DNA of 63,999 bases. Origin: a virus (lineage: Duplodnaviria > Caudoviricetes). The stretch lies in IMG/VR virus record IMGVR_UViG_3300037882_001089, positions 1-63,999 of that record. The stretch is one strand, 5' to 3'. Below the pieces are notes generated by a model. It had not been told where the DNA came from. It did not search any database and saw nothing but the letters and a program-made list of their open reading frames with translations. The position numbers were made by a program, and so were the translations under genes. Positions within the stretch are counted from its first letter, which is position 1; every line of letters begins with the position of its first letter. This document shows positions 1-63,999 of the stretch, piece after piece.

Positions 1-2
1 AA

Positions 3-161
3 TCAAACTATGTCAAATTAAAGACTAAAGATTTGGTTGAATTTGGTTATACTTCACTTACTGAAAAAGAAGTCGAAGAGCAAGTCGAAAAGATATTAGC
101 AAAGGATAATGATTTGTCAGTAATAGGTATGTTTTGTAAAGACGATTTGGATGTCAAATAG
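3..161 (+). CDS. 3' end of a small hypothetical protein (probable cassette gene, cut by the window start)
   Basis: Open frame SNYVKLKTKDLVEFGY...DDLDVK ends in TAG at 159-161, 9 nt before the TAAC of the first hairpin. Confidence 0.6.
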   Translation, partial: SNYVKLKTKDLVEFGYTSLTEKEVEEQVEKILAKDNDLSVIGMFCKDDLDVK

Positions 162-166
162 CATTG

Positions 167-302
167 CACCTAACGGTTTCTGGCTTTGCGAAGGCAAGGG
201 ATTAGAAGCACTAAACTTTAAAATTAGCACAAATGATTGATAGAGATACAAATGTTGAAATAACCGATGAAGCCCTTGCTTTTGCAAAACCAGTGTTAGG
301 CG
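167..302 (+). mobile_element. attC-like recombination hairpin A
   Basis: CACCTAAC-ggttt-CTGGcTTTGCgAAgGCAAGGG ... CCCTTGCtTTtGCAAAaCCAG-t-GTTAGGCG: imperfect inverted repeat with TAAC/GTTA ends and an asymmetric spacer. Confidence 0.85.
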
Positions 303-1111
303 AAGGGGCGGTTATTGGATGGTGGTCTGGCGGTATTACTTCGGCTGTTGCTTGTCGTTTAGCGATTGAGAAATATCCGAATGTAAGATTAGTTTATATT
401 GAAACAGGAAGCCACCACCCCGATACAATTAGATTTAAAACTGATTGTGAAAAATGGTATGGACAAGAAATTGAAACCATACAAAATAAGAAGTATGAAG
501 ACCACTTAGACGTTGTTTTATCAACTCGCTATGTAAATGGTGCAGGAGGTGCAAGATGCACAAAGGAACTTAAAAAAAATGTTCGTTTTGACTTTGAGAA
601 ATCAACTAAAATAGCTGCACAAGTTTGGGGCTATGAATTTGAAGCAAGTGAAATAAACAGAGCAATTAGAACGCAAGAACAATATGCCTATACAAATCCG
701 CTATTCCCTTTGATTGAAAACAAGCTATCAAAGAATGAATGTGCAGGGATTTTAGCAGGTGCAGGAATTGAAATACCAACTATGTATAAACTTGGTTACA
801 ATAACAACAACTGCATTGGATGTGTAAAAGGAGGTGCAGGATATTGGAATAAAATAAGGGTTGATTTTCCCGAAATATTTAAGCAAATGGCAGAAGCCGA
901 ACGAGAAGTTGGTGCAAGTTGCTTAAAGAATAAAGAAGGAAAAATTTATTTAGATGAATTAGACCCGAAAGCAGGAAACCCAACCGATTTAGTAACTGGT
1001 GAATGTGGCATATTTTGTCAAGTTGAATTTGCTCATATTATGTCAAAACGAACAAATGATATTTTAGAAGGCAAAGTTTCAATTTACGATGAACGTAGCC
1101 CTTTCGCCTAA
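233..1111 (+). CDS. PAPS-reductase/PP-loop family protein with Cys cluster (cassette gene)
   Basis: WWSGGITS PP-loop, RCTKELKK, NNNCIGCVKGG and ECGIFC motifs; the stop codon lies inside GCCTAAC. Confidence 0.75.
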   Translation: MIDRDTNVEITDEALAFAKPVLGEGAVIGWWSGGITSAVACRLAIEKYPNVRLVYIETGSHHPDTIRFKTDCEKWYGQEIETIQNKKYEDHLDVVLSTRYVNGAGGARCTKELKKNVRFDFEKSTKIAAQVWGYEFEASEINRAIRTQEQYAYTNPLFPLIENKLSKNECAGILAGAGIEIPTMYKLGYNNNNCIGCVKGGAGYWNKIRVDFPEIFKQMAEAEREVGASCLKNKEGKIYLDELDPKAGNPTDLVTGECGIFCQVEFAHIMSKRTNDILEGKVSIYDERSPFA

Positions 1112-1237
1112 CGTTATTCAGCTTGTTGCAGGCGTGGAATAGAAGCGTAAACTTTCGGATTAGAAACAAAGATTAAAAAACACGCAAGCGATTGGATAAA
1201 GCCTAAAGCCACGCTTGCTACAAACTGATGTTAGGCG
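1105..1237 (+). mobile_element. attC-like recombination hairpin B
   Basis: CGCCTAAC-gttat-TCAGcTTGTtGCAgGCGTGG ... CCACGCtTGCtACAAaCTGA-t-GTTAGGCG. Confidence 0.85.
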
Positions 1238-1540
1238 ATGTATTTTATTATGAAAACAGTTGGTACTATTGGACACGTTGACCACGGAAAAACAACATTA
1301 ACTGCTGCAATAAAAAGTGTTTTAGAAAAAGAAAAACATAGTGTTTATCAAGATGTTATTGAAGAAGTTTTCGAGTATAAAAATCCTTATGCTTTTTTAA
1401 ATGAAAAGCCAGCACCAAGTAAATCAAGATTAAAAAAATGTGAAAAAGGATTACACGAATTTTCAGAAACAGGATTTTCAGAAAATAATATTAAAAAATG
1501 GGCTTGTATTCATTGCGGAACGTTTATGCACAATCGTTAG
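1238..1540 (+). CDS. small protein with an EF-Tu-like G1/P-loop N-terminus and a C-terminal Cys/His zinc-binding motif (cassette gene)
   Basis: [18 protein letters not shown] matches the EF-Tu signature; CEKGLH...CIHC at the C-terminus; only 100 aa (start may be 1250). Confidence 0.7.
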
Positions 1541-1541
1541 C

Positions 1542-1606
1542 AATATATCGCCTAACATATATATGTAATCATACTTTTTAAACGCCAATAAACACAATAC
1601 TTAACG
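1542..1606 (+). mobile_element. putative attI-like site at the array end next to the recombinase
   Basis: The last cassette ends AATATATCGCCTAAC (1542-1556) and is followed by non-hairpin sequence, then the recombinase ATG. Confidence 0.5.
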
Positions 1607-2434
1607 ATGAAAACGTCTGAACACAAACAAAGTTTCATTCAGGAAATGAAACGTAGAGGATATAGAGAAAATAGCATTTTAAATTACAGTAGTTGTATTG
1701 ATGTTTTTTTATCTAAAATAAATAAAGACCATCCTAAAAATATTAACGAACAGAATATTAAGGACTTTTTGACTAATTGCATAAAAGCAAACACTCAAAG
1801 AAATTACCATTCAGCTATAAAATTGTTTTACGATATTTGTTTAAACCAAAAACAAAAATTTAAAAATATCCCTTATACACGAATTGATAAAAATATACCA
1901 ATTATTCTTTCGGTTGATGAGATTCAAAAAATGTTTGATGTATGTGAGAATAAAAAACACCGACTTATTTTAGCCCTACTATACTCTTGTTCTCTACGTG
2001 TTTCAGAATTAATAAATTTGAAGTGGGAAAATGTTGACAGAAGTAGAATGATTATTTATATTTTAAATGCAAAAGGAGGACGAGATAGACAGGTCGGATT
2101 AAACGATACATTAATTAAACTAATGGAAGAATATTACAAATTATTTAAAACTAAAACTTTTATTTTTAGCGGGCAATTTGGAGAACAATATTCCGACAGG
2201 AGCGTAGGACAAGTTGTGAAACAATTAGCAAATAAAGCAGGCATTAATAAAAGAGTTTACACGCATTTAATCAGACATTGTTCGGCTAGTCATTTACTAG
2301 ATAATGGGGTGGATATTAATTTAATTCAACGGATTTTAGGGCATAGTTCTGTTAAAACTACTTCTATATATTTACACACATCTCATGCGACAATTTCAAA
2401 AATACAATCTCCTTTAAATGCTATTAAATTATGA
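1607..2434 (+). CDS. tyrosine recombinase (XerD/integron-integrase-like)
   Basis: SAM-like N-terminus (RRGYRENSILNYSSCI); catalytic motifs LRVSEL, KGGRDR, HLIRH and LGHSSVKTTSIY. Confidence 0.92.
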   Translation: MKTSEHKQSFIQEMKRRGYRENSILNYSSCIDVFLSKINKDHPKNINEQNIKDFLTNCIKANTQRNYHSAIKLFYDICLNQKQKFKNIPYTRIDKNIPIILSVDEIQKMFDVCENKKHRLILALLYSCSLRVSELINLKWENVDRSRMIIYILNAKGGRDRQVGLNDTLIKLMEEYYKLFKTKTFIFSGQFGEQYSDRSVGQVVKQLANKAGINKRVYTHLIRHCSASHLLDNGVDINLIQRILGHSSVKTTSIYLHTSHATISKIQSPLNAIKL

Positions 2435-2456
2435 ATTTTAATTAAATTATTAGATT

Positions 2457-2828
2457 ATGGAAAAGATATTAATAGAGATTTGTAAATTTTACAATACAGA
2501 TAGTAGATTTATATTTCGGGAAAGCAGAAAAATGAAAGTAGTTTATTTGCGACACTTGTTTTTCTATTTGGTTAAATCTACTTATAGAGAGATTCCTTAT
2601 AGAGAGATTCAGGAGTTTTGCTTGAATTATAAAAGATTTAAAGTTGACCACGCAACAATATTACACGCAAAAAAACAAATTCAAAACAGAATTGATACAG
2701 ATGCAGATGTTCGGAGTGACGTACAATACCTTTTAATGAATATTAAAGACGCTCATACAAAATCTATTGTTATTTCAAATGTAGATTTAGTTAGTTATTG
2801 TGATATTCCAAGATTTATTAACAGTTAA
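2457..2828 (+). CDS. DnaA C-terminal-like helix-turn-helix protein
   Basis: SRKMKVVYLRHLFFYL...DHATILHA resembles DnaA domain IV. Confidence 0.6.
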   Translation: MEKILIEICKFYNTDSRFIFRESRKMKVVYLRHLFFYLVKSTYREIPYREIQEFCLNYKRFKVDHATILHAKKQIQNRIDTDADVRSDVQYLLMNIKDAHTKSIVISNVDLVSYCDIPRFINS

Positions 2829-2838
2829 TTTAAAAAAA

Positions 2839-3327
2839 ATGAAAACATTATTATTATTATTATTTCCGATATTAGTTTCGGCACAATCAGTAAATTTATC
2901 TGAAAACACATCTTATGGTGGTAATTGTGGGAATGGATTTACAACAGAAGTAAATATAAACGGTGATTTAAACTTAAATAATTATATTTTAACTCTACGA
3001 AATGTTAACCTAAATATCTCAGGAAACTTAAATGGTTATGGAGAGATAAATCGTTGCGGTAACTATGACCACTCAACAATATGTGTTTTTGGAGTTATCC
3101 AAAATACAGTAAATTTAAATGGGATTTCTTGTAACAATTTAGATATAAAAGAATTTGATGCTAATAAAGATTTAGGGCATAAATTCACGGTTTATAATAT
3201 TTTAGGACAAGTTATATTAGAAGGCTTTACGACAAAGGAGTTCTTTTATATTTTACCAAAACAAACAATTCTAATTATTAAAATAGAAGGTTTTAAAACA
3301 ATTAAATTATATAAAAACTTAAATTAA
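2839..3327 (+). CDS. secreted protein with signal peptide and T9SS CTD-like C-terminus
   Basis: MKTLLLLLFPILVSAQ signal peptide; C-terminal TVYNILGQVI...LIIKIEGFKTIKLYK. Confidence 0.55.
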   Translation: MKTLLLLLFPILVSAQSVNLSENTSYGGNCGNGFTTEVNINGDLNLNNYILTLRNVNLNISGNLNGYGEINRCGNYDHSTICVFGVIQNTVNLNGISCNNLDIKEFDANKDLGHKFTVYNILGQVILEGFTTKEFFYILPKQTILIIKIEGFKTIKLYKNLN

Positions 3328-3328
3328 A

Positions 3329-3838
3329 ATGAAAAAAATATTATTGTTAGGAGTTTTACTTATCGGGATGACAGGTAACTCACAAGGAATTAGATTTGGA
3401 GAGAAAGAAAACTTTACCGCTTCTTTGTCGGTTGACCCGATGGCGACTATTAAAGAGAAATCTCCTAACGTAGTGGCTGAAATTGAATTAGTTTCCTATT
3501 GGAAGTATGTAAAGGCAAGTGTACAAGTACTTCCTAGTTTACAAGGAGGATATTTAGATTTAGCTGGAGGACTTGGTTTAAATTTAACAAGTGGTTATTT
3601 TGAACAAATGCGATATTATGGAGGAATTAGATTAGGTGTTATTAAACGTGGATTTACAGAAGATGAAACATATACTTATCCTCTTTTTGGTTTTGAAGGA
3701 GGTATAAACTACAATGTAACCGATAAGTTTTTTATAGGTATAAGAGCCACTTCTGATTATCGAAGCGATTTTAAATACAGCGGAGCAAAACCCTTTTATC
3801 GTAATTCAGGATTTGTTAAATTAGGATTTAATTTTTAG
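3329..3838 (+). CDS. outer-membrane beta-barrel protein
   Basis: Signal peptide, alternating amphipathic strands, C-terminal GFVKLGFNF Bam signal. Confidence 0.7.
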   Translation: MKKILLLGVLLIGMTGNSQGIRFGEKENFTASLSVDPMATIKEKSPNVVAEIELVSYWKYVKASVQVLPSLQGGYLDLAGGLGLNLTSGYFEQMRYYGGIRLGVIKRGFTEDETYTYPLFGFEGGINYNVTDKFFIGIRATSDYRSDFKYSGAKPFYRNSGFVKLGFNF

Positions 3839-3841
3839 ATT

Positions 3842-4240
3842 ATGACAAAAAAAGAAAAAATAAAAGAATCTTATGGCGAATATTGGGAATTAATACAGCC
3901 TGATGTTGATGAAAATGGGTGGGTTGCACATTGGAATCATTTTTTAAGAACTGAAATCCAAAATCATTACGAATTAGAAACAATGACTTATGGCGTTGGG
4001 ACTTGTTGGCGACCAAAATCAATTCAAGGCATAGAAAACAACAATGGGTGGGTTAAAATAAACATTTCACTTGACTTACCAACAAAAAATTTAGATTGTT
4101 GGTTTGAAAATAAAGACGGAATGTTTAGAGGTTATTATAATAGAAAGCAAAATTTCTTTTACGATGAAAAATATGAGGTTATAAGACATGAAGTAACCCA
4201 TTATCAAGAAATATTAAAACCTAAACCCTCAATATTTTAA
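3842..4240 (+). CDS. hypothetical phage protein (DUF551-like C-terminus)
   Basis: NNNGWVKI...LP...VTHYQEI pattern. Confidence 0.5.
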   Translation: MTKKEKIKESYGEYWELIQPDVDENGWVAHWNHFLRTEIQNHYELETMTYGVGTCWRPKSIQGIENNNGWVKINISLDLPTKNLDCWFENKDGMFRGYYNRKQNFFYDEKYEVIRHEVTHYQEILKPKPSIF

Positions 4241-4243
4241 ACG

Positions 4244-4369
4244 ATGAAACTATCCGAAGAAGAAAGAGAGGAAATGAGAATACTTTTCAGACGAGCAAGT
4301 ATTTTTATATCAATAGCATCATTTTTTATTATTGGGGCTATTTTATACATCATTAAAACTAAGCAATAA
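4244..4369 (+). CDS. small membrane protein (41 aa)
   Basis: MKLSEEEREEMRILFRRASIFISIASFFIIGAILYIIKTKQ fills the gap between neighbouring genes. Confidence 0.5.
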   Translation: MKLSEEEREEMRILFRRASIFISIASFFIIGAILYIIKTKQ

Positions 4370-4370
4370 A

Positions 4371-4814
4371 ATGAGAACATTAGACGACTTAATTCCATTA
4401 ATTACAAATTGGGCGGAGAAAAAAGATTTATTGAAATACGAAAGTGCAGATAAACAACGTTTAAAACTTGTTGAAGAAGTTGGCGAGTTGGCGAGTGCTA
4501 TTTTAAAGAATGACATTGCCCTACAAAGGGATTCAATTGGAGATTGCTTCGTGGTATTAGTGATTTTATCCAAACAGATAGACTCCAAATTACAAGTAAA
4601 ACCAATGAAGTATCATCAAAGTATTAATCAATGTATTTATGAGATTATTCGGGTAAACTCCTACGATAGTAAAAATACTTATATTTGGGAGCTTTACGCA
4701 ATATGCACTGAACTTGAATTAGATTTAGTAGAATGTGTGAACCTTGCTTGGAATGAAATTAAAGATAGAAAAGGAGTTACAGAGAATGGTACTTTTTTAA
4801 GAGAGCAAAACTAA
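4371..4814 (+). CDS. MazG-like nucleotide pyrophosphohydrolase
   Basis: KLVEEVGELA...DSIGD and AWNEIKDRKG...GTF motifs. Confidence 0.8.
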   Translation: MRTLDDLIPLITNWAEKKDLLKYESADKQRLKLVEEVGELASAILKNDIALQRDSIGDCFVVLVILSKQIDSKLQVKPMKYHQSINQCIYEIIRVNSYDSKNTYIWELYAICTELELDLVECVNLAWNEIKDRKGVTENGTFLREQN

Positions 4815-4974
4815 TTATTATGAAAGGCAAACTAACATTTTTAAATTGGTTAAAAATACTTACGAAATGTTGTATTTGTAGAACATATCCCAAAGAAAAC
4901 AAATCCTCTTTATGTAAAAGTTGTAAAGGAGTTTTGACGCATAGTTGCAGTAACCATAAAATACATTATTTCAA

Positions 4975-5214
4975 ATGAGAAAATACTTAGACAACAACGA
5001 AGAAGAAGTTTTCGAGAGCGAAGAAGATTTCCTTAAAAACGAAGTTAACACTTTAGAAAATAGAGTTTTTAGATTAAAGAACGAAAAAGACCGCCTCCAA
5101 GATGTTTTAAAGCTATGTAAAGGAGTTTTTGAGAATTTCAATACATTCGGGCATATAACAGAAAAAGAAGCCAAAAACTGCTTAAAAGAAATAGAATCAA
5201 TTAAATATTATTAA
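4975..5214 (+). CDS. hypothetical coiled-coil protein
   Basis: Closely packed, co-oriented ORF. Confidence 0.55.
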   Translation: MRKYLDNNEEEVFESEEDFLKNEVNTLENRVFRLKNEKDRLQDVLKLCKGVFENFNTFGHITEKEAKNCLKEIESIKYY

Positions 5215-5215
5215 T

Positions 5216-5515
5216 ATGGGAGAAGATATTCAATCAATCATAGGGAGTTTTATTAAGAATCAAAGGAGTTCTAAAAACTTATCCACAAGAGCATTATCTT
5301 CTTTGGCATTTGGTCACGAAAACTACGCAACAAAGATTTTAAAAATAGAGAAAGGAGTTTTAAAAGGTGTAGAGTTTAATACTTTAGAAAAGATATTTTC
5401 GGGGCTTGATATTAGTTTAAAAAATCTTTTCCTATTATTAGATTTGCACAAAGAGTTTCCTAATGATTTTGATTTAGGAAGCCAAATGAGAAAAATACTA
5501 ACCAATACTAATTAG
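5216..5515 (+). CDS. XRE-family HTH protein
   Basis: IGSFIKNQR...LSTRALS...ILKIEKG...TLEKIFSGLDISL. Confidence 0.75.
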   Translation: MGEDIQSIIGSFIKNQRSSKNLSTRALSSLAFGHENYATKILKIEKGVLKGVEFNTLEKIFSGLDISLKNLFLLLDLHKEFPNDFDLGSQMRKILTNTN

Positions 5516-5517
5516 TT

Positions 5518-5712
5518 ATGAATCGAAATCTAATAGAAGAAACAGAAACTTTTAAAAAGTGTGATTTGTTCCAACAAAGACTAATACTAAAAGCAAAGAA
5601 TGTAGAGATAATGGAACACACCATTAATGTTTACAAGAATACTAACTATCTTAATGAAGCTATTGGAAGTAGAAACTTAGCTATTGTTAAGGAGATTTTA
5701 AAACTAAAATAA
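5518..5712 (+). CDS. hypothetical protein
   Basis: Closely packed ORF. Confidence 0.5.
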   Translation: MNRNLIEETETFKKCDLFQQRLILKAKNVEIMEHTINVYKNTNYLNEAIGSRNLAIVKEILKLK

Positions 5713-5714
5713 TT

Positions 5715-6395
5715 ATGGAAAACAACAATAATGAATTAGCATTAATAAGCGCAGATGATTTAAGCTTAGTAGAACAAAATAGCTTAAATGCAAATCAATT
5801 AGCTTTGATTTTAAAGAAAACTCCTAAACAATATGTGCATAATAGACCCGCTAAAGGTGGCGGAACTTGGGAATATGTAACTGGTGGGTATGTAAAAAAG
5901 TGCCTTAATCTTATGTTTGGTTGGGATTGGAGTTTTGAGGTAATTGATGAAAAGATACTTTTTGGAGAAGCTATTGTAAAAGGAAAACTAACTTGTAGGA
6001 GTAATGGTAAGGAGATTGTAAAGATGCAGTTTGGGAACAAGGATATTATGTATAAAAAACAAACTCCAGAAGAAATTAGCAAAGGATTAGAGAGAGTTCC
6101 TTTATCTATCGGGAACGACCTAAAATCCGCAACAACTGACTGCCTTAAAAAATGCGCTTCGGAAATAGGTATTGCTTCTGATATTTATAATAAAGAAGAT
6201 TTTAGAGAAGTGAGAGTTGAAACAGAAAAAGATATTGAACCTATTTTTGAAAAGCTAAAAACTCTATTTGAAAATAAAAAAGATGTAATTCCATCCATTG
6301 ACTTTAAAGAAATTAACGATGCTATTGAATCAGATTTTAATGTTAAGAAAGTTAAAGCATATAAAAGATTCATTGACTATTTAGAAAAACTATAA
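5715..6395 (+). CDS. Rad52/Sak-like ssDNA annealing protein
   Basis: RPAKGGGTWEYV...LNLMFGWDWSFEV...KSATTDCLKKCASEIGIASDIY. Confidence 0.8.
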   Translation: MENNNNELALISADDLSLVEQNSLNANQLALILKKTPKQYVHNRPAKGGGTWEYVTGGYVKKCLNLMFGWDWSFEVIDEKILFGEAIVKGKLTCRSNGKEIVKMQFGNKDIMYKKQTPEEISKGLERVPLSIGNDLKSATTDCLKKCASEIGIASDIYNKEDFREVRVETEKDIEPIFEKLKTLFENKKDVIPSIDFKEINDAIESDFNVKKVKAYKRFIDYLEKL

Positions 6396-6396
6396 A

Positions 6397-7275
6397 ATGG
6401 AAGCAGACAAAGTACTATTCAATGCGAGTTCCGCAGGAGCTTTACTAACAGAAAAACAAGGTGCTAAATTTACTGATGTTCAAAAACTAAGAATATTAGA
6501 ATTAGAAAAAGAACGTGATACTGGTTTAAATGCAAATGGTAACAAGGTAAAATGGGAAGGCACAAAGAAGCCTGATGAGTTAGCAGAACTAATAGCAAAA
6601 AGAGATGCTCCACCTGAGTTATCCGATACCGCAAAAGCATTAGTTCGTAAAGTTTGGCTTAGAAATGAAAAGGGAATCTACTCTAATATTAAGTCAAAGT
6701 TTTTAGATAAGGGTATAATGAAAGAAGAAGATTCTATTTCATTAGTTTCAGAAGTTGAAGGAGTTTTGTACGTTAAAAACGAAGAGCGAATTAAGAACGA
6801 ATATTTTTCGGGTGAATGTGATATTGTTAAGGATTTTGAAAATAAAAGATTGATTATTGATACTAAAACCAGTTGGTCAGCAGAAACTTTTATGGACGCA
6901 AAACCTACTTTAGATTACGAGATTCAAGGTCAAATCTATATGGAGTTATGGGATGCAGACGAATTTGAATTAAAATTTGTACTTGTCGATGCACCCGATA
7001 ATTTAGTTCAGCGTGAGAAAGATTTAGCGAAGTGGAAGTATTTTTCAGGAGATATGACCGACGAAGAATTAAATCACATGGAAGAACTTATGTCGCATAT
7101 CTATGAACAGATAGAAAGGAATATGATATATTCTAATAACGAAAGAATTACAAAAGAAGAATGTATTAAAACTTTTTACTTCAAAAGAGATAAGGAGATT
7201 TACGCAAAACTCGTAGAAAAAGTAAAATTAGCAAGACAGTATTACAAAACTCTATCACTAAATCATAAACATTAA
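6397..7275 (+). CDS. YqaJ/lambda-exonuclease-like PD-(D/E)xK nuclease
   Basis: KGIMKEEDSI, SGECDI, IIDTKTSW, YEIQGQIYMELW; paired with the annealase. Confidence 0.75.
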   Translation: MEADKVLFNASSAGALLTEKQGAKFTDVQKLRILELEKERDTGLNANGNKVKWEGTKKPDELAELIAKRDAPPELSDTAKALVRKVWLRNEKGIYSNIKSKFLDKGIMKEEDSISLVSEVEGVLYVKNEERIKNEYFSGECDIVKDFENKRLIIDTKTSWSAETFMDAKPTLDYEIQGQIYMELWDADEFELKFVLVDAPDNLVQREKDLAKWKYFSGDMTDEELNHMEELMSHIYEQIERNMIYSNNERITKEECIKTFYFKRDKEIYAKLVEKVKLARQYYKTLSLNHKH

Positions 7276-7285
7276 AAATATCATT

Positions 7286-7900
7286 ATGGAAGTTAAAATT
7301 TACAGAGAATTAGAGAATGAATCTTTAATTCTAAACGAAACAGATTTAGAGCAATATAACTCTTTAGCTTTAGAGTTAGGAATCGCTACAAAACAAAAAG
7401 CAGAGGCAAATGATTGTCCTGTTGTTTATCCTATTTTAAATGAAGCGATGCAAAGACAATTAAAAGCGTTATGTCCTTCAAGTGAGGTTATAGGTAAATA
7501 CACAAGAAGCACAATTCCTTTAGAAATATTAACTGTTTACAAGTTTTGTAAAGACAATAATATGTTTGATGAAGTAAAAATTTGGTTCGACGATAAACAA
7601 TTAGACCCTTTAGTTATTGGATATAATTGGATGTCAGAAGAAGCAAAAGAAAAAGATTATAGCTGGCAAAAAAATAAATATCTAATTGCCCGTTGGGGAG
7701 ATTGTGCCAAAGAAATTCCTGAACTATTAAATGATGGTTTTGAAAGAATGAAATTACAACTTCAAGAAAAAGCTATTGTTGCACAAGAAAAATGTAATTC
7801 AGTACTAAACAACTTAGATGTTTACACCCGAAAAATAGTAAACGGACAATCGAGTGATATGAATATTGATTTAAGAACTGATGCCGATGGTATTTTCTAA
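7286..7900 (+). CDS. hypothetical protein
   Basis: 204-aa ORF in the operon. Confidence 0.65.
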   Translation: MEVKIYRELENESLILNETDLEQYNSLALELGIATKQKAEANDCPVVYPILNEAMQRQLKALCPSSEVIGKYTRSTIPLEILTVYKFCKDNNMFDEVKIWFDDKQLDPLVIGYNWMSEEAKEKDYSWQKNKYLIARWGDCAKEIPELLNDGFERMKLQLQEKAIVAQEKCNSVLNNLDVYTRKIVNGQSSDMNIDLRTDADGIF

Positions 7901-7904
7901 CAAT

Positions 7905-8111
7905 ATGACACAAACTAATTACACCACTAACCAACTTTTAATTGATTTTTTTGGGAAGTACGACTATACTCAATTAGAGTTCTCAAATATGGTTGGCATA
8001 AGAACAGGAACGCTTCGAGATTATCTCCACAACAAAAAAGAAATAAAGTTTAGTAGATTAGAAGCTATAATAAAATCATTCAATTTAACGTTAACAATTA
8101 AAACTAATTAA
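7905..8111 (+). CDS. XRE-like HTH protein
   Basis: TQLEFSNMVGIRTGTLRDYL...IKFSRLEAI. Confidence 0.65.
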   Translation: MTQTNYTTNQLLIDFFGKYDYTQLEFSNMVGIRTGTLRDYLHNKKEIKFSRLEAIIKSFNLTLTIKTN

Positions 8112-8112
8112 T

Positions 8113-8388
8113 ATGGAAGTAACAGGTTCACTAAAACTAATAAAAGAAACAGAGGATATTGGGACATCAGGATTCCAAAAACGAGAAGTTGTAATAACAA
8201 CATCTGAACAATACTCCCAAGACTTACTTATTCAGTTTTCCCAAGATAAATGTAATAAGTTAGACGAGTTTAATATAGGAGATTCTGTAAAAATTTCCAT
8301 TAATTTGAAGGGTCGTGAATGGACTTCCCCACTCGGAGAAACTAAGTACTTCAATACAATTGAGGGGTGGAGAATTGAAAAAGCATAA
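8113..8388 (+). CDS. DUF3127 family OB-fold (SSB-like) protein
   Basis: GFQKREVV...YSQDLLIQF...INLKGREW...YFNTIEGWRIE, typical of Bacteroidota. Confidence 0.85.
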   Translation: MEVTGSLKLIKETEDIGTSGFQKREVVITTSEQYSQDLLIQFSQDKCNKLDEFNIGDSVKISINLKGREWTSPLGETKYFNTIEGWRIEKA

Positions 8389-8398
8389 TAAAATATAT

Positions 8399-8428
8399 AA
8401 ACTCCTATTAAATTAGGAGTTTATTTTA
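8399..8428 (+). terminator. intrinsic terminator-like hairpin
   Basis: AAACTCCTA-ttaaat-TAGGAGTTT followed by a T-rich tract. Confidence 0.55.
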
Positions 8429-8469
8429 TAATATACATATACTTTTTGTGTAATTATAACTATTTTATA

Positions 8470-8477
8470 TATCTTTG
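8470..8477 (+). promoter_or_regulatory. Bacteroidota sigma-A -7 element for the replication operon
   Basis: TATCTTTG (TAnnTTTG consensus), with TTTG upstream near 8445. Confidence 0.6.
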
Positions 8478-8494
8478 TAATCAAAATAAAAACT

Positions 8495-8680
8495 ATGGAA
8501 AATCGACTATCTACTTCGGAAAAAGTTAAAATTGAGTTATCAAGAAAAAAAATGAGCCAATTAGAACTTGCCGAGAAATTAAATTTAGACCAAATGACTA
8601 TTAGTCGAAGAATGAACTCCAATGCTTGGAAACCTATTGAGGTTTTCTATATGAAACATTCACTTGGTTTTGACCTTTAA
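8495..8680 (+). CDS. Cro/XRE-like HTH regulator
   Basis: MSQLELAEKLNLDQMTISRRMN. Confidence 0.75.
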   Translation: MENRLSTSEKVKIELSRKKMSQLELAEKLNLDQMTISRRMNSNAWKPIEVFYMKHSLGFDL

Positions 8681-8689
8681 ATATTTTTT

Positions 8690-9553
8690 ATGGAAAAATT
8701 AACGTGGTTTAAATTCACTCCCTCCGATTGGGTGATGGGTAAAATTCAAAGATGCCCCGAAATCACCCAAGCAAGATTCATGAGGCTATGTTGTGTTTAC
8801 TGGAACAAAGACTGCGTTCTAACTTTTGAGGAAGCAGATATTGAAGTTGACAAAGAGCATATTGAATTATTGGTATCAAAAAAAATAATTAAAATAGAAA
8901 ACAACTATATTGTAATAGATTTTCTAAAAGAACAATTAGATGAAATAATAGTAACATCTGAAAAAAGAAGAAAAGCAGTACAAAAGAGATGGGATAATAT
9001 ATCTAAAAAAAATACAAGTGTATCAAAAAATAATACAAATGAATTAATTAATAATACAAGTGTAATACAAAATGATACAGATAAGAGTAAGAGTAGAGAA
9101 GATAAAGAAAAGAATATATTAAATAAATCTCTTTTATCAGAAATAAAAATTTCTGAGGATAAAAATTTTTTATTGATAAATGATTTAAAAATTAAAACTT
9201 CGGAAGATTATTTAAAGTATTTTTCTATCGCTATTCAGTTTCAAAAACTATTTATTAAAAACTTGAAAGAAAAAAATTCTCCTACATTTTCACAAGAAAA
9301 AGCAAAATACGCGGATTATGTAACTCCTATTAGGCTTATTTTCGAGAAAGATAAAGCTAACAAAGAGCAATTAATAGAAGCTTATAATTACTTAAACTCA
9401 TCAGAAGGAGAGTTTTGGAAATCTAATATATTAAACACAGCTAAATTAAGAGAGAAACTATCAACCCTAATAGCCAAGAAAAACACTAAGTCTAATTTTG
9501 AAGCAAAAAAAGAGGCTTTAGTTCCTGACCATTCTAAAAGAACAAGATTTTAA
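8690..9553 (+). CDS. putative phage replication initiator
   Basis: WFKFTPSDW N-terminus, SEKRRKAVQKRW, low-complexity linker, FWKSNILNTAKLRE; directly upstream of dnaB. Confidence 0.65.
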   Translation: MEKLTWFKFTPSDWVMGKIQRCPEITQARFMRLCCVYWNKDCVLTFEEADIEVDKEHIELLVSKKIIKIENNYIVIDFLKEQLDEIIVTSEKRRKAVQKRWDNISKKNTSVSKNNTNELINNTSVIQNDTDKSKSREDKEKNILNKSLLSEIKISEDKNFLLINDLKIKTSEDYLKYFSIAIQFQKLFIKNLKEKNSPTFSQEKAKYADYVTPIRLIFEKDKANKEQLIEAYNYLNSSEGEFWKSNILNTAKLREKLSTLIAKKNTKSNFEAKKEALVPDHSKRTRF

Positions 9554-9555
9554 CA

Positions 9556-11094
9556 ATGGAAACTTATAAACCAACAGCAGTTTCTAAATCTACGATAGTA
9601 AATTTAGACAAAGCAAAGTTGCCACCACAAGCAGTTGATTTAGAGGAGGCGATTTTAGGAGCGATGATGTTAGACAATAACGGCTTGACAGAAGCAATGG
9701 AACTTTTAACAGCGGAAGTTTTCTATAAAGATTGTAATAAACTTATTTTCGAGGCTATTTCAGAGCTTTTCTCTAAAAACAAATCTATTGACTTGTTAAC
9801 TATTTCAAATGAGCTTAAAAGAACCGATAAATTAGCTTTGGTTGGAGGAGATTTTTATTTAATACAACTTACTCAAAAAATATCTTCATCCGCACACATT
9901 GAATACCATTCAAGGATTATTTTACAAAAATGGATTCAAAGAAAATGTATAAGTATTTCATCTGAAATTATTGAGGAGTCATACGAAGAAGATGCTGATG
10001 CTTTACAGCTTTTAGAAAATGCTTATAGAGAGTACGGAGGTATAACGGATTTAATTACTCTTGGAAAAAAAATAGATTTTAGAAAAAGTGTAAGAGATTT
10101 TTTGAATACATCAAGTTCAAAATCAAGAGGAGTTCCTTCGTCATTAACTTCTTTGGATAAAAAACTAAATGGTTATCAAAATTCAGATTTAATTATTTTA
10201 GCGGCAAGACCCGGCATGGGTAAAACTGCGATGGTTTTAAATGAGGTTTTAGAGTGTGGATTAAGAAATATTCCAGTTGCTTTTTTTAGTTTAGAGATGA
10301 GCGAAAAACAAATAATTGGGCGTATGTTAAGCACAATATCAGGAATAGATGTCACTAAAGTAAATCAAATGAATTTAACTCACTCAGAAACTATTTACTT
10401 AAAAAAATGTGCCGATATGCTTTCTGAATTGCCAATTTATATTGATGATACTGGAGGTATTTCCCCAATCGAATTAAAGATTAAAGCAAATAAACTAAAA
10501 AGAGAGAATGGGGTTAAGATGATTGTAGTAGATTATCTGCAATTAATGAAAGTTAAAAACAAGAAAGTTGGAAATCGTGAACAAGAGATTTCAGAAATAT
10601 CGCAATCTCTAAAAAACTTAGCCAAAGAACTTGATGTACCATTAATTGCTTTATCTCAATTATCACGAAGCGTTGAGCAACGAGGAGCAAACAAAAGACC
10701 ATTGCTATCTGATTTAAGAGAATCAGGTTCTATTGAGCAAGATGCGGACGTGGTAATGTTTATCTATCGCCCCGAATATTATAGAATTGAGGAGTGGGAT
10801 GATGATGAACACTCCCCAACATACAATCAAGCAGAAATTGAAGTTGCTAAATATCGTAATGGAGAAACTGGTTTTTGTAGAGTAGGGTGTGAATTGAAAT
10901 ACATGAGATTTATGGACATTGAACATTTAAACTCAGATATTACGGGCAGATATTTTAGAAATGGGAAAGTAGATTTTGAACTCGAAACTAATAACACCGA
11001 AATTCCTAAAATAAATCCTAATGAAGCCTTTGCTCCCGTTGACTTTTCAGAGCCTAAAAATAAATTAGAAGAAGATAATGATATACCATTTTGA
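9556..11094 (+). CDS. dnaB: replicative DNA helicase DnaB
   Basis: PPQAVDLEEAILGA, AARPGMGKT, FSLEM, VDYLQL, LSQLSR, DLRESGSIEQDAD. Confidence 0.97.
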   Translation: METYKPTAVSKSTIVNLDKAKLPPQAVDLEEAILGAMMLDNNGLTEAMELLTAEVFYKDCNKLIFEAISELFSKNKSIDLLTISNELKRTDKLALVGGDFYLIQLTQKISSSAHIEYHSRIILQKWIQRKCISISSEIIEESYEEDADALQLLENAYREYGGITDLITLGKKIDFRKSVRDFLNTSSSKSRGVPSSLTSLDKKLNGYQNSDLIILAARPGMGKTAMVLNEVLECGLRNIPVAFFSLEMSEKQIIGRMLSTISGIDVTKVNQMNLTHSETIYLKKCADMLSELPIYIDDTGGISPIELKIKANKLKRENGVKMIVVDYLQLMKVKNKKVGNREQEISEISQSLKNLAKELDVPLIALSQLSRSVEQRGANKRPLLSDLRESGSIEQDADVVMFIYRPEYYRIEEWDDDEHSPTYNQAEIEVAKYRNGETGFCRVGCELKYMRFMDIEHLNSDITGRYFRNGKVDFELETNNTEIPKINPNEAFAPVDFSEPKNKLEEDNDIPF

Positions 11095-11127
11095 TAAACA
11101 AATCGAATTAAATAAAGAAACAATACT

Positions 11128-12024
11128 ATGAGTCAAAAAGCGAAAAGATACAATAAAGGGAAAATACGATATGAGTTAATATCCACAATAGCATTACAAG
11201 AATTAGCAAAGGTTTATACTTTAGGAGCGCATAAATATTCTGTTTACAATGATGATTCAGGGAAAGTAGTTTTCGGTAAAGATATTCCTTTCGAGGAAGT
11301 TGGTAATTATCAATTAATAGAAGACGCTTCAAGTAATTGGAAATTAGGACTTAATTGGAAAGAAGCAATGGGTTCTGTAAAAAGACATATTGAGGCATGG
11401 GAATCGGGAGAAGATTTTGATGAATTAGGAACTTTACATTTAGGTAATGCTATGTGGGGATTAGCTACGTTAATAGATTTCTACAAAACTTACCCACAAG
11501 GAGATGACAGACCACATAACTACTTAAAAGAAGTAAAAATAGGATTAGATATTGATGAGGTTATTTGTGATTGGACAGGTGCTTGGTGTGAAAAGTTTGG
11601 CTATGATATTCCTACTAACTGGAATTTCAGTTATGACAATAAAGAGCATTTCGATAGTTTTACAGAGGACGAATTGAATGAATTTTACTTGAATATTCCA
11701 CCAAAGATTAAAGCAGAAGATTTGCCATTTGAACCTCATTGCTACATTACAAGTAGAAGTGTTCCCGAAGAACTAACTAAAAATTGGTTAATGAAACACG
11801 GATTTCCCACTACTCCTGTTTACTCTATTGGATTTGGAGTTTCTAAGGTTGAAGTTGCTTTAAAATCAGGAATAGACTTATTTGTGGACGATAGATTTGA
11901 AAACTTCGTAGAATTAAACAATAATGGTATTTGTTGTTTTCTATTCGATGCTCCACACAATCAAAGATATAATGTTGGATTTAAACGCATTAAAACTCTT
12001 AATGAACTTGTCCAAAAATACTAA
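11128..12024 (+). CDS. dATP/dGTP diphosphohydrolase (DUF5664-like) fused to a HAD 5'-nucleotidase-like domain
   Basis: RYNKGKIRYELI...GAHKY...NWKLG...KRHIEAWESGED...HLGNA, then IGLDIDEV...FVDDRFEN...APHN. Confidence 0.75.
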   Translation: MSQKAKRYNKGKIRYELISTIALQELAKVYTLGAHKYSVYNDDSGKVVFGKDIPFEEVGNYQLIEDASSNWKLGLNWKEAMGSVKRHIEAWESGEDFDELGTLHLGNAMWGLATLIDFYKTYPQGDDRPHNYLKEVKIGLDIDEVICDWTGAWCEKFGYDIPTNWNFSYDNKEHFDSFTEDELNEFYLNIPPKIKAEDLPFEPHCYITSRSVPEELTKNWLMKHGFPTTPVYSIGFGVSKVEVALKSGIDLFVDDRFENFVELNNNGICCFLFDAPHNQRYNVGFKRIKTLNELVQKY

Positions 12025-12042
12025 TCTAAAACAATTAGCGTT

Positions 12043-12297
12043 ATGAACTTTAAAGTAGGGGAGAAAGTAGTTTCACTCAGAGATTGGGACGAAGGAACTA
12101 ATAATCCAAAGAAGAATGAGATTGTAACTATACAAGCAATTGAAGAAGAAGATGGTTATTTAACTTTGGCGGAATATCTTTTTGAAGATGGAGAAGAACA
12201 ATGTTTTAATCCTAAATATTTTAGAAAGTTAGATTACGAGTTTGCGGAAAACTTGTTAGCCCAAATAAAACAGGAAGTATTAAGTAATAAAATTTAA
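12043..12297 (+). CDS. hypothetical SH3-like protein
   Basis: MNFKVGEKVV start. Confidence 0.55.
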   Translation: MNFKVGEKVVSLRDWDEGTNNPKKNEIVTIQAIEEEDGYLTLAEYLFEDGEEQCFNPKYFRKLDYEFAENLLAQIKQEVLSNKI

Positions 12298-12304
12298 AGT
12301 AATT

Positions 12305-12556
12305 ATGGAAAACATACTAAATAGAATTGGAGAAGAAACGCTCCCTTCAATAATTGAATATCCTTTTTCAAAAAATACAATAACCGCTATAAATATTTTT
12401 TATAAGCCCGTATTATTTACACAAGGTAAAGAATGGTCTGCAAGAGCAAGTGTTAAATTCACAAAAGGTAATACATCAGGAGAGCAATCTTTTGAAAAAC
12501 CAACATTTGATGAGGTTGTTATTGAAATAAGAAATTTTATCAATTCTTTAAAATAG
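12305..12556 (+). CDS. hypothetical protein
   Basis: Closely packed ORF. Confidence 0.55.
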   Translation: MENILNRIGEETLPSIIEYPFSKNTITAINIFYKPVLFTQGKEWSARASVKFTKGNTSGEQSFEKPTFDEVVIEIRNFINSLK

Positions 12557-12563
12557 AAAAACT

Positions 12564-12803
12564 ATGAAACTAACAGAACAACAGAAAGAAGAAATAAAAG
12601 AGATTATCTCCGACAAGTATTTAAACGGGGAAACTCCTAATGATACTGACAGATTTGAAGAAGATTTAGGAATGGTAGATTTAGATTTATTAGAATTGGT
12701 AGTAGAATTAGAGCAAGTTTTTGATATTGCTATTCCCGACGAACAATGGAGAGCCACCAAAACTATTAACGATGTATTTCAAATAATAGATAAAACCCTA
12801 TGA
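12564..12803 (+). CDS. acyl-carrier-protein homologue lacking the phosphopantetheine serine
   Basis: FEEDLGMVDLDLLELVVELEQVFDIAIPDE...TINDV versus canonical F.[28 protein letters not shown]. Confidence 0.75.
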   Translation: MKLTEQQKEEIKEIISDKYLNGETPNDTDRFEEDLGMVDLDLLELVVELEQVFDIAIPDEQWRATKTINDVFQIIDKTL

Positions 12804-12806
12804 AAC

Positions 12807-12992
12807 ATGAACAGATACGACAAACAAACCGAATTTGCACAAACTTTAGGATTTAAAACTCCCGCTTTAGCAATTATTTCATTAGGGAAATATAAGTTTA
12901 TGGATGATTTTAAATTGTGGGAACTAAAAAATTATGCACTAACGGTTTTGCGTATATACGAGGTACGCCAAACGATAAATTTCAAATTATAA
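12807..12992 (+). CDS. hypothetical protein whose C-terminus is supplied by hairpin C
   Basis: The ORF reads through TAAC at 12940-12943 into the hairpin. Confidence 0.45.
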   Translation: MNRYDKQTEFAQTLGFKTPALAIISLGKYKFMDDFKLWELKNYALTVLRIYEVRQTINFKL

Positions 12993-13036
12993 ACAAATGC
13001 TTGTAGGCGTATCTTGTATATACGCTGTTATGCACC
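12936..13036 (+). mobile_element. attC-like recombination hairpin C
   Basis: CACTAAC-ggtttt-GCGTATATACgAGgTACGCC ... GGCGTAtCTtGTATATACGC-t-GTTATGC. Confidence 0.85.
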
Positions 13037-13051
13037 GTAATTATTATTAAA

Positions 13052-13255
13052 ATGGACGAAAGAAAACAAAAATTAATAGATGCTTTGAAAGTTGAAAGAG
13101 GATATTTTGAAGCAAGAGGACAAAGCACATTAGAACATGATTTTGCAATTGAATACCTTGAAACTGGTAGAACTGATGAAGACACCGATGAATTTGAATT
13201 GCTTGATGCGGTTATGAATGACTTTGATATGGTTTGCTCCGATTATGGTGCATAA
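13052..13255 (+). CDS. small acidic protein (cassette gene)
   Basis: Bounded by GTTATGCACCGTAAT and ATTATGGTGCATAAC; the stop codon is inside TAAC. Confidence 0.7.
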   Translation: MDERKQKLIDALKVERGYFEARGQSTLEHDFAIEYLETGRTDEDTDEFELLDAVMNDFDMVCSDYGA

Positions 13256-13381
13256 CGTTCTCGCGCTACACTCAGTAGCGTGCCGAAATGCCAAATTATC
13301 GGAGTTTGCCCGAAAAATGCAAGCACAAAACAATAATAACCAAAGCCAAATGAAGCTATTGATTGTAGTAGCTGTTATATT
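13250..13381 (+). mobile_element. attC-like recombination hairpin D
   Basis: GCATAAC-gttctc-GCgCTACAcTCAgTAGC ... GCTAtTGAtTGTAGtaGC-t-GTTATAT. Confidence 0.75.
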
Positions 13382-13410
13382 CTCGGCTTTTTTACTAACA
13401 AATTAAACAA

Positions 13411-13650
13411 ATGATTATGAGCAAACAAAAAGGATTTTGCGATGTATGCGGAACTGAAATCGAAGTTAATATGTGTTGTAGCGGTCACGAATGCGGATGT
13501 ATGGGGTTGCCAACTGAACCGCCTATCTGTTCTGAAAAATGTTATGATACATTTATGAGCCAAGAATATCAAGATGATAAAAAAGCTAAAAGTGAATTTG
13601 TATTCTTTAATCCAAAAAATAAAATAAATGACAATAGATACATTAAATAA
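13411..13650 (+). CDS. Cys-rich small protein (cassette gene)
   Basis: CDVC...CCSGHECGCMG...CSEKC. Confidence 0.65.
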   Translation: MIMSKQKGFCDVCGTEIEVNMCCSGHECGCMGLPTEPPICSEKCYDTFMSQEYQDDKKAKSEFVFFNPKNKINDNRYIK

Positions 13651-13828
13651 AGCTAACGCTATTAAAAAAACTATTGATAAATTAGAGATTGAACACTCTA
13701 AAATATCCAAGTTTTACAGCAAAAAAGAACCCTTAACAAAGGAAGAACTTGAAGAATTATTTCAAATCGCAATGTTAAACACCACTTATGCGACAAGTAG
13801 ATTTAAAGACGAACTAAAAGCGTTATAA
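13628..13828 (+). CDS. hypothetical protein (second gene of the same cassette)
   Basis: Lies before the cassette end GAATATAAC at 13871-13879. Confidence 0.6.
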   Translation: MTIDTLNKANAIKKTIDKLEIEHSKISKFYSKKEPLTKEELEELFQIAMLNTTYATSRFKDELKAL

Positions 13829-13926
13829 AAATAGCCAGAGTTACTTTCACCAGAAAGTTGCTCGAAGCTGGAATATAACTCGTCGCTTTACGTAACTAAT
13901 GTGGTAAAACTAATAAAACAACGCTT

Positions 13927-14202
13927 ATGAACACTATAATTATTGAGCCACATTTTACCACATTGCATTTTTTAAAAGGATTTGAATATAAAGGTAGAAT
14001 GTTTGGTTTTAAAAATAAGAAACTATACAGACTTCCTTATATTTATAAGCACAGATGTTACCCTCTTAAAGAAATAGTTTTTAGAGATAATCATTTTAGA
14101 GTTTGTAGGGATAAATTAAGTTGGAATGTTATTTCTCCAAAAATAGAAAATATTGATATTATTGTTAAATTACCTGAAAAACATTCAGACATACCATTTT
14201 AA
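13927..14202 (+). CDS. hypothetical protein
   Basis: ORF ending DIPF. Confidence 0.5.
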   Translation: MNTIIIEPHFTTLHFLKGFEYKGRMFGFKNKKLYRLPYIYKHRCYPLKEIVFRDNHFRVCRDKLSWNVISPKIENIDIIVKLPEKHSDIPF

Positions 14203-14204
14203 TT

Positions 14205-14612
14205 ATGAAAGAATACATCCCAAAGAAGTGTAAAAACAAAGAGTGCGATAAAAATGCTTTTAGTAGTTTAGTTCCATATTGTAGCCAGTCGTGTAAAAAT
14301 AAGGTCAAAACTCCTAATTTGAAGCTAAAACCTTTATATAAGATTCCTAAAGTAAGTAAGAAAAGGCAAGTGGAAAATTTACAATACTTAGTTTTGAGGA
14401 CAGAATTTTTAGCAAAAAAAGAAAATCAAATTTGCCCTATAACAAATAAGCCAACAACGGACATACATCATCAAAAAGGCAGAATTGGTAAATTACTATT
14501 AGATACAAGATTTTGGATTGCCTTATCAAGAGAAGGACATAAATTTGTCGAGGAAAATCCCGAATGGGCGAAAGAAAATGGTTATTCATTAAATAGATTA
14601 TCCAATGATTAA
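14205..14612 (+). CDS. NinG/HNH-like nuclease with N-terminal zinc finger
   Basis: CKNKEC...YCSQSC; ICPIT...TDIHHQKGR...SREGHKFVEENP. Confidence 0.6.
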   Translation: MKEYIPKKCKNKECDKNAFSSLVPYCSQSCKNKVKTPNLKLKPLYKIPKVSKKRQVENLQYLVLRTEFLAKKENQICPITNKPTTDIHHQKGRIGKLLLDTRFWIALSREGHKFVEENPEWAKENGYSLNRLSND

Positions 14613-14937
14613 AATAGATTTGAAACCGCTTTCCGTAAATCAGGCTTGGAAAGGGAAAAGATTTAAAACAGATGCTTATAAAATATTTGAAAAGCAATTA
14701 TTGTTATTGCTCCCTAAAAACTACTTAATTCCCGAACCACCATTTGAAATACATTTAGAGTTTGGATTTAGTTCCGCAAATTCAGATTGGGACAATGGAA
14801 TTAAACAGTTTGTAGATGTTTTAGCGAAGAAATACGGTTTTAACGACAGATATATTAAAAAAGGAGTTGTTGTTGTGAAAGACGTTAAAAAAGGCGAAGA
14901 ATATATTAAATTTAATCTAATAACATTAATAAAATGA
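14605..14937 (+). CDS. rusA: RusA-like Holliday junction resolvase
   Basis: PLSVNQAW...SDWDNGIKQFVDVL...FNDRYI. Confidence 0.8.
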   Translation: MIKIDLKPLSVNQAWKGKRFKTDAYKIFEKQLLLLLPKNYLIPEPPFEIHLEFGFSSANSDWDNGIKQFVDVLAKKYGFNDRYIKKGVVVVKDVKKGEEYIKFNLITLIK

Positions 14938-15093
14938 TTTACAAAGGCTATACAATAATCCCAAATAATACTGGTTATGTAGTTTATGATTTTTTTAGGG
15001 AAGATGATGAACTAATAAGTGGGAACGGAGAAACTATCGAAGATTGCAAAAAACAAATAGACGAAATTTTAGAAAACAATTAAAACTTAATAT

Positions 15094-15274
15094 TATGAAA
15101 AATTTAGAAAAATTCCTTGAATTTGCCTATCCAATATTTAAGTTATTATTAATGATGTTTTTAATGATAACAAATCAATGGACAATTACTTTAATTATGC
15201 TATTCTTATTTGTTTTAGCTACTTTTTGTACTGACTTAATAGTAAGAGCGATTAAAAACCCTAAAAACAAATAA
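15094..15274 (+). CDS. small membrane protein
   Basis: Hydrophobic segments. Confidence 0.5.
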
Positions 15275-15276
15275 AT

Positions 15277-15483
15277 ATGAAAGCAATTGTAACTATCAGC
15301 AGAAAGAACTATGAAAACTACTTAACAATACATAATTTAACTCCCAAAGAAGCTAAATGGGTAGCTGTTTTAAGAGATGTAAAAGATACTGAGTTTTCCT
15401 CAGTAGAGTTTATTAGTGGATTTGAAAACGTAACAGATTTTGTAATATCTAAAATCAAAGTAAGAGATGAAGAGGAGCAATAA
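15277..15483 (+). CDS. hypothetical protein
   Basis: Closely packed ORF. Confidence 0.5.
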   Translation: MKAIVTISRKNYENYLTIHNLTPKEAKWVAVLRDVKDTEFSSVEFISGFENVTDFVISKIKVRDEEEQ

Positions 15484-15853
15484 AATAGATGCCTTACTAC
15501 TTCAATTAAGTAGCGGACAAATGGAGAATGATAAAGTTAAGTTATTACATACTTTGAGTTTTGCGGACTTAACTTTAGCACAAATAGTTTCTATGGGTTG
15601 GAAAATCCAAACAGCATCAGGAAGATTAGCAGATTTAGAGGAAATGGGGTTAGTTAGAAAAACTTATAACCCCAATAGTAAATATTCTACTTACAGTTTC
15701 GTTAAAACTTCCGAAGAACAAAAAGAACTTCGGGAGGACATACAAAGAGAAAAACTACTAAAATACTTCTCTAAAGGATGTGAGTTAAATTACATCATTT
15801 TCAACGACAAAAATAACACTTGGGAATTTAATATGAGTTTAATTAAATTTTAG
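15467..15853 (+). CDS. winged-HTH protein
   Basis: IQTASGRLADLEEMGLVRK. Confidence 0.55.
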   Translation: MKRSNKIDALLLQLSSGQMENDKVKLLHTLSFADLTLAQIVSMGWKIQTASGRLADLEEMGLVRKTYNPNSKYSTYSFVKTSEEQKELREDIQREKLLKYFSKGCELNYIIFNDKNNTWEFNMSLIKF

Positions 15854-15856
15854 ATT

Positions 15857-16210
15857 ATGGATATAGATGATTTTTTCAATATTAAAGAAGAAAAATACGA
15901 ACCTACAAATATGTCTAAAGATGAATTTGTTGATAAAACAAGAAAACTTTTAAAACATCTTGATAGGCATTATACTGAAAATTGGCGTTCCCGCCCATTA
16001 AAAGAAGAAGAATTTCCAAACGAAAACATTTGTGATAAATGTACGGGTTGCGGAATTTTCAAATTAAAAAATGAAGAAGCGGAATGTACAAAAGATTACG
16101 AAGAAGGAGAGTGTTATCACAGATATTTTGATGCAGAAGAATTTGGATTAGAAGTTGAAACTTGTTTCGATGATATTTACGAACTTTTATTTGTAGATAA
16201 TGTTGAGTAA
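15857..16210 (+). CDS. acidic Cys-containing hypothetical protein
   Basis: CDKCTGC motif. Confidence 0.55.
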   Translation: MDIDDFFNIKEEKYEPTNMSKDEFVDKTRKLLKHLDRHYTENWRSRPLKEEEFPNENICDKCTGCGIFKLKNEEAECTKDYEEGECYHRYFDAEEFGLEVETCFDDIYELLFVDNVE

Positions 16211-16234
16211 TAAATCTCATAAAAACTAGTAACA

Positions 16235-16426
16235 ATGAAAAGAACAGCAATGGAGAAAATAACTCCAACAAAGGAACTAAAAGAGTACTATCAAAAAGTA
16301 ATAGACTTCTGTAAAACTAATAACGTGCCATTCAAAAAACTCCACCCAGTAGGCTTATCAGTAGATTTGAGGGATATTCCTAAAGATAAAGTAGAGGAAT
16401 GGATTAGTGTCGTTAGTAAAAACTAA
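16235..16426 (+). CDS. hypothetical protein
   Basis: ORF similar to 16513-16659. Confidence 0.5.
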   Translation: MKRTAMEKITPTKELKEYYQKVIDFCKTNNVPFKKLHPVGLSVDLRDIPKDKVEEWISVVSKN

Positions 16427-16512
16427 TCCTATGAAAACTCCTTATTACTCTTATCGTTACGGTAAATGGTATCTTGTAGGATATATAACCGAAGAATCTA
16501 AATAAACTAATT

Positions 16513-16659
16513 ATGAGCGAGAAACTAATAAACTACCTAAAACTACATTCAATACCGTTTGTATTTTTAGATGGAGGAATAGCAATTGATATAGATGACA
16601 TTCCAAGCGAATACAAAGAAGAAGTAAATAACCTTTTTAACGAAAAAAATAATGAGTAA
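16513..16659 (+). CDS. small hypothetical protein (48 aa)
   Basis: MSEKLINYLKLHSIPFVFLDGGIAIDIDDIPSEYKEEV... Confidence 0.5.
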   Translation: MSEKLINYLKLHSIPFVFLDGGIAIDIDDIPSEYKEEVNNLFNEKNNE

Positions 16660-17191
16660 ATTATCAAAAAAGCAAAAAAACTTTCTCAAAACTATTGAGA
16701 ACAAAAAATATCGTAAAGAACAAAAGATTCAGTTTAAACTACAAAACGAATTTGATGGTTTTATGGAGCAACACCCAATGAACGGAGTTATGTACACGAT
16801 TAAACAATCCAACGAAAACTCACTAACAAAAGAAAAGCTAAATGAACTTACTAATCCCGAAAAAACTAAAAATTATGATAAAGTTTTAGAAAAAGTATTT
16901 TCAATGATTGATGCTTCAAAAGTAAACGAAATAGAGGTAGTTAGTCCTATTGACCTTTCAAAAAAAGTTAACGACCAAGAAAGAAATCAAAAACTATTTA
17001 ACTATATAAGCAATGAATTTGGAGTTTCATGTACAGATGATAACCTCCAAGAAATAGAAGATATAGTTAGAGAGATGTTTGAAAAAGATTACGAAGAAAT
17101 AGAGTTTTTAAAACAAAAACTTGCCTTTTATGAAAAAGTCCAATCCAATATGATACGTTTTTATAAAACAAGTACTAATTACAATAAATAG
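16652..17191 (+). CDS. hypothetical protein
   Basis: 179-aa ORF, last gene of the + operon. Confidence 0.6.
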   Translation: MSKLSKKQKNFLKTIENKKYRKEQKIQFKLQNEFDGFMEQHPMNGVMYTIKQSNENSLTKEKLNELTNPEKTKNYDKVLEKVFSMIDASKVNEIEVVSPIDLSKKVNDQERNQKLFNYISNEFGVSCTDDNLQEIEDIVREMFEKDYEEIEFLKQKLAFYEKVQSNMIRFYKTSTNYNK

Positions 17192-17198
17192 TTTAATC

Positions 17199-17232
17199 AA
17201 AAAGCCTCGACTAATAATCGAGGCTTTTTTTT
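17199..17232. terminator. bidirectional intrinsic terminator
   Basis: AAAAAGCCTCGA-ctaataa-TCGAGGCTTTTTTT between convergent genes. Confidence 0.85.
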
Positions 17233-20200
17233 ATTTCAAATCACTTTCCTTTATTCCAAATTCCTTTTTTTGGAGTTCAATAGTTTTCTTCATTTCCAAA
17301 ACTCCTTTACGAATCTCAGTAGTATCAACATCTTTGAAATCTAACTTACTCCCATCGGGGAAATAATAAGGAAGACCTTTTTTATTTTGCTCTATTAAGT
17401 ATTTAAAATCATTCATTTGGGTAATTAGAGTTTTGATAGCTTTAATTTTCCCTTCTCTTTCTTTTTCTTCAATAGGGGTTAAGCCTTTCTCCATTCTTTC
17501 CTTTTGCTTTTTCTCTACTTTCTTCAACGCTTCTTTTTCTTCGTCTTTTAGTTTTAGCGTTAAATCTCCTTTCCAATTATCATTTATAGCTTTAGCAGTT
17601 TTTATAAAACCTTTATCCATAAACGCTTGTCCAAATCCTTCGGGTTTAGAGTAATAAACTGGTTCACGACCTTGTAAACCTACGTTTAAATCATAAACAT
17701 CCCTTAACGCTCTCCAAGAAAAAGGAGCTGATAACGAGCTTCCTAATAATTTTCCTGATTCAGTAGAGAATTTTTCTCCATCTCCAATAGCTTTAACAGT
17801 TTTTAGAATGTTATCTTGATAATCTACTTTCATTCCAAATTGGTCAACAAAAAACTTACCTAAATCATCTTTTTCTGTCATTAAATAAGTAACAAATGTA
17901 GGTGTCATTTTTTTAATATACTTTTTAGCCCATTTGTTTTCTTCTTTTTCCGACCAAACTCTTAATTTATCAATAGCATCTTCTTCATCATCTCCATTAG
18001 TAGTTAATGCCATTGCTAATGTTCCACTAATCATTAATCCACTTAATGTTCTCATTGCGGAGGCTTGTGTGTTTCTTCTTCTGTATAAAGATTCTTTATA
18101 ATTATTTCTACCACTTACTGTTGATAAATCTAATTCATTTCCTTTACCTACCATTAAATTATAAACTAAATTTAAAGGGACTCCTACTTTTTCGGATTGA
18201 AGTACAACCCAATTTGAACCACCGCCTAAGAATGGAGCAATAATTCCTTTATAACCAGTACCTAAAATAATCCAAAATGAAGCCTTACCATATTGTTCTT
18301 CTTTTATCGCTTTTTCTGTTTCGTGGGAAATCATTGCATTTATTAGATTTACACCTTTTGTAACCATATTGTTAGCTTCGTGTCCAATACTTAATCCTGC
18401 GGATTTATATGAAGCGTCAAATGCTTGTTCTATTTGTTCCATAGTCATACGACCATCACTTGCTAAATTTTGTTTAACAAGTCCCATAGCAAATCTATGA
18501 ATAGCATCTTTGTTGTCTTTTAGTACTTTTTCTCCTTCTTGTTGGGAGTTTATTTCATCAATTATGCTTTTTGCAGTAACCAATGCTTTTTCAAAAATAT
18601 CCCCTGTTAATTGTTCGTTTAAATATTGTTGAGCTTCATCTTTTGTCATTCCGCCATTAGGGTTCTTCTCTAAAGGTAAAGTTAATGTATCAATAATATT
18701 TTCTATAAAAATGGAAGATGTTAAAGATGCTTTAGTTTGGCTATCTTGTGCCTCTAAAAAGGCACGTAATGTAACCACAGAAACTACTATATTAGCAATT
18801 TCGCTATCTACTTTACCATTAAGCCAATCCTCAAAACGAGTATGAGAAATTAAACTTGAACCAGTTTCCCCATAAAATAATCCCACTTGTTTTACAATAT
18901 CATTATAAACAGCATCTTTATCTTTTTGTATTTGTTTTCTTAATTCGGGAGTTACTTTCCCACTTGCTTGAATTTTTTGATAAAGCATTTGTAGTTTACC
19001 TGATGTGTAGTTTTCAAGCAATGTTGCAATTCCTCCTAACATCGCTTTTAAAGATAATCCTTGATAGTCTTTAAATAAACTAATTAATCTAAATCCTTTT
19101 CCTCCACTAATGGTACTTACTTCCGATATTAGTTTTTTAATGTTATGACTAATTTGTGAAGCCTGACTCTCCATCGCAACTTTTGACAAAGGTTTCCCAT
19201 TAGGGTCTTTGTAGTTATACAATTCCGATAATGCTCTTACAAGTTTTTCAAGTTTAACAAATGATTCTTGTTTTAAACTACTCAAACCAATTACTTTATT
19301 TAAAACTTCTGAATATTTACCTTCATTATTTTCAAATAATCCAAAATTATAAAGTTCGGCTAATGTTTTAGATTCAGCCTTTCTATATACTCTTTCTTTG
19401 ATTAATCCCTTTCTCTCTAACTCCTTAATCCCTTTTTCAATTACTGATGCGCTTAATTCCTTAAACTCCTCAATAATATCAGCAGTCATTGATTCTATTT
19501 CTTTATCCGAGTATTTACCTTGCTCTTTTAAAGTATCAATAATGGTTTGCTCAATTCCTTTTTTACCCGCTAATTTCTTCCAATCGAAGCGTTTTACTTT
19601 CTCTCCTTTATATGTTACTTCACGATAAAATCCTGCATCTATTAATGCTTGTTTTACAATTGATTTTACAGATGTATCAATAGGTTTTTCATCTGTAACA
19701 AATCCTTCTTTTTTAAAATGGTCTGTAATATCTTTTCTAAATTTAGATTCATTACTCCATTCTTTACCATAAAGTTCTTTTATTTTTTTTACTCCTTTAT
19801 CTAAAGCATCAGCAATATTTAATCCACCTTTGATAGCATTCTCAATTGTTGTAATTCCAGCATCGATAATTGCAATAGGAATACCCGAAGTAGCATCATA
19901 AGTATTACTTCTTAAAGTAGATTTTAATTTAGATAATGAGTTTAGTATTTTATCTGCTTTCTTTCTTCTTGTTTCAGATAATGATTTATAATAATTATCA
20001 ATTTCTTTTTGAACTCCCTCGTCAATTAGTTTCTGAATCTCCTTATCGCTTTTAATAAAACCATCACGAATATCATCTTCTTCATTCATTTTATCAATAG
20101 AAGTTTCTACAATCTTCTCAACTTCTGATTTAGCCTCTTGTTGTTTTGAAGTGTATAGGTCATTTCTATAAGTTTCAATATCAATTCCTAATCTAATAGC

Positions 20201-23200
20201 ATTATTTAACGCTCTTAATCTACCAGTTCTAATTGTCAATGAACCAATACGTAAGTTTTCTTGGGAACGTGCCGTAACAAATTCTTGCAGTTTCTTTTCG
20301 CCTACATTAGTCGGGTCATTCTTAACTCGAATATCCATTTCATTTTCTAAAGTAGCTAAAATTATCCCTTTTTCAAGTCCATTTAAATCAGACGCTTCAA
20401 TAAAATCTAATAACTCCTCTACATATTTATCACCAAATTTCTCTTTAGCATCATTAACAATATCTATTCCGTGTTGTCTTAGTAAATCATCTCCTTTTAC
20501 ATCATATTCTTGGGCGTTAGTAGGCGTACCATATTCTCTTTCGATAGTTTCCCCACTTAAATATTTATTAATTACCCCGCTTTCAGGAATAGCTTTTATT
20601 TTATCTCTTAATTTAGTAGATTGGCTATCTGAAATAGGTTTTTTCTTAACCACTTCTTCTTTTTTAGTTTCTTTTGGCTCTTCAAGAGTTTTAAAGTGTT
20701 TTTCCGCCACTTCTTTCTCTGTAAAGTCAAAATCATAGCCTTTCTTATTTAAGTGGCTTATAACTTGTCTAATCGCTTCTTGAACTTCAATTCCTGCTCC
20801 AATTAATTGTTTTGCGCTATTAGCTACAAAATCTATTAAATCATCTTGTGATAATCCTTGTTTTTTTGAGCCTTTTGTATGTTCAGGAGTTTTAGGCAAT
20901 AAGTCTTTTAAAGCATTTGCAAGTTCATCGATATTTACATTTACTGCTTGTTTTCTTTCGGCAACTCTTTCTTTTCTTGATTTTTCTGATGTTGTAATAG
21001 TTTGCTTATCATCAATTCTCTTTGAAATTTGCTCAGTTTCTTTGTTTCCATATTGTTGTTTTTCAAATTCTTTATAATCTTCGTAGTATTCTATTAGTTC
21101 ATTATCTGTCATTTGGTCAAAAAATCCAAATCCTGCATCTTTTCTGTTTTTTTGCTCAATTGCTTTTAATAAAAACTCATTGCTCGCATTAAGCCCAGTA
21201 AGAGAAGTGAATTTTTCTTTTAATGCAGTAATAGCATTGCTTTTCTTGATTTGTTCTTCTGTAAGATTATCTTTTGCTTTTGCTTTATAAGATTTTAGCC
21301 CATCGGGATTTTCAGATATAAAATCAGCAATGTCATTAGGGGTAATTTCAACGCCTCCAATTTCAGATAATTCTTGTGCTAAATCATCAATCTCTCTACC
21401 GCTTTCGTTATCAAAATATGATTTTGTCTTATTGGTTTTGTTGTTTTTATCTCCAAATCTATCAAATCCACTTTCTTTAATTGGAGATAGCCCATCTGCT
21501 ATTATTTGTTTTTTATAATCTACTTTCTCCTCGTCATTCATAGAAGAAACATCTTCTATCTCTGCATAATGGATTGCTTCTGCAATTTCGGCGGGGTTAT
21601 TAGATTTTTTGGCTACTTCATTTTCCCAATCTTGTTGCTCAAAATCAGGATTATCAATAGCTCTTTCCCCAATAGTCAAATCGGTGTTATCAGCGTGTTT
21701 TCTTAAAACTGCTCGCTCAGTAGGTTTAGAAACTACTTCGCCTTTAGAATTTGTAACTTCTAATCTACCATTCTTATTCTCAACATTAAACGCTTGCCCT
21801 TTCTCCGAAACTTTATATTTCTTTACTTCAACATCTGTTTTACCTTCTCCAATTGTAGCGGAGGGCTGTACTGCTTCAACTTGTTGTTGCTGTAAATCTG
21901 CGTTATCTCCAATTGAAACATCTCCATTAGGTACAATATCTCCTTTCTGTTTTGCTTCATCTCTTTTGGCTTTAATTTCAGAATTAATGTTGCTATATTT
22001 TTCAGCTATTACTTTATTCAAGATTTTTTCTTCTTCCGACATAGCACTTTCTATATCAGGATTAGAGTACAAATCTTTCTTAATTTTAACTAATTCATCA
22101 ACACTCTTTTCGTTATAATCATTTTCTAATTTTTGAATAGGTGTTATTTCCTTTTGTTCTGAATTTGTTGGTTCTTGTACTTCGGCTTTTGGTTCAACTT
22201 TTGATTTTGCTTCTGCATTTGCACTTTCAATTTCTGCATCTTTCTGTTGTTTTAAATAGATTTTATTAGCTCTTTCGGTTATTTGCTCGTTGTCAATTTT
22301 AATATTTTTAGTTCCATCAGGATTTAACTCTTGAATTAATTGATTTGAGGCTTCTCTCTTAATTTTGTCTTGCTCTTTTAACGGCAAAGATTCTACGGGA
22401 GAAGTATTCCCATTAATAATATTTGTGTTAGTATTTTGTAAATCTAAATACTCTGATTTTAATCCTTGTAATAATATCTTTTTAGAAGCATCATCTAATT
22501 CAGTATCATCTTTAATTTCAATAGATTCTCTTTGTAATTCAGATAATCTCTTACTGTTGTTGTAAACAATCTCTATTTGATTTAAGGGCATTTTGCCTAA
22601 TTTATCAATAGTTTTATTTATAATACTAGAACTTTCTTTTGTAGCTAAGTCTATTTGCTCTTTGACAACTTTTTTAGTAGTTTCAGATATATTTACATCT
22701 TCTAACTTATCTAAAAGAGCAGTTATTTTTTTAGCATTTGCGTCTAATTGTCTTGATTCAGCTTTATCAGAAAAACTCTTAACTGCTGATAAAGCAACAT
22801 GAGGCATTGCTCCAACACTTCCTATCATTCCAGTAAGTAAGGCGGTATCTTTTAATGTTTTTATACTGTTATCAAAATACCCAACATTTTCTTCTCCTTG
22901 AATATCTTTTTTAACTACATTTTGAACTACATTATTTATTAACTCGGTACTTACTTCTTTTTTAGTATCTCTTACAATATTTTTAGCAATAGATTCAGAA
23001 GTATTTTTTATAGCAGTTTCAGCTAATTCTTTTGAAGTAGCTTCTTTCATTGCTGATTTCCAAATATTAGCTGAACCTCTTAATGTTTTAATAGTAGGTA
23101 GTTCCGAAAATATCGCTTCTGATAGACCACTAACGAATGGAGCTAACGCCATTTGCTGAGGCGTGTAGTTAGTTTTGCCACTTTTGTTAGATTGTGTCAT

Positions 23201-24547
23201 CTCAGAATATTTACTCCCCGAAGCCTCCAATCCCAATGCACCAATCCCAATACCACCTGCGCCAATTTGAGCAAAAGTACCTGCCTGATTTGCCAACAAA
23301 TCTGTTGAATATTGAAAGAAATTTTTAAATGAAACATCTTCACTATCAGGTCTAAAATCTTCTTTCTTTTTTTGTAAAAACTCTCTTGCTTTTTGTATTC
23401 CTTCTTGTTTATACTCCTCTTTAGCTCCTAAATAAGTATTAGCAATATAATTAGCTCCTGAGTATAAATCTACTCCTGCATTTGCTAAAGATAAAGATGC
23501 TCTAGCTCCGAAGTTTTCTAAAGCATTATAATTTCTTTTAAAAGCATTAAATTCATCTTTTGCAGTTCCTAAATCAGTATTATCTTGTTTTGTAAATGCT
23601 TTATAATCTTCTTTTAAATATTTCCCTACTTTTTGAATTTCACTTTGAGCAAATAGTTTATCTTCTTGTGTGATATTTGGATTTTCTAAATCATCTTGTA
23701 ACTCTTGAAAGTACTTCTCATTTAGGCTAATTCTATTGGTAATATCTTTTTTCTTTTTTGATAAAGTTGTAAATCTATCTTCCGCATCAATTTTAAGTGC
23801 TGATTTAGTTTTAGAATCTACTGAACCTAAATAATCATTAATTTTTTGTTGCTTCTTTTCTAAATTAGTTTTATCTAAATAGATTTTGTCAGCCAAACTA
23901 TTAACATCCTCAGATTTAATATTTTTTACGCCTTGTTCTCTTAATTGTATTTTAGCTTGTTTTTTTTCATCGAATAAAGGGTCTTTCTCCAATATTAATT
24001 CTTTTGGAGTAGTTTGCTCATCTGTCATACTAAAAACAAATTCACTTGCTTTATTTACAACATCTTTCCCAATAGCTTTAACATTATTCCAAACTCCTTC
24101 TTGTTCTTTTTTAGACTTTAAATCATTTTCAGATTCAATTCTTTCTTGTTCATTTAGCTTAGTAGCTTCCCTCCACTTCATAACCTCTTGTCTTTGAAAC
24201 TCCTTACGCTTTGCTACATTTTCAGGTTTATTAATAGCCTCTTGTAGTGTTTTATTAATTTTAGGTAATGGTTGTTTAGGCGTAGTAGTTTTTACGCCAT
24301 CAGGAAACATTTTAAAGTCTTTGCTAATTTTCTCTACACCATCCGAAGAACCAACTTTTGTTCCCGAAACCGATTTTTGTTTTGGAGAAATAGGTTCGGA
24401 AGCATCTTTTTTTTTTACAGGAACTTCATTACCGAATTTAGCGGTAAAATCTCTTGCTAATAATTCAATTTCTTCATTACTACCTCCATTAGCTAATAAT
24501 TCTTTAATATTAGCGTCTAATTGTTCTCTTCTTTTAGGTTGTAACAT
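17231..24547 (-). CDS. giant virion (internal/ejection) protein, 2438 aa
   Basis: Size, helical and charged composition, last position in a podovirus-like structural operon. Confidence 0.6.
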   Translation of the reverse strand: MLQPKRREQLDANIKELLANGGSNEEIELLARDFTAKFGNEVPVKKKDASEPISPKQKSVSGTKVGSSDGVEKISKDFKMFPDGVKTTTPKQPLPKINKTLQEAINKPENVAKRKEFQRQEVMKWREATKLNEQERIESENDLKSKKEQEGVWNNVKAIGKDVVNKASEFVFSMTDEQTTPKELILEKDPLFDEKKQAKIQLREQGVKNIKSEDVNSLADKIYLDKTNLEKKQQKINDYLGSVDSKTKSALKIDAEDRFTTLSKKKKDITNRISLNEKYFQELQDDLENPNITQEDKLFAQSEIQKVGKYLKEDYKAFTKQDNTDLGTAKDEFNAFKRNYNALENFGARASLSLANAGVDLYSGANYIANTYLGAKEEYKQEGIQKAREFLQKKKEDFRPDSEDVSFKNFFQYSTDLLANQAGTFAQIGAGGIGIGALGLEASGSKYSEMTQSNKSGKTNYTPQQMALAPFVSGLSEAIFSELPTIKTLRGSANIWKSAMKEATSKELAETAIKNTSESIAKNIVRDTKKEVSTELINNVVQNVVKKDIQGEENVGYFDNSIKTLKDTALLTGMIGSVGAMPHVALSAVKSFSDKAESRQLDANAKKITALLDKLEDVNISETTKKVVKEQIDLATKESSSIINKTIDKLGKMPLNQIEIVYNNSKRLSELQRESIEIKDDTELDDASKKILLQGLKSEYLDLQNTNTNIINGNTSPVESLPLKEQDKIKREASNQLIQELNPDGTKNIKIDNEQITERANKIYLKQQKDAEIESANAEAKSKVEPKAEVQEPTNSEQKEITPIQKLENDYNEKSVDELVKIKKDLYSNPDIESAMSEEEKILNKVIAEKYSNINSEIKAKRDEAKQKGDIVPNGDVSIGDNADLQQQQVEAVQPSATIGEGKTDVEVKKYKVSEKGQAFNVENKNGRLEVTNSKGEVVSKPTERAVLRKHADNTDLTIGERAIDNPDFEQQDWENEVAKKSNNPAEIAEAIHYAEIEDVSSMNDEEKVDYKKQIIADGLSPIKESGFDRFGDKNNKTNKTKSYFDNESGREIDDLAQELSEIGGVEITPNDIADFISENPDGLKSYKAKAKDNLTEEQIKKSNAITALKEKFTSLTGLNASNEFLLKAIEQKNRKDAGFGFFDQMTDNELIEYYEDYKEFEKQQYGNKETEQISKRIDDKQTITTSEKSRKERVAERKQAVNVNIDELANALKDLLPKTPEHTKGSKKQGLSQDDLIDFVANSAKQLIGAGIEVQEAIRQVISHLNKKGYDFDFTEKEVAEKHFKTLEEPKETKKEEVVKKKPISDSQSTKLRDKIKAIPESGVINKYLSGETIEREYGTPTNAQEYDVKGDDLLRQHGIDIVNDAKEKFGDKYVEELLDFIEASDLNGLEKGIILATLENEMDIRVKNDPTNVGEKKLQEFVTARSQENLRIGSLTIRTGRLRALNNAIRLGIDIETYRNDLYTSKQQEAKSEVEKIVETSIDKMNEEDDIRDGFIKSDKEIQKLIDEGVQKEIDNYYKSLSETRRKKADKILNSLSKLKSTLRSNTYDATSGIPIAIIDAGITTIENAIKGGLNIADALDKGVKKIKELYGKEWSNESKFRKDITDHFKKEGFVTDEKPIDTSVKSIVKQALIDAGFYREVTYKGEKVKRFDWKKLAGKKGIEQTIIDTLKEQGKYSDKEIESMTADIIEEFKELSASVIEKGIKELERKGLIKERVYRKAESKTLAELYNFGLFENNEGKYSEVLNKVIGLSSLKQESFVKLEKLVRALSELYNYKDPNGKPLSKVAMESQASQISHNIKKLISEVSTISGGKGFRLISLFKDYQGLSLKAMLGGIATLLENYTSGKLQMLYQKIQASGKVTPELRKQIQKDKDAVYNDIVKQVGLFYGETGSSLISHTRFEDWLNGKVDSEIANIVVSVVTLRAFLEAQDSQTKASLTSSIFIENIIDTLTLPLEKNPNGGMTKDEAQQYLNEQLTGDIFEKALVTAKSIIDEINSQQEGEKVLKDNKDAIHRFAMGLVKQNLASDGRMTMEQIEQAFDASYKSAGLSIGHEANNMVTKGVNLINAMISHETEKAIKEEQYGKASFWIILGTGYKGIIAPFLGGGSNWVVLQSEKVGVPLNLVYNLMVGKGNELDLSTVSGRNNYKESLYRRRNTQASAMRTLSGLMISGTLAMALTTNGDDEEDAIDKLRVWSEKEENKWAKKYIKKMTPTFVTYLMTEKDDLGKFFVDQFGMKVDYQDNILKTVKAIGDGEKFSTESGKLLGSSLSAPFSWRALRDVYDLNVGLQGREPVYYSKPEGFGQAFMDKGFIKTAKAINDNWKGDLTLKLKDEEKEALKKVEKKQKERMEKGLTPIEEKEREGKIKAIKTLITQMNDFKYLIEQNKKGLPYYFPDGSKLDFKDVDTTEIRKGVLEMKKTIELQKKEFGIKESDLK

Positions 24548-24556
24548 ATATTTTTA

Positions 24557-25756
24557 TTATTTATAAATAATTTTACCATTTTCATCTACTCCTGCATAAA
24601 CTCCTTTTGTCTTTGGTTGTTTTTTTGTAATAGTAGTTGTTTTTGTTGGAATTTTTTTACCGTAAGGAGTAACTGTTTCTCCTTCTTTTACTGTAACTGT
24701 TTCTTTATTAAGTTCACGCTCTTTTTGGTTGTACACTCTATCTGCATTATTTTGGTCATTTAACTCTTTTAGTTTTTGTAGTCTAATTCTTTCGGCTTCA
24801 TAATCAGGTTTTTCAGAGCGAGGTATTCTACCAACTAAATCTGCTTTTACTTTTTCTTTAATTTCAAAAAGTTCTCTTGGTGTATAATCTGATAAACTAT
24901 CTTTAGGTTCTTGACCCATTAATAATGACATTTGATAAACTTGATTATAGTTTTTAGTAACATCATTAGCCATATTCTCAGCCATTTGTTCAGCACCTTT
25001 GAATGTTTTTATGATTTTACCATCTTTAAACTCTTCGGATTGAACTTTTCCTAACGAATCTTCAAATGTTTCAATCAATGATTTAGAACCTTTTTTTCCA
25101 CTCTCTCCGTTGTAGTTAAAAGATGGTACTGGCTTCATTTCATCAAGTAATTTCTGTGGTGGAACTTGGTTTTTTAAAATATTGGTTACTTTACCATTAT
25201 CATCTGTTTCGTATATTGTAAATAAAGGATTCCCTTTTTCATCAGGAGTGTAAACGTATTCTCCTTTTTGTACTTTATCAAGAATAGAAGCTCTTTTTAG
25301 CGCACTATGTTCATTATAATCACCTTCTAAAACTCCTTTTTCTAAATTAGCTGTAAAATCAGATATGGTTTTGGGAAGTTGTGCTAAACCTAATAATGAG
25401 TTTTTGGCATTTTCTCTTTCATCAAGGAATTTTCTATCCCCAGTTGCAGTATAATTTGCATTTGCGTCTGCATATTTCTTTTTAAACTCAAATGCAGATA
25501 AAGTCGTTGGGTTATCAATTTTATCCATTCCTATTTTTAATATAGGATGTTCTTTCTCAAATTTATCTAATGCCTCTAATTCTTTTGCCCTTTGTGATTG
25601 TATATTAGATTCGTTTTCAGCTTTCTTTTCCTCCGCCAATCTTTGTTCTTGACGATATTTAAAAGCATTATCCTCTAATCTAGTAATAGCTTGACCTAGA
25701 TAGTTTTGTGTTGGACTTAATGTAGCGTAACCGCCCCCTTTTCTCCCTATTGCCAT
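24557..25756 (-). CDS. putative internal virion/ejection protein
   Basis: Position before the giant protein; coiled-coil N-terminus. Confidence 0.5.
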   Translation of the reverse strand: MAIGRKGGGYATLSPTQNYLGQAITRLEDNAFKYRQEQRLAEEKKAENESNIQSQRAKELEALDKFEKEHPILKIGMDKIDNPTTLSAFEFKKKYADANANYTATGDRKFLDERENAKNSLLGLAQLPKTISDFTANLEKGVLEGDYNEHSALKRASILDKVQKGEYVYTPDEKGNPLFTIYETDDNGKVTNILKNQVPPQKLLDEMKPVPSFNYNGESGKKGSKSLIETFEDSLGKVQSEEFKDGKIIKTFKGAEQMAENMANDVTKNYNQVYQMSLLMGQEPKDSLSDYTPRELFEIKEKVKADLVGRIPRSEKPDYEAERIRLQKLKELNDQNNADRVYNQKERELNKETVTVKEGETVTPYGKKIPTKTTTITKKQPKTKGVYAGVDENGKIIYK

Positions 25757-25774
25757 AATTGGTCTATATATATA

Positions 25775-26344
25775 TTACTTACCGTTTTTAGCTTTTTCGT
25801 AATCAATTTTTTGTTGAGTTGTCATTTTACGAGTTTTTCTCCATTCAGAAACAGATTGCCCTGCCGAGCCTAAACTTTGAAGAGAATTAGCAATTCCTTG
25901 CTGTTTAGCTTCGTTTGCAGAATTAATTTGTGAAGATAATGCAGAAACATCTTGTTGATATTTTTGTTCATCTATTCCTTGTATTCTGCGTTCATCCTCA
26001 GCTTTTAATCTTTCAATTTCTTGTTGTTGGTCGTCAAGATTTTTAGCATTCTCCATAGCAATTAAATCATTGTTAGCTTGAACCGCCCCAATACCTCCAA
26101 TAATTGCCCTTGCACCACCTCCTCGCAAAGCATCAACCGCAGTAGCGGATGTTCTTCCAGCTTCTTGCGTTCTTAAATCAGCTCCTAAAGTAGAAACTTT
26201 TAGATTCTCAGCTACGTTAGTAGCTTGTGGAGATTCTAAATTATTTAATGCTCGTTCTGCTTTTTTCTGTTTATTAGCACTATTGATAGCAGAATAAGCA
26301 GATACTCCTGCGCCTACCAATGCTGTTGCTGTCATAACACCCAA
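25775..26344 (-). CDS. putative pilot/ejection protein
   Basis: Gly/Ala-rich hydrophobic N-terminus followed by a Gln-rich coiled coil. Confidence 0.55.
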   Translation of the reverse strand: MGVMTATALVGAGVSAYSAINSANKQKKAERALNNLESPQATNVAENLKVSTLGADLRTQEAGRTSATAVDALRGGGARAIIGGIGAVQANNDLIAMENAKNLDDQQQEIERLKAEDERRIQGIDEQKYQQDVSALSSQINSANEAKQQGIANSLQSLGSAGQSVSEWRKTRKMTTQQKIDYEKAKNGK

Positions 26345-26372
26345 TATATTGTTATTTAGGGATTAATAACAA

Positions 26373-26399
26373 CAAAGATAAAAAATAAACGACAACAAA
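26373..26399 (-). promoter_or_regulatory. putative late promoter (copy 1)
   Basis: Minus strand TTTGTTGTCGTTTATTTTTTATCTTTG ending in TAnnTTTG; identical to 53155-53181. Confidence 0.7.
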
Positions 26400-26465
26400 C
26401 GAATATAGTAATGTATTATTTTTAAATTTGCAATTACAACTGTTTTAATTACAATTAAATATAAT

Positions 26466-26870
26466 ATGAAAGCACGTAATTTAATAGAATCTGATTATGA
26501 GGATTTAGTAGAATATTGGAAATGGAATCGCTTTCCGCCACCTCCAAAAGAAGTATTGCCGAATAACGCTAAGGGCGGAATGATGGTTGTAGATGAATTT
26601 GGTAATAATATTTGTGGAGGGTTCTTTTACGAAACTAATTCAGTGCTTGGATGGATTGAATTTATTGTAGCTTCACCACTTATTAAAGATAGAAAAGTAA
26701 GAAAAGAGGGTCAAGTATTTTTAATAAAATCATTATGTGAAAAAGCTAGAAAAAAAGGGTACTTAGCAATTTTCGCATCAATAAAAGTTGAGAGTTTAAT
26801 TCAAAGATATATTGAAGCGGGATTTTCTAAAGATGACTTAAAATCTACTGAATTAATTATTAGATTATAA
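26466..26870 (+). CDS. GNAT-fold acetyltransferase-like protein
   Basis: GWIEFIVASP...LIKSLCEKARKKGY...RYIEAGF. Confidence 0.6.
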   Translation: MKARNLIESDYEDLVEYWKWNRFPPPPKEVLPNNAKGGMMVVDEFGNNICGGFFYETNSVLGWIEFIVASPLIKDRKVRKEGQVFLIKSLCEKARKKGYLAIFASIKVESLIQRYIEAGFSKDDLKSTELIIRL

Positions 26871-27413
26871 ACGTTTATAAAAGGAGGCGAGTACAATTCT
26901 GACTCCTTTTTTTATTCTATTAGGACTTTTTGCGTGAAAATGGTTCGCATTGTATTTTAATAATCTATTAGGCTTAGATTTAACGTAATCTGTTTCTTGC
27001 CACTTAGATAAATCATTACTGTCCTCTAATAATAATCTATTGTATTCTTCTTCGGAAACACACTCTGATAATTCTTTTCCGTGTAAATGATGGTCGAAGA
27101 AAGAAGTTCCATTTGTACTCACGCCTTTAGGGTTGTTTATGTATAGTACACTAGCTAACGAAACTCTTTCTCCCATTATTATATTGTCTGCGTGGATTCG
27201 GGCATTTTCATCAAAACCATCATAAGCACTTCTAATAAAACTAAAAACTCTTTTATACCCATCCATTTCTAAATAAGGATAAATATTTTCGGGGATTTCT
27301 ATTACTGAAAACTGCTTATCTCCAGCAGTAACAATTGAGAACTCATTTGTTTCGCAATAATTTTGTAATTCTAAAAATACATCTTTTGGTAAAAAATCAT
27401 CTACAATCTCCAT
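26865..27413 (-). CDS. 2OG-Fe(II) oxygenase-like protein
   Basis: IVDDFLP, IHAD, VLYIN...GTSFF, NRLLKY...FHA...RIV. Confidence 0.75.
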   Translation of the reverse strand: MEIVDDFLPKDVFLELQNYCETNEFSIVTAGDKQFSVIEIPENIYPYLEMDGYKRVFSFIRSAYDGFDENARIHADNIIMGERVSLASVLYINNPKGVSTNGTSFFDHHLHGKELSECVSEEEYNRLLLEDSNDLSKWQETDYVKSKPNRLLKYNANHFHAKSPNRIKKGVRIVLASFYKRL

Positions 27414-27440
27414 ATTTATAATTTTATTATATTTAATTAT

Positions 27441-30400
27441 TTATTCAAAAGATTTTTGTGCTTCTGAATTAACTGCAAATACACTTGCTTTTGAGTTTTT
27501 AGATAGTGTCATTTCAACTTCCATTGCATATCCTAATAAATTATTATTTTCTATGCTTTGTGGTTTTGAGCAAATTACAAAATCTCCGCTTACTATATTT
27601 AATACTGAGTTTAAAGTTAAAGAGTTAGTATTTTTAGAAAGTACTGAACCTACTAATTCTAAATCAGCATTTCTAATTTCATCACCGACATTTACAATTC
27701 CATTTAAATCAAAATCAAAATTCAAAGTTAAACCACTAATTGTACAGTTTCCTATTCCTTGATTCGCACCTATAATTGCTGTATCAATAACATCATTGTC
27801 AGTTCTTACGTAAGCATAGAAAACACCTTCTTTTTTTTCGTAATCTTCTTTGTTTATATAGCCTTCATTTATATCTGTTTTTAGTTTTGTTTGCCAAGCA
27901 TCAGTCCCTTCAATAGATAATGTTTTAAAGTTCTTACGTGTAGATGAACCTTCATTAATTGCGAATTTAAATTTACTTGGGTACTCAATACCAAAAAATG
28001 TATTATAATTATCTAACAATCCATTTTTAGACTGATTACACTTGTAAACATTACCATTTTTAAACGCTATTAATTCATTGTTAATACGTATCATATCATC
28101 AGGATTGAATTTTATTCTACCTAACCAACCATCATCAGAATCAGAATAAATCCAAGTCTGATATTCTGTATTATTATACTTTATGTTTAATATAAAATAA
28201 TCATTAAATTGGTCATACTGCCCTATGATATTATTAATAGTGTTTTCTTTAAACAATTTACGGAAATAGTTTTTCATTCCTTGTGTTGTAATCTCAAAAA
28301 TACCATTATTAGATAGTTTACAAACAGTTCCTCCTTTTACATCTGTAAAGTATCTATTGATAGCTTCAAAGTCAAAACTTTCAGGATGTGTGCTAATACC
28401 ATTTTCTTCTTGATATGTATTTTGCTTACCTAAAACATCTTCAATAGATACTAAATTAGTAGAACCATCAACATTTGATAATAAATCTTTACCGTAATAA
28501 ACAATACTTACTTTATCTTCTTGATAAACTTCTAAATCAGTATCTTTTCCTCTTATTTTAATAATAGAACCATATGATTTTTCAATATCATCTTTAAAAT
28601 TAGCTTTAGATAAGTTAAATTCATTTAATCTATTAATATTTGTAGTAGAATTATAAACTCCTGAATATGTAATATCAGCATATCTATCTACTTGTCTATA
28701 CTCATCTTCACTTACTGCGGTAGGGCAAAAATCAATAGCTAATGTTTTTTCATTAAAAGCATCTCTAATTTGAAAACTTTCAACTCCATTTCCTTGACAA
28801 AAACAATTATATGTATCTACTAATAAATGCTCTTCCATTTCATGTTCCCCATCTATTACATCATAAATTTCAGGAGTTTCATAAAAAATATCATTATCTA
28901 TTTCTTTAGCAGTTTTCTCAAATATAAAAAGATTAGAAACCGTTCTAATTGTTGCTGTTACATAAACTCTACCATATCTTGAAGCACTTCCACTACCAGT
29001 ACCACTTTCAGTTCCTTGAACTACTAAATACAAAAATCCAGCAGGGTCAGGAGAAACTAAAATAATTAATCCTGTAGTTGGATTTACAATAGGTATTCCT
29101 CTTACAAGTGTAACAAGATATGTTTTGGTAGGATGTGATGTTGACTGAAAACCTAACGGATTTATTTGTGCATAGAAAAAATCAAAAAAATTAGCATAAT
29201 TCTGTTGCGCAGTATATGTTCTATTAAATAAAATTCTAGGGTCTTCATTTTTATAATCACTTCTAAAACTTAGATTGATTTGTGAACCTTGCGGGAAAGG
29301 CTTATCAATTTTAACTCCTAAAGCATCTAATTCTGAGAAATCTCCAGTAAAAGATGTTGGATAACCATTTGTTGTTTCTGCGTATCCTGAATATTGTGAA
29401 AATTCATTATTTGAATATTCCATTTCAAAATCTAATGCTTTTATTTTAGCATATAGACCAGCAGGTTCAGGTATTGCGGAAGGATTCGTTGTTATAAAAT
29501 TTATAGGTTGTTGTTTTACATCTAACACCTTTACTTTTATAGGATTGGGTAAAAACCCAGTACCATCACTTTTAACAATTAAAATATCCCCATCTTGAAC
29601 TTTATTTTTATTTTCACCATCTAGTTTTATCCAACGATAAATCCCATCAACAAAGAATATATTTATAGGGATTGTTTCATAAAGTCCCTGATTTATTTTA
29701 ATACCAAATTTGTAAGTTTTAGCCCAAGTAGGCGGTTTTTGTGTTAGTGGTATATTTACTTGTATTTGATTCTGAGTTATTGCATTTTCATTAGGGATAA
29801 ACAATGTATTATTTGTACTTGTTAAGGCAGTAGTTTTTCTACCTTGTAAATCTCTATAAATCATACAAATCTCATAACTTCTTAAAGATTTTAAAGAAGT
29901 AGCAACTGACACACTATTATAACTTGCGCTTGATAAATCATTGTAAAAATAATCTCTTACAAATGTATTTGGGTCAGGAGTTTCGTCAATTTCATATTTT
30001 ATAACTGGGAAAGTAATAATAATATCGGTTCCAATATTAGATATTTCAAATCCTTTTAAAACTATATAAGGAGGTAAATAATCAACAGGTGGATTTACTC
30101 CTCCATTGTTTTCAAAATAAATTGTTAGTAAATCTAATTGGTCTTGAATTGTAGAGTTAGTAATTAAGTCTGTTAAATCGGTATAATCTTCAAATAAAGT
30201 AAACTTAAATTCATAGTCAAAATCTAATAATCTCTCATTACTTTTTAATTTGAAGTTAAATATAATTGAATTACCATTTTTAAAAGATAATCCACTAGCG
30301 TCAATAATTATCTGTCCTTTTGGTAAAGTTATTGGAACAGCATCAAAAGTATAATTAATAGAATTTTGGTCAACATCTAAAAAAGTAGTTTCAATTTCAT

Positions 30401-31472
30401 TAGACACTAAGGCTAATGTGTAATCCATTATTACTTTGTTACCATTTTTATCTATTAGATTTTTACCTTCTTTATAATTTGCAAAAGCAACTCTGTTTCC
30501 TATTGGAGATTGAGCTAAAGCTATCTCAGGAACATTATCAAAACTCCTAAAATATTGGTCAGCAGGAAGAATACCATATACCTTAGAATTATTAAATTCT
30601 AAAGTTTGTATTGTATCATCCGCCCAACCCTCATCTTCTTTTATAAAAGTATCTACTTTATAGATATTTGTTTCGTTAGAAAACTTAAACAACAAGTCTA
30701 TTGCTACAACTTCTCTTAATCCAGTATTAAATGAAATATTTACAGAATTAAAACTATTTAACATCCCTAAATTTTCAAATGTTTCAAAATCTAAGTTATA
30801 TGCTTTTGGTTCAAAAAAATACTTACTCCAACTAGAAATAGCAGAATAATAACCATCTTTATATTTAAATCTTGTAGCAAAGCAAATTATTTTATTTTCT
30901 AAGTAGTTTGCTTGTGCATTTTCGGTAGAAATAATAGGTGTTAAAGTAGGAGAATATATAGGAGGAGCTTTTATTAGCATAATCTCTTCTGCTGTAAACC
31001 CATCAATACCCCAAGTTTTCATTCTCTCAATATTACCTATTCTTGGAGGATTTGTGTCACCACTCCATTGAATTAAGTTTCCATTTCCTTCGGGGTCAAT
31101 ATAAATATCAATATTAGTGATTCGCTCACCTGATTTAAGATTTAATCGAGTTCCTGTTGTTGATTGTAGGACTACAACATTATCATTTGTGATAATATCA
31201 TATTCCATTAAATAATCATAATTAGTAGCTTTAACAAAATAGTAAACTTTATTGTTAGCTGAATCTTTCCCAGTACCATAACTAATACCTCCCAAAAACT
31301 CATTATCTACCGTAAGAACAGTTCCTAATACATTATTACCTACCCCAATATTAGAGCCGTTTGCTACTGTAACTAAGAAGTTTTCGGCATCAATAAGAGT
31401 TCCGTTCTCTAAGAAACGATAATCATAATCAGTATTTAAAATACCTTTTTGGAAAGTGTTTTTAATCTTCAT
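27441..31472 (-). CDS. tail stabilisation/nozzle (muzzle-like) protein
   Basis: KNTFQKGILNTDYD.R...DAEN start, FATRFKYKDGYYSAIS, GNRVAFANY, GISTHPESF; crAss-like position. Confidence 0.7.
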   Translation of the reverse strand: MKIKNTFQKGILNTDYDYRFLENGTLIDAENFLVTVANGSNIGVGNNVLGTVLTVDNEFLGGISYGTGKDSANNKVYYFVKATNYDYLMEYDIITNDNVVVLQSTTGTRLNLKSGERITNIDIYIDPEGNGNLIQWSGDTNPPRIGNIERMKTWGIDGFTAEEIMLIKAPPIYSPTLTPIISTENAQANYLENKIICFATRFKYKDGYYSAISSWSKYFFEPKAYNLDFETFENLGMLNSFNSVNISFNTGLREVVAIDLLFKFSNETNIYKVDTFIKEDEGWADDTIQTLEFNNSKVYGILPADQYFRSFDNVPEIALAQSPIGNRVAFANYKEGKNLIDKNGNKVIMDYTLALVSNEIETTFLDVDQNSINYTFDAVPITLPKGQIIIDASGLSFKNGNSIIFNFKLKSNERLLDFDYEFKFTLFEDYTDLTDLITNSTIQDQLDLLTIYFENNGGVNPPVDYLPPYIVLKGFEISNIGTDIIITFPVIKYEIDETPDPNTFVRDYFYNDLSSASYNSVSVATSLKSLRSYEICMIYRDLQGRKTTALTSTNNTLFIPNENAITQNQIQVNIPLTQKPPTWAKTYKFGIKINQGLYETIPINIFFVDGIYRWIKLDGENKNKVQDGDILIVKSDGTGFLPNPIKVKVLDVKQQPINFITTNPSAIPEPAGLYAKIKALDFEMEYSNNEFSQYSGYAETTNGYPTSFTGDFSELDALGVKIDKPFPQGSQINLSFRSDYKNEDPRILFNRTYTAQQNYANFFDFFYAQINPLGFQSTSHPTKTYLVTLVRGIPIVNPTTGLIILVSPDPAGFLYLVVQGTESGTGSGSASRYGRVYVTATIRTVSNLFIFEKTAKEIDNDIFYETPEIYDVIDGEHEMEEHLLVDTYNCFCQGNGVESFQIRDAFNEKTLAIDFCPTAVSEDEYRQVDRYADITYSGVYNSTTNINRLNEFNLSKANFKDDIEKSYGSIIKIRGKDTDLEVYQEDKVSIVYYGKDLLSNVDGSTNLVSIEDVLGKQNTYQEENGISTHPESFDFEAINRYFTDVKGGTVCKLSNNGIFEITTQGMKNYFRKLFKENTINNIIGQYDQFNDYFILNIKYNNTEYQTWIYSDSDDGWLGRIKFNPDDMIRINNELIAFKNGNVYKCNQSKNGLLDNYNTFFGIEYPSKFKFAINEGSSTRKNFKTLSIEGTDAWQTKLKTDINEGYINKEDYEKKEGVFYAYVRTDNDVIDTAIIGANQGIGNCTISGLTLNFDFDLNGIVNVGDEIRNADLELVGSVLSKNTNSLTLNSVLNIVSGDFVICSKPQSIENNNLLGYAMEVEMTLSKNSKASVFAVNSEAQKSFE

Positions 31473-32327
31473 TTATCTCAACCAATTTTTACGACTATTC
31501 AACAAAAACATTACGTCCTCAAATCTAACATTCATTAGTTTTATAGTCGCATTTTTATAAGCAGTATCATACTCTTTTTTAGCTCTATTCACAACGTATT
31601 CTTGTCGGTTATCACTATTACTTAGTAAGTTCCATTTACACCAATTATACAATGCTATTTCAGCTAATTTATTTATCCTAATATCACTATCACTTGCGTG
31701 TTCTAATCCATCGGATATAAACTCCAACATAATTACTTTACTTAGCGCATCAGAACTAAAATGAAATCCCGCACTTGTAACATTAAAATAACCATTCGCG
31801 TTTTGTGTGGCATCTAAACTAAAATTAGTAGTTTCATTACAAAAACAATTTGGGTCAAACTCATAACTAATAACTCCTCTTCCTTGACTTTCTAATTCAG
31901 CATTCATTGTAGAGCCTTCTAAGATAAATCCATCTTGGTCAAATAAAATATTAGCATCTTGGTCTTGAAGATAGGCAGGATAAACATTCAAATCTCTATT
32001 TATAGCCATTGGCATTAACTTACCCGATATTGGGTGAACATAACTAACTCTTACCCAATTAACATAATTAGGCGGATATATAGCGGTTAATGTATCATTT
32101 AGTTCTAATTCACATCCTTTAACTTCTTGAAGATTACCGTAATTAAATTGTTGAATACCTTTCTTCATCCAATAAACAACTTTTCTACGAGGCACTTGCC
32201 CTAATAGTGTGCCATCCCCTATGTAATTATCCATAAAGTTATTAACGAGATTAACTAATGTTTCATATTTATAAGAACCATGATTGGCTTCGTTTTCGTA
32301 ATAATCTATCGGTATTAAACTTGCCAT
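31473..32327 (-). CDS. tail ring/adaptor protein
   Basis: PPNYVNWVRVS...LEFISDGL; position between capsid and nozzle genes. Confidence 0.55.
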   Translation of the reverse strand: MASLIPIDYYENEANHGSYKYETLVNLVNNFMDNYIGDGTLLGQVPRRKVVYWMKKGIQQFNYGNLQEVKGCELELNDTLTAIYPPNYVNWVRVSYVHPISGKLMPMAINRDLNVYPAYLQDQDANILFDQDGFILEGSTMNAELESQGRGVISYEFDPNCFCNETTNFSLDATQNANGYFNVTSAGFHFSSDALSKVIMLEFISDGLEHASDSDIRINKLAEIALYNWCKWNLLSNSDNRQEYVVNRAKKEYDTAYKNATIKLMNVRFEDVMFLLNSRKNWLR

Positions 32328-32330
32328 TTA

Positions 32331-33062
32331 TTATGATTGTTTTTGCGTTAAATTAACTTCTTGTTGTGCTGAGGCTTCTGTTACTTGTGCTTCTCTTAAT
32401 GCTAATCCAGCATAACTACATACTTTCACTATAAATTTCTCATAAAGGGAAATATGTAAATCTACGTGTTGTAAATCAGTAGCCGAAGCATTAAACATTG
32501 GATTACCACCGACATTTACATAAGTCCATTTCGGAGATTTAGGTTTTCTCAAATAAAGTAACTCTACGTAATAACCACTTGGATTATCGGGATAAACTTT
32601 AAAGTCATCTTCTATTCTATATCCTATTGGGAAGTCTAAAGTAGGAGGATTAACATTTGAATTAATAGTTTTATTCAAATCAGTTTTAAGCATTAATTCA
32701 ACATCAACTCTTTTTCCCGAAGATGTATGAACTAATGATGTGCTTATTGCTCTATATAAATCAGTTCCAGTATAACTCCAAAGTTTAGTAGTATTATTGT
32801 AAGTAAAATTTGATGGTGTAGAAAATTGAGAATATAAATCTATTTGCTCCTCACGTATTTTTTTTAAATCAGCATATTGGGAGTTTGTAAGATGATTGTT
32901 CTTTTTGATAGAATCTCTCGCGTCCAAATAAAAAAGCTCCTCAAAAATAGACATCTGAGCCAATTGAGCATAGGAATTAAATTCTTCGGGGCTTAAATAT
33001 CCATAGTTGTTCTTAGCTAATAAAAACAATACAGTATTTCGGCACTCATTAATGTTTATCAT
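32331..33062 (-). CDS. tail ring/adaptor protein
   Basis: KNNYGYLSPEEFN.YAQLAQ...YLRKPKSPKWTY. Confidence 0.55.
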   Translation of the reverse strand: MININECRNTVLFLLAKNNYGYLSPEEFNSYAQLAQMSIFEELFYLDARDSIKKNNHLTNSQYADLKKIREEQIDLYSQFSTPSNFTYNNTTKLWSYTGTDLYRAISTSLVHTSSGKRVDVELMLKTDLNKTINSNVNPPTLDFPIGYRIEDDFKVYPDNPSGYYVELLYLRKPKSPKWTYVNVGGNPMFNASATDLQHVDLHISLYEKFIVKVCSYAGLALREAQVTEASAQQEVNLTQKQS

Positions 33063-33079
33063 AAGTACTTAATTTACAA

Positions 33080-33096
33080 CAAAGATAAAAAATAAC
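33080..33096 (-). promoter_or_regulatory. promoter for the tail operon (partial copy of the late motif)
   Basis: CAAAGATAAAAAATAAC on + reads TATCTTTG (-7 element) on -. Confidence 0.55.
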
Positions 33097-33126
33097 AACT
33101 AAAAATTCACTTTATATAAAATATAT

Positions 33127-33156
33127 TTTGTAGTTAAATATTTATTACTATATTTG
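33127..33156 (+). promoter_or_regulatory. Bacteroidota promoter of the tRNA operon
   Basis: TTTG at 33127-33130 and TATATTTG at 33149-33156; ATG follows 4 nt later (leaderless-type start). Confidence 0.75.
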
Positions 33157-33160
33157 CTCT

Positions 33161-33232
33161 ATGAATACTAAGAAATTACATACTCTACGTCCTGAGCAAC
33201 CGAAATTATATTTGGGAGGAATTGGCGTATAA
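33161..33232 (+). CDS. attenuator leader peptide MNTKKLHTLRPEQPKLYLGGIGV
   Basis: Short ORF between promoter and terminator; codons 7-14 are CAT ACT CTA CGT CCT GAG CAA CCG. Confidence 0.75.
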   Translation: MNTKKLHTLRPEQPKLYLGGIGV

Positions 33233-33255
33233 AGTATTTTATAATATAAAAACGT

Positions 33256-33283
33256 AAACCTCTCAGAAATGGGAGGTTTTTTT
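33256..33283 (+). terminator. attenuator terminator before the tRNAs
   Basis: AAACCTCTCA-GAAA-TGGGAGGTTTTTTT; its left arm can instead pair with TTTGGGAGG at 33211-33219. Confidence 0.85.
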
Positions 33284-33287
33284 ATTT

Positions 33288-33364
33288 CTAGTTACTAGGG
33301 CAGATGGATGAACCCGCCTCACTTGGAATGAGGAGATTCGCTGATTCGATTTCAGCTAACTAGA
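33288..33364 (+). tRNA. tRNA-Pro(TGG)
   Basis: CTAGTTA/TAACTAG acceptor stem, CCTCA-CTTGGAA-TGAGG anticodon arm, GCTGA-TTCGATT-TCAGC T arm. Confidence 0.85.
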
Positions 33365-33424
33365 CGAGCAGACTGTTACTAATTCATAGGACGTGGTGTA
33401 TAATACGAACGTAGAATTAGATAT

Positions 33425-33496
33425 TAGAGTATCGTATAACGGTTATTACATCTGACTTTGACTCAGATAATGGAAGTTCGATTCTTTCTACTCTAA
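33425..33496 (+). tRNA. tRNA-Gln(TTG)
   Basis: TAGAGTA/TACTCTA, TCTGA-CTTTGAC-TCAGA, GGAAG-TTCGATT-CTTTC. Confidence 0.88.
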
Positions 33497-33498
33497 CT

Positions 33499-33573
33499 GT
33501 GTTGTTAGCATAATTGGAATAATGTGCCTAACTGTGAATTAGGAGGATAGGGTTCGAGTCCCTGCAACACCCA
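33499..33573 (+). tRNA. tRNA-His(GTG)
   Basis: GTGTTG/CAACAC, CCTAA-CTGTGAA-TTAGG, AGGG-TTCGAGT-CCCT, ends CCA. Confidence 0.85.
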
Positions 33574-33576
33574 AAT

Positions 33577-33650
33577 GCCTCGTTACGCTAAATGGAAGTG
33601 CGGTCACACTTAGAATGTGATGGTTGTAGATTCGACTTCTACACGAGGTA
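33577..33650 (+). tRNA. tRNA-Leu(TAG) with short variable loop
   Basis: GCCTCGT/ACGAGGT, TCACA-CTTAGAA-TGTGA, 5-nt variable loop, GTAGA-TTCGACT-TCTAC. Confidence 0.82.
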
Positions 33651-33656
33651 CTAAAT

Positions 33657-33728
33657 TTTCTTATAGTTTAATGGATAAAACATCAGATTACGACTCTGAT
33701 AATCTCCGTTCGAGTCGGGGTAAGAAAA
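33657..33728 (+). tRNA. tRNA-Arg(ACG)
   Basis: TTTCTTA/TAAGAAA, TCAGA-TTACGAC-TCTGA, CTCCG-TTCGAGT-CGGGG. Confidence 0.88.
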
Positions 33729-33730
33729 CT

Positions 33731-33764
33731 AAAAAAGCCTACCAAAACTAATTGGTAGGCTTTT
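33731..33764. terminator. bidirectional terminator
   Basis: AAAAAAGCCTACCAA-aacta-a-TTGGTAGGCTTTT between convergent units. Confidence 0.85.
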
Positions 33765-33782
33765 AAATTTATTATTTAGTTT

Positions 33783-34802
33783 TTAATTCAAACTATTTGC
33801 TAAATACTCGTAGAAACTTCTACCATCTCCCGTTTGAAGATACTTACAAATAACATCAATCTCATTGCTATTTCGGTCAACTTCTATTAAAAGTTCTTTG
33901 TTAGCGTTGTAGAATCGATAGTTTTTGTAAATCAACAATCCTCTTGAAATAGCTGATTTAGCAATTCCTTTTACTTTAGTATCGGGATTCTCGCAAAGTT
34001 CAATGTATTCTTTAGGGTTTGAATCCGCATACAAGAACATTTCTTCCTCAATTTGGTCAATTCCCCACGCTTCTACATAACTCGGACAAACTAAACTTGC
34101 AATAGCTCTATTAATAGTATTTCCTACTGAATCTACTAACATATTAGCTTTGTTTTTTAGTTTTTTATCCGCAACAAATTTTCTTGAAGATTCTGTTGGG
34201 TCATATTCTTTAAAAATAATCCCATTATGAGGATGTATCGTTAGGAATTTTTGCAATACAACATCATTTGCCCCAACTTTTAACATCCCATTTTTAAAGA
34301 TAATATGCTTTACTAATACAGACCCTAATTCTTTACTTTGATTTTCAACAAAGAAAGACGGTTGATTTGAAGCAAATCTCAAAGTATGAACAGTTTTTCT
34401 TGCTTTATTAGTATATTGCAAGTTCATGTGTTCTGAATGTTGATGAGCAATAGAATATGAGATTGGTTTTGAGCCATCGCATAATACATATTGTCTGTCT
34501 TTCATTTCCCAATTTTTAAACTCAGGAATATCATCATCAATATCTTGTTCTAATCTATGTTGTGGTATTTGTTGTACAATAGGTTTTACAAGTTGTTGAG
34601 TTTGTTTAGATAGAGCTTCTTCTATAAGACGTTGCACTTCCGATAACGATACAGTTGGCTCTTTATCTTTAGGAGTTTCGATAGTTTCATCTACTACTTC
34701 TGTATTTTTAGGATTAGCTTTTTCTTGCTCTGCAAGAGCTTTTGCTTCTCTTTTTTCTCTGTGCATCTTAGCTAAAGGATGCTCTTTTTCTACTTCTGCC
34801 AT
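33783..34802 (-). CDS. conserved hypothetical protein downstream of the capsid gene
   Basis: LRFASNQPSFF...LQKFLTIHPHN...EYD. Confidence 0.65.
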   Translation of the reverse strand: MAEVEKEHPLAKMHREKREAKALAEQEKANPKNTEVVDETIETPKDKEPTVSLSEVQRLIEEALSKQTQQLVKPIVQQIPQHRLEQDIDDDIPEFKNWEMKDRQYVLCDGSKPISYSIAHQHSEHMNLQYTNKARKTVHTLRFASNQPSFFVENQSKELGSVLVKHIIFKNGMLKVGANDVVLQKFLTIHPHNGIIFKEYDPTESSRKFVADKKLKNKANMLVDSVGNTINRAIASLVCPSYVEAWGIDQIEEEMFLYADSNPKEYIELCENPDTKVKGIAKSAISRGLLIYKNYRFYNANKELLIEVDRNSNEIDVICKYLQTGDGRSFYEYLANSLN

Positions 34803-34828
34803 TTTTATTTGATTTAATTTGAATGAAT

Positions 34829-34856
34829 AAAAAGGTAGGGAGTTTTTCTCCCTACC
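34829..34856 (-). terminator. terminator after the major capsid gene
   Basis: GGTAGGGAG/CTCCCTACC stem with a T-tract on the minus strand. Confidence 0.75.
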
Positions 34857-34869
34857 CTAACTTTAATTA

Positions 34870-36204
34870 TTATGCTCCTTGAAACAATAAGGTGTTATTA
34901 CGCCCAATGATAACAAGTGCTTGTTCTGATTGAAACTCAGTACGAACTTCATCTTTATTAGATGTTCCTTTCGCCCAATCAAACTGTGCCATTTCGTAGT
35001 CACGGTTCATAGCTCCATAAGCTCTATTTCTAACGTGAATCATAGGTTTAACCGAAGTTTCCCCCATTAATGGGTCTGTAACTGATTGAGAAGCAGAAGG
35101 CACAATGAATCCGTTTACTTTTCTAACACCTACAACACTTCCCTGAGCAGTTGGCTCGTTTAAGTAACGTAATGCTGAATAAGCAAACTCATAACCTCCT
35201 AAAGAATATCCTTTGAAAGATAAATCTAAAGCCATTTTATCGTTATTATCAAACATACCGTAAGATAATCCTACTGTGTTTGTAGATGCCAATAAACGGT
35301 CTTGTGCAAAACAAAGTGCAGTTGTTCCATAAACTACGTTATCTTTCAATTGACCTTGTTTTTCAAATCTATCAACGATAGACTCTAAATCAGTAATTGT
35401 AGATGGAAGACCTGTGAAAATATTTCCTTCTCTCATTACGTCTAAAGCTCCTTGTTTTCCTTTGTAACCAGCAGTCAACAAATCTCCCGCCCAATTTTTA
35501 GAGTTAAAGTTTGCAGATTCTCTTGCATTTCTAAATCTACGTTCAGCGTTTTCTTTGTTAACGTAAAACCAGCAATATCCAACTTCTCCAGTAGATTCGT
35601 TAGTAGCTTTTAACCAAGAGATTTGAGTCATATTGGTACGGTTTTCTTTAACCATCTCCTTAACGATTGCACCTCTTGTAGTATATTGTTGGTATTTAGT
35701 GTTAAGAGATTCTTGCATACCTTCTGTTCCTTTTCCGAACTCATTGAAGTCTGCAAAAACTACTAAATCAACTAAAGGTAAAGCTGTAAATCCTGCTGAA
35801 TCTCCACATACTGCTGTAAAAGTAGTACTTGTAGTTGCTGAAATACGACCTTGACGAACTGTCGCTCCATCTAAACTTCTAATGAAAACAATTTCTCCAA
35901 CTCTGAAAGTATGGTCTGCGGATGTAAATACATCAGCTAAACGTGTTACTCCCTCAGCAAGTTGAGTTAATCTTTCTTCTTCTGTCCATGTAATAACGTC
36001 AGATGCGTATGGAATTTTACGACCAGTTGCTTCAAACCAACCATCAATCATTTGGCTTCCGTATCTTCCGTGAAGTTTCTTGTCCAAATCAGGTAATTGG
36101 TGAGTTAAATAGGTCATATCCGCTAAATCCATATAGTTCTGCGGAGTTGGTACTTTTGTTGCGGAAGGTACATATCTTACCGCTGGTGAAACTGCTAATG
36201 CCAT
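34870..36204 (-). CDS. major capsid protein
   Basis: 444 aa, follows an acidic scaffold-like gene, own terminator; SDVITWTEEERL...FQSEQAL...G.NN pattern. Confidence 0.8.
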   Translation of the reverse strand: MALAVSPAVRYVPSATKVPTPQNYMDLADMTYLTHQLPDLDKKLHGRYGSQMIDGWFEATGRKIPYASDVITWTEEERLTQLAEGVTRLADVFTSADHTFRVGEIVFIRSLDGATVRQGRISATTSTTFTAVCGDSAGFTALPLVDLVVFADFNEFGKGTEGMQESLNTKYQQYTTRGAIVKEMVKENRTNMTQISWLKATNESTGEVGYCWFYVNKENAERRFRNARESANFNSKNWAGDLLTAGYKGKQGALDVMREGNIFTGLPSTITDLESIVDRFEKQGQLKDNVVYGTTALCFAQDRLLASTNTVGLSYGMFDNNDKMALDLSFKGYSLGGYEFAYSALRYLNEPTAQGSVVGVRKVNGFIVPSASQSVTDPLMGETSVKPMIHVRNRAYGAMNRDYEMAQFDWAKGTSNKDEVRTEFQSEQALVIIGRNNTLLFQGA

Positions 36205-36247
36205 TATTTTCTTGTTTTTTTATGTTAATATTAGTTTACAAGAAATC

Positions 36248-37357
36248 TTATCCTTTTTCTACATCATAGACTACTCCAGTACCTCGATTATCATTAAGTT
36301 GTCGCAAATTATCAGGTTGAATGTTTTTAGCTATTTTATCGTCGAGTTCAAGTTGTTTAGCCATTCCTCGTGCGTATGCTTTATTTAATTCAGCTTCGTG
36401 ATTTGCACCCATGTAAAGAAATTTATGAAACCCAATTGGGTCTTTTAAAACTCCTTGCTCATCAAAGTACTTTTTCGTAAAATTATCAGTTGATAATTGC
36501 ATATTCTTAGTTTCTTCTAAATTGTTAGGTTTAAATGAAACTTCCTCAAAACCTATTTCTTCATTGCCTAATTTAACTTTGAAACCTTCAAAGCCTTTAT
36601 TAAATAAATTTTCAGTTTTGCTTTCGTAATCTGCTCTTTTCAGTAAATAATCTTTCTCAATTTCTTGTTCGTTTAAATCTAATTCTTCAATTTTCTTTAA
36701 AGCCTCTCTATACTTAGAAGGAATAAAATCGTCAGAACCTCCAACGGAATTAAACTCCTCTTTACGTTTAGCGAAAAACTCATCAGCTAATTTAGAATCA
36801 GTTTTCGTATTAATGCCTCTATCCAAAATTTCATTTTCGTCATCTTCGGGGTCAAGACCTTCTGTGTTATATTTTTTATCGTAGATTCTCTGAACCTCTT
36901 TATCAGATAAACTTGGATTAGATAGTCGTATAAATGATTTTAATTTCACATCTACTTCTTCTGTTGTCCAATCTTTTTGAGTTTCTAAGTAATCATTGTA
37001 ATTTGTATTTCCAGTTTTTTCAATGAACTCATTAAATTTCTCCATTTGTGGAGCATATTTCTTTTGTTCTTTTGGAGTAAGTAATTCCTTTAAATCTTCT
37101 ACCGAAACTCCTTTTTGTTTAGCAATATGTTCTAATGCTAAATCCTCGTTTAATTCAGTATATTCATAATCATCCTCTTGTTCAGATTCCAATTCTTTTT
37201 TTTCAACTACTTCTTCTTCTATCTCCTCTTGTTGAACTTCTTGCTCAGAAACAATCTCTTTTTGTTCAACAACATTATCTATTTCTTCTTCGTCAAAACT
37301 AAAAGCTACTCTTGTAACTTCCGAATCTTGTTCTAAGTTTTCGTTTTCTTCTGTCAT
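36248..37357 (-). CDS. putative scaffolding protein
   Basis: Very acidic N-terminus; between portal and capsid genes. Confidence 0.6.
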   Translation of the reverse strand: MTEENENLEQDSEVTRVAFSFDEEEIDNVVEQKEIVSEQEVQQEEIEEEVVEKKELESEQEDDYEYTELNEDLALEHIAKQKGVSVEDLKELLTPKEQKKYAPQMEKFNEFIEKTGNTNYNDYLETQKDWTTEEVDVKLKSFIRLSNPSLSDKEVQRIYDKKYNTEGLDPEDDENEILDRGINTKTDSKLADEFFAKRKEEFNSVGGSDDFIPSKYREALKKIEELDLNEQEIEKDYLLKRADYESKTENLFNKGFEGFKVKLGNEEIGFEEVSFKPNNLEETKNMQLSTDNFTKKYFDEQGVLKDPIGFHKFLYMGANHEAELNKAYARGMAKQLELDDKIAKNIQPDNLRQLNDNRGTGVVYDVEKG

Positions 37358-37397
37358 TTTTATTTGATTTAATTTGAATGAATTATTTTATTATAAT

Positions 37398-37742
37398 CTA
37401 CTTATTATACCTTTTATTAGTAGAATTGTATTTACGCATTTTATTAGTTTGATTTGCAGATGGCATATTATCTTCTTTTACAAAATCCCTATCCGTATTA
37501 ACATTTATACCTTTAGCGGGGTCTTTATAATAGATATAAGAGCCTCTTTCTCCTTTTGCGTTTTCAACTCCTTTTTGCACATACTTTACATCAGCTTTTA
37601 AATCTGATAAATTTCTATTTTCGACACCTTTTGTATCAATAATAGCTGTTTTTGAAAGTTTTGCAACTTCTTCTTTTGGTTTTTCTGATAATGGTTTTTT
37701 TATTTTTACCATTACTTTTTTTGGTTTATCTTTATCAGCCAT
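37398..37742 (-). CDS. basic hypothetical protein
   Basis: Lys-rich ORF downstream of a TACATTTG promoter element (37768-37775). Confidence 0.6.
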   Translation of the reverse strand: MADKDKPKKVMVKIKKPLSEKPKEEVAKLSKTAIIDTKGVENRNLSDLKADVKYVQKGVENAKGERGSYIYYKDPAKGINVNTDRDFVKEDNMPSANQTNKMRKYNSTNKRYNK

Positions 37743-37816
37743 AGCTATTTATGTGTTTAAATTATTACAAATGTAAAAAAAATTATCCGTTTGTTGTCGT
37801 TTGTACGCGCATTTTT

Positions 37817-40255
37817 TTATTCTTCATCTTCCATTTCAAATATTTGGTCAACTTCTGCATTAGCTTTGAAATTAATTGGCTCTTTACCTTTTGCTCGTTG
37901 GTCTGTTATTTGGGAATGAATATTTCCTTGTTCTAAAATATTTTCTTTTTTGTTTTTTTCGATAGTTTCTAATTTTTTAACTGACCCATCATTAATTACA
38001 TATTGAAGTTCAATTGCATTTTTACCTTTTAATTCCTCAGTTAATCTACTTTCTTGACCTTGTGTTTGTTCTTTAGCAATTAAACCTTCATTTATATTTT
38101 TGTATTTAATTGCATCTGCGTCCATTTGCATTTGTATAGTTTGTTGTTTAAACTTTTCTGCTTCTTGACTTGCTCTAATATTTTCATCTGATTGCATTTT
38201 AAACTTATTAGCTTCGGCTTCTTCTTTTTTCTTCTCTCCTTTTTTAATTAAAATTCCTAAATACTGAATTGCTAAATCTAATATTTTAATATCTCTAACC
38301 TTATATTTATCAGTTAATGAAATATATCCTGCTTCAACCACCATAGACAAATCTTTATTTAATTCAGCTCTTTCCTCATCATCTAATTCCAATGTTAAGA
38401 ATATAGCAAAATCACTTAAATGTAAGTCTTTAATAGAGTCTAAATCAGAAACGGCAGTTGCTCCAATCTTTCTGATTAAATCTTCTCTTAGACTTGGGTA
38501 ATATTTTAAAATATCCGAAATTCTATAACTTACCGCTTCCGCAGTTTTTAAATGTAAATACCCTGCTCCATCTAAAATATGTCTTGTTGCTACATTTGAA
38601 TTTAAGGCGGCTAATTTTTGAATCCCCACCAAACTATCTTTATCAGGAGTTGTTGCATCAGAAGCCTTGTTCAAGCCTATTACATCGGTTAATTGAGTTA
38701 AATAATAATTGCTTTCATTTCTTAATGCGGTTAGCTTGTTTATACTGTCACCAGTTCTTATTTCTGTAAATGGTTTTTGAGCATTGTTAAAATCTCCATT
38801 ATTACCATAACTTCTATAAAAGAACGAACCTTTTTGTAGGTACATATTAAATTGTTCTTGTGGGGAATTAGCTTTCCCATCCCCTAAATCAATTTCGGCA
38901 ATAGCGTCTAAATCTACCGCAATACCATCAGGCGTAATTCCTTGTATAATTTGTTCTGCTTTTAACTCACATACATTTCTTAAATCCTCAATTGGTATCA
39001 TTAATGATACGCAAGAGATTATTTTACCGTTGTACATTTGCGGTGCAACGATGTTAATTGTGTCGCATACTTTTTGTTTATTAGATTTTGGGCGAGCCAT
39101 TGATTTAGCAACTTCCCATTTTAATAAAATCTGAGTACCCAAAACCATACATCCTTCAAACAAAACTTCTTCTACAATTGAAGCTCTTTCGTATTTATCT
39201 TTTTTATTCTTTTTACTTTCGTCAAAAAACTCATTGGCATTAGAAATTAATATTCCGCCATCTGATTTTTCTTTCATTTTCTTTGCTCTCTCTCTTGTAG
39301 TTTTAAAAGTAAAGAATAATAAGTTTACAGTTCCTTTTAAAGTTCTATTATTTAAAGCCTCAGTTGTTCCTTGATAGTTTCTCCAAATCTCCGCAGAATT
39401 AGCAATAGCTTCTTTTTCTTCGGAAGTTAAATTTGGATATTGTACATAAATATCACTTAGTAAAGTGTTTTTTACATATCCTTTATAAAAACAATCTCTA
39501 AAATAAGGGTCTTTAGTATTAGAATAAACAATGTCTAACGGGTCAATTCTATCTATTGTTATTCCTTTTGCGCTATGGAAGTTATTAGTAGTACAAGCAA
39601 TCCCTAATTCTACTAAATCTCTTTTAACTTCTCTATCAACGGTAAGCTCGTAAGTATTTTCTTCCATTACAGAAGCAATAGCTAATTCATTTGATAAACA
39701 GTTTGAAGGCTTCCACTCCATTTGTAAATGAATATTTAACTCATCTTTATTCTCAGGCAAATCTTCTGTTGGCATTGACCCAATATCAATCCCTTGTGTT
39801 TGTTTTACCAAGTCTATAATCTCCTTAGAGTTCATATCCTCTTCAATTCTTTTTCTATATGATTGGAAGGCTTGTTGAGATATTGGGTCAATTGCTTTTG
39901 CTCCAATAGTGGCTTTTCTACCACACATCCCATTAACTAATAGATTTACAAGTTTAGGTACGGTTGTAAGTGGTTTTTTGCTTAAATTTAATAAAGATAC
40001 ATCACCATTAGTTCCCAATTTGGGATAATACTTCTTCATATCTATATTCCCAATAGCATAATTTCTTCTTTCCAAGAAATCTAATTGCGAAGTATAAAAT
40101 CTACAAGAACCATTAGAACCTTTATAAAACCAATCTGAGTATATAGCATTCCCAACTGCTCTACCATAATCCATACTTTCCTTTATTGCAAAAGAATCAT
40201 TTTGACTTGGGTACTTAGCTACTGCCGAAATTTTAAATGGCGATTTATCTGTCAT
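37817..40255 (-). CDS. portal protein
   Basis: 812 aa directly after terminase; RRNYAIG, PKLVNLLVNGM, GLNKASDATTPD...LVG motifs; coiled-coil C-terminus. Confidence 0.85.
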   Translation of the reverse strand: MTDKSPFKISAVAKYPSQNDSFAIKESMDYGRAVGNAIYSDWFYKGSNGSCRFYTSQLDFLERRNYAIGNIDMKKYYPKLGTNGDVSLLNLSKKPLTTVPKLVNLLVNGMCGRKATIGAKAIDPISQQAFQSYRKRIEEDMNSKEIIDLVKQTQGIDIGSMPTEDLPENKDELNIHLQMEWKPSNCLSNELAIASVMEENTYELTVDREVKRDLVELGIACTTNNFHSAKGITIDRIDPLDIVYSNTKDPYFRDCFYKGYVKNTLLSDIYVQYPNLTSEEKEAIANSAEIWRNYQGTTEALNNRTLKGTVNLLFFTFKTTRERAKKMKEKSDGGILISNANEFFDESKKNKKDKYERASIVEEVLFEGCMVLGTQILLKWEVAKSMARPKSNKQKVCDTINIVAPQMYNGKIISCVSLMIPIEDLRNVCELKAEQIIQGITPDGIAVDLDAIAEIDLGDGKANSPQEQFNMYLQKGSFFYRSYGNNGDFNNAQKPFTEIRTGDSINKLTALRNESNYYLTQLTDVIGLNKASDATTPDKDSLVGIQKLAALNSNVATRHILDGAGYLHLKTAEAVSYRISDILKYYPSLREDLIRKIGATAVSDLDSIKDLHLSDFAIFLTLELDDEERAELNKDLSMVVEAGYISLTDKYKVRDIKILDLAIQYLGILIKKGEKKKEEAEANKFKMQSDENIRASQEAEKFKQQTIQMQMDADAIKYKNINEGLIAKEQTQGQESRLTEELKGKNAIELQYVINDGSVKKLETIEKNKKENILEQGNIHSQITDQRAKGKEPINFKANAEVDQIFEMEDEE

Positions 40256-40258
40256 AAT

Positions 40259-42916
40259 CTATGTATATCTTTGTAATTTTAATACTAATGGTTTTCTTTC
40301 TTGTTCTTTTGGGGCGTATGATTTTCTGTTTAATCCCATTAAAGCATATCCTGATGCAATTGTAATATCAAATTTTTCACGTTTTGCAATGTTGAATTTA
40401 GCCCAATCTTTCAATGTTCTATCAAATGGCATACTACCTATTTCTCCTTCTTCTCGTATAGCTATGGAGCTTTGTCCTTGACTATATTTACCAACATATT
40501 TTAAAATATATGATTCTATTCCAGTTGCGTGTGAAGTTATAACATCTTTTGAAGACGATGGTATTCCTCCTAATAATTTTTCAGTATCAGATAGTTTATT
40601 AGTTGGCTTATCAGGTCTTGTTATAGAAAATCCTCTATATCCTCTGTTTTTAAAATGATATAACATTCTCGTTTTGTTATTCTCTATTAAAATAGGCATA
40701 CCAAAAAACACACAAGCCATTAAAGCATCCTCATAAAATATTTCTGCTTCTTCGGGTCTTGTTAAATATTCTAAAAAGAAATAGTTACTAGGGGCATTTC
40801 TAATAGTAGTTCCTGTAACACCTGATAATGCACCTCTTGAACCACCTGAATGTTCTTGACCATTTTCTGTATTTTCTAATACACTATCATTGGTAGAATC
40901 CATATCATAGTTATCCGCTCCTAAACACCCTAAATCGTCGTTTAAAGGATGAAAACTCATTCCTCCAAATTGATTACGTCTAAACTCAATATTATTAGTT
41001 TTTACATCAACTCCATCAGGAATCCAAGATAATAAAAACCTACCATTAGTCATAGGATTCCAAAGTACTTTTGTGTCTTTTATTCCATTCTCCCAACTAA
41101 AATTACCTCTTACCAAATTATTTTTAATATCGTAATCTTGATTATAATCTATTTGGTCATTTAACTTTTGTTGGTCAAATGCTGAATCTACCGCTTCATC
41201 TCTAAAAGCATCTTGTTTTGTAATTGGGTCTAAACGTCTTGCGTTCCAATAATATTTATCCCCTAATGCTTTTGCTGAGGCAAACTCATTTTCTAAAAAT
41301 TGTAAAGAACCCTGTGTTTGTTTTATTCCTTGTGCATTATAAAATGATTCACCTTTAGGTACAGTTGTATGGCAAACCCCATATTTATCTGTATAATCCT
41401 CCATATTTTGATGTGCTGGTAAAAAATAGGAATATAAACCAGTTGTTGTTCTGTCATTAGCGTTTCTTTTTAATACATTTGAACCTTTTTCTAATGTTTC
41501 AAATTCTTTACCACCTTTATCTTTTGGGTTTAAAGTAGAACCAATAAATGCCTTTCCTACAACTCTACCCCCTTGAACCATTGTTGGTTTGACGTTACTC
41601 CAATGGTCAACATAATTATTTGGTCTTTCCCATTTACCAGCTTCATCTCCTAAATACATTTTCATCGCAACAGAGTCATACGCAAGTGTAGATGTAGCTC
41701 TATAATCTATTAATGTATTTAAATAGTCATTAGTAGAAGTGTCTTTTATTTTTTTATTTGCCTTTGTATTGTCGGATGGTTTTCCAAAAAACATTTTCTT
41801 AATATCATCTATCTTTCCTTTTACTACTGGTTGAAAGAAAAATGGTAAATTCTGAATAATATATGAGTATTTTGTAAATGCCACAATAGCATCATCACCA
41901 GTTTTAGAAGTTATACCGTATTTTTTATTTTTTGTGCTTGTGGAGTCATCTACAATATGGTCAAGTGCCATTTCAGTAAAACCAGTTCTACGACCTTTTG
42001 TAAAAAAGAATCCTACACTTCTCGGGTCAACTAAACACGCTTTTGCAAAATAATACATATTTGCTTGTGCCATACGGAACTCTTTATACCCTCCAGTTTC
42101 AATCATTTCATTCCACATTAACCCCATGTAATGTGCTGGAGTCAAATAAACTGCCTCCCCATTATTCATAAACCAAAGTCCTTCACGACGACGACGAAAC
42201 TCCTCTACAATATAATCTGTAAATGCTTCTTCTGTTTCAGGAGTCAATCCATTTGGTGGTTCAGGTCTTATCCAATATTGTTGCTCTTTAGGTTTTCTAT
42301 GGAATAAAATTTCTGTGTTTTTTGGTTTTTTAGGAAGCATTATGTTTAAACCATCTAATGTAATAACTTTTCCTTTTGTTCCTTTAGGACAAATCATTAC
42401 ACTATTAGTTTCCTCATCATACCATTCCTTATGATAGTTTTTTAATGGTAAAAACTCTTGATTAGCAAATTTCTCAGGAAATCCTCTCTTGAAATCACGC
42501 TCATTTAAGTCAAACTTATCTACTTCTAATTGAAGTTTTAACTCTTTATTTCCAGCATCAATATCGGTAATAGCTTTTAGAATAATTGGCTTACTTCTAA
42601 TTGCAGAACCATATTTTTCAGGGTCTAATTCCGAAAAATCAATTTTCTTTTTTAAAGCATTTCTAAGAACACTTACAGAAGATTCTCCCGCAGTAACTAA
42701 TCTTTCAATATAGCCTTTTAATTTTTCGTGACTTGGGGAATTTGGAGAGTTTTGCCACGAAACTAATAACTGTTTTATAGCTGTAAAAGAATCAATACGA
42801 GATTTAACAAGATTAGTCAGTTTCTCATCATCGACGTTTAAAACGTCAACTGTCAAAATCATCCCTTCAAGAGCGTTCTGAATTGATACTTCTATTTCTT
42901 CTGATAATCCAATCAT
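40259..42916 (-). CDS. terminase large subunit with extended N-terminus
   Basis: EEFRRRREGLWF, Walker A-like KGRRTGFT, Walker B LGDEAGKW, nuclease GADNYD, ILIENNK, FDITIASG. Confidence 0.9.
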   Translation of the reverse strand: MIGLSEEIEVSIQNALEGMILTVDVLNVDDEKLTNLVKSRIDSFTAIKQLLVSWQNSPNSPSHEKLKGYIERLVTAGESSVSVLRNALKKKIDFSELDPEKYGSAIRSKPIILKAITDIDAGNKELKLQLEVDKFDLNERDFKRGFPEKFANQEFLPLKNYHKEWYDEETNSVMICPKGTKGKVITLDGLNIMLPKKPKNTEILFHRKPKEQQYWIRPEPPNGLTPETEEAFTDYIVEEFRRRREGLWFMNNGEAVYLTPAHYMGLMWNEMIETGGYKEFRMAQANMYYFAKACLVDPRSVGFFFTKGRRTGFTEMALDHIVDDSTSTKNKKYGITSKTGDDAIVAFTKYSYIIQNLPFFFQPVVKGKIDDIKKMFFGKPSDNTKANKKIKDTSTNDYLNTLIDYRATSTLAYDSVAMKMYLGDEAGKWERPNNYVDHWSNVKPTMVQGGRVVGKAFIGSTLNPKDKGGKEFETLEKGSNVLKRNANDRTTTGLYSYFLPAHQNMEDYTDKYGVCHTTVPKGESFYNAQGIKQTQGSLQFLENEFASAKALGDKYYWNARRLDPITKQDAFRDEAVDSAFDQQKLNDQIDYNQDYDIKNNLVRGNFSWENGIKDTKVLWNPMTNGRFLLSWIPDGVDVKTNNIEFRRNQFGGMSFHPLNDDLGCLGADNYDMDSTNDSVLENTENGQEHSGGSRGALSGVTGTTIRNAPSNYFFLEYLTRPEEAEIFYEDALMACVFFGMPILIENNKTRMLYHFKNRGYRGFSITRPDKPTNKLSDTEKLLGGIPSSSKDVITSHATGIESYILKYVGKYSQGQSSIAIREEGEIGSMPFDRTLKDWAKFNIAKREKFDITIASGYALMGLNRKSYAPKEQERKPLVLKLQRYT

Positions 42917-43477
42917 TTATTCTAATTTACATAAAATGTTCCTGTTTCTCATTCTGTACGAAACTTCTCCGTTTATATCGAATGGGTATTCAGAATCTTT
43001 TTTAAATGCTATTTTATCTCCTTTGAAAACATTATTTCTATTAAGAGTTTTGTTGTCATACTTTACTATTCCTACGTGCTGAACTTCGGTTTTTCCAATC
43101 CACTTCTTTTCTTCAAAGATAGGCTCTACAAAACAAAAATCATCTACTCCCAAAAACTCATTATCTTTAATAATCAAAAATACTAATTCAACTGCACATT
43201 GATACAAGTTATCTTTAATATGGAAATCACTTTTTCTTGTTAATCCTTTCCCATCAAAGTAATCTCTAAATACATTATGCTGAACTACTACTTTATCTCC
43301 TTTTTGAATAATTCCTTCATAATCTAACGGAATCTCCTCAACAACACCTACTCTATTTACATTTTCTGCATACTCAATAGAGGTATTAATTACTAAATCT
43401 TTTCCATTTACTTCTTTAGTAGTTTTGAAGTTTTCTCCACCATAAGGACTTATTACAAACTTAGTAGGGAATCTCAT
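42917..43477 (-). CDS. tandem GroES-like domain protein
   Basis: Two repeats of GVV...KGDKV/I (RVGVVEEIP...QKGDKVVV; HVGIVKY...FKGDKIAF). Confidence 0.55.
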   Translation of the reverse strand: MRFPTKFVISPYGGENFKTTKEVNGKDLVINTSIEYAENVNRVGVVEEIPLDYEGIIQKGDKVVVQHNVFRDYFDGKGLTRKSDFHIKDNLYQCAVELVFLIIKDNEFLGVDDFCFVEPIFEEKKWIGKTEVQHVGIVKYDNKTLNRNNVFKGDKIAFKKDSEYPFDINGEVSYRMRNRNILCKLE

Positions 43478-43480
43478 AAT

Positions 43481-43717
43481 CTAATCAATAAAATATTCAA
43501 TAGTAATTCTATCGCTTTTTGGAATCTTTTTCCACTCTTGCGAAATCTCTCCATTTGCAATATATAAAATATAATGATTCTCTGTTTCTGCAATATCACA
43601 TATCGTTCTTAATTGAGATTTACCACCAATAGGCAATCTCCTTTCTTGATTAACATAATAAACAAAAGGCTCTCTATTGAATATGGTTTCTGTTATTTGT
43701 CTGATTCTTTTGTCCAT
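43481..43717 (-). CDS. hypothetical protein
   Basis: Closely packed ORF. Confidence 0.55.
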   Translation of the reverse strand: MDKRIRQITETIFNREPFVYYVNQERRLPIGGKSQLRTICDIAETENHYILYIANGEISQEWKKIPKSDRITIEYFID

Positions 43718-43719
43718 AA

Positions 43720-45723
43720 TTAAATTATATCTAATTTATCAAAATAAGCTGTTCCAGTTGTTCCACCACCAACTCCAGTAGCCGTAAAAATCAATCCTAC
43801 TGTATTTGCGGAAGCTCCAATTAAAGTAAAGTCAGTATCCCCAATATTTAAAATCTCATAATCTTCTCCAACTACAAATGCCCCAGTTGTGATAGTAGTT
43901 CTTTTAATATATTTACATCCTTTAAATAATCCTGCCGTTATAGCTACTTCTTTATTAATGTAAGTAGTTAATGTTTCAACTATTTGTGAATTTATAATAT
44001 TCGTAGTGTTTGGTATTAATACTATTTGAGCACTATCAATATTACCATTTATGTAGTTATTTATTAATTTTAAGTTAGTCCATACAACAGAAATTGATTT
44101 TAACACTTCTTCATAAACAGTCATTCCTAATGCACTATTATTTATTAATATAACGGAAGATTGTGTAGTATCATCATTTGTTATGAAATTTTTAGAATAA
44201 CCTTTAATAATTGAATTTTGAATTGTTAAATTACCAGTATTTGAAATAGTAATAAAATCATCCACAGCATTTGAAATATCTACAATTCCACCATCTAAAT
44301 AACTCTGAATAAGACCATTTACTATATTTAAATAACCTCCTGAAATTATTAATGGTTTTATTGTAGTGTCAAAAGAATTAATATTATCACTGAATTGTAT
44401 TAATACATTATCTCCACTATTGGCATTAATAATACTATTTAAACCACATGTAATTAAATTACTGTTTTTTGTATAAATAGAAGCATTGTCAATTAGATTT
44501 ATATTAGCAACATTCATATCATTGAAATATCCTGCTAAATTTTCTTTATTACACTCAATTAAAGTTCTATTGACATCTGTTGCTTCTAAAGTACTATGAA
44601 GATTACAACTTACTGTAATTTGTTTACCTCTTGATAAATTTGCAGATTGTTGAGTTCCTCTGTTTTTAATACCTCTTTTTTTGCATGAGAATCCACCGCT
44701 ACCTTTTAATGCTATTCTAACTAAATCATTAATTGCAAAAGGAGTCATACCAATAGGAAGTGTTGCATCTGCATCAACATCTAAAAGATAATTACCCGTA
44801 GATGGATTACTTTGTATAAAAACATCTGTATCTACTGTTAAGTTATGTATAGCTAATGAACCTGTAAAAATATTAACATCTTTTAATACTTTTATAGTAT
44901 ATCCTGAATACTGTGGTACAATGTTAGTACCTGTACCAATATAAGCTATAACTGCATTTTGTAAATTTTTAAATGGTTTTATTACCGTTCCTAATTCTTC
45001 ATCATCTGTGTAGTCACTATTAACAATGAATTGTAAAACTTCTGATGATGCAGGATTACTTATTACTATTTCATTGTCGATTATTGAAATATTATGGTCA
45101 GGAGAAGAAATAGTGTAAAATTCTTGTAGTTTAGATATTGAATTAAATCCTTTATAAATTAAAGTTCCATTACCTAAATTAGTTTGAGCCTTTTGTTCTA
45201 TTAATATTTTACCTGTTTCAACATCAACAATTACTTCTTTTGAGATATTTAATCCAGTAGATTCTAAAGAATAATGTTCTTCCCTTCCTGTTACAGAATT
45301 TAATCCTTTAAAAGTGCTTATTCCTCCAGCCAAATTAACTCCTACTAAATCTAACGCAATAAAATCACTTTCTAAAATATCATCTTCGGTAAGTCCTATT
45401 GTTACATTTTGTAGTTTTAATAGGTATTTATCCCCATTAATGTTAAATACTGCAATCTCATATTGTAATATGATAACATTAGGGTCTAATTGATTTGCTA
45501 CTTCGTGTGGTGTAGTTAATATTCCTTCGTAGTTTATTTCAATTATTTTAAGAGTTCCTCCAAGTTCAGGATTTAATCCTTGTAAAATATAATCTCTTAA
45601 ATCTGAAATTTGATAGCTTTTGGTAAACTTTTTGTTAGTATCACCATCAGTACCTCCCAAATAATCATTATCTGAAATATTATTATCGTTAGGATATGCT
45701 ATCTTATTTGATTGCTTTGTCAT
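43720..45723 (-). CDS. tail spike/fibre protein, probably beta-helical
   Basis: GTVIKPFKNLQNAV entry motif; Asn/Ile-rich repeats. Confidence 0.65.
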   Translation of the reverse strand: MTKQSNKIAYPNDNNISDNDYLGGTDGDTNKKFTKSYQISDLRDYILQGLNPELGGTLKIIEINYEGILTTPHEVANQLDPNVIILQYEIAVFNINGDKYLLKLQNVTIGLTEDDILESDFIALDLVGVNLAGGISTFKGLNSVTGREEHYSLESTGLNISKEVIVDVETGKILIEQKAQTNLGNGTLIYKGFNSISKLQEFYTISSPDHNISIIDNEIVISNPASSEVLQFIVNSDYTDDEELGTVIKPFKNLQNAVIAYIGTGTNIVPQYSGYTIKVLKDVNIFTGSLAIHNLTVDTDVFIQSNPSTGNYLLDVDADATLPIGMTPFAINDLVRIALKGSGGFSCKKRGIKNRGTQQSANLSRGKQITVSCNLHSTLEATDVNRTLIECNKENLAGYFNDMNVANINLIDNASIYTKNSNLITCGLNSIINANSGDNVLIQFSDNINSFDTTIKPLIISGGYLNIVNGLIQSYLDGGIVDISNAVDDFITISNTGNLTIQNSIIKGYSKNFITNDDTTQSSVILINNSALGMTVYEEVLKSISVVWTNLKLINNYINGNIDSAQIVLIPNTTNIINSQIVETLTTYINKEVAITAGLFKGCKYIKRTTITTGAFVVGEDYEILNIGDTDFTLIGASANTVGLIFTATGVGGGTTGTAYFDKLDII

Positions 45724-45726
45724 CTT

Positions 45727-46449
45727 TTACTTTATTACATTTTGGTATATTGCACTACTAATTAATGCGCTAATACCGATTATCAAAAATGTTTTTTTTC
45801 TCTTTTCTTTTTGTAATTGTTTTTGAGTATATTTTATTATTTCTTCGTTGTTTTTGTTTTGGATGTCTTTCTCCGAAACTATTGATACAAATACTTCTTT
45901 TTGTTTTTCTAAGTTCCCAATTATAGAATCTTTCTGAACTACAATTTTATCTGTATTTTCTAATATTTTGTTAGTAGTTTTCAATTCTACTTCCAATCCG
46001 TCTTTTTCTACTAACTCAATTATATTTTTCTTTGCAATAGTGTCGGATAGGCAAACTCCTTTCTCCGTTAAATTAACACCTTCTTTATCTTTATATCTAT
46101 CTACATAGTACTTTGAAATATCAGTAGGCTTAAATCTTTTAACCAATTCAACGTTGTTTTTAGTTTTCTCATTTGATATTGCGATTTGCGATTTATACTT
46201 TTCGTTAATAGTTTTTAATCTACTAACGCTATCTTTTATCTTGTTATTAGTGTTTTCTAAACTATTAATTTTCTTGTAATAATCAACAACTTTTTTTTTA
46301 GAAATATTATTCTCTTTTTTTAAGGAATTATTTGCTAATCTTAAATCCGAATTACTATTACATTGCATCAAAACTACTAAACCTAAAACTCCAATAATAA
46401 TATACAGTTTGTTTCTATTTAAAAAACTAATAATATCTAAATTTACCAT
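45727..46449 (-). CDS. putative spanin-like membrane coiled-coil protein
   Basis: N- and C-terminal hydrophobic segments flanking a long coiled coil; near the lysis genes. Confidence 0.5.
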   Translation of the reverse strand: MVNLDIISFLNRNKLYIIIGVLGLVVLMQCNSNSDLRLANNSLKKENNISKKKVVDYYKKINSLENTNNKIKDSVSRLKTINEKYKSQIAISNEKTKNNVELVKRFKPTDISKYYVDRYKDKEGVNLTEKGVCLSDTIAKKNIIELVEKDGLEVELKTTNKILENTDKIVVQKDSIIGNLEKQKEVFVSIVSEKDIQNKNNEEIIKYTQKQLQKEKRKKTFLIIGISALISSAIYQNVIK

Positions 46450-46527
46450 AACTAACTAAATTTTACTAAATTATACTACAAAAATAAGTATTTTATCAAT
46501 AGATTCTTATATTATTATATATACATT

Positions 46528-47787
46528 TTAATTTAATTTCTTATAGTTTAAAAAATAGTCCGTATGACTAATTTCATTTTCAAATTTAGGGATAACTTGA
46601 ATAGAATATCCAGAATAACAATCCCCAAAATTATGCTGTACCCAACTTGATGGAGGCGCAAAACTCATGAAATTACGATAATCAAAAGTATTGCATTTGT
46701 TATATCCTATTTGATGTAAATCACCTTTTTCTACATGAATGTATTTTGATTCAATATTGTAAAATCTTATATAATCGTTAATGTAATTAATCGTTTTATC
46801 ATCTAATTTTAGAGGTAATCCTTTAAACATTTGTTTTGTGTCTTTTCCATGAGTTAATATGAAACAATGCTCTCCATAAACTCTATGTTCTAAAAAACCA
46901 GTTAATGTTTCAACCTCAATAATATCAGTAGAATAAATTATGTTTATAATCTTCTTTACTGCTAAATTTATAGTATGTCCAAAATCACCTGAATGGTTAT
47001 CGTTTGTTACTTTTCGTAAAATTATTTTATTAGCTATGTCATTTTCTACTAATGACTTAATCATTTTCACTTTAACATCAATGCACGTTTCAAAAACTTC
47101 TGCATTAGTCATATTTTGTGATAGTTCGTGTCCTCCTCTTGTTGTTAATCCATTCCAACCATCTTGTTCATCACCTAAATTATCTAGTAAAAGCAAATCA
47201 AATTTCCCATGAGTATTAAATTCCTTTACAACACTTGTAAATACTTTTTCGTATGAATTAGAGTATATTTCTGCGCTATATTCATATTTAAAAAGTCCGT
47301 TATTATTTGGATTTGGTTCTAATCCTACGTGGTCGTCCGAAATGGTCACTTTAATAGCTTTTAAGTTGCCTTCGTGTTGATTAGGATAAAATATATAATT
47401 TTTATTATTAAATTTGTTCAAAACATTTTCAATAGCAATTTCAATATTTTGAATTATATTCTTTTGTTCTTCTAAAACATAATCAGGATTTTTAATAAAA
47501 GCATTGCCTAATTTTTTACCATTTTCATCTCTGAACTCGTGCCATAAATGTTTTACACTTGTATAAGGTACGTCTATTTTATTAGCTGAATTAAAAATCC
47601 CTTCGTGAGTATCTGTTATTCTTTTTTCATTTCGCCTTATATATTCTCCTAATGCTTTTACATCAGGATTAGAATGACCTCCTTTATCGGATTTTAAAAG
47701 GAATCTTGCTATTCCGTTGTAATCTAAATCTTTATTTAGATTTTCCAATATTTGGCTATCTAAATAACTCCACTTTGATTTACTCAT
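46528..47787 (-). CDS. calcineurin-like metallophosphoesterase
   Basis: SDDHVG, NLGD, NDNH, THG and GDLH motifs. Confidence 0.75.
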   Translation of the reverse strand: MSKSKWSYLDSQILENLNKDLDYNGIARFLLKSDKGGHSNPDVKALGEYIRRNEKRITDTHEGIFNSANKIDVPYTSVKHLWHEFRDENGKKLGNAFIKNPDYVLEEQKNIIQNIEIAIENVLNKFNNKNYIFYPNQHEGNLKAIKVTISDDHVGLEPNPNNNGLFKYEYSAEIYSNSYEKVFTSVVKEFNTHGKFDLLLLDNLGDEQDGWNGLTTRGGHELSQNMTNAEVFETCIDVKVKMIKSLVENDIANKIILRKVTNDNHSGDFGHTINLAVKKIINIIYSTDIIEVETLTGFLEHRVYGEHCFILTHGKDTKQMFKGLPLKLDDKTINYINDYIRFYNIESKYIHVEKGDLHQIGYNKCNTFDYRNFMSFAPPSSWVQHNFGDCYSGYSIQVIPKFENEISHTDYFLNYKKLN

Positions 47788-47814
47788 AATTGATTTGATT
47801 TAATTAGATTTAAT

Positions 47815-48042
47815 TTAAGTTATTTCTAAAACTTCACTTCTTTTGTACTCTATTACTTCTCTGATAATAGCGCAATCCTCGTACATTTCTTCATCGAGGA
47901 AAACTCTTAAATGAGATTCTAAATCTTGCATACTCTCTCGGTAACACCAAATAGCAAATTCTCGCTCATCGTAGAATTGTTCCCTATACCATATAGGGTT
48001 AAACATATCTTCATAGGCTTTGGCGAGTCTTGACATTATCAT
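47815..48042 (-). CDS. small protein with a UVR-like motif
   Basis: EEMYEDCAIIRE. Confidence 0.45.
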   Translation of the reverse strand: MIMSRLAKAYEDMFNPIWYREQFYDEREFAIWCYRESMQDLESHLRVFLDEEMYEDCAIIREVIEYKRSEVLEIT

Positions 48043-48632
48043 TTAATTAATAGTTTTGCTTTCCATTTATTAACGCATTTTTTACGATGTTCGTATCCAT
48101 TAGCATCACATTTTTTTTGAGTTACTCTTCCAATGTTAATAATATCGCTAATAGAATCTAAATCATCTTTATCAGCATATTGGTTTAATTTATTGTTCTT
48201 CCAATATTCTAATGCTGAGATTATTGAATTTGCTTCTTCTAATATTAAGTCGGGATTTCCTACAAAATCTATTTTAGTATCTTTTGATAGTTTTAAATAT
48301 CCGTTTCTAAAAGTTTGCTGTATAAGACCTCCACCCCTAAAAAAATAACCGTCGCCACTTGCTTCATCTCCATTACCACCTCTGTTTGCATAAACATAAT
48401 TAGCGCATTTAATAGGGTTTTTTAAGTATTGCGAAACAAACTCATTTGATTTACCTTTAAATGGTGTGTAGAAAGTATCTCGTAAACTTTTAATAGTTTT
48501 ATAGTATAATCCTTCACGAACAGATTTTAATCCGCTTTCCGCATCTATTTGCCCCATAAAATGAGCTATTCGTAAAGGAGTATTTACGTAATAACCATTG
48601 AATAACGTCTTGTATTTTTCGTATAACTCCAT
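48039..48632 (-). CDS. GH19-family endolysin
   Basis: RIAHFMGQIDAESG, ANYVYANRGGNGDEASGDGYFFRGGGLIQQT, IIN...NGYEHR. Confidence 0.9.
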   Translation of the reverse strand: MELYEKYKTLFNGYYVNTPLRIAHFMGQIDAESGLKSVREGLYYKTIKSLRDTFYTPFKGKSNEFVSQYLKNPIKCANYVYANRGGNGDEASGDGYFFRGGGLIQQTFRNGYLKLSKDTKIDFVGNPDLILEEANSIISALEYWKNNKLNQYADKDDLDSISDIINIGRVTQKKCDANGYEHRKKCVNKWKAKLLIK

Positions 48633-48835
48633 TATTCTTTACCTTTATTTTTCTCCATTAAATACCAACGTCTAATTAAATAAGATACATATATTAGCAT
48701 ACCTAAAAATTTACCTCCTTCGGAAATATCCGTTAAGTCGTATGCAGTAAAAAATCCTAAACTAATTAAAGAAAATTTTGTATCTAAAATTAGATTTAAC
48801 TTATGGAAAATTGTATGAACCATATTATTCTTCAT
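48632..48835 (-). CDS. putative holin
   Basis: Small hydrophobic ORF overlapping the endolysin start. Confidence 0.5.
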   Translation of the reverse strand: MKNNMVHTIFHKLNLILDTKFSLISLGFFTAYDLTDISEGGKFLGMLIYVSYLIRRWYLMEKNKGKE

Positions 48836-49070
48836 CTTTATTAGAATTATTAATTTTTTTAGAAGCAGTATCTAAAATCCATTTTACATCTTTAAATATA
48901 AGCGCAACTGATAAAACTAATACAAATAACTCCACAAGTGGGTTTTCTATTTGATTATTTAAGTATTTATACAATTGATAGCCCAAAGCAATTCTCCCTA
49001 TCCATGTGATGATAAGTCCCGAAAACTGCTTACTATTAATATAACTAAGTATTCTATTTTTAATGCTCAT
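48825..49070 (-). CDS. putative holin/antiholin
   Basis: Two hydrophobic segments and a charged tail. Confidence 0.5.
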   Translation of the reverse strand: MSIKNRILSYINSKQFSGLIITWIGRIALGYQLYKYLNNQIENPLVELFVLVLSVALIFKDVKWILDTASKKINNSNKDEE

Positions 49071-49083
49071 AAGTAGTGGTATT

Positions 49084-49401
49084 TTATATGTTATTATTTA
49101 TTGATTTTTTACAATGTTCTTTATCTATTTTGTCTAATATCCAACAAAGACTTTTTCCTATTTTTGAAAGAGTTTTATCTCTTTGATTCTTACCCAACAC
49201 GCTTGATATTGTTTCTAACTGCCCGAACTTATATCCATCTTTTGTTATAAGAGTTTTATTCCAAAGTGTTCTAAATTCTCTATTAGCAAAAATATCTATG
49301 TTTACAGCGGTGCTTCTGAAATACCCTTTCTTAAAAACTACAAAATAATTGATTATAGTCAATGGTAGAAGCAGTATATATGCTATTAAAAATAAAACCA
49401 T
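49084..49401 (-). CDS. conserved phage membrane protein
   Basis: DIFAN...FGQLETISSVLGKN...ILDKIDKEHCKKSI. Confidence 0.6.
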   Translation of the reverse strand: MVLFLIAYILLLPLTIINYFVVFKKGYFRSTAVNIDIFANREFRTLWNKTLITKDGYKFGQLETISSVLGKNQRDKTLSKIGKSLCWILDKIDKEHCKKSINNNI

Positions 49402-49790
49402 TATTCCCAGTCAGTATAAAGAGTTCCATAATTCTGTCCACTTTCAGATTGAATTTGTAAATCTGTAAATTCATTCATTCTTTGTAATAATGCTTCCATT
49501 AAACTAATAGTATCTAGTGGTTGTAATATCATTTCAATTGCTGAAATTATATCCCAAGTAAAAAACTCTGAAAATTTATCTAATACGATAATTTCTTCTT
49601 GTTCATCCTTGTAATAGTAGAATCCATTTACCGTAATATTTGCTTCATTAATTATTAACTCAACAACCTTTAGGTAAATAATAAATTCTACAATTGGCTT
49701 GCCTCTTTTGTCTAAAATTGGAAATGGCGTTTTAGTTTGTTTTGTTATCATCTTTTTAATTATTAAATTCCACCATCTGTTATTGTCCAA
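49401..49790 (-). CDS. hypothetical protein (possible fibre chaperone)
   Basis: Follows the DUF285 gene; the real start is probably the later ATG (MITKQ). Confidence 0.5.
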   Translation of the reverse strand: MDNNRWWNLIIKKMITKQTKTPFPILDKRGKPIVEFIIYLKVVELIINEANITVNGFYYYKDEQEEIIVLDKFSEFFTWDIISAIEMILQPLDTISLMEALLQRMNEFTDLQIQSESGQNYGTLYTDWE

Positions 49791-51262
49791 TTATTTGGAG
49801 CACCTGTTAATATTGCTCTTCCTGCTGTAGAAGCTGCTGTTCTTTTTGCTGTACCAAATGTTATTACAATGCTCGGTTTAACACTTGGTAATGCTGACCA
49901 TCCATTATAAATAGCATCTAAATTTGTTGTAGAAAATGTTGCTGGAGTTTTACCTGACATAAAAAATGAAAAATTAAGTACATTTCTAACGTCCCACGCC
50001 CCAATGTTTTGATTAAATGCTGTTGCGTTTTGGAACATTTGCGCCATATTTGTTGCTGAAATTGTATTCCATGAACCAATTGTAGAGCTGCTACCATTGT
50101 TAAAAGCGGATGCCCCTAAGAACATTAATGTAAAGTTTGTTACATTAGTTGTAATAAATGAACCTATGTTTTGATTGAACGCTGTATTAGATAAGAACAT
50201 TGCGCTCATATCTGTACAATTAGTAGTATTCCAACTACTTAGTGACTGATTGAATGGACACGCTCTAAACATCCCATTCATTTTTGTAATTCTATTTACA
50301 TTCCAAGTATTTACAGGTTGATTAAAAGATGAGGCGTTAAAGAACATATTACCACAATCAATGCTACCTGTAGATTTGAAAACCCAATTTCCAATAGCAG
50401 AACTTCCTCCATTGTTAAATGCAGTAGCTCCATTAAACATGTTAACAAAATTTATTACATTTCCAATATTCCAAGTTCCAATGTTTTGATTAAATGCTGT
50501 TGCACCAATAAACATGAAACTCATTGATGTTACATTAGAGGTGTTCCAATTACCAATAGGTTGATTAAATGATGGTGCTGATTGGAAAACATTTTCCATA
50601 TTAGTAACACTAATTGTATTCCAATTATTTATTGTGTTAGAACCACCATTATTGAAAGCTGTACAACTTGCAAATAAAGAACCCATTGTTGTTACATTTC
50701 CAACATTCCAAGCTCCAATATTTGAATTAAATAAAGTACTTGATGTAAAAACAGCGTTCATAGAATTAATTACAGAAGTATTCCACTCGTTAATTCTATT
50801 TATTGTAGTAATAGCATTACACGCTCTAAATGCTGAAGTGAAATTTGTTGTTACAGATAAGTCTAATACATCTTTAACAGTTGTTAATGTTAAATTATTA
50901 CACCCATAGAAGTAACTACCTTCATTTGTACCTAATCTTAATGCACCCCATTCTGTAATCGTAAGTATTTTTAATCTATCTCCTGAGTTTACAAATGCAA
51001 ATCCTGTACAAACTCCTTTTATTTTAATAGTGTAAGTACCTGCTACAGCATATGTGTGAGTTACTGCCACTTGATTCCAAGTAGTAATTACAGAAGAACT
51101 ACCATCACCCCAATCAACTGTCATATTGTATGTACCTGTTGAAATTAATGGTAATTTTACTTGCGTAGAAGTACTTGAACCCGCAGATGTATTAGAGGTA
51201 TTCCACGTAGAAACAAACTGTTTACGTGTTTTTCCATATTCATAAAATAAAACTGGATTCAT
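49763..51262 (-). CDS. BspA/DUF285 repeat protein with a PKD-like N-terminus
   Basis: VDWGDG, then repeated WNTSNVTSMSFMF.GATAFNQNIG units. Confidence 0.88.
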   Translation of the reverse strand: MNPVLFYEYGKTRKQFVSTWNTSNTSAGSSTSTQVKLPLISTGTYNMTVDWGDGSSSVITTWNQVAVTHTYAVAGTYTIKIKGVCTGFAFVNSGDRLKILTITEWGALRLGTNEGSYFYGCNNLTLTTVKDVLDLSVTTNFTSAFRACNAITTINRINEWNTSVINSMNAVFTSSTLFNSNIGAWNVGNVTTMGSLFASCTAFNNGGSNTINNWNTISVTNMENVFQSAPSFNQPIGNWNTSNVTSMSFMFIGATAFNQNIGTWNIGNVINFVNMFNGATAFNNGGSSAIGNWVFKSTGSIDCGNMFFNASSFNQPVNTWNVNRITKMNGMFRACPFNQSLSSWNTTNCTDMSAMFLSNTAFNQNIGSFITTNVTNFTLMFLGASAFNNGSSSTIGSWNTISATNMAQMFQNATAFNQNIGAWDVRNVLNFSFFMSGKTPATFSTTNLDAIYNGWSALPSVKPSIVITFGTAKRTAASTAGRAILTGAPNNWTITDGGI

Positions 51263-51264
51263 AA

Positions 51265-52560
51265 CTACGCATTTGAAATTCTTAAATAATCTGTTGTTCC
51301 TACTGAAGAAATAGTTGCTGTACTACCAACTGCTCCATTTAAAACTGCTGTTCCGTCCACTTGTATTAAAGTTCTACCTGAACCTTGTAAAAAGGTTATT
51401 GATGATGCTCCATGTTTTACATAAGACGCAACAAATCCATCAGTTGCATTTACTGTGTAATTTATAGCTGTAGCTCCATTTGCTATTACTACATTTCTAC
51501 CTTTTTGACTAATTCCACCAGACGTTGTTGTGGTATCTATTGAAACGGCAGTTATGATAGTAATTTGAGGAGTATCTAGTTTATCTAATTCAGCTTGTGT
51601 AGCTGTAGATATAGGTTTATCTAAATCACTTGTATTATCAACATTACCTAATCCAACTTGTGATTTTGTAACATTATGAGGGTTAGCGAAATTTGTTAAA
51701 TGACTTAATAAATTTGCTCCATTTGTAGAAACCCAATTATAAGCCGAATCATAGTTACTTTTCAATGCTATTGTAAAAGCTTCAGTAATTAAATCTAAAG
51801 TACTTTTATTTGAATGTGTATGCGAATCATTAACAGCATTTGTAGTATCTAAATTAGGCACATTTGATAGACCTATATCGCTTTTAGTAGTTCCATGCGG
51901 ATTTGTACCATCGTCTAAAGTTAATTCAGAGTGGTTTTCTATAAATGTGTTTGGTAAATTATCAAACTTATCTTTTTCAATTTGAGTTAAATGAATATAA
52001 TCCCCATCATTTAATCCTTGAAGATTATTATGGATAGTTTCTCCTTCTGATTTTAGATTAAAAACTGTATAACTTAATATATGTTGTAAAACTTTATTTT
52101 CGGGGAAGAATACCTCTGAAACATTTAATTTATAGTAGTTTGAAAATACTTCAATAGATGTAATTCTAAAAAAGAAAACAGAATTTAGGTTTACGTCTTG
52201 TTTTTGGGAAATGATTACATCGAAAGGATTTGTTGCCGAAATACTATCTATAAACTCAGTAACGTCTTTTTTCTTATTAGTTAGTTTTGAAAATATAAAA
52301 TGAGTGATATTATTTGGGTCAATCTCATTATCATTAGAATAGAAATAACCGTTTTTAGGAGTAGGACTTGGAGCAATATGATTATAGAAATTGTAATCAA
52401 AATTTCTAACTCCATTTGTAATATTAAAATGCCCTGACAAATCCTCTACTTTAAAACTAACTGTTTTATTAGCATTATCAACATCAGTTCCTACTAAATA
52501 ATCTAAACCGTTTATTTCAGTATCAGGTATATAAACTATTTGATTAGATATTTTTGTCAT
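51265..52560 (-). CDS. tail fibre-like protein
   Basis: NPHGTTKSDIGL and NPHNVTKSQVGLGNVDNTSDLDKPIS repeats. Confidence 0.7.
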   Translation of the reverse strand: MTKISNQIVYIPDTEINGLDYLVGTDVDNANKTVSFKVEDLSGHFNITNGVRNFDYNFYNHIAPSPTPKNGYFYSNDNEIDPNNITHFIFSKLTNKKKDVTEFIDSISATNPFDVIISQKQDVNLNSVFFFRITSIEVFSNYYKLNVSEVFFPENKVLQHILSYTVFNLKSEGETIHNNLQGLNDGDYIHLTQIEKDKFDNLPNTFIENHSELTLDDGTNPHGTTKSDIGLSNVPNLDTTNAVNDSHTHSNKSTLDLITEAFTIALKSNYDSAYNWVSTNGANLLSHLTNFANPHNVTKSQVGLGNVDNTSDLDKPISTATQAELDKLDTPQITIITAVSIDTTTTSGGISQKGRNVVIANGATAINYTVNATDGFVASYVKHGASSITFLQGSGRTLIQVDGTAVLNGAVGSTATISSVGTTDYLRISNA

Positions 52561-52579
52561 TTAATGCGTAATTAAAATT

Positions 52580-53125
52580 TTAGATAATTGTAGTTATTGA
52601 TTGACTTACCCAACCAGTTGCGGTTTTTAAATACACCAAATCTCCTAAAATAATACTCTCGCAGAAAACTCTAAATCCAATTTCAGCATCAGGATAAGCA
52701 GAATTTAAGTTAGCAACGGTTAAAGCTACTGTTGTAGCATTAGAAACCGCCCCTCTATTATCTACATAAGTAACATCTGCTTTTAACTCATCAGATAAAA
52801 TTATTGGATTATCGGGGTCTGTGTTATCTAAATTTACTCCCGTTACTGATTGTATTCCTAAATTTAAAGTAGGAACAAGTGGCGAAATTAACGCTGATAG
52901 TAAATCATACGCATCTAATAAATCTGTCGGAGCAACGCCATCTATTAATCCAAAATCATTAAACTGGAAATGTTTTACAAAACGACCTGCTTCTTTTAGA
53001 TGTAGGGTTACTCCTAATTCAATGCTTGGTATTTTAAATGTAAATATTTGAGGCTCGTAAACTCCTGATTCTGTATCTAAAGTAACAATTAATTGATTGC
53101 TAACTACCGTAAAATCGTATGCCAT
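52580..53125 (-). CDS. hypothetical virion-associated protein
   Basis: First gene after the late promoter. Confidence 0.55.
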   Translation of the reverse strand: MAYDFTVVSNQLIVTLDTESGVYEPQIFTFKIPSIELGVTLHLKEAGRFVKHFQFNDFGLIDGVAPTDLLDAYDLLSALISPLVPTLNLGIQSVTGVNLDNTDPDNPIILSDELKADVTYVDNRGAVSNATTVALTVANLNSAYPDAEIGFRVFCESIILGDLVYLKTATGWVSQSITTII

Positions 53126-53154
53126 AATATATTATATTAATCATTTGATACTGA

Positions 53155-53181
53155 CAAAGATAAAAAATAAACGACAACAAA
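53155..53181 (-). promoter_or_regulatory. putative late promoter (copy 2)
   Basis: Identical 27-mer to 26373-26399. Confidence 0.7.
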
Positions 53182-53242
53182 TACCTTTTTAATAAGGATA
53201 ATTTTTACATTTGTGATACAAATTAATTTAATTAAATATTTT

Positions 53243-54832
53243 ATGGATAATTCTATTATTAGGGAGATTATTTCTGATGAGTATATGAAAAATAGATTTC
53301 TTTCTGCACTTGAAAAAGCTGAGAAAGTTGTAGGAGATACAGTTGGTTTTAGGGGAGGGTTTAATGTTATTGAAAAGTTTGGTGGAATGCCTGACTTAAC
53401 AAAAGATGGTTGGTCGTGCTTAAAAGAGCTTTATTTTGATGACCCCGTTGAAGCACTTGCTTTAGAGATTGTAAAAGAAGCTACCAAGAAAACGTTTGAA
53501 AATGTAGGAGATAATACTTCATCGACTACAATATTAGTTTACTCATTTTTTAAAAACTCCTTACTTGCATTAAAAAACGGAAAGTCATCTATTGATATTC
53601 AAAGAGAGTTAGAAGAATCAGTAAACAAAATTGTTAATTATATAGATGAAATTTCAATTCCTGTTACAGATAAACTACTTTATGATGTAGCAAGAACTTC
53701 CGCTAATGACGACCATAATATTGCGAAAATAGTTTCGGAGGCTTTTGAAAAAGCTGGAGAGTTTGGTATTGTTTCCCATAAAAGAAGTATGACTGATGAA
53801 ACATTTATTGAACACGTAGAAGGTAATCCTATTGAAAGCGGATATACTCATGATTCATTTATTAATGTTCCCGAAACTCAAAGTGTTATTTTTGATAATC
53901 CATTAGTTTTGGTATCAATGATTAACTTCCAAACTGCTAACGAGATTATCCCTTTCTTGGAATACGCAAGTAAAGAAGCAAAACCACTTGTAATTATTTC
54001 AGAAATGAGCCACGATATTAAATCATTAATAGTTACCAACGTACAAAATCATAATTACCCATTCTGTATTGTTAAACCTCCATACTTAGGGAAGAAAGGT
54101 CGTGAAACAATGTTAGATTTGGCATTAATTTTAGAGTGTCAATTATTAGAGGGCATTTCTCGTGTAAACTACGAAGGAAAAGAAGAATTATACTTAGGTT
54201 CTTGTCAAAGAATGGAAGTTGGGAAAAAATATTCTACCATAATTCCTAACTCAAAAGACAACGAAAAAGTATTAGGTAAAATTGCTGAACTTAACTCACA
54301 AATCAAACATCTTAAAAAAGATTTTGAGAAAAACTACTTACGTGAAAGAATAGCCAAGTTATCAGGAGGTATTTCTACTATTATGGTAGGAGGGGTAACC
54401 CCAAGTGAAACAGAAGAAAGATTAGCTCGTGTAGATGATGCGGTTTGTGCTGTTCGTTCCGCAAAAGAAGAAGGGGTTGTTGCGGGTGGAGGAACTGCTT
54501 TAGTAAGTGCATTAGATTTGAAGTTAGACGAAATTACAAGAAAATCTATTTCCGCTCCATATTTGAAAATTCTTTCTAACGCTCACATAGACGTATCAAT
54601 TCCTTTTTGGACTCATTTAAGAGATGCTTTAAAAGGTAGAAAGAGTAAGGAGTTTTACGCAGAACAATATCCTATGGGATATAACGTTAAAACTTATGAA
54701 GTAGTAAACTTATTAGATTCAGGAATAGTAGATACCGCAAAAGGAGTAAAAAACTCTTTAATCAATGCTGTTTCCGCTTCAAATAATCTACTAAGAACAA
54801 ATAATTGTATAACCTTTAAAAGACATAACTAA
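53243..54832 (+). CDS. groL: phage chaperonin GroEL
   Basis: TKDG, RERIAKLSGGI, RVDDAVCAVRSAKEEGVVAGGG; TACATTTG promoter element at 53206-53213. Confidence 0.93.
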   Translation: MDNSIIREIISDEYMKNRFLSALEKAEKVVGDTVGFRGGFNVIEKFGGMPDLTKDGWSCLKELYFDDPVEALALEIVKEATKKTFENVGDNTSSTTILVYSFFKNSLLALKNGKSSIDIQRELEESVNKIVNYIDEISIPVTDKLLYDVARTSANDDHNIAKIVSEAFEKAGEFGIVSHKRSMTDETFIEHVEGNPIESGYTHDSFINVPETQSVIFDNPLVLVSMINFQTANEIIPFLEYASKEAKPLVIISEMSHDIKSLIVTNVQNHNYPFCIVKPPYLGKKGRETMLDLALILECQLLEGISRVNYEGKEELYLGSCQRMEVGKKYSTIIPNSKDNEKVLGKIAELNSQIKHLKKDFEKNYLRERIAKLSGGISTIMVGGVTPSETEERLARVDDAVCAVRSAKEEGVVAGGGTALVSALDLKLDEITRKSISAPYLKILSNAHIDVSIPFWTHLRDALKGRKSKEFYAEQYPMGYNVKTYEVVNLLDSGIVDTAKGVKNSLINAVSASNNLLRTNNCITFKRHN

Positions 54833-55128
54833 TGGAAAATAAATTTAAAGGTCAAGCATTAAATCTAATTATAGTAGTAAAAGAGCTATTGGTAGAGAAC
54901 AAAACTACTAACGGAATAGATTTAAGCGGAATAGTAGATGTAAACGAAAAACAGAAAACTGGAGAGATAGTTTCTGTGGGATTAGATTGTCCGAAGAAAT
55001 CGGACGGAACACAAGCGTTGTCAATCGGTCAAGAAATAGTTTACGATAAATACAAAACTACTAAATTCACACAAGATGGAGTTGAGTACACAATGGTAGA
55101 TTATCGAGATTGTTGCTTGTTATACTAA
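54832..55128 (+). CDS. groS: co-chaperonin GroES
   Basis: KTTNGIDL...TGEIVSVG...GQEIVYDKY...DGVEY. Confidence 0.85.
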   Translation: MENKFKGQALNLIIVVKELLVENKTTNGIDLSGIVDVNEKQKTGEIVSVGLDCPKKSDGTQALSIGQEIVYDKYKTTKFTQDGVEYTMVDYRDCCLLY

Positions 55129-55135
55129 AAAATTA

Positions 55136-55162
55136 ACCCTCGTTATTAGCGAGGGTTTTTTA
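55136..55162. terminator. bidirectional terminator
   Basis: AACCCTCG-ttattag-CGAGGGTTTTTT. Confidence 0.8.
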
Positions 55163-55417
55163 TTATTCATAATAACATTCTAATATTTTTATCCATTTAG
55201 TTTCTAAATTAAAACTTTCAATTACTTGTTCTTTAGTGTGTACATATTTTAACGGTAAATATTTTCTTTCGGATTGTCTTAAAATATCTTTTTTATATGT
55301 ATTGTTTAAATCAAATATTTTAGTTTCATTTACTCCTATACAATGGTTTTCATCATAAAATATTTTAAATCTATGACCTCTTTCCCATAAATCTAATAAA
55401 TAAGTTAAGCAATTCAT
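55163..55417 (-). CDS. hypothetical protein
   Basis: ORF. Confidence 0.55.
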   Translation of the reverse strand: MNCLTYLLDLWERGHRFKIFYDENHCIGVNETKIFDLNNTYKKDILRQSERKYLPLKYVHTKEQVIESFNLETKWIKILECYYE

Positions 55418-55418
55418 G

Positions 55419-56198
55419 TTATTCGTCTTTAATGTCTTGAATAGATTGTTGTTTTTTATCTCCTACTAAATATGCTTCAATCTCTCGATTCATTTCCTCT
55501 AAAAACACTAATGTTTCTTTAGGGCATAGTTTTAATTCAGGTTGTTTAGTTTTGAATTTATTTAGTTTTGCTAAATACACGTAAATATCGGAAATTAACC
55601 TATTACATTTTCTACTTACCTTAAATAAATTAGTAGTGTATTCAGTTTTTATGCCTTTAGCGTCAGTTCTATATCCTTGTATTGGTGTAATATATCCTTC
55701 CGCTTTAAATCTTTTGAAATATCCGTTAGAAGTATTAGCTACCATAATACAAGCGTTATTAAATCTATCTACGTTAAAAACTGCATTATCGTTAAGCAAA
55801 AATAACACCTCTAAGTCTAATCTACTAATCCCAAATTTTGTAGTATAGAAATTAATAACAACACCTGAATATTTCATAAAGTTAAAATGTCTTTCAAATA
55901 CTTCAACTTCAAGTCTATTAGCTTCTTTTATTTGTTTTGCGCGCTTTACTTTATTTTCCTTACGTGACCAAATAGAAACTTTTTTAGTCTTTAAAAACCT
56001 TTCAATTTGTTCTTCACTAAGTAGTTTCTTTCCTCGAACTCTATTCTCCCAAGCCTTTAAAGATTCTCCTTCTTTAACTTTTCTCATTCGGGCATTACGC
56101 TCCTTTTGTTGGTTGGATAATTTAGTTTTAGCATTTTTTCTAGGAGTTTTCTTCTTACGTTTCATTCCCCAAAGACGTTTCTTTTTATTTTCTTCCAT
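55419..56198 (-). CDS. basic protein with a possible winged-helix C-terminal half
   Basis: K/R-rich N-terminus; GISRLDLEVLFLL...FKRFKAEGYI...LFKVSRK. Confidence 0.5.
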   Translation of the reverse strand: MEENKKKRLWGMKRKKKTPRKNAKTKLSNQQKERNARMRKVKEGESLKAWENRVRGKKLLSEEQIERFLKTKKVSIWSRKENKVKRAKQIKEANRLEVEVFERHFNFMKYSGVVINFYTTKFGISRLDLEVLFLLNDNAVFNVDRFNNACIMVANTSNGYFKRFKAEGYITPIQGYRTDAKGIKTEYTTNLFKVSRKCNRLISDIYVYLAKLNKFKTKQPELKLCPKETLVFLEEMNREIEAYLVGDKKQQSIQDIKDE

Positions 56199-56482
56199 TT
56201 AATTAGATTTAAAAAAAACTTGGTTTACTTTGAACTCCAAGAAAGTCAGCAATATCTTAAATTGTAGGCATCATGAAAAACTACCTTAACTAACCTACTT
56301 TGAATCACTCTTTAAGACAATCAACTATTTATGCAGAAATAGACCTTTCTATAAGTTAAGGCTTCGTTTTATAATGTTTCGTTGCACGGTATTTACTCGT
56401 TCAGAGTTTATACCTCTCAATTCGTAAAACTTCTGAATACGTGCTATTCTTTGTCTTGGACTTTGTTTAGATTTTGTCATAA

Positions 56483-56734
56483 CTAATTATCCTCAAAATT
56501 TTTTCTAAGAATCGTATCAATTTTATTACTCATATCAGTAAAATAAGTAGTTTTTTGGACGGTTGTTGTGTGAGCTAAAGTATTCGTTAGTTCTTCGCAA
56601 AAACCAGTTAAATCTTCTTTATACTTCTTCATTATTGGAGTATCAGGTTCTAAATCATCTAAATTATCTAACAATAACATACTGAGTGTTGCTAATTTGT
56701 GCATTAGCACTTTTTTTCTTTTAGAATTAATCAT
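56483..56734 (-). CDS. hypothetical protein
   Basis: ORF in the leftward operon. Confidence 0.55.
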   Translation of the reverse strand: MINSKRKKVLMHKLATLSMLLLDNLDDLEPDTPIMKKYKEDLTGFCEELTNTLAHTTTVQKTTYFTDMSNKIDTILRKNFEDN

Positions 56735-56737
56735 AAT

Positions 56738-57001
56738 TTAGTTCATAAAATCGTTAAATGAAAATAAGTTTTTTAGTTTTTCTTTCAAAACTTCATAGGA
56801 ATCTGTACAAATAAACTCGTCAGCTCCCGAATAAATAAAAGAATACTTACCAGCATCTTCTGTACATGGGGAAATAGCACATATAGAGTAGAAAGTCATC
56901 TTTTTTACTGTATAATTTGCTAAAGGAGTGTCAATATTAAGTTCACTTGCTTTAGCGGTATCTTCTGTATGAAATAGGATGTTAAGTTCGATTGGCTTCA
57001 T
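56738..57001 (-). CDS. hypothetical protein
   Basis: ORF in the leftward operon. Confidence 0.55.
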   Translation of the reverse strand: MKPIELNILFHTEDTAKASELNIDTPLANYTVKKMTFYSICAISPCTEDAGKYSFIYSGADEFICTDSYEVLKEKLKNLFSFNDFMN

Positions 57002-57007
57002 AGATTA

Positions 57008-57241
57008 TTAGTTTTTTAGAAATAGTAGAATAGCGGGAATAATTGTAAAGTAAAAATCTACAATATCAAAATCATTCCCATCTTGAATACCATCTCTAAT
57101 TTCCTTTGCTAATGCTATTGCAAAAACAACACCAAACGAGTACAAAGGGTTTAGAAAAAAACTACTTACGTAATAAGTTAAAAAACCAACCAAAAAATGT
57201 AGTAATCTATCTTGTCTGAATATTTCAAGTATCTTTTTCAT
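57008..57241 (-). CDS. small membrane protein (VanZ-like)
   Basis: DRLLHFLVG...AKEIRD...DFYFT. Confidence 0.6.
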   Translation of the reverse strand: MKKILEIFRQDRLLHFLVGFLTYYVSSFFLNPLYSFGVVFAIALAKEIRDGIQDGNDFDIVDFYFTIIPAILLFLKN

Positions 57242-57412
57242 TATTCATTACTTTTTAAAACGGTTATTTCAATATCATCTCCAAACAATACTAAACTTTC
57301 TTTATGAAATAATTTTATTTTATTTGAAATCTCATCTTTTTCTTTTTCTGAAATTTCAAGAAAAGGAAATTTAATTATTAATTTAACTTTTTCCATTTTA
57401 TATATAGTTTAA

Positions 57413-57889
57413 TTAGTTTACGCATATTGTATTATTAGAATAGTTTATCGATACATTACCCAACTTTTTTAAAGCATTTTGCCCTAATAAAAGAGGTGCA
57501 TCAGCATTTGGTGAAACTGCAAATTCAACATTTTTTAATAGGTACTTGCCTATTACAAGTTTTCGGATAACAATTCTTCGACATTTAACTTCACTACCAT
57601 CTGCTAATGAATATATTTTATCATCTAAAAAATCAGCCTTAGTTATCAATCCATTTTTATACAAAGTCATAGCTACATAAGCAGGTATAACACACTCACT
57701 TGCACCAGTATCTAATATAAAAGGAAGTTTGATAACGCTTCCAATATTTACTCCAACTTCAAAAGTACCTCCAAGTGCTTTTAGATAAATAGGATTTTTA
57801 CAAACTGAATTATAACCTTTTAACTTACTGTTTTGGGCGAAACTTCCAACAGAAAACAATACAACGAATAACAAAACAACTTTTCTCAT
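57413..57889 (-). CDS. secreted retropepsin-like aspartyl protease
   Basis: Signal peptide; FILDTGAS and LLGQNAL motifs. Confidence 0.85.
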   Translation of the reverse strand: MRKVVLLFVVLFSVGSFAQNSKLKGYNSVCKNPIYLKALGGTFEVGVNIGSVIKLPFILDTGASECVIPAYVAMTLYKNGLITKADFLDDKIYSLADGSEVKCRRIVIRKLVIGKYLLKNVEFAVSPNADAPLLLGQNALKKLGNVSINYSNNTICVN

Positions 57890-57896
57890 ATCCTAT

Positions 57897-58298
57897 TTAT
57901 TTAAATGTTTCTAAATACTTTTCAACTTCTTCCAAACTATTCCATTGGTAAATAAATAGTTTACTTGATATTACTTTTGTTGTGTAAAAAAACTCTCCAC
58001 TTGAATAAACTCCTAACTTAACTAAAACCTTGTCTTTCGGAAGGGTAAAAACCCTATTGTAATTATTAGTTTCTACAACTTCCTCTTTCTCGATAATTTC
58101 CTCTACAATATCAGGAGCAATAACAACATCTTCTTTTGCCTCTTTCTCCTTTTTTTGTCGCTCAATTGAACCCCAATCAAACTCATACTCCCGCAAAATC
58201 TCAAAAACTCGAATCTTTATTTCATCCTTTTTGCTTAGCGGAACTCTAAAATTAACCATTGTAGTGTCCTCACCATAAAGCGTCTTGCGTAAACTCAT
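57897..58298 (-). CDS. protein with a ribbon-helix-helix-like N-terminus
   Basis: TTMVNFRVPLSKKDEIKIRVFEIL. Confidence 0.5.
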   Translation of the reverse strand: MSLRKTLYGEDTTMVNFRVPLSKKDEIKIRVFEILREYEFDWGSIERQKKEKEAKEDVVIAPDIVEEIIEKEEVVETNNYNRVFTLPKDKVLVKLGVYSSGEFFYTTKVISSKLFIYQWNSLEEVEKYLETFK

Positions 58299-58645
58299 TA
58301 CTTATTTTTAACTTTTAATAAAAACTTCTCCAACTCATCTATTCTAATCTCCAAATTAGCAATCTTATAGTTGTCAAGAGTCGTACTCATTTTAACTTGG
58401 CTTTGCATCTTTAGTTTTGACTTTAACTCATTAATCCTGTCCTTAATCATTATCTCTATAACAACCAATGAAGTATTAAGCATTACGCCATTTTCGTGAA
58501 CAGTTCTATAATCATACTGAACAGATTTGATACCTCCGCATTTAGCACAAGCACCTAAACTATCTACTCCACTACCTTTACAATTACAAACATTCCACAT
58601 AATAAAACATTTTAGAGAAGGATGAAGGACTCGAACCCTCATCAT
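58298..58645 (-). CDS. hypothetical protein with CxxCxG motifs
   Basis: CNCKGSG...CAKCGG. Confidence 0.5.
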   Translation of the reverse strand: MMRVRVLHPSLKCFIMWNVCNCKGSGVDSLGACAKCGGIKSVQYDYRTVHENGVMLNTSLVVIEIMIKDRINELKSKLKMQSQVKMSTTLDNYKIANLEIRIDELEKFLLKVKNK

Positions 58646-58839
58646 AGGATAAAACTCCTATATTCTAACCAAGCGGGTTCATACGAACCTCCGAACTAAT
58701 CCCTCTGCCAATCTAACTCCCGAATCATCCCAAACCAACCAAAACTGAGTACACGAAAGAAAGACGACAATCTTAATTAATGTCCGTTATTAAACGCAAT
58801 CCTTGTCATATTGCCCGAAATAACAATCATTACCAAAAC

Positions 58840-59719
58840 TGTAAGACAAATTTAATACAAAATAAACTAACTAACTAATTTTGTAAGACAAATTTACACA
58901 CATCCCTAATATTATCCGTTTGTTGTCGGATAATATCACCAAATCTCATAACAAATAACGACAATTCCGCCTCATAACAAGCCGTCATACAGCTCCAAAT
59001 CTACTAAACCAACTAATCCTCCACTAACCATCAGATAGCCTAAAATAAGAGAGCTATGTTCTTGTAGGAGGCTGCTACTGTGTATATGGGATCTGTCGTC
59101 TAAAAGGGAAACGTAATTTTTTGCATGGGTGGGTCTTGGATTTGGATTTGGATTTGGAAACGGTTTGACTTTTGCCTATTGCGTTATGCTTGTCTGCGTG
59201 TATAGCTTATTTTATAGTTATTAGTTTGGGCGGTTGTTCTGTTTAACGTTTTACTGTTTGGCGTTGGTTTGGTTCTCGTGGATTGTGTTTTCATTGCATT
59301 GAAATTGTCTTACAAATTGCGAATAAACTAATTACAATCACTCTTATATATAGTATCATTCCGTTAATAGTTTCGTTCTTGTCTTACAATTTTGCTATAT
59401 CCAGTATTTCGGGCAAATCTAACAACTCCCTATTTAAAGGACTTCCCACGCTTTTGGTCTCACTTTTACACACGGTGGAGACAAACTAATTAAAACTATC
59501 TATTTGTCCCGTATAAACTCATAATACACTAATTGCCAATCTACTGAATATCAACACGTTAACAATTTGTCTTACATTTTGCAATCGTGTCTTAGCCCTT
59601 TGATAGCAGGTATTCCCACGCTTTTACTGGCGTTCCCGAAGCATCCATTTACATAAGTAGCGTATTTTGTCTTACAATTTCATCAATATAAACTAATAAT
59701 GCCTTAATTCTGTCTTACA
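58840..59719. repeat. dispersed TGTCTTACA repeats in a large non-coding region
   Basis: Inverted copies at 58840 and 58882; direct copies at 59306, 59380, 59568, 59668 and 59711. Confidence 0.85.
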
Positions 59720-60201
59720 AATTAGCGTTTTGAAGCCGTTTTAATTTTAACGAGGTCAATGGTGGTGCGGTGTGCAGTCACATAGGCTACATTTTATCGT
59801 TGTTATATTTTAGTGTTAGAATTGTGTTTACTGGTGTTATTGTTTGTTTAGTGTGTTAATGGTTCAATATTAGTAGTTTATTTGAGGGGCGTTTTGTCTA
59901 TTTTGGGGGCTTATTTGTTGTATTGTGTGGGTTTGTTCCGTATATGCTTTTATATTGGCTTATATGCGCTTTATTTGATTGAGTAGTTTTGTTATAATTT
60001 ATGTATTTTATTATCCTATTGTTTTATATTGGTTTTATTGGGTGGTTTCTGTTCTATTGGGTTTGTTGTTTGTTATTAGATTTTCCGCTTTGTATTATGT
60101 AATTTCTTACAATTATTATTTTGGGGCGATATTTTTATGCTTTGTGAAGCCTTTCTATTACTGATAAAATGAAAATAGTTTAAAAATAATTGCTTTTTTT
60201 C

Positions 60202-60232
60202 TTGTGTAGTTAATATTACATACATATCTTTG
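60202..60232 (+). promoter_or_regulatory. early promoter
   Basis: TTG at 60202 and TATCTTTG at 60225-60232. Confidence 0.65.
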
Positions 60233-60668
60233 ACATATCAAACTGAAACAAGTAACACACTTATAAGGTTTGAAGTTCTTAAATCCTATTGAATTAAATG
60301 TTATTAGTTTATGCGGTTTCCGTTGGTTCGGGCAAAAACTTAAAATACTAATACTTTAATAATACTTTTATAGGTAACTTCTTTGACATAATGAGTAACA
60401 GGCGAGTTTTATACTTTTTCTTTTATGCGGTGGTAAAAAATAACCCACTTAAATGACAATATAAATAAAAGTATCAATTAACTAAATAAATGAGTTTATT
60501 ACTTTTGGCGCAATTCCATAAAAAATATATAATAAATAGTGCTATTACTATCTTAATAGTGGGAAACTGAAAACGAATAAACATTTATAACTTGAAATAT
60601 TAGTTTTGTTTATTGGGTTTTATTTTGGGGTCGAGTTCCAACAGTTTACAAATTTAAAATCTATTTAT

Positions 60669-60827
60669 ATGTATTATTCTAAACAGTCTTATTTAGGCGT
60701 TATTATTATTTGTGATGATAAAAACAACATTATTTGTCGTGTTAATTTTAGCGACTATGACACAGACGACGAAGCAATTAAATCAGCTGATTTTTTAACC
60801 GATAAACTAAACAATATTAATCTTTAA
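60669..60827 (+). CDS. small early protein
   Basis: MYYSKQSYLGVIII... Confidence 0.45.
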   Translation: MYYSKQSYLGVIIICDDKNNIICRVNFSDYDTDDEAIKSADFLTDKLNNINL

Positions 60828-61053
60828 ATCTTATTATTATGTCAAATTTATATTACGTGGGAGATTCTCCCGAAAGAGTTAAAATACTGGAAGTAAAAAC
60901 TTGCGGAATTTGCAAAACTATAAACAGACAAGGAGAAATAAGTTTTAATTTTATTGGCAACCTTAAAAAGGTTTACTAATTCAATAATAAAAAGCCGTTC
61001 ATTAAGTTGTAGTTATTCGATTAACAAACGGCACTAACTTAAATAATTACGAT

Positions 61054-61281
61054 ATGAAACCAATTGTCACACTCGGAGCGAATCAATATAGCATTGAAAC
61101 AGAAAACAAAATAGTATTTCAAAGTTATGATACTATTGTTTGTGAGATTACAAATTTTGAGAATGGCAACGAGCCAGTTATTAGAATTACTGAGAACCAA
61201 CCACAAAGCAAAACAACGGCAAAATATTTGAACGCATTTTTAAAATTGCACGTTGGGATAGACAATTACAAAAACCTTTAA
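61054..61281 (+). CDS. small early protein
   Basis: NQY...FQSYDTIV...SKTTAKYLNAFL, a phage-typical pattern. Confidence 0.65.
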   Translation: MKPIVTLGANQYSIETENKIVFQSYDTIVCEITNFENGNEPVIRITENQPQSKTTAKYLNAFLKLHVGIDNYKNL

Positions 61282-61293
61282 AACATTTCAAAT

Positions 61294-61542
61294 ATGAAAA
61301 CTTACAACGAAAACACAACTTTAGCAAATTTTGACGCTTGGAGCGGAGCGGTAGATACTAAAAATAGAATTTTAGAAGAAAACAAAGGCGACGAGTTCGA
61401 TAATTTAATCGAGGAATTATATAGCGATGGATTAAGCGAAACACAATTAAATGATATTCTTTGGTTTGAAGAAGAATGGATTTTTGAAATGTTAGGAATT
61501 TCGGACGAAGAAGAAAGCGACGACGACGAAGAAGAAAACTAA
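61294..61542 (+). CDS. highly acidic small early protein
   Basis: About one third D/E; FDAWSGAVDT motif. Confidence 0.7.
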   Translation: MKTYNENTTLANFDAWSGAVDTKNRILEENKGDEFDNLIEELYSDGLSETQLNDILWFEEEWIFEMLGISDEEESDDDEEEN

Positions 61543-61638
61543 TAACATTTATACATTCCTTTGCTACTATTGTTTAGTAGTTTTATCGGAGCGAAACCGA
61601 CAAAGGAAACTAAAAAATACTAACTAAATTTTTATTAT

Positions 61639-61986
61639 ATGAAGCCAATTTGTAGGGAATGCAAAGGAAGTTGTGAACCTTCTAAGGCAATAGTTAATTA
61701 TCATAACATTCAAACACAAGATTTAAACAAGGAGTTTGAAACAGTTATAAAAGATTGCTTAAAATGCGAAGATTGCGGGCATAGTTTTATTATAGGAAAT
61801 AATGATTTTGATTTATTCGAGCAATACGATACGCTCCCACAAGAAGTAAAAGATATTATTAACGAGTTTTCAGAAAATGACAACACTTATGAGAGTTGTG
61901 CGGAACTGGTTAAAAAATTAGAATCAGTAGGTTACACTTGTGACTATCATTTAGACGCCGAACCGTTTAACCTTAAAAAATTATAG
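61639..61986 (+). CDS. zinc-ribbon plus acidic-domain protein
   Basis: CRECKG...CEDCG; GYTCDYHLDAEPFNL. Confidence 0.6.
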   Translation: MKPICRECKGSCEPSKAIVNYHNIQTQDLNKEFETVIKDCLKCEDCGHSFIIGNNDFDLFEQYDTLPQEVKDIINEFSENDNTYESCAELVKKLESVGYTCDYHLDAEPFNLKKL

Positions 61987-62182
61987 CTATGGCAACAAAG
62001 AAAAAACAAAACCCATTAAATAGACGTTGTTCTATTTGGGAGCAGGAATACAACCTTAAAAAGTTAGCAAAGGAGAGTTTAGAGAAACTAAAAAATCAAA
62101 AAAGATGAAAGCACCACAATTAGAAATACTTTGGAATGATGCTCAAAATTTGTCTTTAAATAACACAGAAAATTAAATCATT

Positions 62183-62434
62183 ATGAAAAAATCAATCTTT
62201 ACAATAATACTAACACTTTTTTCGTTAGTAGTTTTCAGCCAAGAAGTTTACAACCTTGATAACGTAAAACACGAGCCAAAAACAGAAATTCAGTTAATCG
62301 GGAAATCTACAAAAACAAAAGATAAAGCAATTTATAAAGGAATAGAGTACCCAGTTTACAAAAGTGTTAACGATAAGTTATTCATAATCTACTTAAACTC
62401 AAAAAATAACTACTCAAAAAAGTATATTAAGTAG
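62183..62434 (+). CDS. small secreted protein
   Basis: Signal peptide MKKSIFTIILTLFSLVVFSQ. Confidence 0.6.
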   Translation: MKKSIFTIILTLFSLVVFSQEVYNLDNVKHEPKTEIQLIGKSTKTKDKAIYKGIEYPVYKSVNDKLFIIYLNSKNNYSKKYIK

Positions 62435-62675
62435 TTTTCATGCTATTGTATGGTATCTCCGAAATAATAAGGAGCGTGAGTTCGATTCTGCCAATAGCAC
62501 AAAAAAAGTAGTAATACGTTCATACGATTTTGGTTGGTTAGTTATTTTTTTTAATTGGGTTGACTACTCCCAATTTTTTTATTAATTATTAGTTTATGAA
62601 AGACTTTAAAAAACTTGAATTTATAGTTATTGCATTGATAACTGTATTAGTATTAATTTTAAATATTTATGATTT

Positions 62676-63056
62676 ATGAAAGAGTTTGAAAATGATTATA
62701 TAGAACCTACTTTTTATCGAAAAGAATCTACTTTTAATAAAGCAGAAAAAACAGTTTCAGAACTATTTACACAACCAAGAATTAAATTTTATCGTAGAGT
62801 TATAACATTTAGGAGATTAGCTAACCAATTATTAAGAATCCCCCAAAGATTAGAAATAATAAAACTCCCCGAAAGAGTTAGAGTATTGAAAGATTTTATC
62901 CCAACTAAAGGAGTGAAAAAAAAAGAACTTAAACCCATTATTCATATCAAAAATACTTTATCCAAAAATATAGTAACAGAGCATAGAAAGTTTAAAAACA
63001 AAACTATTATTTCTGTAAAAACAGATATTGAAAGTAGATTCCTGAAAAAAATATAA
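62676..63056 (+). CDS. basic hypothetical protein
   Basis: ORF. Confidence 0.5.
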   Translation: MKEFENDYIEPTFYRKESTFNKAEKTVSELFTQPRIKFYRRVITFRRLANQLLRIPQRLEIIKLPERVRVLKDFIPTKGVKKKELKPIIHIKNTLSKNIVTEHRKFKNKTIISVKTDIESRFLKKI

Positions 63057-63076
63057 CCGATTGCACTTGCGCATTT

Positions 63077-63168
63077 TGCTTAACGGAAAAGCTTGTAGCT
63101 GTATGCCAAGATAGAACGTAAATAGAAAGAAAATGCCTCTGCATATAGCTACAAGCGTATGTTAGGGA
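63077..63168 (+). mobile_element. attC-like recombination hairpin E
   Basis: GCTTAAC-ggaaaa-GCTTGTAGCTgTATGC ... GCATAtAGCTACAAGC-gtat-GTTAGGG. Confidence 0.8.
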
Positions 63169-63208
63169 TATACCACGAATTACTAATCAATTAAAATATT
63201 AAAAAAAA

Positions 63209-63526
63209 ATGGAAATAAAATTTAGAGCATATCACAAAGAAAATAAGAAAATGTATGAGGTGTTTTCTTTTTGTGATGAATTTGTAAAAATCGTAGTAGG
63301 AATTGGTTCTGTTATTAAATTACCAAGAACTGAATTTGAACCTTTAATGCAAAAATGGAATCCTTCAAATGGATTGGAAGTTTATACAGGAGATTTATTT
63401 ACTGCCGTTTGCTCTCCAAGTGGTTCTAATAAAAAAATAGAACGTATTTGTAAAATTGATTTTGATGGAAGAGGAATGAATGTAGCGGTTTGGTATAAAA
63501 AACAATCGGCTTTACGTTCGGCGTAG
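63209..63526 (+). CDS. YopX-family protein, possibly truncated (cassette gene)
   Basis: EIKFRAY...LMQ...NGLEVYTGD; lacks the usual EVIGNIYEN ending. Confidence 0.65.
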   Translation: MEIKFRAYHKENKKMYEVFSFCDEFVKIVVGIGSVIKLPRTEFEPLMQKWNPSNGLEVYTGDLFTAVCSPSGSNKKIERICKIDFDGRGMNVAVWYKKQSALRSA

Positions 63527-63607
63527 AAAATTCGATAGAATTTTCGCAGTAAAACTAAAGCATACAACCACATTATAATTTTAAATTATTAACTAAATAC
63601 AAAAAAA

Positions 63608-63999
63608 ATGGATTTATTAAAATAGTTATTCGGAAAAAAGAAAGCTGAAAATCAACCAACAAAAGAGACTGTAATCCTTAAATCTCAAAATTTTAGGCAT
63701 TTACCAAAGTATCAATCTGATTCAAAACGTTACGAAGAAAGCGAAAGAATAAAACGTGAAGACGAAAATAGAAGAAGATGTTTTGATGACACTATAATAA
63801 CTGCACAAATGATTATTGCATCAAGTAATAATGGTGATTCTTCTACTTCTAATAATCATGATTCAAATACTTCAGATAATTCTAGTAGTGGATTTGATGG
63901 AGGGTTTGGAGGCGGAGGATACAGCGGCGGTGGTTCTGGTGGAAGTTGGGAAGATAATTCATCAAGCAGTTCAAGTTATGATTCTGGAAGTTCTTCAGG
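63608..63999 (+). pseudogene. Gly/Ser-tailed protein with an in-frame TAG at codon 6, running off the window
   Basis: ATG GAT TTA TTA AAA TAG TTA TTC GGA..., then open to the end with GFDGGFGGGGYSGGGSGGSW. Confidence 0.5.

Follow-up and report, generated by a model that had tools for sequence, protein, structure and literature searches.

A probable integron-like gene-capture system in phages, with hairpin-borne cassettes beside an Xer/IntI-like recombinase gene

In integrons, an IntI recombinase is encoded beside a hairpin-less attI site, followed by cassettes that are bounded by attC sites. A cassette consists of a promoterless ORF and then its attC, and its transcription starts from a shared promoter at the attI end. 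The ends of a cassette pair only in the excised form, and a full att site is reformed on circularisation. To our knowledge, integrons are regarded as bacterial platforms. Elements of the CTX-phi type integrate as a folded single-strand hairpin via the host XerCD. In the pdif modules of Acinetobacter plasmids and in the R64 shufflon, short recombinase sites of alternating orientation bracket gene modules; shufflons invert. T4-type phages carry mobile regulatory cassettes (PeSL), in which, according to the available text of two papers, stem-loops flank small accessory ORFs and are linked to gene shuffling (PMC2839356, PMC4122927). Our literature search found no report of a phage-encoded integron or of the system described here.

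The window analysed here is the complete 63,999-nt stretch from a Caudoviricetes virus (IMG/VR record IMGVR_UViG_3300037882_001089). A preliminary description had proposed that positions 161–2434 contain a mobile cassette set with its own recombinase. Its account of the sequence between 164 and 2434 reads as stated: hairpins A and B share TAAC...GTTA ends and an asymmetric spacer but have unrelated loops, 295–309 matches the reverse complement of 1098–1112 and 1230–1244 that of 1542–1556 (14/15 each), and the recombinase ORF starts at 1607, i.e. 50 nt past the last TAAC. The stretch 164–1606 comprises hairpins A and B, two cassettes, and a conserved half-site, and the recombinase gene is next (Table 1). 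While the array was thus found where it had been placed, the system reaches further, since three further hairpins (C, D, and E) are found at other places in the genome, with no recombinase gene beside them. The contig start falls within the array, so that the far end of the array is missing, and the upstream cassette is represented by its 3′ end only. In the family, cassettes most commonly end with a stop codon that is separated from the AAC by about 10 nt. We interpret the locus as part of a phage-borne, integron-like gene-capture system, with an estimated probability of roughly 0.8.

Table 1. Positions of the hairpins, cassettes, half-site, and recombinase gene in the window
Feature	Position	Strand	Details
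Upstream cassette, 3′ end only	1..175	+	open frame stops at 161; truncated by contig start
Arm preceding AAC of hairpin A	164-171	+	
Hairpin A, attC-like	164..305	+	TAAC 171-174, GTTA 295-298; covariance model 105.6 bits, E 2.5e-19
Cassette 1 (hairpin A + ORF1)	172..1112	+	bounds AAC 172-174 and AAC 1110-1112
ORF1, 292 aa, PAPS-reductase / DndC-SspD-like	233..1111	+	PF01507 1.4e-9; phrog_424 1.9e-52; PADLOC SspD 9.5e-11
Hairpin B	1102..1240	+	TAAC 1109-1112, GTTA 1230-1233; covariance model 99.5 bits
ORF2 of cassette 2, 100 aa	1238..1540	+	PF00009 9.2e-7; homologues in L126-L128
attI-like half-site + leader	1546..1606	+	arm + TAAC 1546-1556, spacer 1557-1560, conserved ATATGTAA 1561-1568
Tyrosine recombinase, 275 aa, Xer/IntI-like, without IntI insertion	1607..2434	+	PF00589, PF13495
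Hairpin C, first of second array without adjacent recombinase	12933..13037	+	covariance model 69.7 bits; fold z -4.8
ORF of cassette C, 67 aa	13052..13255	+	stop = TAA of next TAAC; flanks 7/8 complementary
Hairpin D, weaker family member	13246..13384	+	covariance model 57.6 bits
Cassette D body	13385..13879	+	ORFs 13411-13650 and 13628-13828; ends at TAAC 13876-13879, then non-hairpin DNA
Hairpin E, solitary, then ORF 63209-63526	63074..63171	+	covariance model 39.9 bits, E 4.6e-6; fold z -3.5

The 9-mer TCGCCTAAC has exactly four copies in the 64 kb, at 295–303 (−), 1104–1112 (+), 1230–1238 (−), and 1548–1556 (+). The signal lies in their clustering and alternating orientation, not in the bare count. 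GCCTAAC alone occurs 5 times versus 3.5 expected, a value reached by 28 of 100 shuffles, and counts of this 7-mer, like counts of sequences close to the 9-mer, were dropped as a test because they were not significant. Alternating sites next to a terminal recombinase gene would also be found in a shufflon, whose recombinase flips the segments lying between repeats of opposite orientation. This explanation is hardly credible here: no inverted hairpin or cassette ORF was seen, all hairpin matches (86/86, see below) and all cassette ORFs are on one strand, and the variants differ by presence or absence rather than by orientation. The locus resembles pdif modules and the R64 shufflon in having short alternating sites around modules, but the duplex sites of those systems are devoid of long co-varying stems.

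Folded as single strands, hairpins A and B reach −19.7 kcal/mol (z −2.3) and −26.3 kcal/mol (z −3.6), respectively, on the + strand, and the − strand folds less well (−14.5 and −23.0 kcal/mol). In both, about 5 unpaired nt follow TAAC and 1 nt precedes GTTA. Related hairpins were identified with a covariance model built from the hairpins of related loci. It replaced an earlier arm-alignment scanner, which scores 28–31 on shuffled sequence and therefore discriminates poorly. The covariance model yielded 86 matches, i.e. 5 in the window, 71 in 25 loci, and 10 in a further 10 loci. Without exception, these 86 share the strand of the recombinase gene, and those in the 35 loci are all upstream of it, although these loci share almost no genes with the window besides the recombinase (tblastn of the window ORFs). 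Hairpin E was outside the training set of the model. A hairpin of another locus (L009) matches hairpin C at 90% identity, with differing DNA on either side. Hairpin D folds poorly, its minimum-energy structure not being a long hairpin (z −1.35). Two further candidates were rejected, namely 59237–59353 (16.5 bits, E 0.25, without a fold, z −0.9) and, on the basis of the fold test, 13869–13990, past the last TAAC of the C–D array. An Rfam search gave no match to the hairpins, and none to attC.

In an alignment of 54 hairpins, 14 of the 16 stem pairs show compensatory changes. The fraction of paired cells is 91.4%, compared with 56.1% after shuffling (0 of 500 shuffles reach the observed value) and 37–43% in slid registers; it is inflated because the 54 training hairpins had been chosen by a scanner requiring paired arms, while the flanks, the G12.T161 pair, and the register were unselected. 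G12.T161 is invariant (54/54), and a second G.T pair is present in 52 of the 54 hairpins. Over the whole table, 99 G.T cells stand against 12 C.A cells, which identifies the + strand as the folded strand. We infer that this folded strand is the substrate of recombination. As would be expected of attC-like sites, the hairpins are imperfect palindromes (about 77–128 nt) with an AAC/GTT core, covariation, and a G.T bias on one strand. They differ from attC in spacer geometry, which is asymmetric (3–5 nt on one side and 1 nt on the other) and closed by the invariant G.T.

Alternatively, the same cassettes could be exchanged by a recombinase that acts on direct-order duplex core sites, each made up of arm, AAC, spacer, and inner arm, without any folded single strand, the symmetry of the hairpins being a by-product or serving expression. 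The half-site, which is of a plain duplex type and without a fold, would fit this possibility, as would the lack of the IntI insertion from the enzyme (see below), because that insertion goes with single-strand attC recombination according to the accessible part of the source (PMC4792948). Nevertheless, a duplex-based mechanism appears unlikely in view of the excess of G.T over C.A, the two near-invariant G.T pairs on one strand only, the confinement of all model matches to that strand, and the co-variation of stems over 16 pairs, which a duplex site would not need.

The integron-like reading is further supported by the relation between cassette ends. For 68 adjacent pairs, the 8 nt that follow a hairpin were compared with the 8 nt that precede the next AAC, and 55 pairs are complementary at six or more of the eight positions. 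The corresponding values are 3 of 73 for the two flanks of one and the same hairpin and 3.1% for random pairs. In the window, the scores are 7/8 from A to B and from C to D and, counted by hand, 7/8 from B to the half-site and 6/8 from D to its end; the 9-mer GAATATAAC at 13871–13879 is the reverse complement of the first 9 nt of cassette D. The rule fails in 13 of the 68 pairs, most of which have gaps of more than 700 nt in which hairpins may have been missed; locus L022 is a true exception. The hairpins within one array are mostly unlike one another, and the only common elements found in an all-against-all DNA comparison of the arrays were hairpins.

The mobility of the window's own cassette could be followed in seven viral contigs. 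Hairpin A plus ORF1 recurs at 75–94% nucleotide identity in L041, L042, L043, L044, L045 (= L046), L047, and L068. In pairwise comparisons of these contigs, including 2.5-kb flanks, the hairpin and the ORF form the only shared stretch of at least 100 nt, with the exceptions of a 189-nt match of 71% between L043 and L045/L046 and of short matches to other hairpins. To the left of the cassette, all seven flanks are unlike one another as far as the AAC; to the right, all eight are unlike one another starting at the AAC. A comparison of related phages for gain and loss exactly at TAAC, which had been proposed as a check, was thus positive. Two homologues of ORF1 that are not in cassettes (L048, L049) are without hairpins, leader, and arms. 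Contigs from four metagenome runs of four studies part from the window at 170/172, 1107, 1113/1115, and 1240. Taken together, the cassettes are found again in other phages in differing order and appear to move as units, with the core triplet as the point of exchange. When a phage collection was searched for relatives of the window by a distant DNA comparison, only the PAPS reductase and tuf-like stretches gave matches.

These comparisons also bear on the composition of the mobile unit, which appears to be a hairpin together with the ORF downstream of it. The opposite polarity, an ORF with a downstream hairpin, had been assumed before and was rejected, as the half-site closes the array on the recombinase side and the ORF1 homologues retain the upstream and not the downstream hairpin. 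The coupling of hairpin and ORF has exceptions, as seen for hairpin C and for the ORF2 homologues (see below). The earlier placement of ORF1 also had to be corrected: it begins inside hairpin A, with its start codon in the loop, and its stop codon is the TAA of the next TAAC. Read on the + strand, each hairpin has an AAC at its 5′ foot, and exchange most probably takes place there. The cassette ORFs are oriented towards the recombinase gene, about four in ten (23 of 59) start inside a hairpin loop, and the same hairpin type precedes unrelated ORFs.

The latter features would also be expected if the hairpins were RNA-level elements with roles in processing, termination, or translation, comparable to the promoter-stem-loop cassettes of T4-type phages, and if shuffling occurred by homologous recombination. 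In agreement with this, the folded strand is the mRNA strand and G.U is tolerated. However, breakpoints map to a 3-nt core rather than inside homologous stretches, and the dissimilarity of the hairpins of one array is not in favour either. The end rule and the co-variation over several hundred nucleotides are without an RNA rationale, and the hairpins, without a counterpart in Rfam, are strictly linked to the recombinase gene and to a hairpin-less half-site. We therefore regard a purely RNA-level role as very improbable. PeSL cassettes are similar in that stem-loops surround small accessory ORFs in variable phage regions. In contrast to the present arrays, with their 3-nt-core breaks beside a recombinase gene, PeSL are described in the available text as lacking a dedicated recombinase or primary site and as probably homology-based (PMC2839356, PMC4122927).

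The recombinase is the sole PF00589 gene, and the sole tyrosine recombinase, of the record. Residues R131, K156, H220, R223, H246, and Y255 are invariant across six members of its family. The preliminary description had noted that the IntI-specific insertion seemed to be missing, and two comparisons agree. In an alignment to IntI4 (2a3v), query residues 180–200 span chain residues 184–247, with 185–246 being skipped, and the integron-integrase profile TIGR02249 gives 159 bits (cut-off 265) with matches only to profile positions 5–179 and 240–314. Identities to IntI1 and IntI2 are 23.9% and 25.7%. The best NCBIfam match is XerA_Arch (203 bits, under the cut-off of 220), and the scores for XerD (169 versus a cut-off of 330) and XerC (153 versus 335) are lower. 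The enzyme is therefore below the cut-offs of both the IntI clade and the Xer families (XerC/XerD/XerA), which resolve chromosome dimers at dif. In a tree of 24 sequences with only five references, the phage recombinase clade (98/98) falls outside IntI1 + IntI2, and E. coli XerC + XerD separate at 100/100.

The site at 1546–1568 is a putative attI-like insertion site. The consensus TAAC-aTAnt-ATATGTA is present 45–50 nt upstream of the recombinase gene in 22 of 23 loci (the exception being L013), and no fold was found for the half-site region. In one locus, L015, the half-site is present and the covariance model gave no hairpin match.

Ten cultured isolates of Polaribacter phage Freya, whose recombinase is 29.5% identical to that of the window, have flanks of 99.4–100% identity and nevertheless represent seven array states: the half-site is empty in one state and filled in a nested series in three, one state has lost an internal cassette and another the proximal cassette, and in the last the proximal cassette is a different one. 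The isolates differ only by whole cassettes that are lost, gained, or replaced at the AAC adjoining the half-site. The half-site is the junction of all states read, and the junctions are exactly arm-AAC|ACCCC in F1, F5, F6, and F9. Gain and loss at TAAC is therefore also evident in cultured phages, and array activity appears to be recent. The proposed link between a mobile cassette set and the adjacent recombinase is supported by the linkage of the hairpins, the recurrence of cassette 1, and the Freya states.

As the record contains a single tyrosine recombinase, this enzyme could also, or only, be a lysogeny integrase. If it were only that, the half-site would be its attP, and the hairpins would be a separate feature of a neighbouring variable moron region. 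The homologues in Freya, Leef, and Danklef have indeed been read as a sign of temperate potential in the part of the publication available (PMC8776804). However, the AAC core is also present in the half-site, whose pairing with the last cassette follows the end rule, the Freya states all share one junction at its AAC, and hairpins are found only upstream of the recombinase gene. In addition, an exact-peptide-pattern scan, which can miss relatives, retrieved only five from the genomes of 185,579 species (one per species); all five lie on MAG contigs, isolate genomes gave none, and three of the five carry hairpin arrays. An exclusive role in lysogeny is thus improbable, while a double role in lysogeny and cassette exchange is compatible with the integron-like reading.

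Under the integron-like reading, a cassette would consist of a hairpin of about 77–128 nt and usually one ORF after it, bounded by the AAC of its own 5′ foot and the AAC of the next site. The half-site (variable arm, TAAC, 4–5 nt, ATATGTA), about 45–50 nt before the recombinase gene, would act as attI. The Xer/IntI-like recombinase, the presumed catalyst of the exchanges, would exchange strands at or within AAC. Recombination between two sites would release a cassette as a circle, the putative intermediate, in which the cassette ends would pair into an arm of 8–12 bp, and recombination of the circle with the half-site would insert the cassette next to the recombinase gene.

The resemblance to integrons includes a tyrosine recombinase beside a hairpin-less primary site and a cassette array, mostly single-ORF cassettes, cassette ends that pair only when excised, and nested arrays consistent with insertion at the primary site. 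The order on the phage + strand, i.e. array, core site, attI, integrase, is that found on the bottom strand of class 1 integrons. In contrast to integrons, the recombinase is without the IntI insertion and branches outside IntI1/IntI2, the ORFs are sense on the folded strand, often start in the hairpin and follow it, the carrier is a phage, and the cargo is counter-defence, not resistance or defence. With CTX-phi the system would share an Xer-family enzyme acting on a folded single phage DNA strand. However, CTX-phi uses host enzymes and a single site to bring a whole phage into the chromosome, whereas here the enzyme is phage-encoded, sites are many, and single genes are mobilised within phage genomes.

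A platform for gene capture, known to date from bacteria alone, thus seems to be present in viruses as well. We consider it reasonably probable that the arrays represent a separate integron class of Bacteroidota phages, active today in cultured Polaribacter phages, with a small Xer-like integrase without the IntI insertion, hairpins that fold from the coding strand and also serve as translation start regions, and a store of counter-defence genes open to exchange, i.e. a viral mirror image of the defence-banking bacterial chromosomal integrons. It may be an independent invention of the integron mechanism or lie near its root. Screens of the IntegronFinder type depend on the IntI insertion, which is absent from the phage enzyme, and the system offers a natural test of whether that insertion is truly required for hairpin recombination. 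If the interpretation is correct, phages have a dedicated site-specific route to gain, lose, and reorder single accessory genes, which would account for some of the hypervariability of early regions in environmental phages. The “integrase” genes of flavobacterial phages, taken as a sign of lysogeny in the available text of PMC8776804, would be read differently. Because cultured phage–host pairs with seven natural array states exist, these claims can be tested at the bench.

Pieces related to the window were seen in freshwater and wastewater-type metagenomes; all run shares were 0.23 or less, and we make no further habitat claim. One contig of run X3 (side 21) joins 311 to 1095; it was discarded as too weak and might represent an ORF-less cassette, as was seen in L127.

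The cassettes seem to carry accessory genes, many of which are predicted to act against host defence. Among 56 scanned cassette ORFs, 14 belong to DNA-modification or counter-defence families, i.e. seven DNA methyltransferases and one each of Mom, TAGT, Tad6, Lar, RNA ligase, PAPS reductase, and radical SAM enzyme, in line with the initial suggestion of accessory, possibly anti-defence cargo. The products include a Thoeris inhibitor. A PADLOC scan retrieved only methyltransferase models, plus SspD for ORF1. In such small, delimited cassettes, enriched in methyltransferases, Mom, Tad6, and Lar, the many unknown ORFs are good counter-defence candidates. The N-terminal part of ORF2 is a copy of the P-loop segment of EF-Tu, and the C-terminus is rich in Cys; an ESM Atlas search with ORF2 retrieved only short EF-Tu fragments, below 0.9. 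Its homologues in three loci (L126–L128) are placed behind family hairpins, the ORF being retained and the hairpin not, and the arms of these homologous cassettes differ and co-vary at both ends.

Reading of the window sequence confirmed the observation of the preliminary description: the sequence features listed there are present as stated, and the two pairs of complementary ends, matching in 14 of 15 positions each, are real. The repeat TCGCCTAAC has exactly four copies in 64 kb, all of them within 295-1556 and in alternating orientation; the count of the bare 7-mer in the window is not significant. Hairpins A and B, the first two of the array, fold better as the + strand than as the - strand. 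ORF1 begins with an ATG in the hairpin A loop and ends with the TAA of the following TAAC. Within ORF2 (at 1250-1540), a near-exact EF-Tu P-loop segment of 17 residues precedes an unrelated tail that contains two Cys pairs; in four metagenomes, bacterial tuf contigs have at least 90% identity to positions 1259-1311. ORF2 is thus a small EF-Tu mimic on a mobile cassette, and it could serve as a decoy against EF-Tu-directed defence.

The window is a complete IMG/VR virus record (linear, 63,999 bases, completeness estimate 85%). It contains genes for virion structural proteins, a tail fibre, a DnaB-like helicase, a helicase loader, an exonuclease, and GroEL as well as six tRNA genes, and this content identifies it as a tailed phage. 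The array is truncated on the left, because the locus sits at the extreme start of the contig. Immediately after the recombinase gene, an ORF with a DnaA C-terminal helix-turn-helix domain (2457-2828) contains a perfect 15-nt tandem duplication (CTTATAGAGAGATTC x2, 2581-2610).

Features of the window and their positions
Feature	Position (nt)	Remark
ORF1	233-1111	PAPS-reductase / SspD-like enzyme
ORF2	1238-1540	N-terminal copy of EF-Tu P-loop segment
Recombinase gene	1607-2434	PF00589 and PF13495 domains
2,438-aa ORF	17231-24547	Minus strand
Five-tRNA cluster	33288-33729	
GroEL homologue of phage	53213-54832	phrog_5725, 3.9e-100
tRNA-Ser	58615-58705	

Protein-guided scans of viral contigs yielded 8 and later 24 loci with related recombinases (45-86% identity). 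The locus with the most similar recombinase (L002, 86%) has six hairpins and six ORFs upstream of the gene; the ORFs are unrelated to those of the window, and the array terminates in the same half-site, i.e. the hairpin-less site in front of the recombinase gene. This half-site consists of a variable arm, TAAC, 4-5 nt, and ATATGTA, and it is located 45-50 nt before the gene in 22 of 23 loci, the consensus being absent only from L013. A covariance model of the hairpins (R1) had 71 matches in 25 loci and 10 in 10 further loci, all upstream of the gene and on the recombinase strand. With filters off, it found five sites in the window, all on the + strand, including hairpin E, which was outside the training set. 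No R1 matches were obtained with filters off in L015, L021, L023, L033, and L034, nor with default filters only in L005, L018, and L032; the upstream sequence is short in L005, L021, and L023 (55-221 nt) and in L033 and L034 (<1 kb). Rfam contains no family matching the hairpins.

Arrays end with the half-site at the recombinase side and with a full hairpin at the far side, a layout that fits the insertion of a hairpin plus ORF at the half-site. Close homologues of ORF1 were found in L041-L047 and L068, in every case inside a hairpin array. Hairpin A plus ORF1, i.e. cassette 1, is the only stretch of at least 100 nt shared between any two of these loci or the window; the exceptions are short matches to other hairpins and one 189-nt match (71%) that L043 has with L045/L046. 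The homology begins no more than about 12 nt past the left AAC; it stops at window position 1112-1113 in five loci and extends slightly into a similar next hairpin in three. On the left, seven distinct flanks lead up to the AAC; on the right, eight distinct sequences begin at the AAC. Two distant PAPS reductase loci (L048 and L049, 70-72% identical) have no hairpins and match only positions 311-1089, without the leader or the arms. Metagenome contigs from four runs depart from the window at 170/172, 1107, 1113/1115, and 1240. The integron-like reading of the preliminary description is supported by these results, with one correction: the half-site end and the ORF1 homologues define the unit as a hairpin plus the ORF downstream of it.

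Two observations run contrary to this simple unit. The homologues of ORF2 are not accompanied by hairpin B, and hairpin C is found again in L009, where the DNA on either side of it is different. In addition, unrelated cassettes share hairpin types, as they likewise do in chromosomal integrons. Taken at the level of sequence comparison, the data support cassette movement at the AAC beside the recombinase gene, and we infer that the recombinase itself would move the cassettes via a folded strand.

Exchange at the AAC predicts a rule for cassette ends, because both arms would belong to one cassette and would pair only once it is excised. For each hairpin, the 8 nt that follow it were compared with the reverse complement of the last 8 nt ahead of the next AAC, using the R1 matches in the window and 25 loci, and leaving out L030 (a duplicate of L029) and two pairs in the window separated by more than 11 kb. 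At least six of eight positions matched in 55 of 68 adjacent pairs, compared with 3 of 73 for the hairpins' own flanks and 3.1% of random pairs; 7/8 is the usual maximum, as a T.G occupies the outermost position. Of the 13 failures, most involve long gaps in which a hairpin has probably been missed, and L022 is a genuine exception. The same pattern is seen in L002, where the two ends of a hairpin are unmatched beyond TAAC/GTTA and the ends of each ORF do match. In the ORF2 homologues of L126, L127, and L128, the arms differ and have changed together at both ends; pairing is therefore under selection, rather than being only a historical trace. L127 also contains a mini-cassette without an ORF (~1812-1845), in which only 8 nt separate the arm behind one hairpin from the complement of that arm and the next TAAC, and in one contig of run X3 a joint from 311 to 1095 may be the same ORF-less form of cassette 1.

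The nearest isolates by recombinase are the Polaribacter phages Leef_1 (36.5% identity) and Freya_1-10 (29.5%), which have small co-directional ORFs upstream of an "integrase". R1 had 22 matches in them at E<=1, 21 of which are on the + strand, with best scores of 54.6 bits in Leef_1 and 46.7 bits in Freya_10. Their half-site reads arm-AAC-(G/A)CCCCTATA. Where they overlap, the ten Freya records share 99.4-100% identity; their lengths range from 43,978 to 48,920 bases. Freya_1 has an empty half-site, and Freya_10 carries 4,942 bases with 12 annotated ORFs exactly between the AAC and the half-site of Freya_1. Nested subsets of this array, each ending at the half-site, are found in Freya_2-4, Freya_5, and Freya_9; an internal block is missing in Freya_8, and Freya_6/7 have a proximal stretch of 472 bases that is not in Freya_10. 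The junction, arm-AAC followed directly by ACCCC, was read in the sequences of Freya_1, 5, 6, and 9; for Freya_2-4 and 8 it was derived from coordinates with a precision of ~4 nt. In the parts available to us, the paper on these phages takes the recombinase gene to indicate that the phages could be temperate, and its main text does not mention an integron, hairpin, cassette, indel, deletion, or insertion (PMC8776804). The GenBank records of Freya_1-4, Freya_8, and Freya_10 (L130/L133) are linearised at or just after an AAC site of the array, and the contig of the window likewise begins inside its own array. Assemblies may break at the array since the stocks are heterogeneous.

The fold was analysed with 54 aligned hairpins, which had been chosen by a scanner that demands paired arms, so that the level of pairing is partly selected for. 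RNAalifold predicted 16 pairs, 14 of which have compensatory changes. Paired cells amounted to 91.4%, versus 56.1% in shuffles (none of 500 reached 91.4%) and 37-43% in slid controls. Several features are free of scanner selection. The left side has an invariant AACG and the right side an invariant TGTT, which form a G.T pair in all 54 hairpins; a second G.T pair is present in 52, and the spacer has 3-5 nt on the left versus 1 nt on the right. The alignment cells contain 99 G.T and 12 C.A, which indicates that the + strand is the one under folding selection.

The catalytic residues R, K, H, R, H, and Y of the recombinase are invariant across six family members, and three tests bore out the earlier proposal that the IntI insertion is absent. 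The best profile was XerA_Arch (203 bits, below its cut-off of 220), followed by XerD (169), integron integrase (159), and XerC (153). In a tree of 24 sequences, 19 family members formed one clade (98/98) that adjoins a XerA-like Clostridium plasmid recombinase (87/85) and is separate from IntI1 plus IntI2 (92/53); E. coli XerC plus XerD branched off together at 100/100. With only five references and long branches, all that this tree indicates is a position outside IntI1/IntI2. The closest plasmid homologue (L123, Clostridium estertheticum, 37% identity) overlaps with the beginning of a transposase gene of the IS91 family. Metagenomes contain 2,562 homologous proteins at E<=1e-20; the best 120 clusters have at least 65% identity and lengths of 275-279 aa, except P0031 (242 aa), and the only named proteins among them are XerD. 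An exact-peptide-pattern scan that covered one genome for each of 185,579 species found five relatives, all of them on contigs from MAGs (labelled Bacteroidota, Parafilimonas, Chitinophaga, Legionella, and Woesebacteria), three of which have hairpin arrays.

Among 59 cassettes, 23 ORFs start within the hairpin; the TAA of TAAC serves as stop codon in 14, and many others end exactly 11 nt upstream of the AAC. Pfam, in agreement with PHROGs, was applied to 56 ORFs of at least 60 aa. DNA methylases were represented by four N6_N4, one C5, one MT-A70, and one D12; Mom, a TET-associated glycosyltransferase, the Tad6 Thoeris inhibitor, Lar, an RNA ligase, a radical SAM enzyme, DUF4326, and LytTR occurred once each, in addition to the PAPS reductase and the EF-Tu-like ORF of the window. 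The majority of the remaining ORFs are without known function. A literature search brought up no account of an integron encoded by a phage, nor of the hairpins described here; judging from the available parts of the sources, the nearest published phage analogue is the PeSL cassette of T4-type phages (PMC2839356, PMC4122927).

Several arrays have additional irregularities. In two loci, the sequence in front of the half-site has a second copy ahead of the first hairpin of the array, identical in L017 (1-121 and 1711-1831, 100% over 121 nt) and in the form of paralogous cassettes in L029 (1573-3614 and 6004-6949, 88-92%); these repeats suggest either a duplication of cassettes or an assembly that passed through a heterogeneous array. 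L025 has a composite site (4151-4309), in which a complete short hairpin is joined directly to the right half of a long one resembling L020 2912-3030; it looks as though recombination of one site had taken place within the loop of another. In L042 (from ~3381), L068 (from ~387), and the window (from 13880), the array ends at a TAAC that borders on non-hairpin DNA, and a recombinase gene is absent within 2.5 kb; such ends look like secondary insertion sites, comparable to integrase-less attC clusters.

Follow-up and report, generated by a model that had tools for sequence, protein, structure and literature searches.

The region in front of the tRNA genes of this phage is best read as a ribosome-mediated (leader-peptide) transcription attenuator preceding a phage tRNA array, a reading to which we give, from sequence and folding models, a probability of roughly 0.8. 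In this reading the transcription of the array would be coupled to the speed of decoding, and the tRNAs would probably be made only when decoding of their own codons is slow; a product feedback on tRNA supply appears to us, with good confidence, to be the best description of the unit. We base the attenuator reading on the anatomy of the locus, its conservation, the frame-specific match between leader codons and array, and the co-variation of terminator and antiterminator. The transcription start, the translation of the ORF, the stalling and the regulated read-through are inferred from these data in silico. The window, i.e., the whole stretch of 63,999 nucleotides which was analyzed (IMG/VR record IMGVR_UViG_3300037882_001089), belongs to a phage of marine flavobacterial type.

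The first-pass annotation had described a promoter, a near-leaderless ORF of 23 codons, an intrinsic terminator and five tRNA genes at this locus, and all these elements could be located from the sequence and with ARAGORN and Infernal, with small corrections (Table 1). The promoter elements match TTG / TAnnTTTG, which we take to be the Bacteroidota promoter consensus; a generic sigma-70 scan did not list the promoter of the window. From the placement of the -7 box a leaderless or nearly leaderless transcript is predicted. The terminator has an energy of -12.6 kcal/mol, and its stem is separated from tRNA-Pro by only 8 nt, so that there is no room for a promoter of the array's own. tRNA-Pro was absent from the whole-window Infernal/Rfam run at the gathering score. 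A blastn comparison with Tenacibaculum phage Gundel_1 gave 74.4% identity over window positions 33315-33439, which span the spacer between tRNA-Pro and tRNA-Gln. The tRNA cassette is inserted, in the opposite orientation, into a block of virion genes; the genes flanking it encode virion proteins, and an integrase, DnaB and a GroEL-like chaperonin are encoded elsewhere in the window.

Table 1. Elements of the putative attenuator and tRNA unit, with positions in the window
Feature	Position	Strand	Evidence and remarks
-33-like promoter element TTTG	33127-33130	+	sequence; 18 nt upstream of the -7 box
-7 promoter box TATATTTG (TAnnTTTG type)	33149-33156	+	sequence; 4 nt before the ATG
Leader ORF (predicted), 23 sense codons plus TAA, MNTKKLHTLRPEQPKLYLGGIGV	33161-33232	+	ATG at 33161, stop TAA at 33230-33232
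Putative regulatory core, codons 6-14, TTA CAT ACT CTA CGT CCT GAG CAA CCG	33176-33202	+	codon match to array
Segment 1, CCGAA	33200-33204	+	pairs with 33211-33215 in the full-length MFE structure (5 bp); weak protector of segment 2
Segment 2, 5' strand of the antiterminator, UUUGGGAGG	33211-33219	+	folding, duplex energy; near copy of the terminator 3' arm
Intrinsic terminator hairpin, 10 bp	33256-33279	+	segment 3, 33256-33265; GAAA loop, 33266-33269; segment 4, 33270-33279
U-run TTTTTTTATTT	33277-33287	+	sequence; reaches position 1 of tRNA-Pro
tRNA-Pro (TGG)	33288-33365	+	ARAGORN; Infernal 36.5 bits at 33289-33363
Spacer between tRNA-Pro and tRNA-Gln, 59 nt	33366-33424	+	blastn; conserved with Tenacibaculum phage Gundel_1
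tRNA-Gln (TTG)	33425-33497	+	ARAGORN; Infernal 62 bits
tRNA-His (GTG)	33498-33572	+	ARAGORN; Infernal 48.3 bits
tRNA-Leu (TAG), short form without long variable arm	33577-33651	+	ARAGORN; Infernal 51.4 bits
tRNA-Arg (ACG)	33657-33729	+	ARAGORN; Infernal 59.4 bits
Bidirectional terminator closing the tRNA unit and a convergent 339-aa gene	33733-33764	.	13-bp stem, T-runs on both strands

Leader codons 7-14 read CAT ACT CTA CGT CCT GAG CAA CCG, and the six codons of this stretch which start with C are the only such codons of the ORF, just as had been pointed out before. It had also been claimed that the stretch names exactly the five amino acids of the array. All five are indeed present, but codons for Thr (ACT) and Glu (GAG) lie within the stretch as well and Lys codons flank it, and the array carries no tRNA for any of these three. 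In codons 5-16 of the leader 8/12 codons are cognate by amino acid to the array, compared with 3/12 and 0/12 in the other frames. When the whole ORF is counted, just 6/22 codons match at the codon level, and the ORF holds three further Leu codons (TTA, TTA, TTG) that are unread by the tRNA-Leu(UAG) of the array. Among 127,956 eight-codon stretches in the six frames of the window, nine have at least six CNN codons covering all five amino acids; the chance rate of such a cluster is thus about 1e-3 for one ORF of 23 codons. At this rate the window taken alone is suggestive, and the weight of the argument therefore has to come from the relatives.

The same architecture was found in 23 further units, giving 24 units with the window, on IMG/VR contigs (loci L006, L022, L025, L030, L056, L103, L143, L182, L197, and L198) and in the cultured flavobacterial phages Gundel_1 (Tenacibaculum), phi38:1 (plus Calle_1) and phi17:2 (Cellulophaga), and Panino (Maribacter). 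The homologous leaders of the 23 other units comprise 20-36 codons. All units are related by descent, and the counts given below are counts of non-independent events. About half of the units were found by a pattern that fixed the promoter and the start and left the core codons free. False hits were numerous in the pattern scans: among the 54 loci of one scan six hold units (L022, L025, L030, L056, and L058, plus L023 as a duplicate), and among the 116 loci read from another (117 pattern matches) there are two (L103 and L143). The same -7 box at the same 4-nt spacing is also present in relatives which were found without the promoter as bait (the class A and class C units of Panino, phi17:2 and phi38:1, L197 C, and L006), L198 C being an exception. 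Recurrent small ORFs such as MKTKIISITSLF, MKTNYYQPYDLSIPKRDLGKNLAQSC and MKSYNKISISVIT were dropped as there is no hairpin or tRNA downstream of them, and L199 was rejected as a unit, being a 252-aa gene. The arrays of two fetched loci, L110 and L113, have no such leader upstream. A blastn search of the region against named phages returned matches at the level of the tRNAs only, and this search led to Gundel_1. The cassette is not syntenic, since 14 of the 15 loci with a homologue of the neighboring virion gene have no tRNA nearby; the only one with an array, L006, carries an independent unit.

The leaders fall into three main classes and some mixed forms, each matched to its array. Class A covers Pro/Glu/Gln/His/Leu/Arg(ACG), class B Ala/Lys/Ile/Gly/Met/Asp/Thr/Val/Arg(TCT) and class C Tyr/Ser/Asn/Trp/Phe/Cys, so that the three classes together have codons for nearly all amino acids. 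Most of the class A relatives carry in addition tRNA-Glu and tRNA-Leu(TAA), and their leaders contain GAA/GAG and TTA codons. The suggestion of the first-pass annotation that CNN codons are the organizing principle has to be given up in view of these additions and of the two other classes, which cover codons starting with A, G, or T.

When codons 5-16 of the 24 leaders are read in frame, 229/288 are cognate to the array of the same unit, as against 54/288 in the +1 frame and 52/288 in the +2 frame. Permuting the arrays among the leaders gave a mean of 98.6 (sd 18.8) and a maximum of 184, and the value of 229 was reached in 0/100,000 permutations (p<=1e-5). The co-variation of leader codons with tRNA content across phages, which had been proposed as a check, is thus observed. 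By class (18 units), 65/84, 35/36, and 72/84 codons lie within the class's own set. Six of the seven class A leaders have an Arg codon in the core, which is CGN, and the arrays of these leaders carry tRNA-Arg(ACG); in class B the Arg core codon is AGA, and two of the three class B arrays carry tRNA-Arg(TCT). The match also follows independent shifts in array content. In Gundel_1 the Pro/Gln array includes a tRNA-Asn, and its leader has four Asn codons; the L143 array (Leu, Leu, Ser, Phe, Cys, Ser, Tyr) is preceded by the core NLYCLLSFSSLL; and for the L006 array (Tyr, Leu, Ser, Ser, Leu), which was found via the neighboring protein and thus independently of its leader, the core SLYLSLSLSLSS matches at 12/12. 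Low values are obtained for L030, where a full class C leader is present with tRNA-Phe alone remaining (2/12), and for L182 (4/12). The leaders conserve their amino acid composition with the order of the residues being shuffled (e.g., RLHLEQLEQP, LHTLRPEQP, LLHQEPLEQLRLP). Toward the C-terminus the residues follow from the antiterminator strand, in which GGGAGG is translated as Gly-Gly or Gly-Arg.

The second line of evidence concerns the RNA structures. A terminator is present in all of the units that were folded (22/22), and in 17/18 units the stop codon lies 18-28 nt before it. In the helix of eight class A sequences 93.2% of the positions are paired and 5/11 pairs have changed on both sides, giving a covariation score that 0/500 shuffles reached. 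The pairing of 33211-33219 with 33259-33267 at 9/9 positions, already recognized in the first-pass annotation, is found in the MFE structure of a transcript cut before the 3' arm, and the duplex energy of -10.2 kcal/mol compares with -4.8 +/- 1.9 in 500 shuffles (p=0.008). Across the units the antiterminator duplex beats 500 shuffles (p<=0.05) in 11/18 cases (Fisher 1.7e-11) and is no better than shuffles in 7/18. The antiterminator was tested by energy permutation, and its register shifts by one base between the aligned sequences: when each ORF is combined with its own terminator arm the energies sum to -198.8 kcal/mol, compared with -154.6 +/- 8.3 for permuted arms (0/20,000). Terminator and antiterminator co-vary across the units. 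Together with the leader codons matched to the downstream tRNAs, these data support the logic of attenuation which had been put forward for the locus, as far as computation can.

We propose the following mechanism. Transcription would start from the Bacteroidota-type promoter, with the A of the ATG or an adjacent base as the first nucleotide, and a ribosome would load on the 5' AUG and enter the core, whose codons 6-14 would call for amino acids with tRNAs encoded downstream. With fast decoding the ribosome would have reached segment 2 or the stop codon before RNA polymerase completes the terminator; segment 3 would then pair with segment 4 and transcription would terminate in the U-run before tRNA-Pro. 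If any core codon is slow, the charged tRNA being scarce, the ribosome would stall in the core and leave segment 2 free to pair with segment 3; this antiterminator would block the terminator and polymerase would enter the array. The new tRNAs would quicken translation of the leader and the unit would be switched off again, which amounts to a negative product feedback on decoding capacity.

In transcripts cut before segment 4, a ribosome mask placed in codons 5-16 leaves the antiterminator in place at 235/264 positions, in 22/22 units, and the antiterminator disappears when the mask arrives at segment 2. Ribosome-free cut transcripts form the antiterminator in 16/22 units, so that, unlike in trp, the state without translation may be ON. 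The OFF state with the ribosome at the stop codon is not cleanly modelled, since with the mask at this position the 5' arm of the terminator is still paired with the ORF in 12/22 units. Equilibrium folding of the full leaders keeps the terminator at nearly all mask positions, and the antiterminator appears at 33/274 cognate and 9/240 non-cognate positions (the starts of L197_C and L198_C being mis-set in this run); the switch would thus have to be kinetic. A run with a single unit and a slightly longer transcript had hinted at switching, and we rely on neither of these two runs. The protector hairpin formed by segments 1 and 2 is weak and is not called by RNAalifold over the relatives.

RNA evidence is provided by assembled contigs of phi38:1 infection libraries, which cannot show levels or ends. 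One contig spans the class C leader, the terminator and the array. Another contig joins the class A leader to tRNA-Pro and skips 34 nt, in which the larger part of the terminator hairpin is contained; this hints weakly at the existence of read-through RNA. Run X2 gave no cover over the class A hairpin, and runs X6 and X7 cover part of a neighboring structural gene only; these runs do not enter the argument.

Phage tRNAs are known to neutralize defences that target tRNAs. As the first-pass annotation had it, the same attenuator might have been selected as an inducible counter-defence, the array staying silent until host anticodon nucleases or other tRNA-targeting immunity deplete the cognate host tRNAs, and then providing replacements for them. 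The logic of the sensor would answer tRNA cleavage just as proposed there, and if the untranslated state is ON, a global block of translation would also switch the arrays on. We nevertheless consider this purpose rather unlikely and too narrowly drawn, as no defence or anti-defence gene was found linked to the tRNA unit with its virion gene neighbors, and the span of the three classes over nearly all amino acids fits a general supply better than the specificity of one nuclease; the restriction to CNN codons, moreover, vanishes in the relatives with their added Glu and Leu-TAA. A general feedback between supply and demand accounts for the data equally well.

Two further explanations do without a sensor. 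The hairpin could be a constitutive leaky terminator, an insulator or a processing signal of a mobile tRNA cassette, with an untranslated or irrelevant ORF whose codons reflect ancestry and composition. The insertion of the cassette on the opposite strand, its absence from 14 of the 15 neighbor-gene loci, the L030 leader which persists without its array, and a translation of the leader that is predicted are all compatible with this explanation. It does not, however, account for a match that is specific to one frame, that follows the array content through the rearrangements in Gundel_1, L143, and L006 and that assigns CGN or AGA according to the Arg isoacceptor present; nor would it lead us to expect conservation of the length of the ORF, of the distance between stop codon and terminator and of an antiterminator that co-varies, with the order of the peptide being shuffled, and we judge it very unlikely. 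Still more improbable in our view is that the leaders are functional micropeptides, for instance the Cys/Ser/Asn-rich ones of class C, with a terminator that just ends their mRNA. Several leaders are indeed entered as hypothetical proteins in GenBank records and the class C peptides are rich in Cys, but composition is conserved without residue order, each of the three unrelated compositions reflects the array next to it, the antiterminator strand determines the C-terminal residues, and the tRNAs follow the terminator without a promoter of their own.

Taking the attenuator reading together with the leader classes, we think it likely that flavobacterial phages keep their whole tRNA complement under closed-loop control: at least three leaders would partition the genetic code, each being a multi-codon "decoding test strip" for its own array, and only the arrays needed would be transcribed. 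This would be the first attenuator in which the sensed tRNA is the regulated product. The phage would then gauge, one class of codons after the other, whether translation is still possible in the infected cell, and a shortfall may stem from host shut-off, from a mismatched host tRNA pool or from tRNA-cleaving immunity. The control of tRNA genes is usually placed at the promoter, where growth rate and the stringent response act, and a translation-coupled attenuator by which tRNA supply feeds back on the transcription of tRNA genes would represent a new regulatory circuit. The dosing of tRNAs by phages would thereby find a mechanistic explanation, and the circuit has a bearing on the debate about why phages carry tRNAs, be it for codon compensation, against the decay of host tRNAs or as counter-defence. 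Several short "hypothetical proteins" beside the tRNA arrays of cultured marine phages would be explained as well. The leaders would offer natural and modular sensors for the availability of defined tRNA sets, and test systems exist with phi38:1 or phi17:2 on Cellulophaga, Gundel_1 on Tenacibaculum and Panino on Maribacter.

The tRNA arrays of phages such as T4, T5 and the mycobacteriophages are ascribed to compensation of codon usage or to counter-defence, and like these the arrays described here are phage gene clusters that supplement or replace host tRNAs. In the literature we found no phage tRNA array reported to lie behind a leader-peptide attenuator with codons that match its tRNAs. In the accessible portions of the papers on Gundel_1/Calle_1 and Panino the tRNAs are counted only, and the accessible portion of the phi38:1 RNA-seq paper leaves the regulation of phage tRNAs unmentioned. 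With the T-box riboswitches the units share transcription attenuation that reads tRNA status via codon-anticodon pairing in a choice between terminator and antiterminator. A T-box, however, binds the uncharged tRNA directly and without a ribosome, by means of a specifier loop and a conserved T-box sequence, whereas the reader in the phage units would be the ribosome; T-box targets are genes for synthetases, transporters and biosynthesis and are not known to include tRNA genes, and for 32900-33900 no T-box was among the 33 Rfam matches listed (E up to 10).

In Escherichia coli the phenylalanyl-tRNA synthetase operon pheST is controlled by leader-peptide attenuation (pheM leader). As there, a gene of the translation apparatus and not of biosynthesis would be attenuated in the phages and charged tRNA would be sensed, but pheST concerns a synthetase, a single amino acid and a bacterial chromosome, whereas the phage units concern tRNA genes with many amino acids per leader. 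The Rfam leader families (Phe_leader, Trp_leader, His_leader, Thr_leader, Leu_leader and others) gave no match at the gathering score; the best one, Phe_leader, reached 26.6 bits where 55 are required and covers 33221-33285, only the terminator part, and the scores of all other leader families were far from their cut-offs. With the classical attenuators of Enterobacteria (trp, his, thr, leu, pheA, ilv) the units have in common a short leader ORF rich in regulatory codons, an intrinsic terminator ahead of the first regulated gene and an antiterminator, placed within the ORF or directly behind it, which has one strand in common with the terminator, such that the position of the lead ribosome decides on the fold, as is predicted here. 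They differ from them in that 5-9 amino acids, occurring one to four times each, are mixed in one leader in place of a run of a single residue, that the mRNA is apparently leaderless in classes A and C, and that the protector pairing is weak and read-through may occur in the untranslated state. Above all, the element is phage-borne and would regulate tRNAs, so that the charged tRNA being sensed would derive from the operon's own product.

The window record is 85% complete (CheckV) and has a G+C content of about 30%. In blastn against named phages the sequence closest to its tRNA region is Tenacibaculum phage Gundel_1, and the window phage is therefore of the marine Flavobacteriia kind. The tRNA unit lies on the plus strand between minus-strand virion genes of 243 aa (end at 33062) and 339 aa (start at 34802). 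The adjoining ORFs have PHROG matches to virion proteins, portal and large structural proteins, and the rest of the window carries a tyrosine integrase, DnaB, a GroEL-like chaperonin and nucleotide-metabolism domains. The anatomy described in the first-pass annotation (promoter, ORF, terminator and five tRNAs) was confirmed at the positions tabulated here. The hairpin and tRNA-Pro are only 8 nt apart, which leaves the array no room for a promoter past the terminator.

Positions of the tRNA unit and of selected genes in the window
Feature	Position	Strand	Description	Basis
PAPS-reductase-domain protein	233-1111	+		Pfam
dATP/dGTP diphosphohydrolase N-domain protein	11128-12024	+		Pfam
TTTG promoter element	33127-30	+		sequence
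Box TATATTTG	33149-56	+	4 nt before ATG	sequence
Leader ORF	33161-33232	+	23 sense codons + TAA	
Hairpin	33256-33279	+	10 bp, GAAA loop, then TTTTTTTATTT	
tRNA array	33288-33729	+	Pro(TGG), Gln(TTG), His(GTG), Leu(TAG), Arg(ACG)	ARAGORN, Infernal
Bidirectional terminator	33733-33764			
Cpn60/GroEL-like chaperonin	53213-54832	+		Pfam

The tRNA with anticodon UAG (33577-33651) is only 75 nt long and, unlike the usual bacterial tRNA-Leu, has no long variable arm, its Leu identity being based on the anticodon only; the short form also occurs in several relatives, and that of the IMG/VR locus L103 has a long arm. The Pro-to-Gln spacer of 59-60 nt (window 33366-33424; Gundel_1, L001 2552-2611) is kept in Gundel_1, the 74.4% blastn match between the two extending across it, and in locus L025 a 58-nt spacer likewise lies 5' of tRNA-Gln. 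Neither ARAGORN nor Rfam detected a tRNA in the spacer, which is a candidate, perhaps, for a processing signal or a small RNA. A sixth window tRNA (58616-58705, minus strand; Ser-GCT by ARAGORN, 36.5 bits with Infernal) is solitary and distant from the array, with two TAAATTTG boxes 5' of it but neither a leader ORF nor a terminator of the array-unit type.

Further units were collected by IMG/VR pattern scans, blastn against named phages and from annotated regions. This gave 24 units of the same build, window included, with two in the Gundel_1 region. They comprise three leader classes and mixed forms, and several leaders carry a "hypothetical protein" annotation.

Leaders and tRNA arrays of the units
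Unit	tRNA array	Leader or core
Gundel_1	Tyr, Trp, Phe, Ser, Cys, Ser (some detected only by Infernal or relaxed ARAGORN)	leader MKTKLYSYSCFSSWFKNRAG
Gundel_1	Pro, Gln, CAT, Asn, Leu; HNH gene inserted	leader MKTNNLHIQQNNLPVFLEGFLYM
Class A	Pro, Glu, Gln, His, Leu(TAG), Leu(TAA), Arg(ACG)	RLHLEQLEQP, RLHQELEQP, LLHQEPLEQLRLP; window LHTLRPEQP
Class B	Ala, Lys, Ile, Gly, Met, Asp, Thr, Val, Arg(TCT), Met/Ile	TGIAIIGRTKDK, KTGITVIDKTKG, MNIATDIRTKGV
Class C	Tyr, Ser(TGA), Ser(GCT), Asn, Trp, Phe, Cys	NTFNSFWSYSNC and similar
Mixed, L143	Leu, Leu, Ser, Phe, Cys, Ser, Tyr	NLYCLLSFSSLL
Mixed, L006	Tyr, Leu, Ser, Ser, Leu	SLYLSLSLSLSS
Mixed, L182	Ser, Gln, Cys, Val, Tyr	partial match

In the 24 units together, 229/288 core codons (codons 5-16) are cognate to the array of their own unit; when the same nucleotides are read in frames +1 and +2 the counts are 54/288 and 52/288. 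Permuting the arrays among the leaders yielded 98.6 +/- 18.8 cognate codons with a maximum of 184 in 100,000 permutations, so that leader codons do co-vary with tRNA content across phages. Within their own class set fall 65/84, 35/36 and 72/84 core codons of classes A, B and C (18 units); the chi-square p of 5e-51 assumes more independence than units of common ancestry have. The match extends to the isoacceptor level: the class-A core Arg codon is CGN in all leaders having one (6/7), with tRNA-Arg ACG, and in class B it is AGA, with tRNA-Arg(TCT) in 2/3 arrays. As composition is constant and residue order scrambled among relatives, selection probably acts on codon content and not on the peptide. 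The most important control is L006, which was found via a neighbour-protein search without the leader pattern and matches at 12/12 core codons. Recorded exceptions with a leader and a poor array match are L030 and L182, and for the arrays L110 and L113 no such leader was found.

Some loci have peculiarities of their own. In L030 (minus strand, about 220-420 nt past the leader ATG) tRNA-Phe and one tRNA fragment are all that follows a complete class-C leader and terminator, apparently after decay of the array; the locus could be useful as a natural "orphan leader". L103 and L198 show that arrays of class A and class C (and class B) can face each other convergently from the two strands, every array having a leader to itself, and thus behave as separate cassettes. 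The HNH endonuclease gene of Gundel_1 (L001 1985-2491) lies between a class-A-like terminator and tRNA-Pro, which its annotated end overlaps, and the nuclease would be co-expressed upon read-through. A hydrophobic protein of 48-49 aa (MITFLVGVLAGAAGF... / MILAFLAGSVVGAAVF...) is conserved in two unrelated phages, Cellulophaga phage phi38:1 (L193 1263-1409) and Maribacter phage Panino (L190 2388-2537), its gene having its own TAnnTTTG promoter and lying immediately 5' of the class-B leader.

The window by itself is moderately beyond chance. Only 9/127,956 8-codon windows (six frames, this record) hold at least six CNN codons spanning all five amino acids, about 1e-3 per 23-codon ORF for a pattern noticed post hoc. 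Its core contains Thr, Glu and Lys codons without cognate tRNA in the array, the leader's TTA and TTG Leu codons are outside the reach of the UAG anticodon, and over the whole ORF the match at codon level is 6/22. The pairing of 33211-19 with 33259-67 proposed in the first pass holds, being the MFE structure once the 3' arm is omitted. The energy of the antiterminator duplex is -10.2 kcal/mol, and that obtained with shuffled ORF sequences is -4.8 +/- 1.9 (p=0.008); the full leader adopts the terminator fold (z = -2.84).

In eight class-A sequences the terminator helix, which RNAalifold calls independently, is 93.2% paired with both sides changed in 5/11 pairs; its covariation score was reached by 0/500 shuffles, and slid registers were only 28-77% paired. 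The 5' strand of the antiterminator (segment 2) is nearly a copy of the terminator 3' arm and co-changes with it across units (GGGAGG in the window, GGAAGGA and GCAGGA in Gundel_1 b and a, ACAGGAUC in phi17:2 C). When each ORF is paired with the 5' arm of its own unit, the summed energy is -198.8 kcal/mol vs -154.6 +/- 8.3 with permuted arms (0/20,000). Against shuffled ORFs the antiterminator reached p<=0.05 in 11/18 units and not in 7/18 (Fisher 1.7e-11). The stop-to-terminator distance is 18-28 nt in 17/18 units.

TAnnTTTG is the Bacteroidota promoter consensus, and since its distance to the ATG is fixed at 4 nt we predict transcription to start at the ATG. This spacing recurs in units whose discovery did not depend on it (classes A and C of Panino, phi17:2 and phi38:1; L197 C; L006); in class-B leaders and in L198 C the ORF is preceded by a 5' UTR. 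In RNA libraries from phi38:1 infections, whose assembled contigs are silent on ends and levels and may include DNA carry-over, one contig covers the class-C leader, its terminator and array. Another fuses the class-A leader to tRNA-Pro, skipping 34 nt that comprise most of the terminator hairpin. Reverse transcriptase skips stable stems in this way. The contigs hint, weakly, at the existence of read-through RNA.

We modelled the ribosome as a crude mask on transcripts ending before the terminator 3' arm (22 units). Masking codons 5-16 left the antiterminator formed at 235/264 positions (22/22 units), and a mask beyond the last cognate codons, over segment 2, abolished its pairing; in these folds the geometry is that of a leader-peptide attenuator. 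A ribosome stalled in the core would allow read-through, and unhindered passage would lead to termination. When the mask was placed on the stop codon, the ORF was still paired with the terminator 5' arm in 12/22 units, and this OFF state is therefore not cleanly modelled. Full-length equilibrium folds retained the terminator nearly whatever the mask position, so that the choice between the two structures would have to be kinetic.

The in-frame codon match and the arm permutation give strong comparative support to the first-pass proposal that leader, terminator and tRNA array form an attenuator. Its focus on CNN codons does not extend to the relatives: their three leader classes span most of the code, which makes a general supply-demand loop the more economical reading. 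The suggested counter-defence purpose, phage tRNAs being made upon loss of host tRNAs, is not supported as stated; defence-triggered induction would be a special case of the supply-demand loop.

Our full-text literature search turned up neither a paper on the control of tRNA genes by leader peptides nor any earlier description of their attenuation in this way. The tRNA passages of the phi38:1 RNA-seq paper (PMC5335546) are, supplements aside, silent on such control, and the Gundel_1/Calle_1 (PMC8776804) and Panino (PMC11590407) papers, likewise supplements aside, merely count the tRNAs. Functionally the phage units would belong to the leader-peptide attenuators, from which they differ by regulating tRNA genes. 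Since the cut transcript forms the antiterminator in 16/22 units when no ribosome is present, their untranslated state may, unlike that of the trp attenuator, be ON.

Follow-up and report, generated by a model that had tools for sequence, protein, structure and literature searches.

The window, by which we mean the whole 63,999-nucleotide stretch of phage DNA that was analysed (from a contig with an estimated completeness of 85%), carries five tRNA genes in tandem on the + strand at positions 33288-33729 (Table 1). Each of them was called by both ARAGORN and the Rfam family RF00005. Membership in RF00005 was taken to require a score at or above the gathering score of 29 bits together with a cloverleaf fold; the five genes score between 36.5 and 62 bits, and ARAGORN folds all of them into cloverleaves. 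The lowest score belongs to tRNA-Pro, in which the junction of the acceptor stem and the D arm is irregular. A sixth tRNA-like gene resembles tRNA-Ser(GCT). We considered that it might be a copy of a host attachment site, but rejected this possibility given its 60% identity to host Ser-GCU. The best reading of positions 33149-33764, judging from the arrangement of the elements found there, is that they form one small operon consisting of a promoter, a leader ORF, a terminator, the five tRNA genes and a second terminator.

Table 1. Features of the tRNA locus and the additional tRNA-like gene (positions are those of the window)
Feature	Positions	Strand	Evidence and remarks
TATATTTG box	33149-33156	+	Read from sequence; 4 nt 5' of leader start codon
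Leader ORF, 23 codons + stop: MNTKKLHTLRPEQPKLYLGGIGV	33161-33232	+	Translation
Regulatory codons 7-14	33179-33202	+	CAT ACT CTA CGT CCT GAG CAA CCG
Antiterminator 5' strand UUUGGGAGG	33211-33219	+	Within leader codons 17-20; duplicates terminator 3' arm
Intrinsic terminator AAACCTCTC AGAA ATGGGAGGTTT + T tract	33256-33286	+	Terminator scan, folds
tRNA-Pro(UGG)	33288-33365	+	ARAGORN; RF00005 36.5 bits; loop CUUGGAA, A37
Inter-tRNA element	33366-33424	+	Conserved; between tRNA-Pro and tRNA-Gln
Inter-tRNA box 1 core TGTTACTAATTCATAG	33374-33389	+	
Inter-tRNA box 2 CGTAGAATTAGA	33410-33421	+	
tRNA-Gln(UUG)	33425-33497	+	ARAGORN; RF00005 62 bits; loop CUUUGAC, A37
tRNA-His(GUG)	33498-33572	+	ARAGORN; RF00005 48.3 bits; loop CUGUGAA, A37
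tRNA-Leu(UAG)	33577-33651	+	ARAGORN; RF00005 51.4 bits; loop CUUAGAA, A37
tRNA-Arg(ACG)	33657-33729	+	ARAGORN; RF00005 59.4 bits; loop UUACGAC, A37
Closing bidirectional intrinsic terminator	33733-33764	both	Terminator scan; 13 pairs, called on both strands
Ser(GCT)-like sixth tRNA-like gene	58615-58705	-	ARAGORN; aberrant loop CCGCTTG

Read directly from the sequence, the five anticodon loops (CTTGGAA, CTTTGAC, CTGTGAA, CTTAGAA and TTACGAC) are exactly those given in a preliminary description of this DNA, and each combines G36 with A37, as that description had stated. It had also held that the tRNAs make up a complete set for codons beginning with C. This is true of CUN, CCN, CAY, CAR and CGU/C/A, but under standard wobble rules an I34-C-G anticodon cannot read CGG, and 15 of the 16 CNN codons are therefore covered; CGG occurs at 0.4 per 1000 codons in the phage. 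Given that G36 is found in 278 of 1062 distinct tRNAs from sampled phage arrays, the chance that five out of five would have it is 1.2e-3, and the chance of drawing one tRNA per CNN box is 3e-5, both being post hoc calculations.

The terminase encoded in the window matches 87 phage records, 86 of which are named for Flavobacteriaceae genera, and these matches make Flavobacteriaceae a secure prediction of the host family. Among the tRNAs examined from Flavobacteriaceae genomes, all 152 that have G36 also have G37, within invariant loops, and none has A37. The host cognates for Pro, Gln, His, Leu-UAG and Arg-ACG carry G37 in 30/30 or 31/31 cases each, and in one genome (G005) G37 is found in all 7 G36 tRNA species and A37 in the remaining 25 species. 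TrmD (PF01746) was found in 21/21 sampled Flavobacteriaceae genomes. The five phage tRNAs have the G36 of the TrmD substrate class, but in place of its methyl acceptor, G37, they have A37. The preliminary description had proposed that the set evades a host effector directed at G36-(m1)G37 loops or bypasses a loss of TrmD activity, and would have considered this refuted by A37 in the host cognates. Its statement that bacterial tRNA-Pro and CUN tRNA-Leu normally carry G37 holds in Flavobacteriaceae, where the cognates are never A37, and the proposal thereby gains partial support, with both causes as candidates. Because the host tRNAs for Gln, His and Arg-ACG likewise have G36-G37, the premise is stronger than was recognized at that time.

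The phage tRNAs do not have the appearance of host-derived genes. In addition to position 37, those for Pro, Gln and His differ from the host at positions 32 and/or 38, and the identity of the five to their G005 cognates is 55-65%. They are thus unlike the host cognates inside the anticodon loop, as would be expected of tRNAs that evade anticodon nucleases. Further peculiarities lie outside the loop. In the ARAGORN fold, tRNA-Pro has C1-G72 and A73. tRNA-His has C73, but T (33498) at position -1, where bacterial tRNA-His is expected to have a genome-encoded G-1 opposite C73, as the hosts do in 30/30 cases. tRNA-Leu(UAG), with G1.U72 and A73, is 75 nt long with a variable region of 4 nt, and so lacks the long variable arm of bacterial class II tRNA-Leu; host Leu-UAG is 83 nt long in 30/30 cases. 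Leu-UAG tRNAs without a long variable arm are also present in Gundel_1, Panino, G066 and G067.

Cultured Flavobacteriaceae phages resemble the window at position 37: A37 is found in 15 of their 16 G36 tRNAs (Panino 5/5, Calle_3 4/4, phi38:1 4/4, Gundel_1 2/3). The sole exception with G37, the Gln tRNA of Gundel, is also the most host-like sequence, with 79% identity to G005 Gln. It is important to consider phages in general, however. A37 occurs in 188/278 G36 tRNAs of the sampled phage arrays, so that five A37 tRNAs out of five are unremarkable for a phage (0.68^5 ~0.14) and are remarkable against the host only, where the count is 0/152. A37 is also present in the Leu-CUN tRNAs of T5, KVP40 and CcrColossus, including Leu-UAG of T5 and KVP40. 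Because it is so widespread among phage G36 tRNAs, the trait is not special to this phage.

tRNA-Pro has A37 in all five of the Flavobacteriaceae phages checked, this window counted, and G37, never A37, in tRNA-Pro(UGG) of T4, T5, KVP40, Bxz1 and CcrColossus. m1G37 is regarded as universal in tRNA-Pro, and natural A37 tRNA-Pro genes are notable against that background. The occurrence of A37 in tRNA-Pro follows the type of ProRS: PF09180 was found in 21/21 Flavobacteriaceae genomes, whereas the controls (E. coli, Caulobacter and Corynebacterium) do not have it. Where identity elements are given in PMC9976931, G37 is listed for the bacterial-type ProRS only, and the set listed for the archaeal/eukaryal-type ProRS includes G35 and G36 and not G37. 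An A37 tRNA-Pro fits the archaeal-type ProRS of the Flavobacteriaceae hosts, and A37 is presumably affordable in tRNA-Pro because the ProRS in this family is of the archaeal/eukaryal type.

The same set of tRNAs recurs elsewhere. In one record (G066; 41 kb, 84% complete), the tRNAs of the whole record are those for Pro, Gln, His, Arg-ACG and Leu-UAG, all with A37, and in two further records (G067 and G068) there are tRNAs for Pro, Gln, Leu-UAG and His, again all with A37. Searches with tblastx detected no proteins common to the window and G066 or G067, and the tRNAs of these three are mutually 57-73% identical. Comparison with phage records gave no host assignment for G066/G067, as one protein had no match and the others were matched only distantly, at about 30-41% identity, by proteins of phages with diverse hosts. 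Close relatives of the window identified by capsid (four IMG/VR loci, 72% identity) have no tRNA cluster at the corresponding site and so say nothing about its conservation. A scan with a 17-mer from the anticodon arm of Arg-ACG yielded 6 contigs without a tRNA, which we rejected as chance matches, and a scan with the His 17-mer yielded 2 contigs, one of them without a tRNA. The recurrence of the set in unrelated phages, and its association with a leader that carries its own codons (see below), indicate that the five tRNAs behave as a unit.

Upstream of the tRNA genes, the TATATTTG box resembles TAnnTTTG, the -7 motif of Bacteroidetes promoters, and it is found at an identical 4-nt spacing ahead of the leaders of G066 and Gundel_1. 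A sigma-70 scan gave no + strand match at the leader region. Codons 7-14 of the leader ORF specify His, Thr, Leu-CUA, Arg-CGU, Pro, Glu, Gln and Pro, so that all five of the downstream tRNAs are represented; in total, however, only 6 of the 22 sense codons after the start (0.27) match these tRNAs. In simulated random ORFs of 22 codons with phage codon usage, a stretch of 8 codons that contains all five classes arises with a frequency of 1e-4. Weighing against this, all five codon classes also occur within 10 codons in 9 of the window's 1408 small ORFs. Homologous small ORFs are located upstream of tRNA-Pro in L307, L279, G066/L429, Panino and Gundel_1.

The terminator scan found 3 sites, against 0.2 expected. 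The site between the leader ORF and tRNA-Pro (33256-33279, followed by the T tract) forms 10 pairs with a folding energy of -13.6 kcal/mol, which none of 200 shuffled sequences equalled, and the terminator ends 2 nt ahead of tRNA-Pro. Its 5' arm (33259-33267) is also the partner of UUUGGGAGG in an alternative pairing, the fold of which is at -15 kcal/mol and likewise was not equalled in any of 200 shuffles. The locus therefore has a short upstream ORF with a codon run tied to the function of the regulated genes, an intrinsic terminator between that ORF and those genes, and a mutually exclusive antiterminator that uses the 3' part of the ORF, which are the sequence features expected of a leader-peptide transcription attenuator.

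The same leader layout was found in five other phages, and the codons of each leader track the tRNAs downstream of it. In scripted folds, this antiterminator pairing, between the terminator's 5' arm and the final part of the ORF, was obtained for five of the six phages (the window, L307, L279, L429 and L005); for Panino it was read by eye only. Four different arm sequences are involved, each of which is mirrored in its own leader. The leaders of Panino and L307 have Glu and UUA codons in addition, and their operons also have tRNA-Glu and Leu-UAA. Across 31 unique leaders, 0.418 of the codons can be decoded by the tRNAs located behind the same leader, compared with 0.300 +/- 0.018 when leaders and tRNAs are paired by permutation, and 0/2000 permutations reach 0.418; these results overstate independence because the viral loci were found using motifs from this window and many of them are related.

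Between tRNA-Pro and tRNA-Gln, the inter-tRNA element occupies the place that tRNA-Glu has in Panino and L307. We considered a role as a genome-wide promoter, but the element is present in a single copy in the window, and this idea was rejected. It has no match in Rfam, and because its 7-bp stem is invariant, covariation speaks neither for nor against a structured RNA.

We propose that the region from 33149 to 33764 is an operon of on-demand, TrmD-independent replacements for the host decoders that depend on m1G37, regulated by leader attenuation, and we would assign this reading a probability of about 0.5. With A37, N1-methylation at position 37 would be neither possible nor needed in the phage tRNAs, which could thus be expected to decode and to keep the reading frame without TrmD. 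They would also present an anticodon loop unlike that of the host. Their expression would be set by ribosome-mediated attenuation. A ribosome that runs through the 23-codon leader to the stop would cover UUUGGGAGG, the terminator would form and transcription would stop 2 nt before tRNA-Pro. If a ribosome were to stall within codons 7-14, on a codon for His, Leu (CUA), Arg (CGU), Pro or Gln, UUUGGGAGG would pair with the 5' arm of the terminator, and RNA polymerase would enter the tRNA genes. In this manner, the phage's CNN decoders would be made upon failure of the host's G36-(m1)G37 decoders, and would be turned off once decoding recovers.

Two causes of such a failure may be envisaged. A defence factor that recognizes the loops of the m1G37-class tRNAs of the host and cleaves or otherwise inactivates them appears more likely than a shortage of m1G37 during infection, which is our second candidate. 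Pfam searches of 30 ORFs and six-frame searches, the latter for TrmD and RNA ligase, turned up nothing in the window that would encode a tRNA nuclease, an RNA ligase, a TrmD homologue or a SAM-degrading enzyme. A tblastx comparison found no gene common to the three phages with CNN sets, and the literature searched gave no nuclease that cuts the cognate tRNAs in Flavobacteriaceae or that acts on m1G37 tRNAs.

Because most G36 tRNAs of the sampled phage arrays carry A37 (188/278), this base may be usual for phages at large and not an answer to a threat specific to Flavobacteriaceae. It could be argued that phage tRNAs made in a burst cannot wait for TrmD, and that selection favours A37 in every tRNA whose synthetase accepts it, with no attack by the host. 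The CNN-only content would then be a by-product of the loss of tRNA-Glu and tRNA-Leu(UAA) from a 7-tRNA operon, and the leader would only balance output. This argument accounts for the abundance of A37 in phage arrays, for its presence in Leu-CUN tRNAs of phages of E. coli, Vibrio and Caulobacter, and for the retention of G37 in tRNA-Pro exactly where a bacterial-type ProRS is expected. In addition, there is a parallel swap in Phe and Leu-UAA tRNAs, where A36 is followed by G37 (61/251 A36 tRNAs; also in Phe of T5 and KVP40), which points to a general avoidance of modification at position 37. A 7-tRNA operon does exist: in Panino the order is Pro-Glu-Gln-His-Leu(UAG)-Leu(UAA)-Arg(ACG), the window has the same order minus the two non-CNN members, and L307 has a 7-tRNA operon like that of Panino. 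The CNN-only content could thus have arisen from a Panino-like operon by just two gene losses, and in other phage operons the companions of Pro and Gln are Tyr, Thr, Gly and Lys, so the CNN grouping is not universal. However, economy in modification offers no reason to retain tRNAs for CUN and CGN, which are used less than the synonymous UUR and AGR, nor any reason for the identical five-member set to be the whole complement of the unrelated G066 record, and a leader that is induced on stalling implies that host decoders are expected to run short. We consider this explanation unlikely, although it is the most serious competitor.

It might also be supposed that the genes descend from a pool of tRNAs exchanged among phages of many hosts, and that neither A37 nor the CNN composition has been selected. 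The window's tRNA-Gln has the same loop, CTTTGAC, as tRNA-Gln of T4 and KVP40, and over part of its length it shows 85% identity to the tRNA-Gln of a Cronobacter phage; the anticodon arm of Leu-UAG is common to the window and the unrelated G067. Against such neutral descent, A37 status is uniform in 32 of 74 loci, compared with 16.7 expected (0/2000 shuffles), a difference that is inflated by relatedness; the set recurs although identity among the tRNAs concerned (window, G066 and G067) is only 57-73%; and a matched leader accompanies the set in each case examined. We find this explanation improbable.

Finally, phages may carry tRNAs for codons that they use more than their hosts. CNN codons amount to 103 per 1000 in the phage and 148 per 1000 in a host sample that, at 38% GC against 31% GC for the phage, is not the true host. 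The only enriched codon is CAA (Gln), with 31.5 per 1000 in the phage compared with 20.1 in the host sample; of the 15 other CNN codons, 14 are rarer in the phage and CCT is equal (ratio 1.02). Since the phage also favours UUR (64.2 per 1000) over CUN (19.7) and AGR (25.8) over CGN (8.8), and yet has no tRNAs for UUR or AGR, codon usage fails as an explanation of the set, and compensation for it is very improbable even with the caveat on the host sample.

A broader hypothesis, which we put forward tentatively as having somewhat less than an even chance of being correct, is that phage tRNA operons are controlled by leader-peptide attenuators that gauge the capacity to decode the codons of the operon's own tRNAs. 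In this hypothesis, one such operon in phages of Flavobacteriaceae would be an inducible A37 back-up for every m1G37-dependent decoder, switched on once the G36-m1G37 tRNAs of the host have been put out of action. If so, a weapon of the host or of a competitor, or a failure induced by infection, would hit the whole class of TrmD-dependent tRNAs, and m1G37 and TrmD, an antibiotic target, would be a possible battleground between phages and Bacteroidota. Why phages should have tRNA genes at all has been a matter of debate for decades. The class-wide contrast between phage and host at position 37, the minimal CNN decoder set that recurs in unrelated phages, and the agreement of leader codons with the tRNAs that follow are all concrete and testable. 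If attenuation is indeed at work, the phage itself reports which decoders run short in the infected cell, and the purpose of its tRNAs becomes a question for reporter assays. Cultured phage-host pairs exist for such work, with Maribacter phage Panino, Cellulophaga phages phi38:1 and Calle, and Tenacibaculum phage Gundel_1.

The trp, his and pheL leader peptides are known examples of ribosome-mediated transcription attenuators in amino-acid operons. The phage leader is like these in having a short ORF in which regulatory codons are clustered, a terminator, and pairing between the 3' part of the ORF and the 5' arm of the terminator. It differs from them in that phage tRNA genes are regulated, and in that the codons are for several amino acids and match the operon's own tRNAs. 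Our full-text literature search found no paper on attenuator leaders that match the tRNAs of their own phage operon. The genes themselves resemble T4-type tRNA clusters in their tandem arrangement and in the Gln loop, but T4 has G37 in tRNA-Pro and its set spans more than one row of the genetic code.

It has been proposed that substitutions in the anticodon loop allow phage tRNAs to evade the anticodon nucleases of the host (van den Berg et al. 2023, eLife, PMC10264068), and related work concerns T5 tRNAs in relation to PARIS and retron effectors. The phage tRNAs described in PMC10264068 are like ours in that their anticodon loops differ from those of host cognates and the choice of tRNAs is not accounted for by codon usage. 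Here, by contrast, one position (37) is changed across the whole class of decoders of C-starting codons, a class that coincides with the TrmD substrates, and the main text of that paper makes no mention of A37, G37 or tRNA-Pro. The term "G37A" found elsewhere in the literature was discarded as a precedent, as it refers to an inserted nucleotide, G37a, and not to a change of G37 to A. As reported in the relevant part of PMC8384417, loss of m1G37 causes ribosomes to stall at CCN, CGG and CUA, and lowers prolylation 3- to 10-fold. A precedent exists in trmD-deficient E. coli, in which an A37 tRNA-Arg(CCG) evolved by mutation of the anticodon, and this tRNA is described in a passage of the paper as "unaffected by m1G37 deficiency" (Clifton et al. 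2021, PMC8643618). In that case, as we propose for the phage, an A37 reader of a C-starting codon bypasses the need for m1G37. The E. coli case, to the extent described in that passage, is one of a single tRNA in the laboratory, whereas the phage set is natural, extends over five codon boxes and includes tRNA-Pro.

The contig studied here (63,999 bp, GC about 30%) is an IMG/VR viral record with an estimated completeness of 85%, and it encodes a portal protein, a large terminase, virion proteins, DnaB and an integrase. We take the phage's host family to be Flavobacteriaceae because the matches of both terminase and DnaB point there: 86 of the 87 phage records matched by the terminase are named for genera of this family (Flavobacterium 68, Cellulophaga 15, Tenacibaculum 2, Maribacter 1), the remaining one having no name, and the DnaB search led to Flavobacteriaceae genomes. 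Five intervals (233-1111, 4332-4814, 11128-12024, 42917-43477 and 53213-54832) together give matches to PAPS-reductase-like and MazG-like domains, to the N-terminal domain of dATP/dGTP diphosphohydrolase with NT5C, and to a GroEL-like protein, as well as a weak Cpn10 (GroES) match under the Pfam cut-off. Modified DNA bases are one possibility raised by the nucleotide hydrolases.

Both ARAGORN and Rfam call five tRNA genes at 33288-33729. The preliminary description had read G36 and A37 in all five anticodon loops, and both programs and the sequence itself bear this out. It had also called the genes a complete set for CNN codons, i.e., those starting with C. This stands insofar as codons of all C boxes are covered, and it falls short at CGG, which under standard wobble rules is not read by an I34 tRNA-Arg. 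That codon is nearly absent from the phage genes (0.4 per 1000 codons).

Features of the tRNA operon and other tRNA-associated elements in the window
Feature	Positions	Anticodon loop	Remarks
TATATTTG box	33149-33156		upstream of tRNA-Pro
Leader ORF, 23 codons, MNTKKLHTLRPEQPKLYLGGIGV	33161-33232		upstream of tRNA-Pro
Intrinsic terminator, then T tract	33256-33279		upstream of tRNA-Pro
tRNA-Pro-UGG		CTTGGAA	G36, A37
Inter-tRNA element	33366-33424		only copy in the window
tRNA-Gln-UUG		CTTTGAC	G36, A37
tRNA-His-GUG		CTGTGAA	G36, A37
tRNA-Leu-UAG	33577-33651	CTTAGAA	G36, A37
tRNA-Arg-ACG		TTACGAC	G36, A37
Ser(GCU)-like class II tRNA	58615-58705 (-)	CCGCTTG	36.5 bits; C33, T37

Several of these genes are unusual in other respects. 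The tRNA-Leu(UAG) genes of the window and of four further phage loci (L005, which is Tenacibaculum phage Gundel_1, 3352-3426; L365, Maribacter phage Panino, 1501-1574; L347, 2209-2281; L429, viral contig G066, 9934-10008) are short, at 73-75 nt, and do not have a long variable arm; four phage tRNA-Leu(UAG) inspected by eye have G1.U72 and A73. The host Leu-UAG, by comparison, belongs to class II, with a length of 83 nt and G1-C72. At 33498-33499, the window's tRNA-His has T at position -1, where G-1 is genome-encoded in 30/30 host genes, and G-1 is likewise absent from the tRNA-His of viral contig G067. The sixth, Ser(GCU)-like tRNA is aberrant, with a non-canonical anticodon arm; its identity to host and phage Ser-GCU tRNAs is only about 60%, too low for a copied host attachment site.

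The hosts differ from the phage at position 37. In a complete Patiriisocius genome, in which all tRNAs were read, 7/7 G36 species (Arg-ACG, Arg-UCG, Gln-UUG, His-GUG, Leu-GAG, Leu-UAG and Pro-UGG) among the 32 have G37, and the other 25/25 have A37. We also searched 31-61 sampled Flavobacteriaceae genomes by BLAST with the five cognates. Among the best 30 matches per query (150 loci), G37 was found in 152/152 G36 tRNAs, and the host loops (TTACGGC, TTTTGGT, TTGTGGT, CTTAGGA and TTTGGGA) did not vary. Given these counts, the reading of every codon box with a first C depends on G36-G37 tRNAs in Flavobacteriaceae, unlike in E. coli. The preliminary description had named A37 in the cognate host tRNAs as a refuting observation, and the host loops show the opposite. 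TrmD was found in 21/21 sampled genomes of the family.

A37 is a common habit among phages. Among cultured phages of Flavobacteriaceae, Panino shares all five G36 tRNAs with the window, each with A37; A37 is also found in 4/4 G36 tRNAs of Calle_3 and in 4/4 of phi38:1, both Cellulophaga phages; and in Gundel_1, Pro and Leu-UAG are A37 and Gln, the most host-like sequence (79% identity), is G37. Among IMG/VR tRNA arrays found via window motifs, 188 of 278 distinct G36 tRNAs have A37. In some arrays (L235, L275, L441, L444 and others) G37 and A37 tRNA-Pro(UGG) are adjacent. Host MiaA modifies position 37 in the A36 class. Phage A36 tRNAs (Phe-GAA, Leu-UAA) often have G37 where hosts have A37 (61/251 distinct, arrays L220-L449), as do Phe of T5 (CTGAAGA) and of KVP40 (TTGAAGT), and U36 tRNAs in phage arrays stay A37 (301/304). 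The classes touched by the purine swap are therefore G36 and A36, the two that hosts modify at position 37 via TrmD or MiaA.

Outside Flavobacteriaceae phages, A37 occurs in Leu-UAG of T5 and KVP40 and in Leu-CAG and Leu-GAG of CcrColossus, and Pro-UGG has G37 in T4, T5, KVP40, Bxz1 and CcrColossus. The confinement of A37 tRNA-Pro to Flavobacteriaceae phages fits the type of prolyl-tRNA synthetase (ProRS). The archaeal/eukaryal-type domain PF09180 is present in 21/21 Flavobacteriaceae genomes and, among controls, in Bacteroides, Thermus and Deinococcus, and is absent from E. coli, Caulobacter and Corynebacterium. In a table of a review, G37 figures among the identity elements solely for bacterial-type ProRS (PMC9976931).

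The set recurs in other phages, although the contigs concerned were picked by an arm shared with the window and are not an unbiased sample. G066 (41 kb, 84% complete), found via the Pro anticodon arm, has exactly five tRNAs in the whole record (Pro, Gln, His, Arg-ACG and Leu-UAG), all A37. G067 and G068, found via the Leu arm, are one phage from two samples, with Pro, Gln, Leu-UAG and His, all A37, and additionally a weak tRNA-Ala-like element. A 76-nt element between tRNA-Pro and tRNA-Gln at L347 2057-2132 (GGGG...CUCCA acceptor stem, G3.U70, T arm, possible loop TTTGCAA) resembles tRNA-Ala or the tRNA-like domain of tmRNA; its Rfam tmRNA score of 22 bits does not reach the gathering score of 47. 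Two complete genomes, of 94 kb (G069) and 45 kb (G070), carry Met, Glu and four A37 CNN tRNAs, and a single A37 tRNA-Pro, respectively. No proteins common to the window and G066 or G067 were detectable, and tRNA identity among the three is 57-73%.

The finding is real and stronger than the preliminary description stated, and its mechanism is only partly resolved. From the sequences, A37 would release the phage tRNAs from TrmD. An A37 tRNA-Arg(CCG) is reported to have evolved in E. coli without trmD (PMC8643618). Evasion of anticodon nucleases has been proposed for loop changes in phage tRNAs (PMC10264068), in whose main text neither position 37 nor tRNA-Pro is mentioned. What fails during infection might be the host's m1G37-dependent decoders. 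Loss of m1G37 is described as causing ribosome stalling at CCN, CGG and CUA codons and lower prolylation (PMC8384417). Several points count against this interpretation. A37 is common among phages. No effector came to light on the phage side, in Pfam scans of 30 window ORFs and six-frame searches for TrmD and RNA ligase, or on the host side. The gene order also counts against it: the window has the order of Panino, Pro-Glu-Gln-His-Leu(UAG)-Leu(UAA)-Arg(ACG), minus two non-CNN genes, so its CNN-only state is two deletions from a mixed operon. Codon supply fails to account for the set: CNN codons number 103 per 1000 in the phage versus 148 in the host sample, and the phage favours UUR and AGR while carrying no tRNA for either.

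A conserved element lies between tRNA genes in the window, in Gundel_1 (L005 3053-3111) and in loci L220-L339. Its first box, (A)GACTGTTACTAATTCATAG, begins 9-12 nt past a tRNA (most commonly Pro, 47 cases), and after a variable 15-30 nt its second box, GCRTAGAATTAGA, stands directly 5' of the next tRNA. CTAATTC and GAATTAG, both invariant, could pair. At least 120 viral contigs contain the 16-mer core, with a tRNA at most 400 nt away in 67 of the first 80 loci; the element has no Rfam match.

The most novel element of the finding is the attenuator-like leader. Codons 7-14 of the leader ORF (CAT ACT CTA CGT CCT GAG CAA CCG) include at least one codon for each of the five tRNAs. Among random ORFs of equal length and phage codon usage, the frequency of having all five classes within 8 codons is 1e-4, and 9 of 1408 small ORFs of the window have them within 10. 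Codons 17-20 (UUUGGGAGG) duplicate the terminator's 3' arm and pair with its 5' arm at -15 kcal/mol (0/200 shuffles as stable); folded without these codons, the terminator forms. The architecture is conserved: five other phages (L307, L279, G066, Panino and Gundel_1) show this arrangement ahead of tRNA-Pro, and there are four distinct terminator arm sequences, each repeated in its own leader. In Gundel_1, an HNH endonuclease gene (L005 2485-2991) separates leader and terminator from tRNA-Pro. A conserved TTTCTAG directly follows the terminator there and adjoins tRNA-Pro in the window, and the gene appears to have entered the operon by homing.

Leader codons track the operon's tRNA cargo. The leaders of Panino and L307 have extra Glu and UUA codons and their operons extra tRNA-Glu and Leu-UAA, and that of Gundel_1 (operon Pro, Gln, Met, Asn, Leu-UAG) is rich in Asn, Gln, Leu-CUN and Pro codons. 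Leader family KTTTTYKTQYQPKGGKP stands before Pro, Gln, Tyr, Thr, Gly and Lys, and family IFDFAFFAAEED before Phe, Glu, Asp and Ala. Leader families of this kind, made up of small ORFs with a terminator behind each, precede various phage tRNA sub-clusters (L222, L235, L248, L263, L275, L326, L329, L310, L328, L338, L365 and others). Their amino acids mirror the tRNAs downstream, for example K/T/Y/Q/P/G before Pro-Gln-Tyr-Thr-Gly-Lys, F/D/A/E before Phe-Glu-Asp-Ala, and A/T/G/I/K/D before Ala-Lys-Ile-Gly. Across 31 unique leaders, the tRNAs downstream of a leader can read 0.418 of its codons, versus 0.300 +/- 0.018 in permuted pairings; none of 2000 permutations reached the observed value, which is not a clean probability, as the leaders are akin to each other and viral samples are biased and related.

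Full-text literature searches brought up no description of leader-peptide attenuators for phage tRNA genes. A ribosome stalling at codons 7-14 would free the antiterminator, and slow decoding of CNN codons would by this route induce the operon. The leader has the same logic as trp-type attenuation, i.e., a stall at regulatory codons and an alternative pairing.
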